NCBI GenBank assembly: GCA_030390025.1
Contig: CM059431.1
Span: forward strand, 123,258,001 to 123,322,000
Length of the DNA: 64,000 nt
Direction: 5' to 3'
Source: Squalus acanthias
Lineage: Eukaryota
This document shows positions 1 through 64,000 of this stretch, piece by piece (positions within the stretch are counted from its first letter, which is position 1; each line of letters starts with the position of its first letter). The translations under genes and the position numbers were made by a program. Under the pieces are notes generated by a model. That model ran no database searches and was not told the DNA's origin. It saw only the letters and a list, made by a program, of their open reading frames with translations.

Positions 1-1795
1 AGGTGATATTTGGTTAAATTTGTAAGCTGCTCTATTTCACAGTAAGGTGAAAAGTAAAGAACAATCGGTATGATCAGTCACTTAGTTCACTCGGTACAAC
101 TTATATTCATATAATGATACAAGTTAAAGAAAACAAGACACGACCCCCATTTAATGGGTCATCATATTTTAACTTAAACAGAATAACCTCTCTGCTTTCT
201 GACTTAGAGTCCCAGGGTAGAACCACAGTCTCTTTGTGGCCTTTTGTTGCCTGACTATCTGTGTAGCCCTGCTTCCAAAAATGGTCTTTCTTGGTGTCTG
301 TGTTTAGCTTTATTCCTCACTGTTCAGTAAGGGAGAGATAAAAGTCCTCCCAACATAATGGGTTTGGGTAGAATTTTCACAGATGTTCTCCCTCCATAAT
401 GCCATGTCTCTGGGGTTTCCTCTGATCTTCTGACAAAGTTATGTGAGAGATTTGGAGCACCACACAGTAATTCTACTTTTTTATCTCTTACAGAGACAAG
501 TCATTGAATCATTTATTATTTGGCCTCTGGGAAAAACAACTTCCGATTAGTATATTAATCACATTCCATTGGACTTTGGATTCACAACCTAACATGAGGC
601 TGTCCTGAAAAATGAACCGCGTTAATGTAAGCTTTAACACAAAACACATTTTAAAATAATTCATATCTAGATCCATACTGTGGAAAAATGGCCGAAGAAT
701 CCTGGAACATGACAGTAGTGCTTTTCCTTTGAAGAGTGTAGCCCCAACAAATCACGAGTGTAGCTTTTTTTTTAATACACCTATCGAAATTTCCTGCATA
801 ATGTTCACATCATCTGAGTGTTGATTTCACTATTCTGCCATTCTGCTGTTTCTTATGACAAATGATCTACCAACTAGGACAGATCCCAGTGGAGTTTTGA
901 CATTATGTGTGCAGTGTCCTAGTTTTTGCCATGCTGGATTAGCTACTGTCTACCTCAAGAACATAATGATAGACACAATACAAAATCCATCATTACTCAT
1001 GTCCCCAGTGAGCAACTCCATTTTGACATCTTTTGAGTCTTGAAAGATACAAATCTTGGCAGAAATATAACAATTTGTAGACAATTAAGTAAAATTGCTA
1101 TCATTCAAGATTTTAATAACGGCATTGTTCCCGTAGGACTTGTGGGTAACACGACTAAATGACCACAAAACGCGAATGGAGTTTTAATATCAGGATTTAG
1201 ATGCTTTTTACAACCTATCAGTCGAGAAAATAACATGTTTTAACTTACCAAACTTTAGAATAAAAGAATAATAAAGTATTGTATTTTCTATTTAATGGAC
1301 GCTGTCAGTGCTATTATACATTACATAGTTAACACTTTCTCAAACGGCAATACATGCTCTTGGGAATTCAGAATAAAAAATAACATCCACCAGGGATGTA
1401 ATTTTTGATCTTTGACAAGCACAAGGAATGGAGCATGAAGTGTGAAAAATAGAAAATCCTTGTTCTCACAGTTGGAAATAAAAGCATGCTGGGTGCTGTG
1501 AACCAGTGTTTCTAATATGCCAAGTCCAGCTGCTGCACTTACATTCTCGTAATTTCCCTTTAGATAATGTTTACACATATTTTTACACAGCATGTTTTTT
1601 TTTCTTCGAACTTAATATGATGTGTATGTGAAAGAGTTTAAGGATGTAGAGCCAGAGATACTCTCACAACTATCAGAGGCTATTACTTTCTCCATTCCAC
1701 CTGAGTCGTAATATTAGTTAACCCATTCATTGAGTTATGTAACTATTTCAATGACATGTACAATAAAATGTATTCTGTTCAATTCACTAAATATG

Positions 1796-1946
1796 AACAG
1801 AAAATGCTGGAAACACTCAGCAGCATCTGTGGAGCGAGAAACAGAGTTAACGTTTCAGGTCTGTGACAGACCTGAGACAGATGCTGCTCGACCTGCTGAG
1901 TATTTCCAGAATTTTCTGTTTAGATTTCAGATTTCCAGCATTTTGC
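1796..1946. mobile_element. Fold-back (inverted) remnant of a Penelope-like element terminus
   Basis: Left arm AACAGAAAATGCTGGAAACACTCAGC (1796-1821) pairs with GCTGAGTATTTCCAGAATTTTCTGTT (1895-1920). Inner stem is CAGGTCTGT-G-ACAGACCTG. Sequence matches the PLE terminus at 2440-2570. Confidence 0.75.
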
Positions 1947-2433
1947 CTTTTGCATCAATTCACTTTATGCTAGGAAACAAGTAGTTTATAAAAGAGTCAT
2001 TTAGGCAGCACAGAATATTGACACAGACGCTTGGATAGGACTTATTGAAGGTGTTATCAGTTCCGAATTTTGTGCTTTAAATAAACTACTGTATATGGGG
2101 GCGATTTCCCCCGGATAATTTAGGCACTAAAGAGCCTGCGAGGTGGCCAAGGTGGGGGTCTTAAGCTGCAACGCCAGTTTAGCCCGCGTTTAGCACAAGA
2201 CGCCATCTTGTTAAAGGAGCTGAAGCCTGCGTTAGGAACGGCCGCCCGGAGGATCACTAAGGGGCTGATTGCCACTTAAAATGCCTGCTAGCGCTCACTA
2301 AGAAGGCTGCACAGCATTTTGGTGGCTAGCGTTTGTCCTAACACCCTCTCCGAACAGCAATTAGGTGTTTGTGAGTAAACACGGCATTGATGTAGATTTC
2401 AAGTGCTACTTAAAGGGATACTCACCATTTCAT

Positions 2434-3691
2434 ACGATAGCAAAATACTGCGGATGCTGGAAATCCGAAATAACAACAGAAAACGCTGGAAAAACTCAGC
2501 AGGCCAGGCAGCATCCATGGAGAGAGAAACAGAGTTAACGTTTCAGGTCGAAGACCTTTCGTCAGAACTGGAAAAAAGCAGGAAATGAAATAGATTTTAA
2601 AGCAAGTATAATGCTGGGAAAAGGGGGAGTGGATGAAAGAACAAAAGGGAAGGTCAGTGGGAGGATAGAAAGCAGGAGAGATTAAGAGACATTGAGAGAC
2701 ATTAAGAGATATTCAAGGCAAGAGGAGGTGGTAATGGGACAGGTTGAGGAACAAAGGATGGCTCTAGATGAAGTGTGAAATGTGCTGGCAGAATGAAGGT
2801 CAGCTGCCAGCTTCTGGGAGGGAAAAAAAAAGGCCAAACAAAAGGGTGGATAAAAAAAAAATGTATATATGTGATGCGGGCCGGGGTTATGATCTGAAAT
2901 TGTTGAACTCTATGTTGAGTCCAGAGGGCTGTAGAGTGCCTAAACGAAAGATGAGGTGCTGTTCCTCGAGCTTACGCTGAGCTTCCGTGGAACAATACAA
3001 GAGGCCGAAGACGGTGAGGTCAGAGTGGGAGTGAAGCGGAGAATTAAAGTGACAGGCCACCGGGAGCTCAGGGTCCCCCTTACGGACTGAACGGAGGTGT
3101 TCCGCAAAGCGGTCACCCAATCTGCGTTTGGTCTCCCCAATGTAGAGGAGACCACATCATGAGCAGCGAATACAGTATACTAAATTGCAGGAAGTACAAG
3201 TAAATCGCTGTTTCACCTGGAAGGGGTGATTGGGACCCTGGACAGTGGGAAGGGGGGAGGTATAAAGGCATGTGTTGCATCTCCTGCGCTTGCACGGGAA
3301 GGTGCCGGGCAAAGGAGAAGGGGTGCTGGGGGTGGTAGAGGAGTGGACTAGGGTGTCACGGAGGGAGCGGTCCCTGCGGAATGCTGAAAGGGGAGGTGAG
3401 GGGAATATGCGTTTGGTGCTGGATCACGCTGGAGGTGGCGGAAATGGCGGAGGATGATCCGTTGAATGTGGAGGCTGGTGGGGTGAAACGTGTGGACAAG
3501 GGGAACTCTATCATAGTTCCGGGAGGGAGGGGCAGGGGTGAGGGCAGAAGTGCAGGAGATAGAATGGACACGGTCAAGGGCCGGGTCAACCACAGTAGAG
3601 GGGAATCCTCGGTTGAGGAAAAAGGAAGACATGTCAGAAGCACTGGTATGGAAGGTGGCATCATCAGAGCAGATGCGGCGGAGACGGAGAA
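2434..3691 (-). mobile_element. Penelope-like retroelement, 5'-truncated (RT C-terminus, GIY-YIG endonuclease, terminal repeat)
   Basis: Minus-strand frames give FFLNRGFPS...RVPLVHTFHP...IQRIILRHF and GDRFAEHLRSVRKGDPELPVACHFN...EEQHLIFRLGTLQPSGLN, typical of PLE RT/GIY-YIG. Exact 14-bp TSD ACTCACCATTTCAT at 2420-2433 and 3692-3705. Confidence 0.9.
2533..2569 (-). ncRNA. Minimal type I hammerhead ribozyme motif in the PLE terminus
   Basis: Minus strand reads AGTT-CTGACGA-A-AGGTC-TTC-GACCT-GAAAC-GTT-AACT: CUGANGA and GAAA cores, 5-bp stem II, 4-bp stem I and palindromic AACGTT in place of stem III. Confidence 0.8.
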
Positions 3692-5568
3692 ACTCACCAT
3701 TTCATGTTCACTTGCTGCTGGAGCTGTGAAGAGGACCTCTGAAACACATCGGGAGACTTTTTGGGACACTTTGTCAAGACTTCACCAACACCCAAGCAAC
3801 ATTTTTCCTGAAAATTCTCCGAGGACTTCACCTACAAAAAGTAAGTGCTGTGCTACTCCACCTTATTGCAGTCACCAGGAGAAAGAGTGTGCTTGGTCAT
3901 CAGCATCTTGCTAGGGGTTCGCCTTGGATTGGAAGAGAAATGGGAGGAGGAGAGTAGCACCAGCTGCTGCAGGAGAGAGGGACAGGAGGGCGAGGAGGGT
4001 GAGGTGGCGTCCTTCCCCCCTGTGGGTACAGGACATCCCTCCTCCTCTGGACTTCCTCCACCAGGACCTCTAGTGCCACATCTGAGAACCTGTGCACCCT
4101 CTACCTCAGTCCCAGAACCATCCTGCAATGTGCCACTGGTGCCAGTCAGAGCACTCCACACCTTCAGTGGAAGTGGGTGCGAGGAGCCCACATATACTGC
4201 TCCACAAAACTTGCGTCTAATCAGTACCTGAGTGCTAAACCTGCAGATGTCTGATTTAGCAACTCCAAACAAGTTCAAATTATGGCAATCAGCAATTAGG
4301 ACCAAAATTGTGCTAAATCCAGACTTCCAAGCCCGGCATGTCTCAATAGAACAGCACCCATTTAGTGCCAGTTTTCACCCTTTGGCCAAAATAACCCCCA
4401 ATAGCTTCAGCGTGTTGTTAGATGAAAATAATGTTGAATTGTGACGCAATTCGGGAAAAGATAACGCATTACCATGTATGCAAGTTAAACTGTAAAGTGT
4501 CAAACAGTAAAGGTTCAGCTTCTTCAGAAGGCCAGCACTGTAATCAATAAAGATTTTCAATGTTTAATTCTACTCCTTTCATTTTTATTAATTATTGCCC
4601 TCCTTCTACAATACATGGATAATATTTCAACAGAGTCAATTCTCAAACAGTCCTTTAACAATGTCAACACTGACTGTGAGAGCCACATCAATATGGATCA
4701 AAGGCATTACAAAATAATTATTTTTGGTTTGTTGCTATGGCTGATGAAATTGCTATGATTTCGGCTGCAGATAGAGCAAGTACATTAATCCTAGGTCAAC
4801 TACAGACTTAAGAGTGTGGTTGTCAAAGATGAAGCATACTCTAAAGAGGAGAGTGCTTTCTGCTGTAAATATATATTGACTCCTGAAACTACAGGTTTAT
4901 TCTAGAGAGCTCTCTTTGGTGTAAATTTAATTGATCCTTTGTGTCCTCCAGAGTATATATTTAAAAGCAGATTCATTTTGAAAGCATTTGAGCCTTACAT
5001 AATATTTCAGTACCATTTAGAGGAGATTTAATTTATGTTTCCACATATCAAAGCGAAAGAAGCATCTTCTATTTGTGAGTCATGGAAACAGAGTCATGGG
5101 GGAAAATTTCGGTTGGTTTGCACCTCCCGTTAGTGCCCGGTGCGGCGATGTATGCGCCGCTCGCGAAATTAACTCGAGTTTTTGCGGCAGTGCAAAAGTT
5201 TACCGCCCCGATCTCCTGCGCTAGCAGATCGTGACATCAGTGAGCGTGCAACGCCCTGGTGGTGCCCCAGGACCGGATATTGAGTGGCGCCCCCCTCCTT
5301 TCTGCCTGGCACAAGCAAAGACAGGGAGACTGGAACGTTTCGCAGTCAGTGAGGGGCTGGGGGGGCGCTATTTAAAGGCGGCCTCTTCCTGGCTTTTTCT
5401 GTGGTAGACCTTTTTGCACCATTCATTCTGACAGAGAGAGAGATTCTGAGAGAGAGTTAGAGAGACTTCTGCATAGAGTCAATGCTGTGTGAAGTAGTTT
5501 TGGCTACTGAGCCTCACTTTGCAGGTACTTTTGGATTTGACCTTCATTACTTCGATTGCCAAGAGACT

Positions 5569-6702
5569 CTGGGGGCTGCACTGATTCGGGGTGTCATACT
5601 GCACCTGCAAAATCGGAGGCAACAGAGACGCAGAGAGAGAGTGGCAATCATGGCCAGACGGAGGAGGGCCAACAGGCCTCTGTACAGGAGACCTTACCCT
5701 CCCAGGGTATTCTGGGAACAATTCTCCTACATTAATTTGTCTGAGGAGCAGTGTTTGCACAGGCTGTGCTTCAGCAAGGAGGTGGTCACTGAGCTCTGCC
5801 ACCTGCTGCAGCCAGATTTGCAGCCTCAACTGAGGACCAGGACGTCTCTGTCGGTGGCAGTGAAGGTCACAGTGGCTCTGAATTTTTATGCCATCGGCTC
5901 CTTTTAAGCAGCTACTGGGGACATCGCCAATATCTCCCAGTTCGCGGTCCATTGCTGTATCCGTCAGGTCACAAATGCCCTCTATAAAAGGAGACGCCAG
6001 TACATCGCTTTCCCGATGACCCGGGCCAAACAGCATGAACGCGCATTGGGCTTTGCGAGGATAGCGGGCTTCCCCATGGTGCAGGGTGCCATTGACTGAA
6101 CGCATGTGGCAATGCGGGCACCGCATGAGAATGCAGAGGTTTTCCGAAACCGCAAGGGGTTCCACTCCTTAAACGTCCAGTTGGTCTGTAACCAGACAGC
6201 TGATACTCGCTGTCAATGCCCGCTATCCTGGCAGCAGCCACGATGCCTTCATCCTGTGCCAGAACTTTTCCAGGCACCGCATCAGCCAAGTGGTTGGCTC
6301 ATCGGGGACAAGGGTTATCCACTCTGCACCTGGCTAATGACACCGCTCCATAACCCCAACACCACTGCTGAGCTGCAGTACAATGAGAGCCATCTCACCA
6401 CCAGGAACATCGTTGAGCACACAATCGCCGTGCTCAAGCAACGGTTCCGCTGTCTGGACCACACAGGAGGAGCCCTGCAGTACTCTCCTGAGCGAGTCTC
6501 CCTCTTCATATTTGTGTGCTGCAGTCTTCATAACCTTGCAATCCTCAGGACCCAGCCAATGCCACCAGGCCTTGGAGCACCACCGGAGGAGGAGGAGGAA
6601 GAGGAGGAGGATCATCAGCAGCAGCACCAAGGCGGGAGGGGGGTCCACAATGTTGAAACTTCAAGGGCCGTCCGTCAACGGCTGATAGCAAGCCGCTTCT
6701 AG
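5569..6702 (+). pseudogene. HARBI1-like DDE transposase of H1 (disrupted)
   Basis: Motifs [72 protein letters not shown] and an acidic tail. Start codon appears as CTG (ATG in sister copies). Stops at 5905 and 6097 plus frameshifts. Confidence 0.9.
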
Positions 6703-6945
6703 GCCCCTACTGAGGAAATGGCTTCTGGCATGGAGAACAACATGAATGAAAGCAACCGGCAACCCCAAAGCCGGCCAAGGCAGCAATGATTCCCAAGGCC
6801 AAACCTGTACATTTTGAATACAAAACTTTTTTATTTTACAAACTCTGTGTGTATCATTTCATCATGACAAACTAATAGAAACAAACACAACAAATCATTA
6901 ATTAACATAACTGATTCTCACAACCTGGAGATAATGTCCAAAACA

Positions 6946-8765
6946 CTAAACAAAAGTTCGAACACGAACCTCGGCCTTTAATAAAAAAATTCCCAACATT
7001 TCGTCACACCTCCTATTTTTGCCCTTCGAGGGTGATCTCCTTCCCTTGTACACTTCCCCCCTTCCCACCCTACTGCTCCTCCGGAATGGGTCCCCAGTGG
7101 CTGCAGCAAGGCTGGTGGAAGGCTGCTGATTGTCAGAACCTGAGACTGCAGATGCCCTTGAAGGACGGCCTTGACCAGCTCTGGGCCTGGAGGGCCCGGC
7201 TGCAGACTGCACCAACTCTGCATGGGCGACAGCAGTCTGGGCTACAGGTGGTGGCAAGTGCAATGGGAAAGTGACAGTGGTGGCAGCAGGAATGCTGTCA
7301 TCTTGAGAGAGGACAGCAACTCCCTGCTCGACCGACACACTGGCACTCCCACGGGGCAGCACTTCAGCATCTGGTGCAATCTGCTGGAGCACAGATTGCT
7401 GACCTGCTGCGGCGCGGTGAGAGCCCTGGGGAAATGTGTCCGAACCAGCGAGGATGGCAGCAGTTAGTGCTTGCGTGGCCTCAATCTGAGTCTGCATGAG
7501 ACCAGTCTGAGATTGGATTACGGCAACCAGTGACTGAATTGCAGCACTAAGCATTTGCGTGGCATCCGCCTGTGCTACAGCGTAGTGCTCCACACTCCTT
7601 GCCAGTGCATTAATGCATTCGGGCACCCTTCCCGCTGCACCCATGAGCTCAGTGTGCATGTCCACCACCTGGGTGTTCATTTCAGCGATGTGTCGCTCCT
7701 CCTCTCCGTCCAGTGCAGCAGGACTCACTGGCCTACTCTCCCTTCGGGGAGAAGGCCCCCGAGCTTCCCTAGCCACATCGCGTTGCTGCAGCCCACTAGG
7801 TCCCGGAGCTTCACCCTCATCAGACCCTTCACCCCTGCTCCCCTCCAGGGACGACGTGGTCCCAGTGTGGGCATGGGCTTCCTCGGGAGAGGGTGGCGCT
7901 GATGCTCCGGCTTCCTCTTCCTCCTCTCCTGCGGCTTCCCTCCCACTGGCAACTTGAGGGCCCGTCTCCTCAGCTGGTGAATCACCATCTGAAAGCAGGG
8001 AGGTACAAGAGTGGCTTTAGCGTGAGGTCAGGGGGGCAGTAAGGGAGGAAGGAGAGGAGCGATTTAGTAAGTTGGATTGAAAGTGTCAAAGGCTGGTGTT
8101 GTGAGGGACAAGTGGAATGAGAGAGGGGAAAAAGGTGATGACCTTACCATTGCTGTCCCGAACAGGATCGACCTCTCCAGGGACGACGGGTCCAATCACC
8201 TGGCTTGCCACAATCCTGTGGTCGCGCGCCTCAAGATCGCTGAGGGGTTGCAGCTGAGGCCGCCCTCCACCCGTCCATTGCTGCTGTCTCCTGTTATGAG
8301 AAAGCTTGGCCTGCAACAAAAAAGGACAGCGTCTGAGTAAATATACAACCATGGTCTTTACTGATGTGCCTCCCATAGTTGAATAGCTCTCACTGTATGC
8401 AAGGTGTGGAATGTGCATGCGTGTTCCATGAGAGGGCCATAGGTGTTGCATGAGTGTTGGGCATTGTGGTTTTAAGACCCTCTGGCCATAGAGTGATCTT
8501 GAAATGGAAGGATGGAGAGGTATTGAAAAAAAGCCACCCACCCTGACGACCCGAGTGAGGTCGTTGAACTTTTTGCGACATTGAGTATGGGTCCTGGGCA
8601 CCATGCTCCTGGAGGAGACGTGCTGAGCCACCTCCCTCCACACTCTTCTGTAGTCGCGCGGCAAAGGCCTCCTGCCACTATAGATCTTCTGCGCTCCACC
8701 GCGCCAACCAGAGCCTCCAAGGCCTGCTCGCTGAAGCGCTGAGCTCGTTCTCTCACCCTCTCCAT
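6946..8765 (-). pseudogene. Three-exon Myb/SANT (trihelix) plus coiled-coil gene of H1; exons 8765-8542, 8310-8148, 7988-6946
   Basis: Exon 1 reads MERVRERAQRFSEQALEALV...W.EVAQHV...QCRKKFNDL. Introns are GT-AG. Exon 2 is 163 nt and exon 3 is fully open and in phase. One frameshifting deletion near 8665. Confidence 0.85.
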
Positions 8766-9759
8766 AGTCCTTGACTGGAAAATGTAGTCACAGGTCTCTC
8801 CAAGCTGAGATTCAAGGCTCCAATGAGCAGGGTGTGGCTGGAGAGCAAGATCGACCCTCCCCTTTAAAAACTGGCCGGCACCAGTGTGTCTGTGTTCCAT
8901 CGCTAACTGACATCAACAGCGCTGCGCCCGCGCTCTGAGTTAGCGCCTCGCTCCTCGGCCTTTGCGCCTTAAGACAGGTGTGCAGCGCCTGATTTAGCGC
9001 TCCAATCACCTCCAGGGGCGATAAAAGCCAAGTTTGCAGTCGGAGGCGATAGTTAGTGCCAGGCGCTAAACTTTGCGCCCGGCCGATAATTGGGCCCCAA
9101 ACGGGGCGATACTGAATTTCTCCCCCATAGTCTATTTTAAGCAGATTTTGATGGCAATTAAAGGTTCTCACAGAAATACTTTTTTTTTAGGTTTTAAAAA
9201 TGTTTCTTTACGACAAATGAAATATAATTATTTAAATTTTGGAAAATGTTATGTTTAAAAACAATTACTTTGAAATGTATGCTTTTCATGACTAACTTCG
9301 AGTGCTATCCTGCTTGTATTGTATGTTTAACAGATAAATAAAATTCAAGACTGTGAGACATTTTTATGCAAAGTGAGAAGCTTATCGCTCTTCATAAGGA
9401 AATTGTGAGTTGTGAGTACACACTTCTGTCTGCAGAAAGGCATTGGAAGTCAAAGATGACCAATAAAGAATATTTCAAAATCTCCATATGAGGTGTCCTT
9501 ATATGTAGCTACATGCTTTAACTTTAATACACCCTCTATATTTTGTATATTTCAGTTTAAGTGCCCATAAGATTAAGGTTATTTGTCAAGTTAACAGCCT
9601 TTTCCAATTCCCACAATCCACTGGAGGAGTCTTGTACGTCACCAGTGAACATAGACGCGCAGTGCCTAAAATTACCCAATTTCTTTGGAGCAAAAGTGGA
9701 GTAGTTTCAACATCGGGGGCTGGAATTTGGGGAATAAATCAGGTATGCCAGATATACAC

Positions 9760-11425
9760 ACGGAAACTAGCAAGAAATATAAACACAGATTGTAAGAGCT
9801 TCTACAAGTATGTAAAAAAGGAAGAGAGTAGTAAAAGTAAGCATTGATCGCTTAGAGGCTGAGACCCGAGAGATTGTAAACAAATATTTTGTATCTGTCT
9901 TCAGAGTAGAATACATAAAGCACACCACAAATAGTGGGGAAGCTTAATAAAAGTGAGGAACTTAAAGCTAATATCAGGAGAGAAAAATTACCTGATAAAT
10001 GAATGGGACTAAAAGCCGACAAATCCCCTGGACCTGCTGGCCTACACCCTAGGGTTTTAAAAGAGGTAGCTGCAAAGATAGTGGATGCGTTGGTTGTGAT
10101 CTTCCAAAATTCCCTATTCTGTAATCCCGCTATTCAAGAAAGGAGGGAGAGAGAAAACAACGAACTACAGGCCAGTTAGCCTGACATCAGTTGTCAGGAA
10201 AATGCTGGAATTGATTATTAAGGAAGTGGTAACAGGGCAGTTAGAAAATCATAATTTGATTAGGCAGAATCAACATGGGGGGTGATTTTCTCAATGGGGA
10301 GCTTTTGGAGGCAGGACTCCCACTTGTCGGGTTTCAGTCCCACCTCCATCAACTTCTGGCCAACCCACGCTATTTTCCCTTGATTGACCTTGTTAAGCCC
10401 GCCCAGCAGGCTTAGCAGGCCAATTAAGGGAACGCAGGTTGCAGAGAATGTCAATGTATGACGTTTCATCTGTCAGAAATGTTTGACAGATGAATTGTCA
10501 TCGTTTGACAGCTCTCTACATACTCTTGAATTCAAGACCTCATCAAACTTCTTTCTTTTACAGAAATGAGATGGTTGTTGCATCTGAGAATGCAACGGCC
10601 ATCTGTCATCTCCAACACGGAGGTCCGAGACTCTCTGCATACACATCGACTGAAGCCTGCAGGGAGAAACAAAGATAAGTACACGTTTACTAACACTTTG
10701 CACTTACCTCAGATACTCACCTCTCCACTCTTGCACCCATCACTTACCTTCACAGCACACTTTTGCACCCCCCCGACCCCCACAGACCCAGTACTCGCTT
10801 CGCTGACCTGACGGGTTTTGGAGCCTTCGGGAAGCCCGCACTTGTGAGGGCAAAAAGGGGATAATCCTATTTTCTGCCTGTTAACTACCTGTTAACAGGT
10901 AGTTAATAGGCTTTAATCCCTTCCCGCCTCCAAGGAGATGGGACCTGGCGCGGGACGGCTACCCGCCTCTTGGCAAGATGGCATGGAGGCGGGTTGGGCA
11001 CCCACCCCCAAATTCTGCCATTTTTCCGGCAGTCCCACCTCTATACCAGCCTCTCCAGGGCTGGCAAAATCGCCCCCATGGTTTTATGAAAGGGAAATCG
11101 TGTTTAACAAATTTATTAGAGTTTTTAGAGGATGTAACTAGCAGGGTAGATAAAGGGAAACCAGTGGATGTGGTATATTTGGATTTCCAAAAGGCACTCG
11201 ATAAAGTGCCATATAAAAGATTGTTACACAAGATAAGGACTCATGGGGTTGGGGTAAATATATTTGCATGGCTAGAGGATTGGGTAACGGCCAGAAAACA
11301 GAGAGTAGGGATAATTGGGTCATTTTCAGGTTGGCAGGCTGTAACTAGTGGGGAGCCGCAAGAATCAGTGCTTGGGCCTCAGCTATTTACAATTCATATT
11401 AATGACTTAGATGAAGAGACCGAGT
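9760..11425 (+). mobile_element. CR1 LINE ORF2 fragment, split by a MITE
   Basis: Motifs KSPGP, NYRPVSLTS, HGFMKGKSCLTNLLEF, VDVVYLDFQKA and PQ.SVLGPQLF. Sequence resumes exactly across the MITE. Confidence 0.88.
10278..11077. mobile_element. Harbinger-type MITE (800 bp)
   Basis: TIRs GGGGGTGATTTT / AAAATCGCCCCC. TSD ATG; removing the element restores the CR1 sequence caacATGgtttt. Contains a perfect 26-bp palindrome at 10881-10906. Confidence 0.88.
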
Positions 11426-12180
11426 CTTGAGCCAGAAGTGCCAAGTGAATGATCCATCTCGGCCTTCTCCTTAGGTCCCCACCATCACAGAAGCCAGCCT
11501 TCTGCCAAAAGGATATCAATAAACGGCTGAACGCACTGGATACAGCAAAGGCTATGGGCCCCGACAACATCCCAGCTGTCGTGCCCCAGAACTAGCTGCG
11601 TCCCTCGCCAAGTTGTTCCAGTATCGATATAACACTGGTATCTACCCGACAAAGTGGAAAATTGCCCAGATATGTTCTCTCCACAAAAAGCAGGACAAAT
11701 CCAATCTGGCCAATTACCACCCCATCAGTCTACTCTCAATCATCAGCAAAGTGATGGAAGGTGTCATCGACAGTGCTGTCAAGCGGCACTTACTCACCAA
11801 TAACCTGCTCACCGATGCTCATTTTGGGTTCCACTAGGACCACTCGGCTCCAGACCTCATTACAGCCTTGGTCCAGACATGGATAAAAGAGCTGAATTCC
11901 AGAGGTGAGGTGAGAGTGACTGCCCTTGACATCAAGGCAGCATTTAACCGAGTGTGGCATCAAAAAGCCCTAGTAAAATTGAAGTCAAGGGGAATCAGGG
12001 GGAAAACTCTCCACTTGCTGGAGTCATACCTAGCACAAAGGAAGATGGTTGTGGTGGTTGAAGGTCAATCATCTCAGCCCCAGGACATCGCTGCAGGAGT
12101 TCCTCAGGGCAATGTCCTAGGCCCAACCATCTTCAGCTGCTTCATCAATGACCTTCCCTCCACCATAAGGTCAGAAGTGG
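11426..12180 (+). mobile_element. RT fragment of the second CR1-group LINE family (same family as 58659-60452)
   Basis: Near-identical to 60105-60452. Motifs ANYHPISLLSIISKVME, ALDIKAAF and GVPQGNVLGP. Confidence 0.88.
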
Positions 12181-12699
12181 TTTTTTTTGGTGGCTCCAGC
12201 GACTGTCGGAAACATGTGCAGGCCACATTTCAATATGGAAATGAAGGTACTACACCTGTTTCAGGATGCAACATTGAAATTTGTCTGCCTGGACAAAAGG
12301 CCTCAGCATTACCTTATTTAAAAGCAGCCTAACTCACGGTGCTTAAAAAGAGGCCGCCAGCAAAAGGTCAATGATTTTTCCATCTTACCTTGTTGTGGAG
12401 TCAGGAGCAGCAGGCTCCACTGTAGCTGCTGCCTGTCTGTGCTAGTCCCCTCTCTCGTTCTCTCCCCCATCCCTCCAGACTTACCTGAGGGCCGCTGCTG
12501 ATGAGGCAAATGCCCAAATTCCATCCAGTCATAAGGGCAATCTGCCTCTGAAGGTGTGGCAGGCACTGGCAGCTCGCAATGACTACTACAATTAGTCCCA
12601 CGGACCGATTTAAGATGGTTCTGGGGCCATCAGGTTCGGGCATGTGCTGGTACAGTGCCTTCAGTTATGCGCCAGAAAACGGGCCATAATGAATTCAGC

Positions 12700-13510
12700 C
12701 ACCAATACGTGCAAGCAGTCCAGAGCATAAATCACCAAAGCCAACAGAATGTTGAACAACATAGCCAAAAAGATCAAGTACAAGTCAGTGGACGTTGTGG
12801 TCAAACTGTACAGACAAGCTGCATCTAGAGTACTCTGTCCAACTCTGTCGACATTCAAGCCCTCGTTTACAGAGAAGAGCCATAAGGTTGATCCTCAGGC
12901 CCCAATTTTAACACCCCCACCTGGGAAAACTGGACTGGTCGGGCATTTAAAATGAGAACAGTCACTTAACCCCTCTGATCCCGCTGTCTTCTCGCCGTGA
13001 CCCAATCTTAATCAGCTCTTTTGAGCAGGTGAGGGGGGTCACCCGCAAGAAGGCAGAGGGGTCCTTCTTTAAATATGCTTATTGGATCTGAAGATGTAAT
13101 CAGGACCCAATCTATTTGGGGGCCTGAGCAGGTCAGCAGTGATGTTCTCACAGATCCCAGGCTGCGGCCTCTTGCCACCAAACTCCTGCTCCCGCCAGCA
13201 GCCCAGGTCATGGTTCTGGCCAGGTTTGGACAAGACTCCAGGAACATTTATTCAAATGAGGCCTGGCCAGACTCCACGTCACCGGATTCCCCGGGTGCGC
13301 TGGCCGCTTCAGGGTTCCCTTTAGAATCAGGGCCTCAGTGTCGGGTCCGAGTTAGAAGACTGAAGATTTTGGGGTATTTCAGCCTGGAAAAGAGACAACT
13401 GAGAGGTGGTTTCATGCAGCTTTAATCTGGTACACTATTTTAAATTAGACTCTGGGAGTACGACAAAGGCTTACAGGTTCAAACTAATAAAAGGTCATTT
13501 TCGGACTGTT
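12700..13510 (+). mobile_element. Old CR1 3' fragment, split by a MITE
   Basis: Degenerate KANRML...VVVKLY (12740-12810) and LGYFSLEKRQLRG (13368-13406). Confidence 0.6.
12898..13334. mobile_element. Harbinger-type MITE
   Basis: TIRs GGCCCCAATTTTAA / TTAGAATCAGGGCC; TSD TCA. Confidence 0.75.
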
Positions 13511-13520
13511 TTAAGATCTC

Positions 13521-13976
13521 AGCCTTGGTTCAGTGATAGCACTCTCACTTCTGAGACAGAAGATTGTGAATTCATAGTCCCACTCCAGAGATTTGAACAG
13601 ATAATCTAGGCAGACACTTTAGTGGAGTACCGAGGGAGTGCTTTATTGTCGGAATTGCAGTCTTAAGGATGAGACATTAAACCAAGACTCTGTCTGCCCT
13701 CTCAGGTGAACATAGAAGATCACATGGCACTATTTGAAAAAGAGCAGGGGTGCTCTTGTGTCCTGACTAAAATTTATCCCTCAACCAACATCACTAAAAC
13801 AGATTATCTGATCATTTATCTCATTGCTGTTTGCGGGACCTTGCTGTGCATAATTTGGCTGCTGCATTTCATTACATTACAACAGTGATAACACTTCAAA
13901 AAATATTTTGTTGGCTGTAAGGCACATTGGGTTGTCCTTTTATCACAAAAGGTGCTATATAAATGCAAGTTCTTTC
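13521..13976 (+). mobile_element. SacSINE1-like DeuSINE (tRNA head, Deu-like core, L2-type tail)
   Basis: Degenerate box A/B head, core TTGCTGTTTGCGGGACCTTGCTGTGC, and tail GCTATATAAATGCAAGT shared with the L2 3' end at 31820-31845. Confidence 0.8.
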
Positions 13977-14492
13977 AAACAGGAAATTCTTCTTCTGTTC
14001 CATTTAGAATGGTCTTCCAAGCAGATTGGTGAAGTTGAAAACCCTGGGATTATTCAAGGAGGAATTAAAGGCTGCACTGGTGGGGATATCTGTCCCATTG
14101 AATATGTTAGGTTTGCAAAACAAGCAATTTTATAAAATTATAGTGACGATAGAGGGTATATATCTTAATAAAACGAAATCTGTACCTATATGGAGCATTT
14201 TTATTAAATGAATTACTTTGGTAATGTTTTAAATAACTGACTAATTTCATCACTTAATGATGGGAACTTTTAAGTGTAGAATTTAATAAGGAGTGCCTTC
14301 ATTCATATTCCTACCATGAAGATTCTGCATGTGTTAAAGATAATGAGCATTTGTGCAGAAAATGAATAAATGCTTACAAAAATGGAATGAAAGTTGATGT
14401 AAACTTGCAGCAAGCAAACTTATTAAGTACTTTTGCGAGAATGTGCAATCTATTTCTGGTGCTATTACCTGGGATGAATCTGGAAACTTGCA

Positions 14493-15118
14493 AGCCTAGA
14501 AATTGGGTCATGTAGCGCCTATTTTTCAGGCGCTACACGGCCTCCTAAGTCCCCAGATTGGCAGGTTGGCAGCCATATTGGGTAAGGACAAACAAGAGGC
14601 ATTCTTTACTCACGTCTGAAGCAGGCATTAGGCCCTTTACATATGGAAATAAGGGACCTGTTTCAGGTCCCCACTGCAAACATTGATTTGCCCTGAGGCA
14701 ATGCTGGCTGCACTCAGAAACCAATCCTAAGGATCGCCTGCAAAAAAAAGTAAATTGCTTACTTGGAAAGCACCATCCCAATTGCTGCCACCCCTGGCTC
14801 CCCAGGCCTAAAATCCCCGACCTCTGACCTCCAATCGCCCTCCCCGCAGTCTCCCTTCCCGCCGCCCCCCCCAACCCCACCCGCCGCGAGATCACTGACC
14901 TCCAGACCGCTGCTGGCTGTCGCTTCCCCCCCCACCGCTCCACCCTCCGCCAATCGCTCCCCTCAAGACACACACTCGCCCTCTCGAGGCCATCACTGCA
15001 GCGCCGTCTCTATGGGAATGAGGTTCAAGGCCCAATATCAGGGATTCAATGGACCTCACCATTTGGCCGCAGTGTAACTGCCCTGCACGGGAGGGCAGCA
15101 CTCCCGAATTTCTAGCCA
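14493..15118. mobile_element. Harbinger-type MITE (GGCCTAGAAATT family)
   Basis: TIRs AGCCTAGAAATT / AATTTCTAGCCA; TSD GCA; homologous to 56544-57375. Confidence 0.72.
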
Positions 15119-16269
15119 GCAATCTGCAAGTGGGAGACTGCAGCAACGTTGTGCGTATCCGCTGGCTTTGTAAGATTCTGGTAGCTTGTTTTGTTAGTTG
15201 CAGAGTTTGAGAGATTGAATTGTTCTTGTCGGTTTGCCACAATTTCATTTTGTATGAAAATAAAGAAATGGGGATAAGCCACAGCTGACTCTCTCATTTT
15301 GTTTTTTTCTGCTTTCAAGAGCAGTTTAAGTTAAAGCCTCAGTGAAAACATCTTTTAAGTTTAGAAGAATGGAAACAAAGCTGCAGATACCATAAATACC
15401 CCAGCCACCAGGGGTGCTCATGCGGTTTGCAGGATGTACAGATTTAGAAGTCTCTGGAGCCCATTGTAAACTTGGTGCACATAGCAATTATTTGTCCTGG
15501 ATGGCACAGTGCTATTTTATTCTTCAGATAATGGACTTTTTTGCAGAAACAAGCACTGCCAACATATTCATAGCAGTCCTGTCAGTCTTTTATATGGCAG
15601 AAGACAGGTAGAAGTCAATATTTAAAAAATGAATAATGCCCTAAATGTAATTAGAGAGACACTTGCAAATTTAAATCTTTCTCAAGTATTTTCCATTAAT
15701 GTTGCAATATATTGCCTTAAAAATAAAATTTTGTGGCAAATTTCATTACAAGTGAGATCTGTGGCTACAGCTGCTATAAATATTGTGTCACCTCTGCTTT
15801 TCGTGATATAGCTCAATCTTCATTACTCTCTGATCTTCTTCTGGATCCATACAATATAAACGATATAAACTCAAAGTGAGCGTTATTGCAAGAGCCTATT
15901 GTAGTAATTCAGCCACCTGCCTTGTGTCATGTAGACAGCAATTTGCATTGCACATCGAGTTTGCTATTATAGAATTAATGTTTGTTTTTTTGATTAAGTT
16001 TACATTTTTTGTTTCCTTTGCCTTGAAATGACACCATGGGATGCCAGTATATGATAGCTCAGAACTGTTCATCTGAAATTCCTGTCTCCGCTACTTTCGC
16101 AAAAGTGTTAACCTATTAAAATACCGGAGAGAGGAATGTCAGACAATGTGGTAGTATCCCATGGCACCAACTTAGAGCTCTTGTCAAATGTTCGTTTATC
16201 TATTAATATTTATTACTTGTGAAAGAAAATTCAGATTAGGTGAGGACAATCAAATAATAGCAAGTAGGC

Positions 16270-16830
16270 TGTCCTGAGAGCACAGCTGGTAAGCATTGCC
16301 GAACTGTTAAACTGAATCATAAAGATTGAGTTAAAGAATATCAGCCAAGGCAGCAGCTGGGTCACTTCCATTGATCCCAGTGCCCTGAATTATTATCCAG
16401 TGACGTCTGCTGGAAAATGCATGTTTGTGGATATTTGGTGAGGGTAGGGTTGAGATCACCCATGATACTCCCCATGGTTGGCTAGCCTGCAGACACTCAG
16501 GGGTAGATTTTCATCTTCGTTGCCTCGGCAGTATTCTGGCAGAATGGATTGCCCACCTCCTATTGCAACCGTTCAATTTTCATTCTATTGAAATCAATGG
16601 AATGAAAAGTGTGTGTGTGTGTGTGTGTGGTGGGGGGTGGGGTGTTCTATAACAGACAGGCAATCCTCTCTGATAGATTGCCGCCCGGTGGCAATGCTGA
16701 AAATCTAACCCTCACAGCATTCCCTCTAAAGTGAAGAATCGCCAATTGGTTAAGGTACTGGAGGATGGTCAGTGTCTCTGGAGCCATACCTCAGTGCAAG
16801 TCCACAAGAGAAATGGGGAGAAAATAATTT
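16270..16830 (+). mobile_element. Old unassigned SINE-like repeat; relatives at ~22890-23080 (-) and ~38245-39240 (+)
   Basis: Shared blocks such as CCAGTGAC..CTGCTGGAAA and AGGTAC...GGAGCCATAC across the three loci. Degenerate tRNA-like head. Confidence 0.45.
16500..16711. mobile_element. Palindromic hairpin MITE with an internal (GT)n tract
   Basis: TIRs GGGGTAGATTTTCA / TGAAAATCTAACCC; TSD TCA; central CATTCTATTGAAATCAATGGAATG. Confidence 0.75.
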
Positions 16831-16868
16831 TTTTTTAAAATACCATGAGAAGGTCTTTAAAAAGTATA

Positions 16869-19800
16869 AGAACATAAGAACATAAGAAATAGGAACAGGA
16901 GTAGGCCAATTGGCCCCTCGAGCCTGCTCCGCCATTCAATAAGATCATGGCTGATCTGATCCTAACCTCAAATCACAGGGCCTTGACCGATCCGAACTCA
17001 GTCTCATGTCCAATTTCCTGCCCGCTCCCCGTAACCCCTAATTCCCTTTACCTCTAGGAAACTGTCTATTTCTGTTTTAAATTTATTTAATGATGTAGCT
17101 TCCACAGCTTCCTGGGGCAGCAAATTCCACAGACCTACTACCCTCTGAGTGAAGAAGTTTCTCCTCATCTCAGTTTTGAAAGAGCAGCCCCTTATTCTAA
17201 GATTATGCCCCCTAGTTCTAGTTTCACCCATCCTTGGTAACATCCTTACCACATCCACCCGATCAAGCCCCTTCACAGTCTTATATGTTTCAATAAGATC
17301 GCCTCTCATTCTTCTGAACTCCAATGAGTAGAGTCCCAATCTACTCAACCTCTCCTCATATGTCCACCCCCTCATCCCCGGGATTAACCGAGTGAACCTT
17401 CTTTGTAATGCCTCGAGAGCAAGTATGTCTTTTCTTAAGTATGGACACCAAAACTGTATGCAGTATTCCAGGTGCGGTCTCACCAATACCTTATATAACT
17501 GCAGCAATACCTCCCTGTTTTTATAATCTATCCCCCTAGCAATAAAAGTCAACATTCCATTGGCCTTCTTGATCACCTGCTGCACCTGCATACTAACTTT
17601 TTGATTTTCTTGCACTAGGACCCCAGATCCCTTTGTACTGCAGTACTTTCCAGTTTCTCGCCATTAAGATAATAACTTGCTCTCTGATTTTTCCTGCCAA
17701 AGTGCATAACCTCACATTTTCCAATATTGTAATGCATCTGCCAAATCTCCGCCCACTCACCCAGCCTGTCTATATCCCCTTGTAGGTTTTTTATGTCCTC
17801 CTCACTTTCTACTTTCCCTCCCATCTTTGTATCATCTGCAAACTTTGATATCTTACACTCGGTCCCCTCCTCCAAATCGTTGATATAGATTGTAAAGAGT
17901 TGGGGACCCAGCACCGACCCCTGCGGAACACCACTGGCTACTGGTTGCCAATCTGAGAATGAACCATTTATCCCAACTCTCTGCTTCCTGATAGATAACC
18001 AATCCTCCACCCATGCCAGAATATTACCCCCAATCCAGTGATTTTTTATCTTGAGCAATAATCTTTTATGTGGCACCTTGTCGAATGCCTTCTGGAAGTC
18101 TAACTACACTACGTCCACTGGTTCCCCTTTATCCACCCTGTACGTTATGTCCTCAAAGAACTCAAGCAAATTTGTCAGTCATGACTTCCCCTTCATAAAG
18201 CCATGCTGACTTTGTCCTATTAAATTATGTTTATCTAAATGTTCCGTTACTGTCTCCTTAATAATAGACTCCAAAATTTTACCCACCACAGATGTTAGGC
18301 TAACTGGTCTATAATTTCCAGTCTTCTGCCTACTACCCTTTTTAAATAAGAGTGTTACATTAGCAGTTTTCCAATCTGCCGGGACCTTTGCTGAGTCCAG
18401 GGAATTTTGGAAAATTATTACCAAAGCATCCACAATCCCTACTGCCACTTCCCTCAAGACCCTAGGATGTAAGCCATCAGGTCCAGGGGATTTATCCACC
18501 TTGAGTCCCATTATTTTACTGAGTACCAATTCCTTAGTGATTTTAATCATATTTAGCTCCTCCCCCCCTAGAGCCCCCTGTTTGTCCAGTGTTGGGATAT
18601 TCTTAGTGTCCTCTACCGTAAAGACTGAAACAAAATATTTATTCAGCATTTTTGCCATCTCCATGTTTCCCACCTTTTATTTCCCGGTCTCATCCTCTAA
18701 GGGACCTACGTTTGCCTTAGCCACCCTTTTTCTTTTTATATAACTATAGAAACTCTTGCTATCTGTTTTTATATTTTTTGCTAAATTATTTTCATAATCT
18801 ATCTTCCCTTCCTTAATCAATCCTTTAGTTACTTTTTGCTGTCTTTTGAAGACTTCCCAATCTTCTATCCTCCCACTAATTTTGGCTACCTTATATGTCC
18901 TTGTTTTTAGTCGGATACTATCCTTAATTTCTTTACTTAGCCACGGATGGCTGTCATTTCTTTTACACCCTTTTTTCCTCAGTGGAATATATATTTTTTG
19001 AAAGTTGTAAAATAACTCCTTAAATGAACACCACTGCTCATGTACCGTCTTACCCTTTAATCTATTTTTCCAGTCCACTTTAATCAATTCTGCTCTCATA
19101 CCATCATAGTCTCCTTTATTCAAGCTCAGTACGCTTGGTTGAGAACCAACCTTCTCACCCTCTAATTGGATATGGAATTCAACCATGTTATGGTCACTCA
19201 TTCCAAGGGGATCCTTAATGAGGACATTATTAATTAATCCTGACTCATTACACAGGACCAGGTCCAAGGTTGCTTGCCCCCTTGTAGGATCAGTTACATA
19301 CTGCTCAAGAAATCCATCCCTAATACACTCAATAAACTCTTCCTCAAGGCTGCCCTGCCCAATTTGATTTGTCCAGTTAATATGATAGTTAAAATCCCCC
19401 ATAATTATAGCTGTTCCCTTATTACATGCCCCAACTATTTCCTGATTAATACTTCTTCCAGCAGAGTTGCAACTATTAGGAGGCCTATATACTACTCCCA
19501 CTAGTGCTTTTTCCCCCTTATTATTCCTTATCTCCACCCAAATTGTTTCATTATCCTGATCCTTTGACCCAATATTATTTCTCTGTATTACAGTGATTCC
19601 TTCCTTTATTAACATAGCCACCCCACCTCCCCTTCCTTCCTGCCTGTCCTTCCTGATTGTTAAATACCCTGGCATATTTAATTCCCAGTCGTTGTCACCC
19701 TGCAGCCATGTTTCTGTAATGGCCACAAGATCATACCCATACGTAGTTATTTGTGCCGTTAACTCGTCCATTTTGTTAAGAATGCTACATGCATTCAGAT

Positions 19801-19993
19801 AAAGAACTTTCAAATATGTTTTGTGACACTTAGTTCCTGCTTTTTCCTTTTTTAACACTTTACCTTTTACTCCATACCTTCTGTCCCTTCCTGACACGCT
19901 TTCCTCTGTCTCCCTGCTGAGGTGCCCAACCCCCTGCCACTTTAGTTTAAACCCTCCCCAACAGTACTTGCAAACACTCCCCCTAGGACAGCG
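16869..19993 (-). mobile_element. CR1 LINE, essentially complete ORF2 (APE endonuclease + RT) and 3' UTR
   Basis: Motifs YLNACS, AITETWL, VVYRPP, IMGDFN, SDHN, GVPQGSVLGP and FADD. Two in-frame stops (18677, 18179) and a frameshift near 17620. (TTCTTATG)n tail. Possible TSD GTATA. Confidence 0.95.
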
Positions 19994-20612
19994 GTATATT
20001 TTCACAATTCTGTCTAAAATATAATGAAATTCATTACCATGGAAATCACTGTCGTCGTGATCATTTTCAAAATAATATTTTTTTGTGCCTTGTATAAAGC
20101 CAGTGATAGCCGCTCAACACGAAATTGCTTAGTGTGATCGGCTCCTACCCACTTGACTCCATTTATGAACAGGTTTTTTACAATGATTTCCACGTTTGAT
20201 TGGTTTCTATTCAGACATGGCAGGCGTATGTAAGTGGGTGAGTTTAGAGACCAATTAAATATGCACAGTGAGAGGAGTACAATTATATACAATATAACAG
20301 TCAGCTGAATGAAAATGACAACTAGAAACTCCAAATTGAACCTCATTGAAGTCTGCCAATAATTGCAAGTCCCCACACTCTGATGTAGAAGGAAGGTCAG
20401 AAGAACCGAACAAATAGAGTGTGGAACCACGTACATCTTCTCACTTGTGTGTACTTGGACCTTTATCAGCATGGCATAATCAATGAAAGATATTGTAAAA
20501 TAAAACCTCTCAAATATGTTTGTGTGTGTGTATCTATAATATAGATATGCATAAGGTGCACACTTCTTATCCATGGTAAATTTATTTCATGTCTTACAAT
20601 TCTTGTGTCATA

Positions 20613-21090
20613 GGGGGAGAAATTCAATTTATGGCTGCCCATTTTGCACCCATAAAATGGATGTTAGGCATCCAAAATCTGCATTGTGGTCTGTCCCACC
20701 CAATCTGGACGCAAAATACGCCAAACTTTATTGGCTTGGGTAATTTTTAGTTGTCCAGGACGCCCTGTCCTGCTCCTCCTAGCCTCACAAAGGAAAGTAA
20801 AAACTTTACCTAGATGAAACCATCAGCTTCCTGATCCTCTTCATGCTGGCCTTCACCTGTCTCGAAGGCCATTGCGGTCTTCCAGCACAGGCCAAAGTTC
20901 AAATCGCTGTTAGGGCCTGATGACATCATCAGATCCTGAATAAGATATGTGAATTAGGACCCCACTGCTTTAGGGAACGCCACCTGTCCAGAATTGTCTG
21001 TTAAAATCGTAAATGGTAGAGTCTAGGTGACTTTCCGATGGGTGAGTAACGAGGGGCACTTTAACTGTCTGCCCACCTGGTTTCCACCAC
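20613..21090. mobile_element. Truncated Harbinger-type non-autonomous element
   Basis: Left end GGGGGAGAAATTC is identical to the H1/H4 TIR core; no right TIR found. Confidence 0.5.
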
Positions 21091-21092
21091 GC

Positions 21093-21327
21093 TATGGCTC
21101 AGTGGTAGAACTCTCGCCTCTGAGTCAGAAGGTTGTGGATTCTAAATCCCACCCAAGGGCTAGAGCATAAATCTAGGCTGGCACACCAGTGTAGTACTGA
21201 GGGAGTGCTACACTGTCAGATGTTCAAGAAGGCGGCTCACCACCATCTTTTCAAGGGCAATTAGGGATGGCCAAAAATGCTGGACTTGCCAGCAACGCCC
21301 ACATCCCAGGAATGAATAAAAAAAACA
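21093..21327 (+). mobile_element. SacSINE1-like head joined to the 3' tail of the second CR1-group LINE family
   Basis: Head TGGCTCAGTGGTAG..CTCTGAGTCAGAAGG runs to 21221, then GTTCAAGAAGGCGGCTCACCACC...AATAAA-polyA, matching the tail at 55752-55870. Confidence 0.75.
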
Positions 21328-21481
21328 TAAGACTTTAAATACATTACCAGCAGATCTTCTGCGGTTTTGCAGATAGTGGCACAGAGGAGCCCGACCATCT
21401 CATCACTTTCTCTCTCTCTCCCAGGCAGTCTCACTCTCCCAGTTCCTCCTGTATCCCTCTCTCCCTGCGTATCTTGCTGTG

Positions 21482-21688
21482 TCCCTAAGACCTCTCCGCC
21501 TTTCTACCTCTCTCTCCTCCTTCAAGACGCTCCTTAAAACCTAACTCTTTGACCAAGCTTTTGGCCACCTGTCTTAGTATCTCCTCATGTGGCTCGTTGT
21601 TAAATTTTGTTTGCTAACTGTCCTGTGTAGTGCCATGGAACGTTTTACTAAGTTAAAGTTGCTATAAAATGCAAGTTGTTGTTGTTAT
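21482..21688 (+). mobile_element. L2 LINE 3' end
   Basis: Matches the reverse complement of 31812-32020; ends in (GTT)n. Confidence 0.75.
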
Positions 21689-23171
21689 TATTTGTCTTTA
21701 CCAGCTCACAATCTCTCTTTCCTCATTTCTCTATTTCTCTTTGTCCCATCTCTTCACCTGATCTCTGCTCATCTCAGGTAAAATTGAAATGGTTGGGACA
21801 GCCAAAGAGATGGGACTAAGTCAGGAATTGCCAGGAGAACCAAACAGTTTAGGGCAGGTCATGATGATGGAAGAAACATTTTAAATGACGAGGACAACTA
21901 AAGATGCAAGAACAGGCCAGGATGGCCAAAAAAAATAAAAATGGAGAGGCATAGGCAAATCTGGATGATGAAGAAAAAGGTTGACGTGGCCTTGACACTT
22001 GAAGAGGCAGATGTTGTCCAGGGCAACTGAGGGATCAAGGAAGTGAGGGTAAAGCAGGAAGTGGGCAGGAAGGCTAGTGGAGCCCAAGAAAGGTGGCAGA
22101 GAAGAGGGTAAGTAAATAAAGTTAAATTAATAAAATCAGCTTACTTTAGTGACTCTTAAAGGTTAAATTAATAAAACCTGCCTATAGCACCACCTAGAGA
22201 ATGGGAGAGACGCAGTTTAATGATGCAACAATGCAGTGTAGTATTGAAAAACTGTAAGGTAAGTATTCAACATAAATACCTCAAAGTTTATCGATGTTGG
22301 TTAAAATTTACAGCGTGACAGTTGACATATTATAGTTATGGAAGTATTGGAGGAGTGAACATTGCAAGTTTATCACACTTAAGGTGATGATTATCAATTC
22401 TCTTCATAAATTATGGGAATACAAAGATGTGACTGAAAAATCACAACAGAGGTAAAGCCTAGGAAGATGACCTCTGATGGTGTGCGCAGTACTGATGAGC
22501 CTGCAGCCTAAACAGTCACCCAACTCAGGCATTTTCAACAACCTAACCCTTTCGAAGATCTTCAATAGATCTAAGCATTAATAATATGTGCCTTCATAAT
22601 TATTTATGCCATCCATAATATTAATAGAAACCTGCTTAACTACAAGGGTAAATAGAATGTAATTGCTTCATGGACATTCAGAATAAGGACACTGCAATTC
22701 CCTAGTAAAACACAGCTTGTACAAACTATAACCAAAGAAGCTCCCAGAATCCATTGATTTCCCAATAGACTATGGGATTAGTAAAAGTAACAATTTACTA
22801 ATAACCTGGGTGTGACCCAAATCTTAATCAAGCGCAAAACCAAAAATATCAGTACACAGACCAAGTAACAAATTTTGTTTCGTATTTTTTCCTTATTTTT
22901 CTCCCCTCCTCTTCTGAAAGTGCTGGCTTCTGCTGGGTATTGGCTCCACAGCCATAGGTATCCTCCCACTCCTCACCCAAGTGAGCATCTCTCATTTGTG
23001 AGTCGAGAAATGAGTCCAATCCTGTCCTTGCTCGATATCCATATATGTGTACTGTCACTGGATAGTGTTCAGGTGTAGGGACATGACTGTTTTTCCCCTC
23101 CCTAGTACCCTCTCACTACCACCACCCCGGCTGAGATCATAACTGAGCATAGACCATGAACTGAACTCAGG

Positions 23172-24337
23172 AGCCTCGATATTAAGCCCCCCAGGACCAG
23201 CGGGGGAGGGTCGGGGGTGGGGAGGGGAAGATATTAAAGACGTAAATACTTGGAACATGACCCAACATGCTTTTTAACGGCAGCGTCTATCGGGGTGTCC
23301 GAGTGTCCCGCAGTGGAAAAGCGTGACACTTCTTTAACATATTTAAATTGGCCTCCTTTAAATTGGAATCCAATTTAAAACTCACTGCTGCTGTGTGGGT
23401 TTTCCAGGGTTTGGGAAACTTGGCAGTGAAGGGGAGGTGGGAGCTGCCAGCTCCACAAGGTGAGTGCCTCTTTCAGCACTCCTTGTCTGCTGGGAGGAGC
23501 AGGAGTATTTCCCCCAGGCCCCTCAAGTAAGCGTTCGGCCTCCCCTAGCCCCGATCGCATCCTATCTCTCCCCCCTGCCGATCACGACCACTCTCTCTCC
23601 CCCGCCCTTCCCGACAATGGTCTCTCTCTCCCCCTGCTGATTGCAGACACTCTCTCCCCCCTCGCCAATCGTGTCTCATCTCTACCCCATACCGATCACG
23701 ACCACTCTCTCTCCCCCGCCCTTCCCGACCATGGTCTCTCTCTTCCCCTGCCGATTGCGGCCTTTCTCTACCCTGCAAATAGTGTTCCATCCCTCCCCCA
23801 CTCCTGATCACGGTCTCTCTCTCCCCTCTGCCAATTCCCGACTCTCTCTCTACCCTGCAGATAGTGTTCTCTCCCTCCCCCAGTACTGATCACGGCCTAT
23901 CTCTCCCCTCTGCCGATTCTGGCCTCTCTCACTACTCTGCAGATAGTGTTCCATCCCTCCCCTATTCCTGATCACGGCCTATCTCTCCCCTCTGCCGATT
24001 CCGGCCTCTCTCTACTCTGCAGATAGTGTTCTCTCCCTCCCCCACTCCTGATCACGGCCTATCTCTCCCCCCTGCCGATTGCGGCCTCTCTCCCTCCCTC
24101 CCGATCACGGCCCCCACCCCCCCTCCCGATTGCTGGGGACTGGCCGCCTGCGGCCTTCTGCCACTGGTGATCCCTCCCTGCTGCTGGCCTGGCTGTCTAT
24201 TTGGTCGGAAATAAAAAATGTTAATGAGGTGTTACCATTAAGTTCGGCAAGACCTCCGCTTCCCCGGCCTTGCTGGGTTTTTCATCCGTTTTCGCCGTCC
24301 CCTGCATTCTCCCCACCTCCCCATAAATATCAGGGCC
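23172..24337. mobile_element. Harbinger-type MITE with an internal minisatellite
   Basis: TIRs AGCCTCGATATT / AATATCAGGGCC; TSD AGG. Confidence 0.7.
23547..24132. repeat. Pyrimidine-rich minisatellite, ~27-bp subunits in an ~81-bp higher-order unit
   Basis: TGATCACGG recurs at 23805, 23887, 23969 and 24049. Confidence 0.85.
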
Positions 24338-24736
24338 AGGATCTTCCTGGATGCCCTAGTTTTATACTGGCCAGTGCTTTTATCAAGGGAAGTATTGGAG
24401 GAGTTAACATTGCAAATTTCTCACACTTATGGTGATGATTATCAATTCTATTCATTGGCCGCAATTTTGCCTACCTGTGCGGGTTCATGGTGGGTGAGTG
24501 TGTTGGTGGGTTACGACTCCGCTGCTAAATTGATCCCGCTGAGAGAAAAGATTTTCCAGTAATTGGCCTTGCTAGGCCCGCCCTGCGCGTTACCCGACCC
24601 AATTACAAGGTGCAGGTCTGGTGACGTCACCTGATGGCACTTTTGTTGCCGGTATATTTAAAGGGGCCATGGCCCCATTTGCTCTTACTTGTCATTTCAA
24701 GGGCTTCAGTGCTGCAGGTATCATAATCAGTGAAGA

Positions 24737-26580
24737 ATGAGTGCAGAAAGGCAGAGGGCTGCACCTAGGTTCAGCGATGACTCCCTCCATGTTCTTGTGG
24801 CGGGAGTCAGAGGACGCAGGGAGGTTCTCTTCCCTATGGATGGCAGCAAGAGACTGCCCCAGCAGACGAAGGCAGCATGGCTGCAGATTGCTAAGGAGGT
24901 GACGGCCAGGTCAGTGGTAGTTCGGACCTGGGTGCAGTGCCACAAAAGGTTTAATTATCTTATATGATCAGGAAAAGTGAGTATAAAACCACAATTACCT
25001 TCATGCTGCTGTGCCTGTCATCACATCCCCATCACTCTGCATTGCCAACCCTACTCCTGCACATCCTTACTCACCCCAACATCCCTTGCACCTTCTCCCA
25101 TCACTTTCTCTCTATCTACCGTATCACATCCCCATCTTACTTTGCACCCTCACATTAACCCTCATCCTAATGCAATGACACCAACTAACAACACAAAAGG
25201 AGGCAACTTGGTATTGGCATCCCACTCCATCATAGTCTCCCTCTAAACATCTATCGCATCCATTCTTTACACTCATTCCATCACTCTCACTCAAACTTCT
25301 CTTCTTTCCCTCATTGCAAGAAAAGAGAGCCCACAATAAGAGGGAGAGGGAGTATGGGAGGAGGCCCTCAATCCATGTCAGTTTTGACCAATGCATTGGA
25401 ATTAACCAGAGTGGTGGACCAGCCGGAGGTGGGGGACGGAGAGAGGGGCTCATTAGAACAACCTGGTGACAGAATTATTTTCCAGACATCTAAATTGCAT
25501 TCATGAGTGACTCATATGGGGTCTGATGTCAAAAGTATTTGTATGCTCGTCATGTGCATAATGGGATGTGTCAGCAATCGACATATATATCTAACTGATG
25601 TCTTTACTCTCCCACAGGGCCATCAAGAGCCCCCCTCCCCCCCCCGCACACTGTCCAGGAGGAAGACCAGGAGCACTCCTCAGAGAAGCCACGAGCCTCT
25701 GAGGGAGCAGCGTCACCAGACATAAGCTCACCCAGCGCCAGCGCAGATACACACACCTCGGTGCGACCCTCGCGAGATGGAGTTCTGTTGTCACCTGGTG
25801 TCTCACATGTCACAGGTGAGCAAGAGCAGATGGTGGAGACAGGGACAGCAGTGGAGACTCCTCGTCGGAGGGCGCAGGACGCTCCCAGCTCTGCTCAGCT
25901 GCATGCAGACGCTGAGCCTCGGAGGCCATCCAGGAAGAGGGCAATCCTGGAGCTTCAGGAACACGTGCAAGAGGTTCTGAAGGGTTCGCAACCACAGTGA
26001 CTGCGAGTGTGTGGAGAATGGTGGAGTCCATCTCAAATATGAGCACCGCACTGGCAACCTCCATGGAGGACATAAATCGCCAGTCGCATGAGAACATGGT
26101 CACACTTCTAAATAGATGGTCATCTATGGAGGATAGATGGGCATCTATTGAGGAGAGAAACCAGAGGCTCATAGACGTCCTTTGTAGGAGGAATGTCAGT
26201 ATAGACATGGGTCCTCATGGCCCCACTGATTTGCAGCAAGGTGCGCTCCAGCTACTTGCTAGCAGAGAAGTGCGGGTGGCCCATGAGAGGGATGATGGTG
26301 GGGGCTCCTCTCCAAGCGCTCAAACTTCCACGCCCTTGCTAACCCCTCGGTCAGAGGCCCAGAACCTCCCCGGACAGTGATGGCCGAGTCTGCCCCTTCA
26401 CAGCTGCAGGAGGAGCAGACTTTGGCGGGGACTTCACAGGCTCCAAAACCCAGAGGACGACCGCCAAAGGCATCTAAGCAGGTGCAGCAGGGAACTGAGC
26501 AGGCTGCCTCCACCTCTGCTGAAGCCACAGGGGTAGTACCTCATAGAAGCACTCGGAAAAGTAAGATCCCACATAAATAG
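24737..26580 (+). pseudogene. Three-exon Myb/SANT plus coiled-coil gene of H2; exons ~24737-24976, ~25320-25464, 25618-26580
   Basis: Reads MSAERQRAAPRFSDDSLHVLV...W.QIAKEV...RTWVQCHKRFN. Donor GTGAGT at 24977 and acceptor CCACAG at 25617. Several stops and frameshifts. Confidence 0.78.
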
Positions 26581-26629
26581 TCACAAGGGTAGTCACTTGG
26601 GTGATTTTTGAAAAATGATTCTTAATTTA

Positions 26630-27254
26630 GGGCTAAAAATTGAGTAGCGCCCCCACGCCGGAAATTGAGTGGTTGCACCCCAAGAGGGAAGCGGGGCGCT
26701 ACTGGAAGTGCACTGCATCCCTCTTGGGGTGCTGCGAGTCAATATCGCAGTGCTACGTGCCACTGCAGCACCATGCACTGCAGTACATCGCGCCGTGGTA
26801 TTGCAGGCCTTCCTCCCCTTTTAAAGGGGAGGGGCCTTACGCAGCGCGACCCGGGGCCCAGCTGGGCCCCCGGGGATCGGGAGTGCCAGCAAAATAGCCC
26901 GGCACTCAAGAGAAGTGCCAAGCTCTTGGAGCGCAGCCGGCACTCTGCGGGGGGACATTCAGGAGGCCGGAGATGGGAGCGCAGGTAAGCCCCCCTGACC
27001 CTGTTGGACATAGCGTCCGGCGATAAGTCAGGGGGCGCTCCCGAAGATCGTGGCTGGGGTGCGAGCAGGGCGCTTCGCACAACGATGATGTCATCGCCTG
27101 CGGCGCAATGCCGCAGGGCGCTAACGGTTAGCACCGCCGCTAACCTCCCGCTGAATTTCGCAGGAGGCGTGATGGCGCCGCGCCCGGACGCGAGTTGCTT
27201 TGTGCCCCATTAGCGCCCTTTTAGGGAGGCGCAAAGCAACCCAATTTTTCCTCC
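26630..27254. mobile_element. Harbinger-type MITE nested between the two genes of H2
   Basis: Ends GGGCTAAAAATTG / CAATTTTTCCTCC; TSD TTA; GC-rich with GGCGCTA motifs. Confidence 0.78.
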
Positions 27255-27399
27255 TTAATGTTTTAATTTTTGTAATAAACCATTTGTTTCGGAAAGTTTG
27301 AATTCGTTGCCAAATGTGTGCTCACAATTGGAAGTGGCAGAGTGAAGGGTCAGGGCTCCTTTTATGTCCAGCAATGGTGGTGACAGTGAAAAGAATGCA

Positions 27400-28520
27400 C
27401 TGGTCATTGTATCTCCTCCTCCTCCTCCTCTGAAAAGGCTGTGCGCTCAGCATCTTGTTCCTCATGCAGCGCTAATCCTCGCTACAGTACTATGTTGTGC
27501 AGGGCGCAGCAGACAACAACGATTCTTGAGACCCTGGCTGGTGCATACTGAAGGGCTCCTCCAGATCTGTCCAGGCATCTGAAGCACATTTTGAGCAACC
27601 CTATTGTCTGCTATATGACACATCTGGCGGAGATGTGGCTTTGATTATAATGTTCCTCAGCCTCGTTTGTTGGCCTCCTCAAAGGTGTCATGAGCCACGT
27701 CTTCAGGGGATAGCCCTTGTCTCCAAGGAGCCAGGCGGAAAGTCTGTTTGGCGGTGCAAAGAGCTAAGGGACAGTGGACTACCGCAGGATGTAAGATTCA
27801 TGGCAGCTGCCAGGGAATTTGGTGCACACATGTATGGTGCTCTTCCTATGGTCGCAGACCAGCTGCACATTGAGGGAGTGGAAGCCCTTGCGGTTGACAA
27901 AGACTCCTGGGCTCTGATGGGCTGCCCTGATGGCCACATGTGTGCAGTCGATGACGCCCTACAACCGTGAGAAGCAAGCCAGAGTGGCAAAGGCCAGCGC
28001 CCGCTCAGTAACTACTGGCTTCATCAGTGGCAAAGTGGATATAATTGGCGTACTTGTCAAAGAGGGCATCGGTGACCTGCGTAATGCATCTATGGAGGCC
28101 GACTGGGAGATGCCGCTACTGTCTGCTGCAGATCCCTGGAAGGAGCCTGAGGTGAAGAAGTTGAGGGCGGTGGTGACTTTGACAGCCATTGGTAACGGGT
28201 GTACACCCGCTTCTCTGGGCTGCAGGTCTTGCTCAAGCAATGTGCAAATGTCTGCGACGACCTGGCACGATTGCCTGAGCCTCCTTTGGCACTGCTGCTC
28301 ATTCATGTTGAGGAAGCTCATCCTCTGCCTGTTGGGAGTATCGCGTCCGGTGTGTTGCAGCCCTGCACTGATGCCCTCTGCCCTATGCAGCATCAGGTGG
28401 TTGAGGAGAAGGTTGGCACTCTTGGTGTTGGTGCTGCTTGTATGCCTGGTTCTGCTGCTGTTGCGGCTGATCTTGGTCAGATTCTGAGGACCAAGGTGAG
28501 AGAGTATAAATCGTGCCCAT
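27400..28520 (-). pseudogene. HARBI1-like transposase of H2 (disrupted)
   Basis: Reads [14 protein letters not shown]...[21 protein letters not shown], followed by frameshifted DDE motifs and an E-rich tail at 27411-27430. Q-rich N-terminus from ATG 28520. Probable 5'-UTR intron 28797-28637. Confidence 0.82.
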
Positions 28521-29200
28521 TCTGATGTCATATATGTCAGGTGAGGTTGAGATGATAGAAGCAATCTGTCAATGGGGAGAAAGGTTATTCCAAGTAGGTG
28601 ACAGTGGATAGAGAGTTTACTCCACACAATTCCAACCTGCATAAAGATCAAATGCGTTTTCCAAATCCTGAAACCCTGAAATCCGCAGCTTCTGAGATTG
28701 GAAAGTGAACAGCCATGAAATGGTAGCTTTTATACTATATTTGCAGCTGTCAACTATTCCAAAGAATGGATAGTCATTGAACTCTCAACCTACTTACCTG
28801 ACGTGATCTCCAAATGCCGTTAACCTCGTGAAAAAGGTGTAAAAATAGTAAGTACCTGGTAAAATAGTGTTTAACAACCTTTTAAATTGCTTTTAATGAG
28901 CTTAATTGCCTGTCCCGCCGCTTGGGGTCGGGTCTGTTCATCGCTCGACAAACCCGACACTTGGGATACTCACGTGGAGGCGGGTTGACAGTGGGCTCCC
29001 GACCTGCTGTCAATCATTTCGAATTTGACAGCTGACGCGCCTCCGATCACGTCCTCTGAGCGCCGGCAAAATTCTGGCCATTGATTATGAGAAAAGAAAT
29101 TGGATGGACATCTTACAGGCAAACTCCTCCAGTTATGTCATAGGACATTCAGGTACCTTTATGGCATTCTGCCTCCAAGAAATTTGTCAAAGTAGTGGGA

Positions 29201-29592
29201 GTCTAGCTCAGTTGGTAGCACCCTTGCCTCTGAGATAGAAGGTTGTGGATTCAAGCCCTGCGCCAGGCCTTGAGCCCATAATTTAGATTGATACTTCAAA
29301 GTGGTACTTAGGGAGTGCTGCATAATCAAATGTGCTGTCTTTTGAATGAGATGTTGAACTAGGTCCCCTCTTCAGCTGGATATAAAAGACCAGTGAGTTC
29401 TTCAGTTGTCTTGATCAGCATTTCTTCCCTGGTCGTTCATCTCATTTGCTATTTGTGGGACGTTGCACTGTACAAATTGGCTGCTACTTTTGCCAACATA
29501 ACAAAATGACTGCACTTCAAAAGTAACTTACTACCTGTGAGTGCTTTCGACATCTTGAGGATGTGCTACATAAATCCAAGTTCTTTCTTTCT
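29201..29592 (+). mobile_element. SacSINE1-like DeuSINE, degenerate
   Basis: Box A TAGCTCAGTTGG and box B-like GATTCAAGCC; colinear with 13521-13976. Confidence 0.72.
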
Positions 29593-29710
29593 TATTGCAG
29601 TATCAGTTATTACAGAGCGCATGGTATGCCCAGCACATTCTCTTGATTCTTGCTAAAGGCAGAACACGCAATTGTGCCAGACAATGCATACATATTCAAA
29701 CTAATATATT

Positions 29711-30462
29711 GGCCCAGAAATTAGGCTCCCTGGCTTCCCACGGGTGCAATGATCGCGCGCGCACCTACCTACCGCGCCTGCCATTGACCTCTGGGCCCAC
29801 GGGGACTTCAGCTCCTGGGCCTCCTGCAGCTGCCGGCGCGCAGTGCTTGTGTAACCCAAGGGCGTAGTTAGTGCAATGCTGTCAATCATTTCGAATTTGA
29901 CAGCTGACGCGCCTCCGATCACGTCCTCTGAGCGCCGGCAAAATTCCGGCCATTGATTATGAGAAAACAAATTGGATGGACATCTTACAGGCAAACTCCT
30001 CTAGTTATGTCATAGGACATAGGACATAGGAAGACCTGTCAAATCTATGAATTGAAATCGGCCCCAAAACAACACCTAAACTTCAAATAATTTTTAAAAT
30101 AACTGTAAGTTAAATAAATTAACTACTTTAAACAAAAATTTACATTTTTGAAAAAATTAAAATACTTTTTAACAGTGCTAAAAATAAACTTCTTAACGGG
30201 TAAACGGGTCTTGCGCCTCCTTTTTAAAAGCGCAGCTTCTTCCATACTTACCTTCCCGGAGAAACCTGAAAAAAAGCTGAAGTTCGCTGCGTGCGCGCAG
30301 CCTCTCCCGCGCACACGGTTCACCTCTGAACCACTCCCTTCATGAAACCGGAAGTTCCGGTTTCCCGCACATGCGCAGTGCATGCAGGAAACCGACACTT
30401 CAGGTGGCCTTACGGGTGAGTACACAACGCGTACTCACCTGGCAAGTGCCTAATTTCTGGCC
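29711..30462. mobile_element. GGCCCAGAAATT-family MITE (copy A) carrying a captured 144-bp segment
   Basis: TIRs GGCCCAGAAATT / AATTTCTGGCC; TSD ATT; AT-rich core and right arm related to copies B and C. Confidence 0.85.
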
Positions 30463-31119
30463 ATTGAGTTATTTACAGGTACAATAATTATATCGAAGCA
30501 GTAAGACACAGCAAACTTCTGAACTTTCAACACTTAAAAACAATGGCCCAGATTGTCCTGGGACTTGCATCATTATAATGGCACATCTACAGTGTATGGA
30601 CCCTTGAATGGCACAAAAGAAAGGCAATTATGGAGTAAGTGACTTACGCCATTAATTATGCCACTCCATATTTTCCTCAGACTTTTGCATCACTCTGCCA
30701 TTACTCTTGTCGAAAACAGTTGGCAGGTAATTATCATAGCTTTGTCCCCATTGAAATACAGGGCGATTGCGATTTTCCTGCATATATGCCAGCTTTAAAT
30801 GCCACTGAGACATAAAAATAATGATGCTGGCGACCTCGTAACAGCCTGATTTATTGACTTTATAATGCATTCACTTATTGCTTCTAAATGAAGGACTAGG
30901 TGTGTTTCATAATCGGGACTTGTTATTACCGACCAGTTACAGGATGTATTTTGCAACCCCCAGGCAGCCCTAACCTCTGCCTTCATTAATAATTCAAAGT
31001 CTTGGTTTATTAATGAGAAAGTTGTTCCCAGCAACAGAGCATATCTCAATTACAGGTAAGGCTCATTTCCTCCTATCCTGTGCCTCCTCCATACCTAGGA
31101 GTAGAATTTATTGTAGGCC

Positions 31120-31530
31120 ACCTTTTCAACCTGTCTGCAGCCTTTGACATGGTTGATTACACCATCCTTCTCCAACACGCCTGCTCCATTGTCCAGCTGG
31201 GTGGGACTGCCCTCGCCTGGTTCCATTCCTCGCTATCCAGTCCTAGCCAGAGAACCTCCTACAATGGCTTCATTTCCCTCTCCTGTACCGTTACCTCTGG
31301 AGAACCCCTCAAGGATCTAACCTTGGCCCCCCCACCTGCTGACCCTTGGCGACATCATCCGAAAACAAAATGTCAGGTTTCATATGTGCACTGACAACAC
31401 CCAGCTCTACTTCACTACTACCTTTCTCGACCACATCACTGCCTTTGATGTGTCACGCTGCTTGTCTGACATCCAGTATTGGATGAGCAGAAATTTCCTC
31501 CAACTAAATATTGGGAAGACCAAAGTCATT
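31120..31530 (+). mobile_element. L2 RT fragment
   Basis: Reads LSAAFDMVDYTILL...TQLY...WMSRNFLQLNIGKTKVI. Confidence 0.8.
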
Positions 31531-31810
31531 GGGAGGAATTTTAACCTAAAAATAGGGCTGGGTTTGGAGTGTGTGAGTAGTTAAATTGTTAAAAAGCGGA
31601 TTCCCGACCTGAACCCGCCACCAACCTGCCCACTTCGGGTTTTAGAAGAGGCAGGATGGAAGCAGGATGGGGGCGGGCGGCCAACCCATTCCCAGGAGGC
31701 AGGACATCAATGTAAATATTATATTGAGGCTGGAAGCCTCTTTTTAACATCCATTTTGTGTTTAACTGTATGTAGATGGGTTTTACACACTTCGTAAAAC
31801 CCGGCAATTA
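31531..31810. mobile_element. Left part of a Harbinger-type MITE, related to 44284-44865
   Basis: Starts ATT|GGGAGGAATTTT; right end is lost at the L2 tail. Confidence 0.55.
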
Positions 31811-34800
31811 CAGCAACAACAACAACTTGTATTTATATAGCGCCTTTAACACAGTAAAACGTCCCAAGGCACTTCACAGGAGTATTATAAGACAAAACAT
31901 TGACACCAAGCCACATAAGAAATTAGGGTAGATGACCAAAAACTTGGTCAAACAGGTAGGTTTTAAGGAGCGTCTTAAAGGAGGAAAGCAAGGTAGAGAG
32001 GCAGACAGGTTTAGGGAGGGAATTCCAGAGCTTAGGACCAAGGCAGCTGAAGGCAAAGCCACCGATGGTTGAACGATTATGATCAGGGATGCACAAGAGG
32101 GGAGAATTTGAGGAGCGCAGATATCTCGGGGGGGTTGTGGGGCTGAAGGAGATTACAGACATAGTGAGGGGAAAGGCCATGGAGGGATTTGAAAACAAGA
32201 ATGAGAATTTTTGAAATCAAGGTGTTGCTTAACCGGGAGCCAATGTAGGTCAGCGAGCACAGGGGTGATGGGTGAATGGGACTTGGTGCGAGTTAGGACA
32301 CGGGCAGCCGAGTTTTGGCTGACCTCAAGTTTACGTAGGGTAGAATGTGGGAGGCCAGCCACGAGTGCGTTGGAATAATCAAGTCTAGAGATAACAAAGC
32401 CATGGATGAGGGTTTCAGCAGCAGATAAGCTGAGGTAGGGGCGGAGACAGGCAATGTTACGGAGGTGTAAATAGGCGATCCTAGTTATGCCACGGATTTG
32501 TGGTCGGAAGCTCAGTTCAGGGTCAAATATGACACCAAGGTTGTGAACAGTCTGGTTCAGCCTCAGACAAATGCTAGGGAGAGGGATGGAGTCGGTGGCT
32601 GGGGAACGGAAACATTGGCCCAGAAATTGCAGTGTGAGGGTTCGTGCGAGGGTAAGCCCTTCCCGCGATGTCTCACTGCGCGTTGGCTTTTTCAGTCCCA
32701 GCTCGCTGGAACTTCATGTTCCAGCCATCAGCTGCGAGTGCATCGTGATCCCACAGTGCGAAGTTAGTTCGAGCGTACTGTGGGATCACGTGACTGAGTT
32801 ACAGCCAATGGCAGCACACCAAGCTCTCATTCATAGAATTCACAGCGGCCATTGAACTGCTGTGAAAACTAGGAATACAACAAGCCCCCAAAAGAAGAGC
32901 TAAACCTCCATTAAATTAAAAAAAAAACCCATCACATAATTAAAATAAGTGTAATTAAATAAATTAACCTTTTTAAACAAAAAAATAAATTTTTGAAAAA
33001 ATTTTAAATCTTTTAAAATGTTATAAAAATAAACTTACCTGTCTTTAAAGTCGCTACTAAAGATTTACCTGTAAAAAAAAATTCTAAATACTACTTAATT
33101 ATGTACTTACCTGGTTAAAAGAGTCTCCTGCGCTTCCTTTTTTCTTTTCCAGATTCTTCAATACTTACCTGCGTGCGCAAGCGATGAAGTGCACTGCGTG
33201 CGCGCAGCCTGTAGCGCGCACGCGGTGCACTGAGGACCCGCCCCCTTTTCGAAAGATCAATTGCCGGTTTTCAGTGCATGCGCAGTGCATGCTGAAAACC
33301 GGCAATTGAAGTCTGGCTGCGTGAGTGTACACTGTGCGTACTCTCGCGCAGCCGGATCAATTTCTGGGCCAATGGCTTCGGTCTTCCCAATATTTAACTG
33401 GAGAAAATTTCTGCTCATCCAGTACTGGATGTCGAACAAGCAGTGTGTCAATTTAGAGATCGTGAAGGGATCGAGAGAAGTGGTGCTGAGATAGAGCTGG
33501 GTATCGTTAGCATACATGTGGAAACTGACGCTGTGTTTTCGGATGATGTCGCCAAGGAGCAGCATATAGATGAGAAATAGGAGGGGACCAAGGATCGATC
33601 CTTGGGGGACCCCAGAGGTAACAATGTGGTAGTGGGAAGAGAAGCCATTGCAAGTGATTTTCTGGCTACGATTAGATAGATAAGAATGGAACCAGGCGAG
33701 TGCAGTCCCACCCAGCTGGACGATGGTGGAGAAGCATTGGAGGAGGATGGAGTGGTCAACCATGTCAAAGGCTGCAGACAGGTCGAGAAGAACGAGGAGG
33801 GATAGTTTACCTTTGTCACAGTCACAAAGGATGTCATTTGTGATTTTGATGAGAGCCATTTCGGTACTGTGGCAGGGGCAGAAACTGGATTGGAGGGATT
33901 GAAACATGGAGTTGCGGGAAAGATGGGCACAGATTTGGGAGGCGACAACACATTCAAGGACTTTGGAGAGGAAATGGAGCTTGGAGATGGGGCAGTAGTT
34001 TGCAAGGACGGAGGGGTCAAGGGATGTTTTTTTGAGGAGAGGGGTGATGACGACAGATTTGAAGGAGAGGGGGACAGTACCTGAGGAGAGAGAATCATTA
34101 ACAATGTCAGCTAACATGGGAGCCAGAAAAGGAAGTTGGGTGGTCAGCAGTTTAGTGAGAATAGTGCCGTGGGAGCAGAAAGCAGGGTCTCATGGACAGG
34201 ATGAGCGTGGAGAGGTCAAGAGGGGAGATTGGAGAGAAACTGGAGAAAGATGCGAGTTCAGGACTAGGGCAGAGGTGAACCTTAGAGGAAGTTTGGCCTG
34301 GTGGGCTAGGGGAAGGAAGGGAAGTGGCAGAGGCAGCTGATCGGATGGTCTCAATCTTAGAGACAAAGACGTCCATGAGCTCGTCGCACTTGTTGTTGGA
34401 GGTGAGTGTGGAGGAGACAGGGGAGAGGAGCTTAAGAAGATGGTTAGCAGTAGAAAATAGTAGCCGGGGGTTATGTTTGCATTGAAGAATGATCCTGGAA
34501 TAGTGAGCAGTTTTGGCAGACAAGAGTAGGACCCGATAATGCTTTATGTGGTCCAGCCAGATCTGGCAGTGAATGGCTAAACCAGTTGTCCACCATATCC
34601 GTTCAAGTCTACGTTCCTTGGACTTGAGGGAGTGAAGATGTGGGCCGTACTGGGGGAACGGCCAGGGTGAGACAGAGTAATGGTTTTAATAGGGACTAGG
34701 GCATCAAAAGTGGTGGTGAGGGTGTGGTTGAGCAGATCGGTAGCTGCAGAAATGTCGTGGTGAATGGAGGGCCAACGGCTGGACAGTTGGGATTTCATAA

Positions 34801-35680
34801 GTGCAGTTGGAAGGGAGTTGGGTGAGAGTTTTTTCCAGGGGTGGACACAGAAGGAAGTAGGGTTGGGTGGTGGGGGTGGGGGGTGGAAGGGGGACGTGGG
34901 TGGAAAGTGATACAAGGAAGTGGTCAGAGATGGCTTTATCTTCGATTGATACGGTGGGAGTAGCGAGGCCACGAGAGATGGCAAGGTTGAGGGGGTGGCT
35001 GTGAATATGGGTTGGGGAGTTCACATGGAGGGAGAGATTAAGGGAGGATAGGAGGGCAGTGAACTCAGAGGAGAGAGAGCATGATGAATTGAGATGGAGG
35101 TTGAAATCACCGAGGACGAGAAGTCATTCGGTGCAGAGGCTGAGGGAGGAAAGCAGTGAGGATATAATTTTTATGGTACTTGGGCGGGCAGTGGAGAATG
35201 ACAATTTTAAATGAGAGGTGAGAGGGGTGGAACAAGGTGAGATGATCATAGGAGGAGAAAGTGCCAGAGGAGTAGGGGGACAGACCTAGGTGTGATTTGG
35301 TGAGGAGAGCCACACCGCCACCACGGCGGTCTGAGCGGGACAAGTGGTGGAAGGTATAACAAGGCGGGGAGGCTTCATTTAAGTGTAAGGTGTCATCACC
35401 CCTCAGCCAAGTTTCTGTCAGAGCCATGATGTCATGATGTTGATGCAGTCATCCACGATAAGCTTGTGGATGGCAAGGGCCTTGTTCGCAAGTGAACGGA
35501 CATTCTGCAGGGAGATGCGGAGAGGGTCATTGATGGCTCATCCACTGGCAGACTCCACAGTGTCAGCGCTTGGAGGGGTGAGTTGGATGGGGAAGAGATT
35601 GGCAAGATTAGCCCCTGGCAGGCGCATTGGATGGGAAGGTCGGTGAGGGTGTAGGATGGGACAGTTGGGCGGGGACTGCA
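31811..35680 (-). mobile_element. L2 LINE ORF2 (APE + RT) and 3' tail, decayed and split by MITE B
   Basis: Motifs ALTETWL, ISDHF, LLDLSAAFD, GVPQGSILGP, YANDTQLY and LHWLPV; (GTT)n tail at 31812-31826. Confidence 0.92.
32617..33370. mobile_element. GGCCCAGAAATT-family MITE (copy B)
   Basis: Perfect 12-bp TIR; TSD ATT/AAT; interrupts the L2 at GKTEAI; colinear with copy C. Confidence 0.9.
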
Positions 35681-36008
35681 GGATCCAGGAGGTAAGTGCT
35701 TTTATACCTACCCCCTGGATCCAGGGTCCCTGCCTAACCCACCCTCCACAATCGGAGACTCCCCCCACCCCCCACGAGGCCTCCGATCACCCCCCCAGGC
35801 CTCCTCTCCCCCCAACGATGATGCTTGGTGCAGGCCACGGTCTTCCCTTCACCCACTCCCCCCCCACCCCCCCATCAACTGGAGGCCGGTCACGATCCCT
35901 GACCCCAATTCTTTTAGCGGGCCCAGCCCACCGCAAACCCTCCCTCCCTCCTCTGTGCGACCTAGTGCGGCAGGCCTACCTGCCCGCAGCCAGCCAGCCT
36001 CTCAATAT

Positions 36009-36180
36009 AGGGTGATAAATCTTTGGAGTTCACTAGCCCAGAGGGCTGTGGAGGCTCAGTCATTGAGTATATTCAAGATAGAGATGGATAGATTTTTGGA
36101 TATTAAGGGAATCAAGGGATATGGGGATAGTACAGGAAAGTGGAGTTGAGGTAGAAGATCAGCCATGATCTTATTGAATG
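36009..36180 (+). mobile_element. CR1 3' fragment
   Basis: Reads RVINLWSSLAQRAVEA...GIKGYG, followed by 3' UTR GATCAGCCATGATC. Confidence 0.8.
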
Positions 36181-36900
36181 ACTTTCACCTGCAGAACAGA
36201 TGCACTACTGACCCCAGTGAATTTTTCAGGGTCAGGCGAATTTAAATATTTTTTTGGGATGGGTGTGTTTGCAGAAAACCGTTTCTGCTGTACGACCTTG
36301 TCACCTGCAGCTGGTTGAGACAGCCCTCCTCCTCCTCCAGGTCATTGAAAGGCATCTGGGCGGGATAGAAATGGGCAGAGATGGGTCTCTGCTCAATTTT
36401 CTGCTCCTACCCGCCAAGATAACTGGAAAATGGGATTATCTTTAGAAGAAAATCTCACTGGTAACTCTAATCTGACCTGGAATAAAATATGTTTGAGTTG
36501 ATTGCACCAGTTCATCTTTAATGACCTTGCTCAGACCTTAAGAAGCAAAAACAATCGCTTTTTTCCCTTCCTGAAAATCTTTCTGAATCCACTTTTAGAG
36601 AGGTAGGAAACCTCAGATCAACATTAAATATGGACAAGTGGGAGAAATGTAATGAATTTGCTCTCTGGGTGCGGAGTTTTGCTTGCTGGGAGGACGTATT
36701 GGAAATTTGGGTGCAGATCAGCAATTTGCAGACATTTGCCAGTTAATTTTATTATCTAATAGTAATTTCTGTGAGCATTCAGCTCCATTTTATTTTACTA
36801 CTTTTAACTTTTTGTCGTGAAAATGAGCTAAGACAGGGCAGACTCCCATATTTTTCTCTGCATCACTAACTCTACGTATGTACCAAGTTTTGCTGTGAAA

Positions 36901-37290
36901 GGAAGACTTACATTTATATGGTGCCTTTTACGACCTATGGGAACGCGGCAGCCAATTTGCGCACAGCAAGCTCCTACAGAGAGCAATGAAATAAATGATT
37001 CGATCATCTGTTTTAGTTGTTGGTTGACAGATAAATATTGGCCAGGACACCAGGAGTACTCCCTCGTTCTTCTTCGAAATAGTGCTGTGGGATCTTTTAC
37101 ACCCACCTGAGAGGGCAGAAGGGGCCTTGGTTTAACATCTCATCTGAAAGACAGTACCTCCAATAGGACAGCACTCCCCAGCACTACACTGAAGCGTCAG
37201 CTTGGATTATGTGCTCAAGTCTTAACAGAATGGGACTTGAACCCACAACCTTTTGACTCAGAGGCAAGAGTGCTACCACTGAGCCACAGC
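36901..37290 (-). mobile_element. SacSINE1-like DeuSINE
   Basis: Minus strand TGGCTCAGTGGTAGCACTCT...GGTTCAAGTCCC (boxes A/B), then core and tail. Confidence 0.8.
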
Positions 37291-37848
37291 ATGTGCCGAT
37301 AAGTCTCCAAGATGTGATCCTCCATGCCTGAAAGGCATTCTTCCATTTGTGTCATTGAAGCTTTGTTTTCTAGCATGCTTCAGTTCACAGTACTGGGCTG
37401 CAGGAATGCCACATTTTAAATTCTGCAGCTCTTCTACAAGTATTGTCTTCTGCTTCTGTACAGAATAAAGAACTGGTGAATGTGAAGGCCTTGCAGTAGC
37501 AGCAGACCCAGCAACTAGTCTGAATTTACCGTGAGTGAGTGAGTGATTGGTGTTTTTCCCTTCTTTTGTATTCTCAAATTCGAACTGAAGTACTCCGTGA
37601 GCTTAATGGCAGTGTAGGGAAAATGGCAGATTGTGAGCACAGACCAGAGCAATACTATAAGCCAAGGACAACAAGCCTGAACCCTCGAGCCACATGTCAA
37701 TCTGGTCCCGAGAGCCCAGTCTTATTTGCGTGAACATTTTTTATTGGCTAGTTCGTCCTCTTTGAATTTGGTGGGCCTGAAGGTTTGGAAAGTGCTGTTC
37801 TTCAGTCTGTTGCTTCTTCGGTGGATAAACCCTAAACATGGACACCAA

Positions 37849-38037
37849 GGGGATCATTTTAACCTCACCCGCCAGGCAGGAATCCCACGGAATCGGGTGA
37901 AATGCCGGTTTTACACCCTGCCCAATATTATTCTCCATTGACTTCAACAGAGAGTAAAATTGGGCGGGGTCTAAAGCCAGGATTGCCCCCAATCCTGTCA
38001 GTTTCCCAATGGGCAGGTTAGGTTAAATTTGCCCTCC
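37849..38037. mobile_element. Palindromic hairpin MITE
   Basis: Arms ...ATTTTAACCT / AGGTTAAATT...; centre CTCCATTGACTTCAACAGAG; TSD CAA. Confidence 0.65.
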
Positions 38038-40411
38038 CAATAATTTTTAGTGTCAGCAGCTTGAAATACGTACAAGTTAATAAAAACATTCATTCAAAAT
38101 TAATATGTGAAGCAGGGGGCTCTGTGATACACACTTATTAGTGGCCATGAAGACAAAAGCTTGGACATCCCTGCAATAAACTACACTTCCACCCTTGTTT
38201 ATATTCAGTACTAGAAAGTTCTAAATAAATTCTCTGCATTTTCTAATGGCTCAGTTGATAACTGCACCATTTGATGTGGCACTGAGTCATAAAAGGCTGG
38301 AAATTCCGGTACCTAGGGGGCAGAGTTTAGCCGGAAATTGTGGCGGCAGGGTCAGAATTTGGAGTGGGACCCAGATCCTCCAGCTGTCTGCTTATGAAAC
38401 TGAGGGAAGGGTGGGTGTGCCTTCTGCCAGCCCCACTTTCACCCTAGCAGCATTTTAGTAGCATTTTCAGAATCATCATTGGGCCCTTCTTTGGCTCAGC
38501 GGTTTTCATGCCTGCTGAGGTGTGGGATTGGTTGTGAGACTACAGAAGGCCCAAAGATGAAAATCTGCAAAGGTAATCAATCCCAGAGAGATAGAATGCC
38601 TTCTAAAGGCTGTCAAATGCTTTCTAATGGCTGGACAAATATTACTTACTTCAATCTTTATCCCAATAAGGACGTAGAGCTCCATTTTTCAGAGCGACCA
38701 TTTGCCTCATTGAGATTTTGGCAGCACTTTGGGGCAAGAATCTCTGTTGCACCTCTGCAGGCTTAGGTCACTCTCTCTGATTATTTTAATGACACCCTTT
38801 GCATGATTTGAGACTGGGTCCTGTCATGGTCTAAGCAGTGGATGGAAGTCCCACTCAGTTGCAGTTCCACCACCCTGTACGGGTTTGTGGAAATTCTATG
38901 CTATGCTCTATGCTATGAAGCTGCTAGACTCCATTTTTGGAGCTTGTTGAGCTGGCTGGTCTCGGCTAGAGTAGTAACACTACAATGGGCCTTAATGGTT
39001 CTGGGCTAGGGGGAAGAAAAATGCACCAAGATTTCTTCTTTTAATCAGTTTCCAATGATTCTGCTGGAAAGTGCGCCCATTTAGTAAGATCAGGGATCAG
39101 ACTCTTACGATGTTCCTCATAGTTAAACAGCTTTGTGAAACTCAGTGTTGAGGATTATGCGTGGATGAGGTACCACAGGGCACCCAGTATCAGCGGAACC
39201 ATATCCCAACAAGACTAATTTGCTTTAAGAAAGAGGGAAGAACCTGGTGGAAAATATTTTGTGAACACTGTGTTATCCTGACACTTTCAATCTTAAATTA
39301 TGATCCTGAATTTTTACCATGGAATATTAATGTGCATTTGTTTGAAATTTCTGTCTATGCCATTCTAGTGAGGCATTAAGCCATTTACTTTGAATGGATT
39401 AACACCTCCACTAAAACGGTACAGAGAAGAATTTTAGACATATACGTTAAGTCTTTGTCCGCTAGCATTCCACGGGGTAATTTCAAGAATTATATTTCCC
39501 GTGTTGAAGTAACACGAGGAAAGAAACACTCCAGAAAATCAGCACCAAAACAAAGTTATTGTAACAAGCTGTAATTAAACACTTCAGCACCAGCAGTTTA
39601 TACAGAAAATTACATTAAACAGTACAAAAGGTGAAGTACTAGAAATATCTGCATTCATTTGAAAACATATCAAAAAGAAAATAATCACATCTTCAGTTTA
39701 CACTCTTATATTTCCTCCCTCTATTTCAGCAGAGGACTAGAAAATCCTACTAGTCACCTTATCTTGGCCCTAATCCTTTCCAGATTTGGTGAGCTGTAAA
39801 GCAAAGCAACTTGTCATTTTGCTAATAATATCAGCATGCGTATCTCTGCAACCCCAATCTGTTACTTCTTTCTGCATATGACCCCTTCAAGCTCTTTTGC
39901 CCCCACCTGATTAGATGTGTCTCTGTGCCAAAGATTCACTTTGTTGCTTTGAGCATTAATTTATTCTAGTTAAAATTCAGCTGTTGGTTCTTGGCAAATG
40001 AAAGTTAAATTAGGTGACTTCAAAATGAGTTCTACTCAGCAAGCAGCAGGCCAACAACTTGAGAATAGAGCATACATGCTAACATTGTAAAAACTGTAAG
40101 CCCAAAGAAAGAGGCAGAGAGGGGGACAGAGAAAGTGAATAAAAAAGAGGTGCAGAATGGGTTTTTAAAATTTATGATCTTACCAGCTCAGGGCTTTTCT
40201 GCCCATTCACTTTAAAACTGTGTTCTGGCAAGTGCAGAAGTGGAAAATATCAAGCAGGTAGACAAGCCTTATAATCAGTGGCAGTACTCCATCTTGCTTT
40301 TGTTGATGGAGAGAAATATGAAAGCTAGAAATCAGACCTTACTTAAAAAATGTTAATGAGCTGAAATTTTAGAAGGATTCCACAACACACCATGATAACT
40401 TTACTTATTTT

Positions 40412-40962
40412 GTTGTGGGTTCAAGTCCCACTCTAGAGACTTGAGCACAAATTTTAGGCTGTCACTCCAGAGCAATGCTGAGGGAGTGCTGCACTGTTGG
40501 AGGTGCCGTCTTTCAGATGAGATGGTTAACTGAGGCCCTGTCTGCCCTCTCAGGTGGATGTAAAAGATCCCATGGCACTATTTTGAAGAAGAGCAGGGGA
40601 GTTCTCCTCGGTGTCCGGGCCAGCATTTATCCTTCAACCAACATCACTAAAACAGATTCAAAAGCGAAATACTGCGAATGTTGGAAATCTGAAATAAAAA
40701 CAGAAAATGCTGGAAATACTTTGCAGGTCAGACAACATCTGCGGGAAAAGAAACAGAGTGAACGTTTCAGGTTACTGACCTTTCATCAGAACTTACTATC
40801 AGAACTGAAACCGATTATCTGGTTATTATCACATTGCTGCTTGTGGGACCTTGCTTTGCGCAAATGGTTGCAGTGTTTCCTACATTACAACCGTGCCTAG
40901 ACTTCAAAAGTACTTAATTGACTGTAAAGCACTTTGGAACATCCTGAGTCATGAAAGGCAAT
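40412..40962 (+). mobile_element. SacSINE1-like DeuSINE, 5'-truncated and interrupted at 40659-40803
   Basis: Colinear with the other copies from box B GGTTCAAGTCCC onward. Confidence 0.82.
40659..40803 (-). mobile_element. Short PLE-terminus insertion with a hammerhead motif (40757-40793)
   Basis: Matches 2440-2569. Minus strand CTGATGA-A-AGGT..ACCT-GAAACGTT. Flanked by ACTAAAACAGATT / ACTGAAACCGATT (11/13 TSD). Confidence 0.78.
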
Positions 40963-41191
40963 AAATGAGCGGCAGGAGACAGAGAGTAGGGATAATGGAC
41001 AGGTACTGTAATTGGCAGGTCATGACTAGTGATGTCCCACAGGGATCTGTTTTGGGGCCTCAACTATAAGTATTAACGACTTAGACGATGGGATAGAGAG
41101 CCACATATTCAAGTTTACTGATGACACAAAGATAGGCGGTATTATAAACTGTGAGGAAGCATAAAATTACAAAGAGATATTAATAGATTAA
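40963..41191 (+). mobile_element. CR1 RT fragment (target of H3)
   Basis: Reads VPQGSVLGPQL...KFTDDTKIG...LQRDINRL. Confidence 0.75.
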
Positions 41192-43995
41192 GGGGAAGAA
41201 ATTCGGTTGGTTAGCGCCTCCTGATAGCGCCTGGTGGGGCTGCTAATGGAATTCTAATGAAGTAGCGCCGGGGCGAGGTGAATCCAGCGCCGCACGCCAA
41301 ATCCAGTTGCCCCTTAGCGCCGCCGCTAACAGTTAGCGCCTGGGGTTTTAGCGCCAGCCAGATCACGACATCAGTGAGCGTGCAATGCTCACTCAGCGCC
41401 CGATCTCCCAAATTGATTATCGCCCCCTGCATTAGCGCCTCGCCCCGACAACGACAGGAAGAGGAGGCATGAAGCAGGCGGATGGCGGCTCAGGGGCGCT
41501 ATTTAAAGGGATGAGTCGCAGCTGTCAGGTTGGTACTGTTTCACTGCTTCCTTGTCACTTTGCGATTGTGCAGGTGTTTAATTCAGTCATTTAAAGGTTC
41601 TTTAGTATCAGGAGTGTTGTGGCTACTGAAAATTTGTTACATTTATACTGACAAAATTTCAAAGTGCGACACATTGTTACATTAATGGGGGCTGTACTGG
41701 CAGTCGACCTCACCCTCCAGGATCTACTGCGGAGGGAGCGGAGGCAGTGAGAAAGACTGTAACTCGTGGCCATAGGGAGGAGGAGAGCCATGAGGGCTCT
41801 CAATAGGAGGCCTTACCCTCCGAGGGTATTCTGACACCACTTCTCCTACTTCCAATTAAGTGAGGAGCAGTGTATTAGAAGGCTTTGCTTCAGCAAGGAT
41901 GTGGTCCCCGAACTGTGCCTTCTCCTGCAACCAGACCTCGAGCCTTAGATCAGGTCGACCACGGCTCTCTCAGTGGCAGTCAAGGTCACCGTTGCCCTCA
42001 ATTTCTTCGCCAGTGGTTCCTTCCAGTCTGCAACAGAAGATATAGCGAACATGTCGCAGTTCGCCGTCCTTCATTGCATCCAGGAAGTCACAGAGGCTCT
42101 CTACAGTAGGAGAAGGGATTACATTTCCTTCCCCATCACCAGAGAGAAACAGGACAAACATGCATGTGGCTTTGCCAGGATAGCAGGCTTCCCCGCAGTG
42201 CAGGGCGCCATTGACTGCACCCACATGGCTTTGAGGTCTTCCATAACCACAAAGGCTACTGATCACATAATGTGCAGTTGGTGTGCGACCACACACAGCG
42301 AATCCTCACCGTCAATGCCCACTATCCTGGCAGCAGCCACGAAGCCTTCAACCTGTGCCAGACCGGTGTTCCTGCACTCTTCCAGCTGCCACATCAAGCT
42401 CGTGGCTGGCTGGTCTGAGACAAGGGCTATCCGCACTCCACCTGGCTCATGACTCCCCTCCGCAACCCCAGCACTCCTGCTCAGCACTCATACAATGAGA
42501 GCCATGCTGCCACCAGGAATATCATCGAGCAGACCATCGGGGTGCTCAAGCAACAGTTCCGCTGCCTTGACCGCTCGGGAGGAGCCCTCCAGTACTCGCC
42601 GGAGCGAGTGTCCCATTTCTTCGTGGTCTGCTGCATGCTCCACAATCTGGTCATCATGAGGGCCCAGCCCTTGCCACCAGAGATTGCAGGACCACCTCAG
42701 GAGGAGGAAGAGGGAGAGGAGGAGGAGGAGGAGGAGGAGGAGAGGAAGTCAAGGAGGAGGAACAGGAGCGAGGGAGGAGGCATCCACTCAATCGGCCTTC
42801 TGAAAGGGAGGTCCGTGACCACCTCATCAGACTGCGGTTCCAATAAATTAAACCCCAGATCCCCGTTGCTCACCACATCCCCATCATTCCATCCCTGTCG
42901 CAGGCCATATCACAGCGCAAAGCTGAAATGAGAAACACCACAAAATCATCCAAAGCCAATTAATAGATTTATCAATAATCATTGAACACATATTTACAAA
43001 AACAATATTAGTTTTCACCCTTGTGCAATCCCTTAGTGCCCCTCGTTGCAGTGCCTTTGCCTACTCTAGTGCTCCTACGAAGTGTTGGCCCAGTGGCAGC
43101 AGCACGGCTGGTGGAAGGCTGCTGAGTGTCTGTGCGGGAGACTTCAGATGGCCTTGCAGGATGACCTCGAAATGCTCTGGGCCTAGAAGGCCCGGCTGTA
43201 GGCTGCATCACCTCGGCATGGGCGGCAGCAGTCTGGGCTGGCTGCATGACAGGCAGCAGCAATGGCACTGGTAGAATGGCAGTGGTGGGAGTAGGAATGC
43301 TGTAATCCTGAGAAAGGACAGCAGGTTCTTGCTTCACGGAGCCACTGCCACTTCTCCGGGGCGCGTCTCCGCATTCCTAGCCATCTGTTGGAGGGTGGAT
43401 TTCTAGACTGCTGTGAAACCCTGCACGAAGGCATCAGTCTGAGCTTGCGTGGTACCAAACTGAGCCTGCATAAGAGCAGTCTGAGCTTCCACTGCGGCAC
43501 TTAACCATTGGGTCACTTCCACTTGTGCTGCAATAGAAGCTGCAACATCACCCATCACACCCAGAATCATGGTTGGGTCCACAAGTGCTCTAATGGAGTT
43601 TCCCATCACTTCCATCCTGGAAATCATGGGCTGCAAGCTCCGCTCAAAGCCCCATGCAATGTTGGAGCCAGACTCTCCATGCGGCTTGACACTGACAAGA
43701 GGCTCGCTGGCAGGCCTGCCACCAAGCATTTCTGTGTGCATGCCCATCACCCTTCTTCTGAAAGTCACCCCATTGAAGTCCTCATCTGAGTTCTGTGCAG
43801 CAGAACTTGTGTGGGAACCCGCCCTCCAGGGAGCTGGCACCTGAACTACCCATTCCCCCTGGCCTGGCTGCAGCCCACACATGCCCGATGACTCACCATG
43901 TGCAGTTCCCCCCTCTAAAGTTTGCACAGTTCCATTTTCTGAGCTGGTGCCTGGGAGTGTCAGATCAAGTGATGCTGCCTCTTCTTCTCCATCAA
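41192..43995. mobile_element. Harbinger element H3 (same family as H4), truncated at the Myb end
   Basis: Starts TAA|GGGGAAGAAATTCGGTTGGTTAGCGCC. Transposase on plus and Myb exon 3 on minus (43008-43995). Intergenic region is nearly identical to that of H4. Confidence 0.88.
41685..42846 (+). pseudogene. HARBI1-like transposase of H3 (disrupted)
   Basis: Motifs MGAVLAVDL, VAVKVTVALNFFASGSFQ, GAIDCTH and [27 protein letters not shown]; several stops and frameshifts. Confidence 0.88.
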
Positions 43996-45940
43996 TGGAT
44001 GAGACGTGCAAACACTTTGAGAGTAGTTTGCATTTTCATCTCCCTTATCATCATCCTCCCTCTCCTGGGCCAGCAGCACATCACTCCTGCCTCTCTGTGG
44101 GAGAGCAGCTTGGAGATCAGTGACACCTTGCAAGTCCATGTCTAATCTATCCACCAGCCTGTGTAAGTTGTAAACATGTTGGCATTCGGAGTTTGCAAGG
44201 CCACTGTCTGGGCCTGCACAGACTCATTAGTACGCCCTGATACAACATCCATAGAGGAGGCCAGTCACTCAATGGAAGATTGTGGGCTGGATTTTCATTG
44301 ACCCGTGGAGGCGGGTTTGGAGGCATGTGGGGGGTTAAAATTGTGAAAACTGGCGGGCGGGCACAAGTCTACCTCCATCCTGCCTCCACGCAATTTTCAT
44401 TAAATCGTGTCTGCTGGTCCCGACTCCGTCCCACCTCTAAGAGACAGGATAGGCTGTTAAGTGCCATTTTGAAAGGCCTTTGTGATTTTAACCCTTGTTC
44501 TACTTGAAACACGCCTGTTCTGAAACACGATTGTGAAACCTGGCGGGAGCACATTTGGCTGGCTGGAGATCTCTCTCTCTCTCTCTCTCTCTGTAAAAAT
44601 ATCTGGGAGCAGACTTAGGGCTGCTCATTTTGCCTCCAGGTCCTCTCACAGCAAAGGCCAGGCAGTTTTTGCAGACCTTCAATGCAGCAGCAATGATGAC
44701 ATCATCAGAGGCGACTTTCAAACTGAAAACACTAATTGGTTCATGGGTTCCCACATGCTGGAACTCAATTGCCCAATTAGGTGAAAATTGCCTCAATCTC
44801 CCACATCCAATTGCAGTCGGGTGGATAACACGACCCCAACTCGCCCCAGTATCAAAATCCAGCCCTGTATCTTTGCAAGGACCTGTGACATCACTCCACA
44901 AAGGTTTGAGCTGGATTATTCCATCACCTGGGACATTGTGGAGAGTGTGCCTGGCTGGACTGCCAGTGCCTTGCACAGTTGCTGCTGACCCTTGTAGGAG
45001 ATGTGGGTCAGAGAGATTAATTGTGTCACCCTGCAGCAATGCACTACCAATCTCGCCATCTCTGATGCTGAGGGAGGCAGAGATGCTGCGAATCTCCAGT
45101 TCCTCCTCTTCCGCTGTGCTAAGCTCCACGATCTGTGGGGGTCCGCCTCTGGTCCACACCCTCTCCCTGGTATTTTCTTGGCTCTCTTCTCCTGCAAGGG
45201 GGGCACAACAGACCTATGAGTGACTGTAAGGCATGTGTGCGTCCAATGGAGGCAGTGCATTCAGCGAGGGTGACAATCAGACAAATGCTTCACGAGTGGC
45301 ACTAGCACACATTTGAGAAATGTGTTGACAGTGTCATTTGAGGATGAGTGCTGAAAATTGGGGCAGTTGCCTGAAGTGGTGTTAGATTACATGAGGATTG
45401 GGATGAGTGGCAGTGATGGATGGAGGAAGGGGGAGGTGAGGAAGTGAATTGAAAAGGAACGATGGGTGCTGCTGAAACTTAAGTGGGATGGAGGAGTGAT
45501 GTGAATGGAGTACGCTTGACAAGACAGAAGGAGACGTGGTGCACTATAGGATGTAGGTGAATTTGCAACTTTGCTCACCTTTCCTGACCTGGTTAGGTCA
45601 TTAAAATGCTTTCTGCACTGGATCCATGTCCTCATTATTATGACGCTCCTGCTACTTACTTCTTGGGCCACCTCCAGTCACATCTTTTTTGTGGTGGCTG
45701 CAGGTTCTTTTTTCCTTTTGGTGTGAAACAGGACCTCCTTTCTGGCCCTTACTGCACCCAACAGTACATTCAGGGGCGCCTCAATAAATCTGGGTGCAGA
45801 CTTGGCCCTACTTCCTTCCATAACTGTGCATATACTTCTTCCACTCCAGTGTAGCAAACTCAAAAATCCTCTTCCATTTCCTCTCTGAGCTAGGACTTTA
45901 AATAACCAATCATGTCATGCAGGTCCGCATCACGCCCACT
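43996..45940 (-). pseudogene. H2-type Myb/SANT gene remnant; exon 1 45821-45580, exon 2 ~45191-45030, exon 3 part ~44990-43996
   Basis: Reads MEGSRAKSAPRF...RTWIQCRKHFNDLTRSGK|EKRA. DMDLQGVTDLQ..AQERED aligns with H2 DMGPHGPTDLQ..AHERDD. Confidence 0.75.
44284..44865. mobile_element. Harbinger-type MITE
   Basis: Perfect 12-bp TIR GGGCTGGATTTT; TSD TGT; target AAGAT-TGT-ATCTT. Confidence 0.88.
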
Positions 45941-46064
45941 CATTCTATGATTCTATGAAAGCAAAATAATGTGAACAGAAGAGAAGAGGAAAAAGGATAA
46001 GAAGCATATGAGGAATAAAGGGAAGATAGGACAAGATAATTTTTTTTGTATACTTAATTAAACT

Positions 46065-46220
46065 GGCCCTGAATTTCTTCGGACATTCTGCTGCAGCACC
46101 GTCATAACTTTATCGGACGGGCGGCGGAAATCTTATTTACGCGTGTAAATGGAGTTTCCACCGCACTTGCGATGATGTTACAGCAATGCAGCAGCAGAAA
46201 TCCCAAGGAAATTCAGAGCC
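46065..46220. mobile_element. Palindromic hairpin MITE (156 bp)
   Basis: Ends GGCCCTGAATTTC...GAAATTCAGAGCC with arms pairing along the whole length; centre ATTTACGCGTGTAAAT. Confidence 0.78.
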
Positions 46221-46619
46221 AATATTGTTTTTGAAGAATCTGTTTTTGAAAGTTAGTGACAACTCTACTTTTGATATTTGAAGAGCTTTATTGCTGTAAT
46301 ATTTCAGCATTTTAGTGAGTGAATGGGAAACTGAAAATCCAGCTTCTCAAGGAGAGACATGCTCCTGGGCCTGCTGGCAGTCTTTGGGTTAAATTTTTGA
46401 TCTTATTAATTTCAAATTCTATCTTGCAATACCTTATTCTTAGTGTACTAAGGGCTAGATAGAGTGATAACAGTAGTTGTATGATTTACTTGATAAGCAA
46501 TGCTGGAAGTCTTTCATACTTTTTATCAGTGTTTGGCCTTTCAATTAGGCATTTCCTCGAATAATAATGCATGCATTCTGCAATATAATACGGAAAGGAC
46601 TGGAATCTCCTCCCATCTG

Positions 46620-47370
46620 TGGGTTAGCAGTGCCGCAAGACATCTGCCGATCCAAGAGACCCAGCTGTTCACCTGCTCAAGCTTCCAGGACTGGCCCTTA
46701 TTAATTATGTGGGGCAAGATGGCACCAGCGTAATCACTGCCTATTAGTTTACTGCCACTGGGAAAAAGGGAAACTGAGCTGTGTTGTGCTGCTTAAAATG
46801 CTGCAGGTGATTAAAGGGACACACAAGCTTTACCAGAACAGTGCAGCCATGAGTGAGAAAGGAACAACTTTGGGGTGGGAGGGGGAGAGGTGTTCAGCAC
46901 CAGGAAGAGTTCCCAGGTTTACTGTTGCTTTGGTGGACATCCTTTTTGGAGAAATAAGGTCCAGAAGAGGTGTCCTCTGGACTGAGAGCTGAATACCCCA
47001 AAAGAGGATGGTTCAGATTTAATGGAGGAAGGTGGCAGACGCAATGAGTATGACCTGCATCACTCCACAAACTGACACCCCGCGAGCCTCTTGCTGCTCC
47101 GTTCCCGCCCACTGAATTGGTCGCTGTCATCGCCTGCCGCAGATTCAGGGAGCGTGGGCCAATTTTGCAGGCGGGGCGAAAACAGGGCGCTGCGCATGGT
47201 GATGATGTCGGCATTGCCTGCGCAGCAGAGCGGGGTGCTAGCGGTTACCGCCGCCGCTAAACTCCCGCTGAAATTATCGGGAGTTGTTAGCGGTGCCGTG
47301 CCCGGGCGAAAAGTCATTTGCGCCCCGTTAACGCTAATGAGAGGCGCAAATGCACCAAATTGCTAACCCC
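46620..47370. mobile_element. Decayed Harbinger derivative
   Basis: Myb N-terminal remnant RVPRFTVALVDILFGEIRSRRGVL (46905-46980). 47170-47370 is homologous to the right arm of MITE 26630-27254. Left boundary uncertain. Confidence 0.55.
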
Positions 47371-49005
47371 TTATATCCAGGAATGTTTAAAACCCAATCC
47401 TGTCCTTTTTTGAGCCAGGTCTCCGTTATCACCACAACATCATATTCCCATGTAAGCCTGCAGCTTAGCAATCTTATTTACCACGCTTCGTGCATTTACG
47501 CACATGCACTGTAAACCTCTCTTAGACCTTCTTGTATTCTCTCTTAATCTGACCCCACCTAATACCTTAATATTTCTTACTCTAGTGATATCTGTCTCTC
47601 CCCATCCTTTGTGCACTTTGTTTCTCCTTTCTAATGTTACATCCCGGTGCCCATCCCCCTGCCAAATTAGCTTAAATCCTCCCCAACAGCACTAGCAACC
47701 ACCCAGGCGAGGACATTGGTTCCTGCCCTGTTGAGGTGCAACCCGTCCGGCCTGTACAAGCCCACCTCCCCCAGAACTGGTCCCAATATCCCAGGAAACT
47801 GAATCCCTCCCTCTTGTACCATCTCTCCAGCCACGCATTCATCTATTCTAACCTCCTATTTCTACCACTCACTAGTTTGTGGCACAGGGAGTAATCCAGG
47901 GATTACCACCTTTGAGGTCCTGCTTTTTAATCTCTTTCCTAGCTCCCTAAAATCTGCCTGCAGGACCTCATTCCTTTTTCTACTTATGTCGTTGGTACCG
48001 ATATGGACCATGACCTCTGGCTGTTCACCCTCCCCCCTCAGAATGTTCTGCAGCCGCTCAGTGACATCTTTGACCCTGGCACCAGGGAGGCAACTTACCA
48101 TCCTGGAATCACGTCTGCGGCTGCAGAAATGCCCATCTGTTCCCCTAACTATCGAATCCCCTACCTCTATTGCCTTCCCGATCTTCCTCCTCCCCCCGTA
48201 CAGCTGAGCCACCCGTGGTGCCATGGACTTGGCTCTGGCTGTATTCCCCAGAGTAACCATCGCCCTCACCAATACTGGTTGGAGAGTGAGATGCACTCAG
48301 GGGACTCCTGCACTATCTGCCTGTTCCTCCTTGTCTGTCTGACGGTCAGCCATTCCCTCTCTGCCTGCACACTCTTACGCTGCGGGGTGACCACCTCCTG
48401 AAACGTGCTATCCATGTACCTCTCAACCTCACGGAGGCACCGCATTGATGCCAACCGCTGCTCAAGCTCCAAAGCCCGGAGGTCGAGCTCCTCCAGCCGA
48501 CGACACTTCCTGCACACGTGGTTGTCCAGAACACGGGAGGCGTCCTGGATTTCCCACGTGGCACAGGATGTGCATTTCACGGGACTGAGGTGCCCTGCCA
48601 TGCCTCTATTTGTTTGACTATTAACTAACTAATAGAAATAAACTTAAGACTTAGGTGGAGAAATTCATTATAGCCCAGGAATGGGCGGTAACTTTTGAAG
48701 AGTTTGAGAGTTAGAGCCAGGCACTAATGCTTCAGATTGCACGCAAAATTCAGTCTCATTGCACAAAGGATTGGAGCACTAAATCAAGCGCTAATGGCCT
48801 AGCTCAGTGGCGATACACTCGAAGCGCTGACCAATATCAAGTGCAGTCTAATCACAAGTCATCATTGCCGCAGGCTCTTTCCAGTTCTTAAAGGGGAGGT
48901 TCATTGATGCTGCAGAACCTCATTCTCATCATTGCTGGCTGTGCAGCCGTCTCAGCCAGCAGCAGCAGGTCAAGGAGAAGGAGCCGAACGACTCAAGCAG
49001 CCATA

Positions 49006-50777
49006 ATGATGGCAGATCCACACCCCAGGGAGAGAGCCCACAGATTCTGCGACCATGCATTGGAGGCATTGGTCTTCGTTGTGGGGAGACGGAGGGCGGT
49101 GCTGTGCCCAGCAAGTGCCAGGAGGCCATCGCCGTAAGTCTTCCGCACCATGTGGAGGGAGGGAGCCCAGCACGTCTCAGGCAGCACTGTGGTTGCCAGG
49201 ACACACACACAGTGCAGGAAGAAATTTAACAACCTCACTCGGGTGGTCAGGGTGAGTTAATGCTTCAACAAATGCTACATACCACCATCTGAACCACAGT
49301 CTGTTAAAGCACACTGTCAAAGCACCACACCCTCAGCACTCATCAACCAACAATCTCTACCTACCAAGATGCACACCCACATCTCACACCTTGCACACAA
49401 TGACAGCTATTCAACTATGGCAGGCACGTCACCCAAGCACATTGCTCCACACTCACTCACACACTTTCCTTTCTCTTGCAGGCCAAGGTGGCTCACAACA
49501 AGAGGGAGCAGGAGCGCACAGGTGGGGGACAAGCCGACACCCAACCACTGTCTGCGCTGGAGAATCGAGTGCTGCAGATTATTGGGTGCCAGGTGGTGGG
49601 CGCCGTGGCCACTGGTGACGTTGACCCCCTTGGGGACAACAACGGTATGTTCATCCCTGCTCCTTCTTCTCACATCCTACTTCCCCCTCACCCCACATGT
49701 GTTTCCCACTTTCCAGCTAATCATGCTGCATGAATGCATTTCTCCCTTCCTGCCCCCCTCCCCTCACCTTAACCCGACTCTTGTGCCTTTATGCTTTCAG
49801 ATAATGAGCAAGCACCTGAGCAGCCACTCCCTGAGGGCACCGTAGAGAGCGAGGCAGAAGAAGAGAAGGAGGAAGAAGACATCGTGTCACTGCATGTCTC
49901 ACCTGCAGGCAGCAGCTCAGATACTGGCACTACTCATTCTTTAGAGGCTAGTATAGTAGTGGGATCTGCACAGGGGACGAGCGGCTGCAGCAAGGCCAGG
50001 GGGAAAGGATAGTTCGGGGGCCAGCTCCACAGAGGGCGAATTCGCCCACGAGTTCTGCTGCACGTGTCTCAGATGAGGACCTTGATGGGGAGGCCTTTAG
50101 AAGAAGGGTGATGGGCATGCACACGGAGATGATAGGTGCAATGGCAAGGGTGCCCGAGAGACTCTTGGCAATGGAAAGGAGCATGGAGGAGTCTGCCTCC
50201 AACATTGCACAGAGTTCTGCGCACACCATGGAGTCCATCATTTCCAGTCTGCAAAGAGAGACCGTGGCGACCCAGACCTGATGCCGTGTGTGATGGGCGA
50301 TCTGGCAGCTTCCATTGCAGCACAAGCGGAAGTGACACAACTTCTTAGTGCTGTAATGCAGTCTATGGTTGGTGCCATTCAATCTCAGACTGCTCTCATG
50401 CAGTCTCAGCTTGATGCAGCACAAGCTCTGACTGCTGCCATCGTGGCTGTGTCTACCTCCATCCACCAGGGCTTGCACGGTGTCGCAGCAGCTTAGCAAT
50501 CTTGTCTGTATCACTGCCTGTCAACCAGCCAGCCCAGATTGCTGCCACCCATGCTGAGGTTGTGCAGTCTACAGCCGGGCCTTCCAGGCCCAGAGCTGGT
50601 CGAGGGCGTCCTGCAAGACCATCTGAAATCTCCCGCATGGATACTCAGCAGCCTTCCACCAGCCGTGCTGCAGTCACTGGGCCAACACTTTGTAGGAGCA
50701 CTAGAGTAGACAAAGGCACAGTAAGGAGAGGTAGTAAGGGATTGCACAAGGGTGAATATTTAATATTGTTGTTGTAA
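49006..50777 (+). pseudogene. Three-exon Myb/SANT plus coiled-coil gene of H4; exons 49006-49251, 49482-49644, 49801-~50777
   Basis: Same intron phases and same 163-nt exon 2 as H1. Stop at 49135 and frameshifts in exon 3. Confidence 0.85.
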
Positions 50778-50924
50778 ATATGTGTTCACTGATTATTGAT
50801 AAATTTATTAATTCAGTTTGGATGATTTTGTGGTGTCTTTCATTTCAGCTTTGCGCTGTGCTATGGCCTGCGACAGGGATGGAATGATGGGGATGTGGTG
50901 AGCAACGGGGATCTGGGGTTTAAT

Positions 50925-52105
50925 TTATTGGAACCGCAGTCTTATGAGGTGGTCACGGACCGCCCTTCCAGAAGGCCGATTGAGTGGCTGACTCCTCCCT
51001 CGCTCCTGTTCCTCCTCCTCCTCCTCGTCTTCCTCTTCCTCCTCATCCTCCTCTTCCTCCTCCTCTCCCTCTTCCTCCTCCTGAGGTGGTCCCGCAATGC
51101 CTGGTGGCAAGGGCTGGGCCCTCATGATGGCCATGATGTGGAGCATGCAGCAGACCATGACAAAATGGGACACCCGCTCAGCCGAATGCTGGAATACTGG
51201 AGGGCTCCTCCCAAGGGCTCAAGCCAGTGGAACCATTGCTCGATGATGTTCCTGGTGGCGGCATGGCTCTCATCATATGAGTGCTGGGCAAGAGTGTTGG
51301 GGTTGCGGAGGGGAGTCAGGAGCCAGGTGGAGAGCGGATAGCCCTTGTCTCCGACCAGCCAGCCGCGAGCTTGATGTGGTGGCTGAAAGAGTGCTGGCAC
51401 ACCGGTCTGGTGCAGGATGAAGGCATCATGGCTGCTGCCAGGATAGCAAGCATTCACATTGAAGATTCGCTGTCTGTGGTCGCACACCAACTGCACATTA
51501 AGTGAGTGGTAGCCTTTGCGGTTACGGAAGACCTCAGGATTGTTATGCGGTGCCCGCAAAGCCATGTGTGTGCTGTCAATGGCGCCCTGCAACATGGGGA
51601 AGCCCGCTATCCTTACAAAGCCATATGCACATTCGTGCTGCTTCTCTCTGTTGATGGGGAAGGAAATGTTGTCCCTTCTACTACTGTACAGAGCCACAGT
51701 GACTTCCCGGATGCAGCGATGGACGGCGAAATGTGAGATGTTAGCTATATCTCCTGTTGCAGACTGGAAGGATCCACTGGTGAAGAAATTGAGGGCGACA
51801 GTGACCTTGACTGCCAATGGGAGAGCCGTGGTCGCCCTGATCTGAGGCTCGAGGTCTGGTTGCAGGAGGTGGCAGAGTTCTATGACCACATCCTTGCTGA
51901 AGCGGAGCCTTCTAATACACTGCTCCTTGCTTAATTGGGGGTAGGAGAAGTGTTCTCGGAATACCCTCGGAGGGTAAGGCCTCCTGGTGAGAGCCCTCAT
52001 GGCCTTTCTCCTCCCTCTGGGCAGATGTTCCAGTCTTTCTCGCTGCCTCCACTCCCTCCACCATAGATCCTGGAGGGCAAGGTCGACTGCCAGAACAGCC
52101 CCCAT
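50925..52105 (-). pseudogene. HARBI1-like transposase of H4, least damaged copy
   Basis: Open through GAIDSTH, GSSHDAF, WLVGDKGY and TRNIIEQ. A short deletion after the catalytic E and a frameshift near 51180 precede the poly-E tail. Confidence 0.92.
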
Positions 52106-52869
52106 TAATGTAACCAAGTGTAGCACTTCGATATGTTGTGAGAATAAATGTAACTAATTGTTAGTAGCCACAACACTCCTGATACTAAATAACCTGTAAA
52201 TGACTGAGTTAAACTTTTGCACAATATCAAACTGACAAGGAAGCAGTGTTGCACACTCACTGATGTCACGATCTGCCTGGCGCTGAGGTCCCCAGTGGTA
52301 ACTGTTAGCGGCAGCGCTATGAGGGGCTGGATTTGGCGTGTGTCGCTGGATTTGTCTTGCCCCAGCACTACTGCATCAGTGTCCCATTAGCGCCCCTGCC
52401 AGTCACTAACTGAAGGCGCTAACCAACTGAATTTCTCCCCCTCAGAGTCTTGAAAGTCGAGCCTACCTTTATCTCCGGCCGCTTCTTGCGGTTAAAGTCT
52501 TTATTCACATGATTTCTTACAGTTATGTTAATTAGTTTAATTAGTTAAGTTAGAGAGACATAAACGATAATAATCATCCACTAATCACCTACCTGCAGTC
52601 CTGTGAAGTCACTCCTTGATTTTGCTGTTCTTTCGGAATTCGCCGGATTTGTATCTGCCTCCTCGCTGCTGCTGCCGACTCCTCGCAGGTCCGCGCTGTC
52701 CTCGGCTCCCGCTCTCTTTATTTTCTGCTGCCTCCTCGCTGCTGCTGCCAACTCCTCACAGGTCCCAGACATCTAAAAGGAAACTTCAAACTGCCTATGG
52801 TCTGCTCTATTAAACGTCTTATAGTCCTATTATCCTTGATCACCAGCCTGTCTATGGATGTCTTACTGG

Positions 52870-53120
52870 AGCTATAAGCCGTGACTGAGATGCAAAGGGA
52901 CAGATGGCAAAGAGTAGCCCAATGTTGAGATGTAGAGAGTGAGTGTGAGGATATAATGCTGGAGGAGATCACTGAAGTAAGGCAAAGTTATAACATAGAG
53001 GGATTTGAAATTAAGGACAAGAATTCTGAAATCAGTTTCCTGGGGCATGGTGAGCCGCTGAAGTTTGGAGAGAATGTGGGGTGAGGGGACTTTTTGTGGT
53101 GGAGGACACAATCTGCTACA
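52870..53120 (-). mobile_element. Old L2 3' ORF remnant
   Basis: FRILVLNFKSL...PYFSDLLQHY resembles the L2 C-terminus at 32140-32240. Confidence 0.5.
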
Positions 53121-53635
53121 TTTTGAAGGACTGAAGGACTGAAGGCAACTTGTGGAAGATTGAGACAGAGGGGGCTGAATTAAAAAAAAAGTATCTTGGC
53201 AACAGAGTGGATGTGGGGAGAAAGTTGTGAGTCAAGCAGTATGACTTTTATTTGTCAACAGGAAAATAAATATAAAATAAAAACTGCAAATGCTGAAAAT
53301 CAGATAAAAACAAAATGCTGGAAATAAAAACATTTGAGTCAACAACTGTAAAGAGAAGACAGGTTAGAATGCTTGAGGTGTTGAACCCTTCATCAGAACT
53401 AAAGCCTGGAAGACAATTACAGGACCTGTAAATTCTAGCACTGAGCTTCGGGTGAAAGTTCCAACTTTGGAATTAAAGCAAAATTCTAACCCCAGGCTGC
53501 AGAGTAAAGGGCAGACTTCTGTGGGGATATTTTTTGCTATGACTTCTAACATTAAATGATCAATGTTGTGGGTAAGTTTAATGATTTCACTGTGAATTAT
53601 TCAATTTTCAAAGTGTTGCTTATGATAAAAATGTT

Positions 53636-53785
53636 GGGATAAATTCAGTGATCCACACGCTCCCTGGTGAGAACTGTGCTTGAAGGGATCAGGAGTCAGT
53701 GAATTGGCATTACATTGTTCTAGCCCTATCACTAACTCGTACTCCCTCCAAGTGCAGCTTCAAACTGGGAGCACTGAATTTACCC
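53636..53785. mobile_element. Degenerate hairpin MITE
   Basis: Ends GGGATAAATTCAGTG / CACTGAATTTACCC. Confidence 0.5.
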
Positions 53786-53864
53786 TGCACTTTATACAGC
53801 TAAATATTCAGCTAAATATTCAGCTTGGTCTAATACAGGACAATAACCAACTTGAAAAAATATT

Positions 53865-54608
53865 GGCCCAAAAATTCGTGAGGAAGCCTTCGTGCGAGGG
53901 TAAGGCTTCCCCGCGATCTCTCACTGCGCGTTGGCTTTTTCAGTTCCAGCTCGCACGAACTTGATGTTCTGGACAGCTGCTGTGCTGGGCTTGCGTATCC
54001 CACAGGCGTAGTTAATTCGTGCGAGCTGTGGGATCACGTGACTCAGTTAGAGCCAATGGCAGCACACCATCTTCCATTCATAACTTTCACATAAGTGCTG
54101 TGAAAGCTATGAATACTATAGCCCCCCAAAATAACAGCTAAACCTCAATTAATTTTTTTTAAAAAACCATCACATTAATAAAATAAGTATAGTTAAATAA
54201 ATTAACCATTTTAAATAAAAAATTAAATGTTTGAAAAAATTTAAAATCTTTTAAAAAGTTATAAAAATAAACTTACCTGTCTTTAAAGTTTCTAAAAAAG
54301 ATATACCTGTTAAAAAAAATTCAAAATAATACTTAATTCACTACTTACCTTGTTAAAAGTGGGTCTTACTCCTCCTTTTTTTATGTGTAAAATCTTCCAT
54401 ACTTACCTGCGCGTTGAAACCACTAAGTGCACTGCATGCGCGCAGCCTGTAGCACGCACGTGGTTCACCTAGGAACCGCCCCCTTTTCCATTCACCAAGT
54501 GCCGGTTTTCAGCGCATGCGCGGTGCATGCAGAAAACCGGCAATTGGAGACAGAATACGCGAGAGTACACAGTGCGTACTCTCGCGTAGCGGCACTAATT
54601 TTTGGGCC
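53865..54608. mobile_element. GGCCCAGAAATT-family MITE (copy C)
   Basis: TIRs GGCCCAAAAATT / AATTTTTGGGCC; TSD ATT. Confidence 0.9.
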
Positions 54609-55751
54609 ATTGTTAGCAATGGGATTGTCTCAAAAGTGGAAAGTATTCTATTCTCCAAGACACTCATCCTTTCTTTGATTAGCTCAAAAATTCACCCCAC
54701 CAAAATTTCAAACATTATTTTGTTTACACTGATACTGTTATATGGACTATTTACTGTTTGTTTGTCTGTTTGTTAATGGTGAATGATAAAGCTCTCTCCT
54801 GTGTATATTCTATGTTATTACTGGTTACGTCTTCTGATTCTGTCTTATGTGGAAAACCAACTGGATTTATACTTTTTGACAAGTGAGCTTAAAGTAAACT
54901 TGTGGTGAATTTACTGCAATGGTTGAAGAGAGTTGACAAATGCAACATGCTGTGACACAGATCATGATCCTGATTCCTAATCCGTTGAGCCCCTGATCTC
55001 ATCCATGCTGTTGGGTCAAGCACCGAACAGAGGCCGAATGCTTTTCCACAGGGAGGTAGGGTAAGCCACCTCTTGTTGCTCTAACTTATCTCCTAGCAGC
55101 AGGTCACATAGCAGCATTGACAAAGGTTTGGGAACAAGTTCTTCATCCGTATTCTCACACAGTAATTGTGCATTACTCATGCAGACCTGAGAAACAGAGA
55201 GGAAAAATACAACTTCATTTAAGAAAGAAAAAAAGGAGAGTTCACGGTGAACAAATTTGCACTGTTAAATAATGAGAAATTGCTTCGTTTTAAAAAAATT
55301 ACAGACATACAATTAAATATTTTCAATAATAACGTTTAATAGCAGGTTCATTTGCATTACTTATTCATTCTGCTCCTGATTAATGTAGCATTGTGCCTAC
55401 TGTCACATGAAACGGATATAAATAGTTTGGTAAAATGGAAGAAAGGAAATTATTTCTGAAGCTTATAAGATATGTATAAGCCATTACATTCCAAATAAAA
55501 ATTAATAGGTTTCAAAAGAACAATCCTATTTATTGAAATAATGCAGTAGGTCAATAACAAAAATGCAGTCAAGTACTTGGTCAATACACATCTAGATCTC
55601 TACCCAGAACTCCAACCAAAGTGTCAGGGACACCATGGTTTCATTTGAAAGTGCATTCTCTTGGTTTTGTGAGCAGTTTTCTAAAAGAACTCCATACCAT
55701 AGGATTAATTAGTCTAGTTATTTAAATATTTTAATCCTGAATCATATGCAT

Positions 55752-56232
55752 GATTTTTTTTATTTATTTGTTCAAGGGATGTAGGCATCACTGGCAAGGC
55801 TGGCATATATTGCCCATCCCTAATTGCCCTTGAGAAGGTGGTGGTGAGCCGCCTTCTTGAACCGCTGCAGTCCTGTGGTGAAGGTATTCCCACAGTGCTG
55901 ACTTTGGTGTAACTAAGTGGCTTGCTAGGCTATTTCAGAGAGCAGTTAAGAGTCAATCACAGTGCTATGGGTCTGGAGTCACATATAGGCCAGACCAGGT
56001 AAGGACAGCAGATTTCCTTCCCTAAAGGATATTAGTGAACCAGTTGGCTTTTTTTGACAATCTGATAGTTTCATGGTCACCACTACTGAGACTATCTTTT
56101 TATTTATTTAATTAACTATATTTAAATTACCCCAGCTGCTTTGGTGGGATCTGAACTAATGTCTCGCTGGATTCATTAGTCCAAGGCCTCTGGATTACTA
56201 GCCCAGTAACATTACCACAATGCTACCATACC
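55752..56232 (-). mobile_element. tRNA-headed SINE made of the head/5' UTR and the probable 3' end of the LINE family at 58659
   Basis: 55910-56232 matches 58660-58870. The tail encodes LQRFKKAAHHHLLKGN* followed by AATAAA and an A-tract. Confidence 0.82.
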
Positions 56233-56543
56233 CATTGTGTGTGTGTTAAATTGTATTTTAAAATGTTAAATAATTAGCTTAACCTTAACAAGTATCAGTT
56301 CCATAAAAATAATGTCATGGAATGAAGCATGAAATTGTTACTAGTTTAGGGCAATATTGTCAGGAGATAAGAGCCTCACAATGCAATACAATATCATCCC
56401 AGACTGAAAATAAAAACATTTATTCCAGTTGTATGGCTATGAAGTTTCATTCAGAAAGGGCATGAGGAAGGCTGGTGTGAGAAATTAAAAATTTAGAACT
56501 GTTCTCGATTGCTGCTCTGCTGAAGACAGGGATAAGACACCTT

Positions 56544-57375
56544 GGCCTAGAAATTCAATGGTGCCGCGCCTGTTTTTCGGGCGCTAAACATGCAGCTAAG
56601 CCTCCAATATGGCGGGCAGGAAACACATGCTCATTTTGAGTCGGAGGTGAGCCACTCGCCATATTGGTGTAGGCAGAAATATGGGCATCCAGGGCCTGTG
56701 CCTGAAACAGGCATTAGGCCCTGTGCATTTGCAAATAAGGGGCTGAGCGCTTGTTTGAGGTCCCTTCTGCAATACTGGTTTGCGCCGAAGCAGCCAGCAC
56801 CAGCGGCATTCAGCAAAACCAGGTCTACATGCAGCCTTCGAAGAGGTCCATAAAGGGACAGCTGCAGGCCTCCACCAAAAAATACCTACCTTAATGTGGA
56901 GCCGGGAGGAGCATGAGTGTTCCTCCCGAGTTCACATTAAAACCATGGGCTACTCCCGGCCACCACCCATGCCCCCATCTGATCGCGACCTTGGCCCCTC
57001 CAATCGTGACTTTGACCACCCCCCCCTCGATCGCTGTCCCCATGCTCCTCCCCCCACCACCACCACTCCCCTCGTGGCCATTGCTACTCTCCCTCCCGCC
57101 CTTCATCTGATCACCCCCCTCCCAGTCGCCTCCCTCTTGGTCAACCGCATCTCGCGGCCCCCTTTAAGGACTTACCTGAGGGCTGCTGCTGGTGATGCAG
57201 TGGCCCTACGAGGCCTCTTCTCCGATGAGCTGCTTGAGGGTGCCCATTATGTGACCGCAGCTCGCCAATTCAATAATAATGAGGCCTGAGGCCCAATATT
57301 AGGTGTGCCTTGGGCCTATCCATTCAGGTGCAGTGATCATTCCTTGGCCCTTGTCACATAACGGAGGGAGTTTTT
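56544..57375. mobile_element. Harbinger-type MITE (GGCCTAGAAATT family), right end degenerate
   Basis: Left TIR and body are colinear with 14493-15118. Confidence 0.65.
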
Positions 57376-57921
57376 CTCTTCATTGGGATGTGCTTCACCT
57401 AATCTGCAAAAAGTAAAACAGTATTCAGCACTGGCCTCCTTCACCTTCAAGAAAATGAAATTTCAATAAACAAATTAGAAATGTGACAGGGCTGCAATGA
57501 TCTACATCCTATGACCTATTACATACAAGCAACTGGGAGAAACATAAGCTCATTCCAGGAAAAATTGGTTGGTTATTCCCTTTCATTACATGATGTTCTA
57601 GTTGATTATAGCCCTGCATTCTGGTAATCAAGTTAAATAATTATTGGTTTTCTGATTGTAATTATGTGGTACTCACATTTGTTTGTGTCACTAAATACCA
57701 AAAGGTCCTCAGTACAAAGTTCCAGTTCTCAATAATATCAAGACTGGCACTAAAAAGCCTCAATGATTTTAGGAAGAAGGGAGATAAAGCCTGCCTACGG
57801 CTATCAAAGTCAGCAGGTTTCTCAACTATTATGTCATAGGCACCTACCACGCTGTAACTGATAATATCTACCAGAGAGCATATGCCAGGTCACTGATACC
57901 ATTTTCTAAAGAGTTGTATAG

Positions 57922-58478
57922 CCCTTAGTCAGACCCCATCTGGAGTACTGCATGCAGTTTTGGGCACTGCATCTTAGGAAGGATATATTGACCTTGGCGC
58001 AGGTTCACCAGAATGATACCGGGGCTTAGAAGGTTACATTGTGAGGACATGTTGCATAAACTTGGCTGGTATTTCCTTGAGTATAGAAGATTGAGGGGTG
58101 ATCTTATCGAGCTGTTTAAAACGATAAAAATATTTGATAGGGTAGATACGGTAGAAGTATTACCTCTGGTGGGGGAATCAAGATCAAGGGGACATAATCT
58201 TAAAATTAGAGCTAGGCCATTCAAGAGCGAAATCAGGAAGCAATTTTTCACTCAAAGGGTAATAGATATCTGGCACTCTCTTCCCCCAAAAGGCTGTGGA
58301 TGGAGGGACAATTGGAACTTTCAAGACTGAGATAGGTAGAATTTTGTTAGATATGGGTATCAAGGGCTATGGAGCAAAGGCAGGTAAATGGAGTTGAGGG
58401 GCAGATCAGCCATGATCTAATTGAATGGTGGAGCAGGATTGAGAGGTTGAATGACCTAATCCTGTTCCTAATGTTCCT
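57922..58478 (+). mobile_element. CR1 3' fragment
   Basis: Motifs LVRPHLEYC, RRLRGDLIE and SRSRGHNLKI, plus 3' UTR. Confidence 0.85.
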
Positions 58479-58658
58479 AGCTGGGAAATTCATTCATTTT
58501 GAGATGACAGGACTATCATGCTGTTGGATTCCTCGGAGTTCAGGTAGAAGTACATGGTTCCCACATTGCACTGCAGGCTCCTACTGTGGTGCCATTGGAT
58601 GTCCTCAATAGAAAGGGATTCCACTCCCCCAATGGCCAAATTATCTGTGACCAGTTAA

Positions 58659-60452
58659 GGGAACGGTAGCGTAGTGGTAATGTCACTGGGCTAGTAACGG
58701 TGACCATTAAACTATCGGATTGTCGTTAAAAACTCATCTGGTTCACTAATGTCCTTTAGGGAAGGAAATCTGCCGTCCTTACCTGGTCTGGCCTATATGT
58801 GACTCCAGACCCACAGCAATGAGGTTGACTCTTAATTGCCCTCTGAAATGGCCTAGCAAGCCACTCAGTTGTAACTAACTGCTATGAAACAAAATAATAA
58901 GAATGAAACCGGACGGACCACCCAGCATTGACCTCGGCACGCCCAGTCGACCATGCAAATTCCTCCTCACCAACATCTGGGGAATTGCGCCAAAACTGGA
59001 AGAGCTGTCCCACAGACTGGTCAAGCAACAGCCTGACATAGTCATACTCACAGAATCATACATTTCAGCCAATGTCCCAAACTCCTCCATCACCATCCCT
59101 GAGTAAGTCCTGTCTCACCGGCAGGACAGACCCACTAGGGGTGGTGGCACAGTGGTATACAGTCGGGAAGGAGTGGCCCTGAGAGTCCTCAACATTGACT
59201 CCGGACCCCATGAAGTCTCATGGCTTCAGGTCAAGCATGGACAAGGAAACCTCCTGCTGATTACCACCTACTGCCCTCCCCCAGCTGATGAATCAGTGCT
59301 CCTCCATGTTGAACACCACTTGGAAGAAGCACTGAGAGTAGCAAGGGCACAGAATGTACTCTGGGTGGGTGGGGGACTTCAATGTCCAGCACCAAGAGTG
59401 GCTCGGTAGCACCACAACTGACCGAACAGTCTGGGCCTGCGACAGGTGGTGAGTGAACCAACACGAGGGAAAAACCTACTTGACCTCGTCCTCACCAATC
59501 TACCTGTCGCAAATACATCTGTCCATGACAGCATTGGCAGCAGTGATCACCGCACAGTCATTGTGGAGATGAAGTCCCATCTTCACACTGAGTAACACCC
59601 TCCATCGTGTTGTGTGGCACTACCACCGTGCTAAATGGGATAGATCTAGCAGCTCAAAACTGGGCATCCATGAGGCGCTGTGGGCCATCAGCAGCAGAAT
59701 TGTATTCCACCACAATCTATAACCTCATGGCCCGGCATATCCCTCACTCTACCATTACCACCAAGCCAGGGGACCTACCCTGGTTCAACAAGGAGTGTAG
59801 AAGAGCATGCCAGGAGCAGTACCAGGCGTATCTAAAAATGAGGTGCCAACCTGGGGAAGCTGCAACACAGGACTACATGCATGCTAAAAAGTGGAAGCAG
59901 CATGCTATAGACAGGGCTAAGCGATCCCACAATCAACGGATCAGATCAAAGCTCTGCAGTCCTGCCACATCCAGTCGTGAATGGTGGTGGATCATTAAAC
60001 AACTAACGGGAGGAGGAAGCTCCATGAATATCCCCATCCTCAATGATGGTGGAGCCCAGCACGTGAGTGAAAAAGACAAGGCTGAAGCGTTTGCAACCAA
60101 CTTCAGCCAGAAGTGCCGAGTGGATGATCTATATCGGCCTACTCCCGAGGTCCCCACCATCACAGAAGCCAGTCTTCAGCCAATTCGATTCACTCCACAT
60201 GATATCAAGAAACGGCTGAGCGCACTGGATACAGCAAAGACTATGGGCCCCGACAACATCCCGACTATCGTGCTGAAGACGTGTGCTCCAGAACTAGCTG
60301 CACCTCTAGCCAAGCTGTTCCAGTACAGCTACAACACTGGCATCTATCCAACAATGTGGAAAACTGCCCAGGTATGTCCTGTCCACAAAAAGCAGGACAA
60401 ATCCAACCCGGCCAATTACCGTCCCATCAGTCTACTCTCAATCATCAGCAAA
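58659..60452 (+). mobile_element. tRNA-headed CR1-group LINE, 5' portion (APE endonuclease to early RT), no ORF1 visible
   Basis: Box A-like TAGCGTAGTGG at 58667. From 58903 the frames give TNIWG, DIVILTESY, VLWVG.DFN, LDLVLTN, SDH, PWFN and NYRPISLLS. Confidence 0.85.
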
Positions 60453-61292
60453 GTGAGTGGGCAAATACATGGCAGATGCAGTATAACGTGGATAAATGTG
60501 AAGTTATCCACTTCGGTAGGAAAAACAGAAAGGCAGAGTATTATTTAAATGGTGATAGATTGGGAAATGTTGATGTACAAAGGGACCTGGATGTCCTTGT
60601 ACACCAGTCACGGAAAGCAAACATGCAGGTGCAGCAAGCAGTTAGGAAGGCAAATGGTATGTTGTCCTTCATTGCAAGAGGATTTGAGTACAGGAGCAAG
60701 GATGTCTTACTACAGTTATACAGGGCCTTGGTGAGACCACACCTGGAGTACTGTGTGCAGTTTTGGTCTCCTTACCTAAGAAAGGATATACTTGCCATAG
60801 AGGGAGTGCAGCAAAGGTTCACCAGACTGATTCCTGAGATGGCAGGACTGTTGTATGAGGAGAGATTGGGTCGACTAGGCCTGTATTCACTAGAGTTTAG
60901 AAGAATGAAAGTGGATCTCATTGAAATGTCTAAAATACTGACAGGACTAGACAGACTGGATGCAGGGAGGATGTTTCCCCTGGCTGGAGGGTCTAGAACG
61001 AGGGGTCACAATCTCAGAATACGGGGTAGGAAATTTAGGACTGAGATGAGGAGAAATTTCTTCACTCAGAGGGTGGGGAACCTGTGGAATTCTCTACCAC
61101 AGAAGGCTGTGGAGGCCAAGTCACTGAATATATTTAAGAAGGAGATAGATAGATTTCTAGACACAAAAGGCATCAAGGGCTATGGGGAGAGAGCGGGAAT
61201 ATGGTATTGAGATAGAGGATCAGCCATGATCATATTCATATTGAATGGTGGAGCAGGCTCGAAGGGCCAAATGGCCTACTCCTGCTCCTATT
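60453..61292 (+). mobile_element. CR1 3' fragment joined directly to the preceding LINE
   Basis: Open frame WANTWQMQYNVDKC...LVRPHLEYCVQFWSP...GIKGYG, plus 3' UTR. Confidence 0.9.
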
Positions 61293-61781
61293 TTTTTCTA
61301 CATAATGGGCGGGTGTACAGAAGGGAAAGAAGAATTCCCAAGTATAAAAGGATTTGAGCTATGTTGGGAATTGGAAACTCTCAAGCTCTGCAGTCTGTCA
61401 AAAAGAAGGTTAAAGAGGGAATTCACTGTGGTATGTAAAATATCAAAATGTTATAGATAAAATTAAACCGAAATATTACTTTGAAGCAAATTGGAATACT
61501 GTAGTAGGATGAAAGGACATAAATTTAAATCAGTGAACAATAAACTTAGAACAAATATTCTGAAGAACTTTTTTAATGAAAGCGTGATAGATGTTCAGAA
61601 TAGTCTTCCAGGTAAAGTAACAGACATTGTGAATGCTCAAAATGTAGTAGGGTACTAGACTAGGAGTTAAGTCACTTGAAATGAGCTACAATAGGCCGAT
61701 GGCCTTTTCTTATTGTTACATTTTTTGGGGTCTTTTTAAATCTTCTTATACTAGATTATTTTGGCTCTTTTTTCTTATATT

Positions 61782-63519
61782 TGTACGGGGTTTTGTGTCG
61801 TGCTTGTATCTCAGACAGTGCTGGTGCGAGGTTAGGCCTTCGTTGCCTAATACTATTGCTTGCTCTGGTCTCCGGCCAGCCTTGTTGCAATAAGCACCTG
61901 TGAGTGGTTCAACCCACTCGCCCTTACGGTTCTAACACTGGACTTAGGTGCGAGAGCAGTAATGCAGAGAAAAACTCAAATAGACCCGGTTGAATAGTAC
62001 GAAATGGAAATCTTTATTGCATAGCGTCCAAAATCATGAAGTACATGTCATAGGTGCAAATTAACGAGAGTACAAGTATACATACATTCATAAAGCTTGG
62101 TCTATGGTAATGAAGAACGCACGGCACATCGTAAAAAGGGGAACACATTATACTTTATCCTTAATAAAACCACCCTCCCCTATCAATACCTACACTACAT
62201 CTAGATTTGTAGGATAGGGAAACATGCTCACCACTCGTGATACTTCGGAGAATTTTAAAGTGAGGCACTCGGCTCGTTTCGCTGCAGCGCCTGACTGTCA
62301 CGTGTTTGGAGGGGTCTCTGTACCCCACTTGTTTATCTTCGCTGCTGCGGCAAGCAGGCTGGGCTCCCCGTTGTCATGAAGAAACTCGACAGCACTCGGG
62401 CCCGGCTGTAGAATTCAAAGAAAAGTCTTCCTGTACCGACACCAGTTGTCGGTAGAATTCAAAGAAGAGTCTTTAACCGGTTCGTGCAGTAACTTGTAGA
62501 GTTCAAGAAATGGGTCGTATATTTTCGGGCGCGGGCGGGGTTTACTGACCGCGGCGGCACGTGGATTCTTCTTCTTCTCTTGTCATTTCGTCTTGTCTTG
62601 TTGGGCCTTCGGGTCCAAACACCGTTTACCGACTCTTGGGATGGTGCACCCGGTCACTGGCCTTCGTCGAGGCGACTCGTTCCAATTGAGCCCCACCCAA
62701 CATTCGAATAACCGTCCAGTGCGGCTAAAGTCCAGAGTCAACAGAGTCCAGAGAAAACACAGAAGGCTGCTCGTCCAGCAGAGCGATACCCGAGGATCGG
62801 AATGGGAGAATAAAAGTTCAGCCCGAGTCAAGAGTCCGCAGAGATAAGAGAGTCAAGCGAATAAGAGAGCGATGGACATTTGTTCACTATAGTTATAGTA
62901 CTGTGTTCCCTTATCTCCCGCCCAAATCTTAATGTTTGTCCTTTGTGAAATATTGGCGCTCAAAACTCCCAGCATGGGGTGATTCTTGTCTTTAACGGGT
63001 TTCGGTAGCACCTGAGACTGGCCAACTACCCGTTAATGTTTTCCCCATTGTTGGCCCAGCCAGGATCGTATGAATCGTCTCCCTGACTGGTTTTGGGGGC
63101 CCCCGAATACTTGTTTAATCACCCGAGAATGGCTCTCTCATTGTAGAGCCGTGGGGGTATTTGTATTTTGATGTGTCTGGATGGGCCTTCGATTGCCCAG
63201 TACAATGGTCCTTACTTGTGCATGGAAAACGATTCCAGCACTCATATCTTTTGCTATTGTCACAAATGCAAACAGGTTGCATCCTGTCTTTATCAGTGCT
63301 TATCGAGTATGATCCCGTCTTATTTTTAAAAATGTTTATTCGAACGCCATCTTGTCTGCCCACTGTACTTCTGGAAGCTTCTGCCACGATGCTCGGCGGC
63401 CATTTTTTTACAGGCTTCTGTGTCCTTTATATCATGACAGCATTTTGTTTAAATAAACTGATCAAACGAATCTGCTTCTATCTTGTTATTTCGAATCGCG
63501 ATAATTGCGAAACTTTACA
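61782..63519 (-). mobile_element. Probable solo LTR (1738 bp)
   Basis: TGTA...TACA termini with TSD TATT. On the minus strand: CCAAT (62952-62956), TATAAC (62892-62897) and AATAAA (62013-62018). CpG-rich relative to the flanks. Confidence 0.6.
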
Positions 63520-64000
63520 TATTGTTCTAATTGGTGAGTCACAACTCCTAATACCTGAGAGTGTCGATTCTTACTTAGAGATGTAGGTAAGTAAAGTACC
63601 TGAGAAAACAGTGAGAAAATCCTGTTTGGTAATTACTATAAGCTACTGGAGTATCCTATGTCTCTTGTGGACTATTTTGTTCAGTCTTCAAAAGTGGAGG
63701 AGAAGCACAACAGACTTGTTTCTTAACTTAATATATCGAGTGAGTTTATTAAACAGCAAACTAATTAACAATCTATAGTGATATCATACAGTCATGTTTA
63801 CAGTAGTCAATATTTTATCTAACTACTTGAGTAGACAAAATAATAAGTCATAATCTGATACTAAGCCTTCTAATAAATGTAGTCCTTTTTATTTTTACAA
63901 TCTTTTTTAAATTCAGGAGTTAGCTGATCTACCTCATCAACTCATCAAACAGATCCAGCCAATTAAATACTGGCTGCCATGGTGTGTTTCTATTTTTCAT

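What the first reader, a model, noticed from the sequence alone, without database searches (positions are those of the whole stretch)
58659..60452. tRNA-headed, ORF1-less LINE with its own deletion-derived SINE in the same window
Seen: the APE-RT frame starts at 58903, about 240 nt after a tRNA-like box A head, leaving no room for ORF1. The same head and UTR form the 5' part of the SINE at 56232-55910, which then jumps to a LINE-like C-terminus and tail. The LINE copy has lost ~110 nt including box B, apparently via AGTA microhomology at 58697. Known: CR1-group LINEs normally carry ORF1 and a Pol II UTR, and SINEs usually share only the 3' tail with their LINE. Inference: an autonomous single-ORF LINE with a Pol III-type head, whose internal deletion produced a SINE.
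Basis: partly seen in the sequence, partly recalled or inferred. Interest (0 to 1): 0.7.

Follow-up and report, generated by a model that had tools for sequence, protein, structure and literature searches.

The report
Shark Zenon LINE with tRNA head

Summary
Observation largely confirmed. 58659-60456 is the decayed 5' 1.8 kb of an elasmobranch Zenon LINE (CR1 group). Its RT core and tail are missing, and an unrelated CR1 piece follows. Lack of ORF1 is already published for Zenon (PMC13343379). The head-ORF junction is family-wide: all 7 shark and ray Zenon consensi in that paper's supplement open with the same tRNA-like head (boxes A and B), while the 3 hagfish and coelacanth ones do not. The paper's main text never mentions tRNA. 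The coding strand avoids oligo-T (TT observed/expected 0.50; 74 control LINE loci 0.81-1.30), also at synonymous sites, as a Pol III template should. The 480-nt copy at 56233-55754 is head + UTR + last 27 codons + poly(A) tail. Contigs from three organisms show many different UTR-to-tail breakpoints, so it looks like one of many deletion derivatives, not a proven SINE family. Pol III transcription is inferred (about 0.55), not shown, and how the RNA is translated is open. The scan noted this family before on other pieces of the same genome.

The parts
58659..58697 (+). 5' part of the tRNA-like head: box A (58667-58677), D-arm region and the first half of the anticodon arm with its loop
   Evidence: 39 of 39 nt identical to the start of SquAca_Zenon-1 (by eye); box A match
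58693..58698 (+). Deletion scar: 112-114 nt lost (variable arm, box B, A/T-rich spacer), microhomology AGTA(A)
   Evidence: pairwise alignment with the short copy; consensus compared by eye
58698..58902 (+). Rest of the 5' UTR (body), conserved across shark and ray Zenon; 6 upstream ATGs in this copy's UTR
   Evidence: no Deu or Meta motif
58903..60456 (+). Decayed 5' part of the single APE-RT ORF (endonuclease, linker, start of RT up to NYRPISL); stop at 59104-59106 and 4 frame breaks; no T4 run
   Evidence: tblastn with full-length relatives; blocks; best hit 86% to a Heptranchias protein; T-run counts
60453..61296 (+). Not part of the element: 3' end of a canonical CR1, joined with a 4-nt overlap (GTGA); it stands where the Zenon RT core and tail should be
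   Evidence: 70% identical to the CR1 copy at 17760-16884; junctions
55911..56233 (-). Short copy: whole tRNA-like head (decayed boxes A and B) and whole 5' UTR
   Evidence: weak Rfam tRNA alignment 56232-56137, 14.3 bits, E 6.2, below the gathering score; sharp 5' boundary at 56233 in contigs
55901..55910 (-). 10-nt filler at the internal junction, matching neither side
55754..55900 (-). Short copy tail: last ~27 codons of the Zenon ORF (1-nt deletion at 55873), stop at 55822-55820, 3' UTR, poly(A)
   Evidence: frames; match to the C-terminus of full-length relative P0003 (E 0.003 pairwise); 83% to tail piece 21212-21325; loose ends and indel
11426..12180 (+). Second, 5'-truncated Zenon piece that runs on into the RT core; used for the tree and the T-run test
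   Evidence: 81% to 60101-60456

Best explanation
Both pieces come from the elasmobranch Zenon LINE, a ~3.3-kb single-ORF (APE-RT), poly(A)-tailed CR1-group retrotransposon. In the shark and ray lineage it acquired a tRNA-derived head as its 5' end (shown at family level). Most likely the internal boxes A and B recruit RNA polymerase III, which starts at the first base of the head and reads through 3.3 kb because the sense strand has been purged of oligo-T terminators (inferred). The ORF2 protein binds the 3' tail and inserts the RNA by target-primed reverse transcription (established for the group, not tested here). Because promoter and tail sit at the two ends, any deletion or template jump that removes the middle yields a ready-made SINE. 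This has happened many times with different breakpoints, and 56233-55754 is one such product (structure shown, direction inferred). How the protein is made from an RNA with many upstream ATGs and, if Pol III-made, no cap is open: internal initiation or reinitiation, or supply in trans from copies read through by Pol II. Both copies here look inactive: one lost box B, its frame and its tail, and the other has decayed boxes.
For: 7 of 7 shark and ray Zenon consensi (5 species) begin with the head, all 7 fit box A, 6 of 7 have a clean box B, and 6 of 7 show the ATG at about position 304-357. 0 of 3 hagfish and coelacanth consensi do (by eye on the first 400 characters). Box A lies at +9 from the element's first base, the tRNA register. 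The variable-arm stem differs in sequence between dogfish and white shark, whale shark and catshark consensi but still pairs (by eye). Sharp 5' boundary: summed depth falls from 50,000-120,000 to 25-87 across 56233-56240 in 3 of 3 contig runs, and 293 contigs in X13 have unrelated flanks there (agreement 0.33). Oligo-T avoidance: 58903-60456 has TT o/e 0.50, 2 T3+ runs against 8.9 expected and 0 T4+. 74 control LINE loci (of 80 fetched, those with at least 1200 nt of match) give 0.81-1.30 and none has zero T4+. The window's 5 CR1 pieces give 0.94-1.25. With the protein held fixed (653 in-frame codons), TT is 48 against 69.5 (0 of 2000 recodings as low) and T3+ is 4 against 10.8 (p 0.003). Both ratios are below all 66 control ORFs (minima 0.76 and 0.52). 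A, C and G runs are not comparably depleted. Tree of 53 RT-region sequences: the window Zenon falls in a 19-member clade (support 0.985) with Colias and Hydra proteins, apart from the window's CR1. The 15 best-supported of 815 joints all link the UTR end (55911-55936) to the ORF end or 3' UTR (55830-55861) at different places, each in 1-7 contigs of summed depth 12-217, against 12-22 for single-copy flank.
Against: No RNA, ChIP or promoter data were obtained. The T4 count itself is not significant once the protein is fixed (1 against 1.3), and against dinucleotide shuffles 0 T4 is expected 65% of the time. The signal lies in TT and T3, which Pol III termination does not strictly require. The second copy is less depleted (TT o/e 0.80, one T4). 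The controls are distant relatives (22-53% identity) from other, mostly more T-rich genomes, not head-less vertebrate Zenons. The dogfish consensus has 8 upstream ATGs (by eye). The Pol III RNAs in the review passages read are about 90-340 nt and non-coding. The tRNA model score is weak (14.3 bits), ARAGORN finds no tRNA at default settings and the head's fold is not better than shuffles (z -1.4). Contig depth is not copy number, and high-copy junctions may break into pieces too short to be called as joints.
Confidence: 0.55

Rival explanations
1. Pol II element with a captured head. The tRNA-derived head is fixed at the 5' end but the RNA is made by Pol II, from a promoter in the UTR body or by read-through from host genes. 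The tRNA-like fold serves as a processing signal (RNase P-type cut that defines the 5' end), a stability element or a translation element. T-run scarcity then reflects avoidance of splice-acceptor or U-rich signals.
For: LINEs and their bipartite derivatives are taken to be Pol II units (Kojima 2018; Wang 2019). The depletion is strongest for TT and T3, not specifically T4. Arm pairing is kept between species (by eye). A capped RNA eases the translation problem.
Against: Boxes A and B are kept at tRNA spacing across sharks and a ray. CR1 LINEs in the same window and 74 other LINE loci show no such T avoidance. 8 upstream ATGs hinder cap-dependent scanning as well.
Confidence: 0.3
2. SINE first. 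A tRNA-headed SINE with a Zenon tail existed beforehand and gave its head and body to the LINE by template switching. The short copy is a member of that original SINE family, not a deletion product. (This concerns direction only and is compatible with either polymerase.)
For: Hagfish and coelacanth Zenons lack the head, so it was gained from somewhere. Module exchange among SINEs is well described. The short copy is old: it is present at the orthologous site in organism A, whose flanks differ by about 5%. One junction (55832 to 55916) recurs in all 3 organisms (1, 3 and 7 contigs).
Against: A founding SINE family should have one dominant junction. The 15 best-supported joints differ, and none exceeds summed depth 217. 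Letters compatible with this copy's filler at 55909 make up at most 1,057 of 179,559 (X1), 398 of 10,118 (X5) and 1,759 of 98,151 (X13) of the depth at the UTR end. The body has no Deu or Meta motif and no UCON3 likeness by eye.
Confidence: 0.3
3. Chance neighbours: a SINE landed just upstream of a 5'-truncated LINE at this locus.
For: No target-site duplication and no tail at this locus.
Against: The same head-UTR-ATG junction is in published consensi from 5 species. 85-92% of the contig depth that runs past the UTR end carries the LINE-type next letter.
Confidence: 0.01

Closest known systems
Elasmobranch Zenon LINEs (SquAca_Zenon-1/2/3, CarCar, RhiTyp, ScyCan, HypSab; Stuart et al. 2026, PMC13343379)
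   Same: Same family: 39 of 39 nt at the start and about 95% over the next ~240 nt to SquAca_Zenon-1 (by eye); single ORF, no ORF1, poly(A) tail, about 3.3 kb
   Different: Nothing in sequence. The paper's main text has 0 occurrences of 'tRNA', 'promoter' or 'polymerase III', so the head, the T-run avoidance and the short derivatives are not discussed there
Persaeus SIDE and lepidopteran Zenon (Wang et al. 2019, PMC6740152)
   Same: Non-autonomous derivative made of the Zenon 5' end plus ORF end, 3' UTR and poly(A)
   Different: Persaeus has no tRNA, 5S or 7SL homology and no Pol III promoter; here the parent LINE itself carries the tRNA head
Bipartite LINE-derived SINEs: Bov-tA/BovB, Mar-1, AfroSINE, WALLSI2, SINE2-1_ACar/Vingi (Kojima 2018, PMC5786205)
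   Same: tRNA head + LINE 5' part + LINE 3' part
   Different: There the head is added to an already deleted, non-coding LINE, and only the RTE, Ingi, Vingi and R2 clades were listed. Here the head is on the full-length coding CR1-group element
SacSINE1 and LmeSINE1 Deu-SINEs of cartilaginous fishes (Luchetti et al. 2017, PMC5499810)
   Same: tRNA-headed repeats of sharks
   Different: Those have a Deu domain and an L2 tail. The Deu motif hits only another SINE family in this window (3 of 3 hits), and the tail here is Zenon

Membership tests
Zenon (CR1 group) | RT groups with Zenon, apart from canonical CR1 | tested here: met
   on a 192-aa partial RT from the second copy, with unnamed, Colias and Hydra proteins standing in for named references; near identity of the 5' end to SquAca_Zenon-1
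Zenon (CR1 group) | No ORF1; single APE-RT ORF | tested here: met
   ATG 244 nt from the 5' end here and about 304-357 nt in 6 of 7 consensi; APE similarity starts at 58948
Zenon (CR1 group) | Poly(A) tail | tested here: met
   met on the short copy (55754) and on tail piece 21212-21325; the tail is missing from the LINE copy itself
tRNA-derived SINE (SINE2) | tRNA-derived head with boxes A and B | tested here: met
   boxes clear in the consensi, decayed in the short copy; Rfam tRNA match only 14.3 bits; parent tRNA not determined (loop reads AGT, long extra arm)
tRNA-derived SINE (SINE2) | Tail shared with a partner LINE | tested here: met
tRNA-derived SINE (SINE2) | Many copies with one fixed structure | tested here: inconclusive
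   many junctions, each at low depth; contigs may hide high-copy junctions; no genome held
tRNA-derived SINE (SINE2) | Transcribed by Pol III | not testable with these tools
   only indirect:
tRNA-derived SINE (SINE2) | Target-site duplication | tested here: not met
   none seen by eye in the flanks; old copies often lose them, and Martelossi 2024 did not require one
DeuSINE (SacSINE1) | Deu domain | tested here: not met
   one motif with up to 3 mismatches: 0 of 3 hits in this element; alignment compared by eye
MetaSINE | 66-bp Meta domain | tested here: not met
   one motif: 0 hits in the window; consensus compared by eye
UCON3-domain SINE | UCON3 domain | tested here: not met
   two rows compared by eye only
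CORE-SINE and V-SINE | CORE or V domain | not tested
   no reference sequence came from a tool

The most novel reading that the evidence does not exclude
An autonomous, protein-coding LINE that switched from Pol II to Pol III by capturing a tRNA promoter, recoded its whole 3-kb ORF to avoid oligo-T terminators, has kept this design since before sharks and rays split, translates an uncapped RNA by an internal route, and repeatedly throws off ready-made SINEs by losing its middle.
Probability: 0.4. Interest if true: 0.87.

Novelty: new variant of a known kind. Interest (0 to 1): 0.62.

Why it matters
The usual split is that LINEs code for protein and use Pol II while SINEs are non-coding and use Pol III. 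This family has a SINE-type promoter on a coding LINE, with a sequence signature that fits Pol III read-through. If confirmed it would be a natural multi-kilobase Pol III mRNA, which makes translation of such RNA testable. It would also give a direct route for SINE birth (delete the middle of a headed LINE), the reverse of the published order in which a head is added to a deleted LINE. The family has hundreds to thousands of long copies per genome (2313 in white shark, 1419 in whale shark), so the tests are practical.

Tried and rejected
No genome is held for the window, so no copy catalogue or target-site survey could be made. Pfam: 0 families on 5 broken frames. Rfam at gathering: 0. ARAGORN default: 0. 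Pattern scans for the UTR end found 0 in metagenome contigs and 0 in viral contigs. My first guess that the body is the Deu domain of SacSINE1 was rejected, as were Meta and UCON3. No head or UTR likeness near the 5' ends of 80 distant LINE loci (best blastn E 0.03 in an A/T-rich stretch). Relaxed ARAGORN calls on those loci were treated as noise. Raw-read run X23 laid only 25 reads of 10 million and was not used. The codon test held out-of-frame and overlapping stretches and was replaced. The tree script failed at display and was rerun with FastTree. Folding of head, tail and UTR end gave no significant z-scores (-1.4, 0.19, -0.61). Ten literature searches showed no paper describing a tRNA-headed autonomous LINE. 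The library lacks most subscription papers, and Repbase and Dfam entries could not be searched.

Full report
Setting. The window is elasmobranch-like: the best protein hits of the LINE frame come from Heptranchias (86%), Pristiophorus, Heterodontus and Mobula. No whole genome is held, so evidence came from the window, published consensus sequences, public contigs and distant LINE loci.

The observation. A box-A motif stands at 58667-58677, 9 bases into an element that begins at 58659. The first ATG of the endonuclease frame is at 58903, 244 nt downstream, and similarity to full-length APE-RT proteins starts at 58948. The head and UTR recur on the - strand at 56233-55911 (87% over 39 nt and 89% over 178 nt). 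The short copy continues through a 10-nt filler into about 27 codons that end the ORF, then a 3' UTR and poly(A) at 55754. The last codons match the C-terminus of full-length relative P0003, and contigs that leave the stretch at 55872-55873 carry the same ORF end without this copy's 1-nt deletion. Two corrections. The LINE frame is broken by one stop and four frame breaks, and it ends at 60456, before the RT core. What follows (60453-61296) is a canonical CR1 3' piece, 70% like the copy at 17760-16884, joined with a 4-nt overlap. Either a template switch or an insertion with deletion could give this; I cannot tell which. No target-site duplication was seen.

What family. A tree of 53 partial RT sequences puts the window's second copy (11601-12176) in a 19-member clade (support 0.985) with Colias and Hydra proteins, apart from the window's CR1. 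Stuart et al. 2026 (PMC13343379; main text parts 1-4 of 8 read) report Zenon elements in five elasmobranchs, coelacanth and hagfish, and state that all Zenons lack ORF1 and have a poly(A) tail. So the lack of ORF1 is known. Their supplementary Table 2 shows the first 400 characters of 10 vertebrate Zenon consensi. All 7 from sharks and a ray begin with the same head and UTR as the window, and the 3 from hagfish and coelacanth do not. SquAca_Zenon-1 is identical to 58659-58697 over 39 nt and about 95% alike over the next ~240 nt (by eye). The window copy lacks 114 nt of it between two AGTAA words. In 6 of 7 the ATG follows at about position 304-357; the seventh consensus is degenerate there. 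This refutes the chance-neighbour reading. The main text has no occurrence of 'tRNA', 'promoter' or 'polymerase III'.

The head. All 7 consensi fit box A and 6 have a clean box B, at tRNA spacing with a long extra arm. The extra-arm stem differs between dogfish and the other sharks yet still pairs (by eye). In the decayed short copy the Rfam tRNA model aligns from the element's first bases but scores only 14.3 bits (E 6.2). ARAGORN finds nothing at default and the fold is not significant. The loop reads AGT (Thr), while the long arm resembles Ser or Leu tRNAs (recalled), so the parent tRNA is undetermined. The body has no Deu or Meta motif and no UCON3 likeness by eye. It is not SacSINE1, which has a Deu domain and an L2 tail (Luchetti 2017, PMC5499810, parts 1-3 of 6 read; its supplement was not available). 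In contigs of three organisms the summed depth drops from 50,000-120,000 to 25-87 at the head's first base, and 293 contigs in one run have unrelated flanks there, so copies start at a fixed point.

Test for Pol III. Pol III stops at oligo-T on the non-template strand (PMC10498592, passages), so a 3.3-kb Pol III unit must avoid it. 58903-60456 has TT observed/expected 0.50, 2 runs of three or more T against 8.9 expected, and no T4. The 74 control LINE loci (of 80 fetched, those with at least 1200 nt of match) range from 0.81 to 1.30, and none has zero T4. The five CR1 pieces in the same window give 0.94-1.25. With the protein held fixed over 653 in-frame, non-overlapping codons, TT is 48 against 69.5 (0 of 2000 recodings as low) and T3+ is 4 against 10.8 (p 0.003). 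Both ratios lie below all 66 control ORFs. Phe makes up 12 of 653 codons, against a control minimum of 2.6%. Against this reading: T4 itself is 1 against 1.3, the second copy is less extreme (0.80), the controls are distant and mostly richer in T, and other constraints on U-rich RNA could give the same pattern. The UTR holds 6 upstream ATGs here and 8 in the dogfish consensus (by eye), so translation needs an unusual route under either polymerase.

The short copy. Laying four runs on 55640-56340 showed that run X5 matches both flanks without mismatch, and that X1 (another organism, flanks about 5% different) has the element at both ends, so the insertion is old. Of the depth that runs past the UTR end at 55909, 92%, 85% and 82% (X1, X5, X13) carries the LINE-type letter; the range 85-92% given elsewhere in this report covers X1 and X5. 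What could match this copy's filler is at most 0.6%, 4% and 1.8% of the depth at 55915. The tool found 815 joints and showed 15. All 15 join the UTR end to the ORF end or 3' UTR, each at another breakpoint pair, with 1-7 contigs and depth 12-217 against 12-22 for single-copy flank. One (55832 to 55916) recurs in all three organisms. None of the 24 long pieces listed crosses this copy's junction. This fits repeated internal deletion better than one SINE family. A fixed high-copy junction could still be hidden, because contigs break in repeats and only joints with both sides inside the stretch can appear. X23 laid 25 reads and was set aside.

Comparison. Persaeus is a deleted derivative of lepidopteran Zenon without any tRNA head (PMC6740152, passages). 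Kojima 2018 (PMC5786205, passages) lists bipartite derivatives only for RTE, Ingi, Vingi and R2, takes them to be Pol II units, and has the tRNA head added afterwards. Bivalve SINEs use CR1-Zenon tails only (PMC11481361, passages and supplement search). Also seen: PMC4824008 (parts 2-3 of 6; one supplement file not searched) and PMC7245038 (passages, part 2 of supplement 1 and search hits). Ten searches showed no description of a tRNA-headed autonomous LINE. Repbase, Dfam, the Zenodo files and subscription papers were out of reach, and the full consensi beyond 400 characters could bear on the T-run claim.

Earlier notes. A look-up by sequence found nothing. Look-ups by words and by place showed 8 of 14 fitting notes on other pieces of this genome that describe the same family, several with T-run scarcity and several calling the short forms the LINE's SINE. 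They are unchecked AI notes, were seen after my tests, and are not counted as support. My contig result qualifies the one-SINE-family wording.

Verdict. A real, family-wide and apparently unremarked architecture in a known LINE family: a new variant of a known kind. Headed single-ORF unit about 0.97; Pol III transcription about 0.55; short copy as a deletion product about 0.7. Interest 0.62.

Noticed in passing
window 58797-58802 and 58848-58856: Two tiny upstream frames in the UTR, a start-stop (ATG TGA) and Met-Ala-stop, are kept in 7 of 7 and 6 of 7 elasmobranch consensi (by eye). They are possible reinitiation elements.
   Followed up: no
P0064 (printed): A 121-aa gene model from an unnamed eukaryote joins a peptide read from the UTR body to the endonuclease N-terminus, another place where UTR and ORF are neighbours.
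   Followed up: partly
window 13526-13930, 21088-21223, 29206-29522, 36942-37293, 40412-40937: A second tRNA-headed SINE family with box A and a Deu-like motif, probably SacSINE1-like. The copy at 21088 runs directly into a Zenon tail (21212-21325), a possible tail exchange or nested insertion.
   Followed up: partly
window 11077-12180: A CR1 piece (11077-11425) abuts a 5'-truncated Zenon piece (11426-12180), which is in turn cut by a T-run at about 12182. This is the mirror of the Zenon-CR1 join at 60453-60456.
   Followed up: partly
window 16884-19813 (-): Nearly whole ORF2 of a canonical CR1 with only 3 stops in 2109 nt of one frame.
   Followed up: partly
window 61740-63520: A stretch richer in G+C with short direct repeats (near 62408 and 62454) and no copy elsewhere in the window; possibly an LTR-type or other repeat fragment.
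   Followed up: no
window 23539-24133 and 41191-43875 / 49983-52442: A C/T-rich minisatellite region (27, 82 and 114-nt periods), and a pair of inverted 85%-identical repeats with AGG/CTC triplet tracts, with a third copy at 5614-8679.
   Followed up: no
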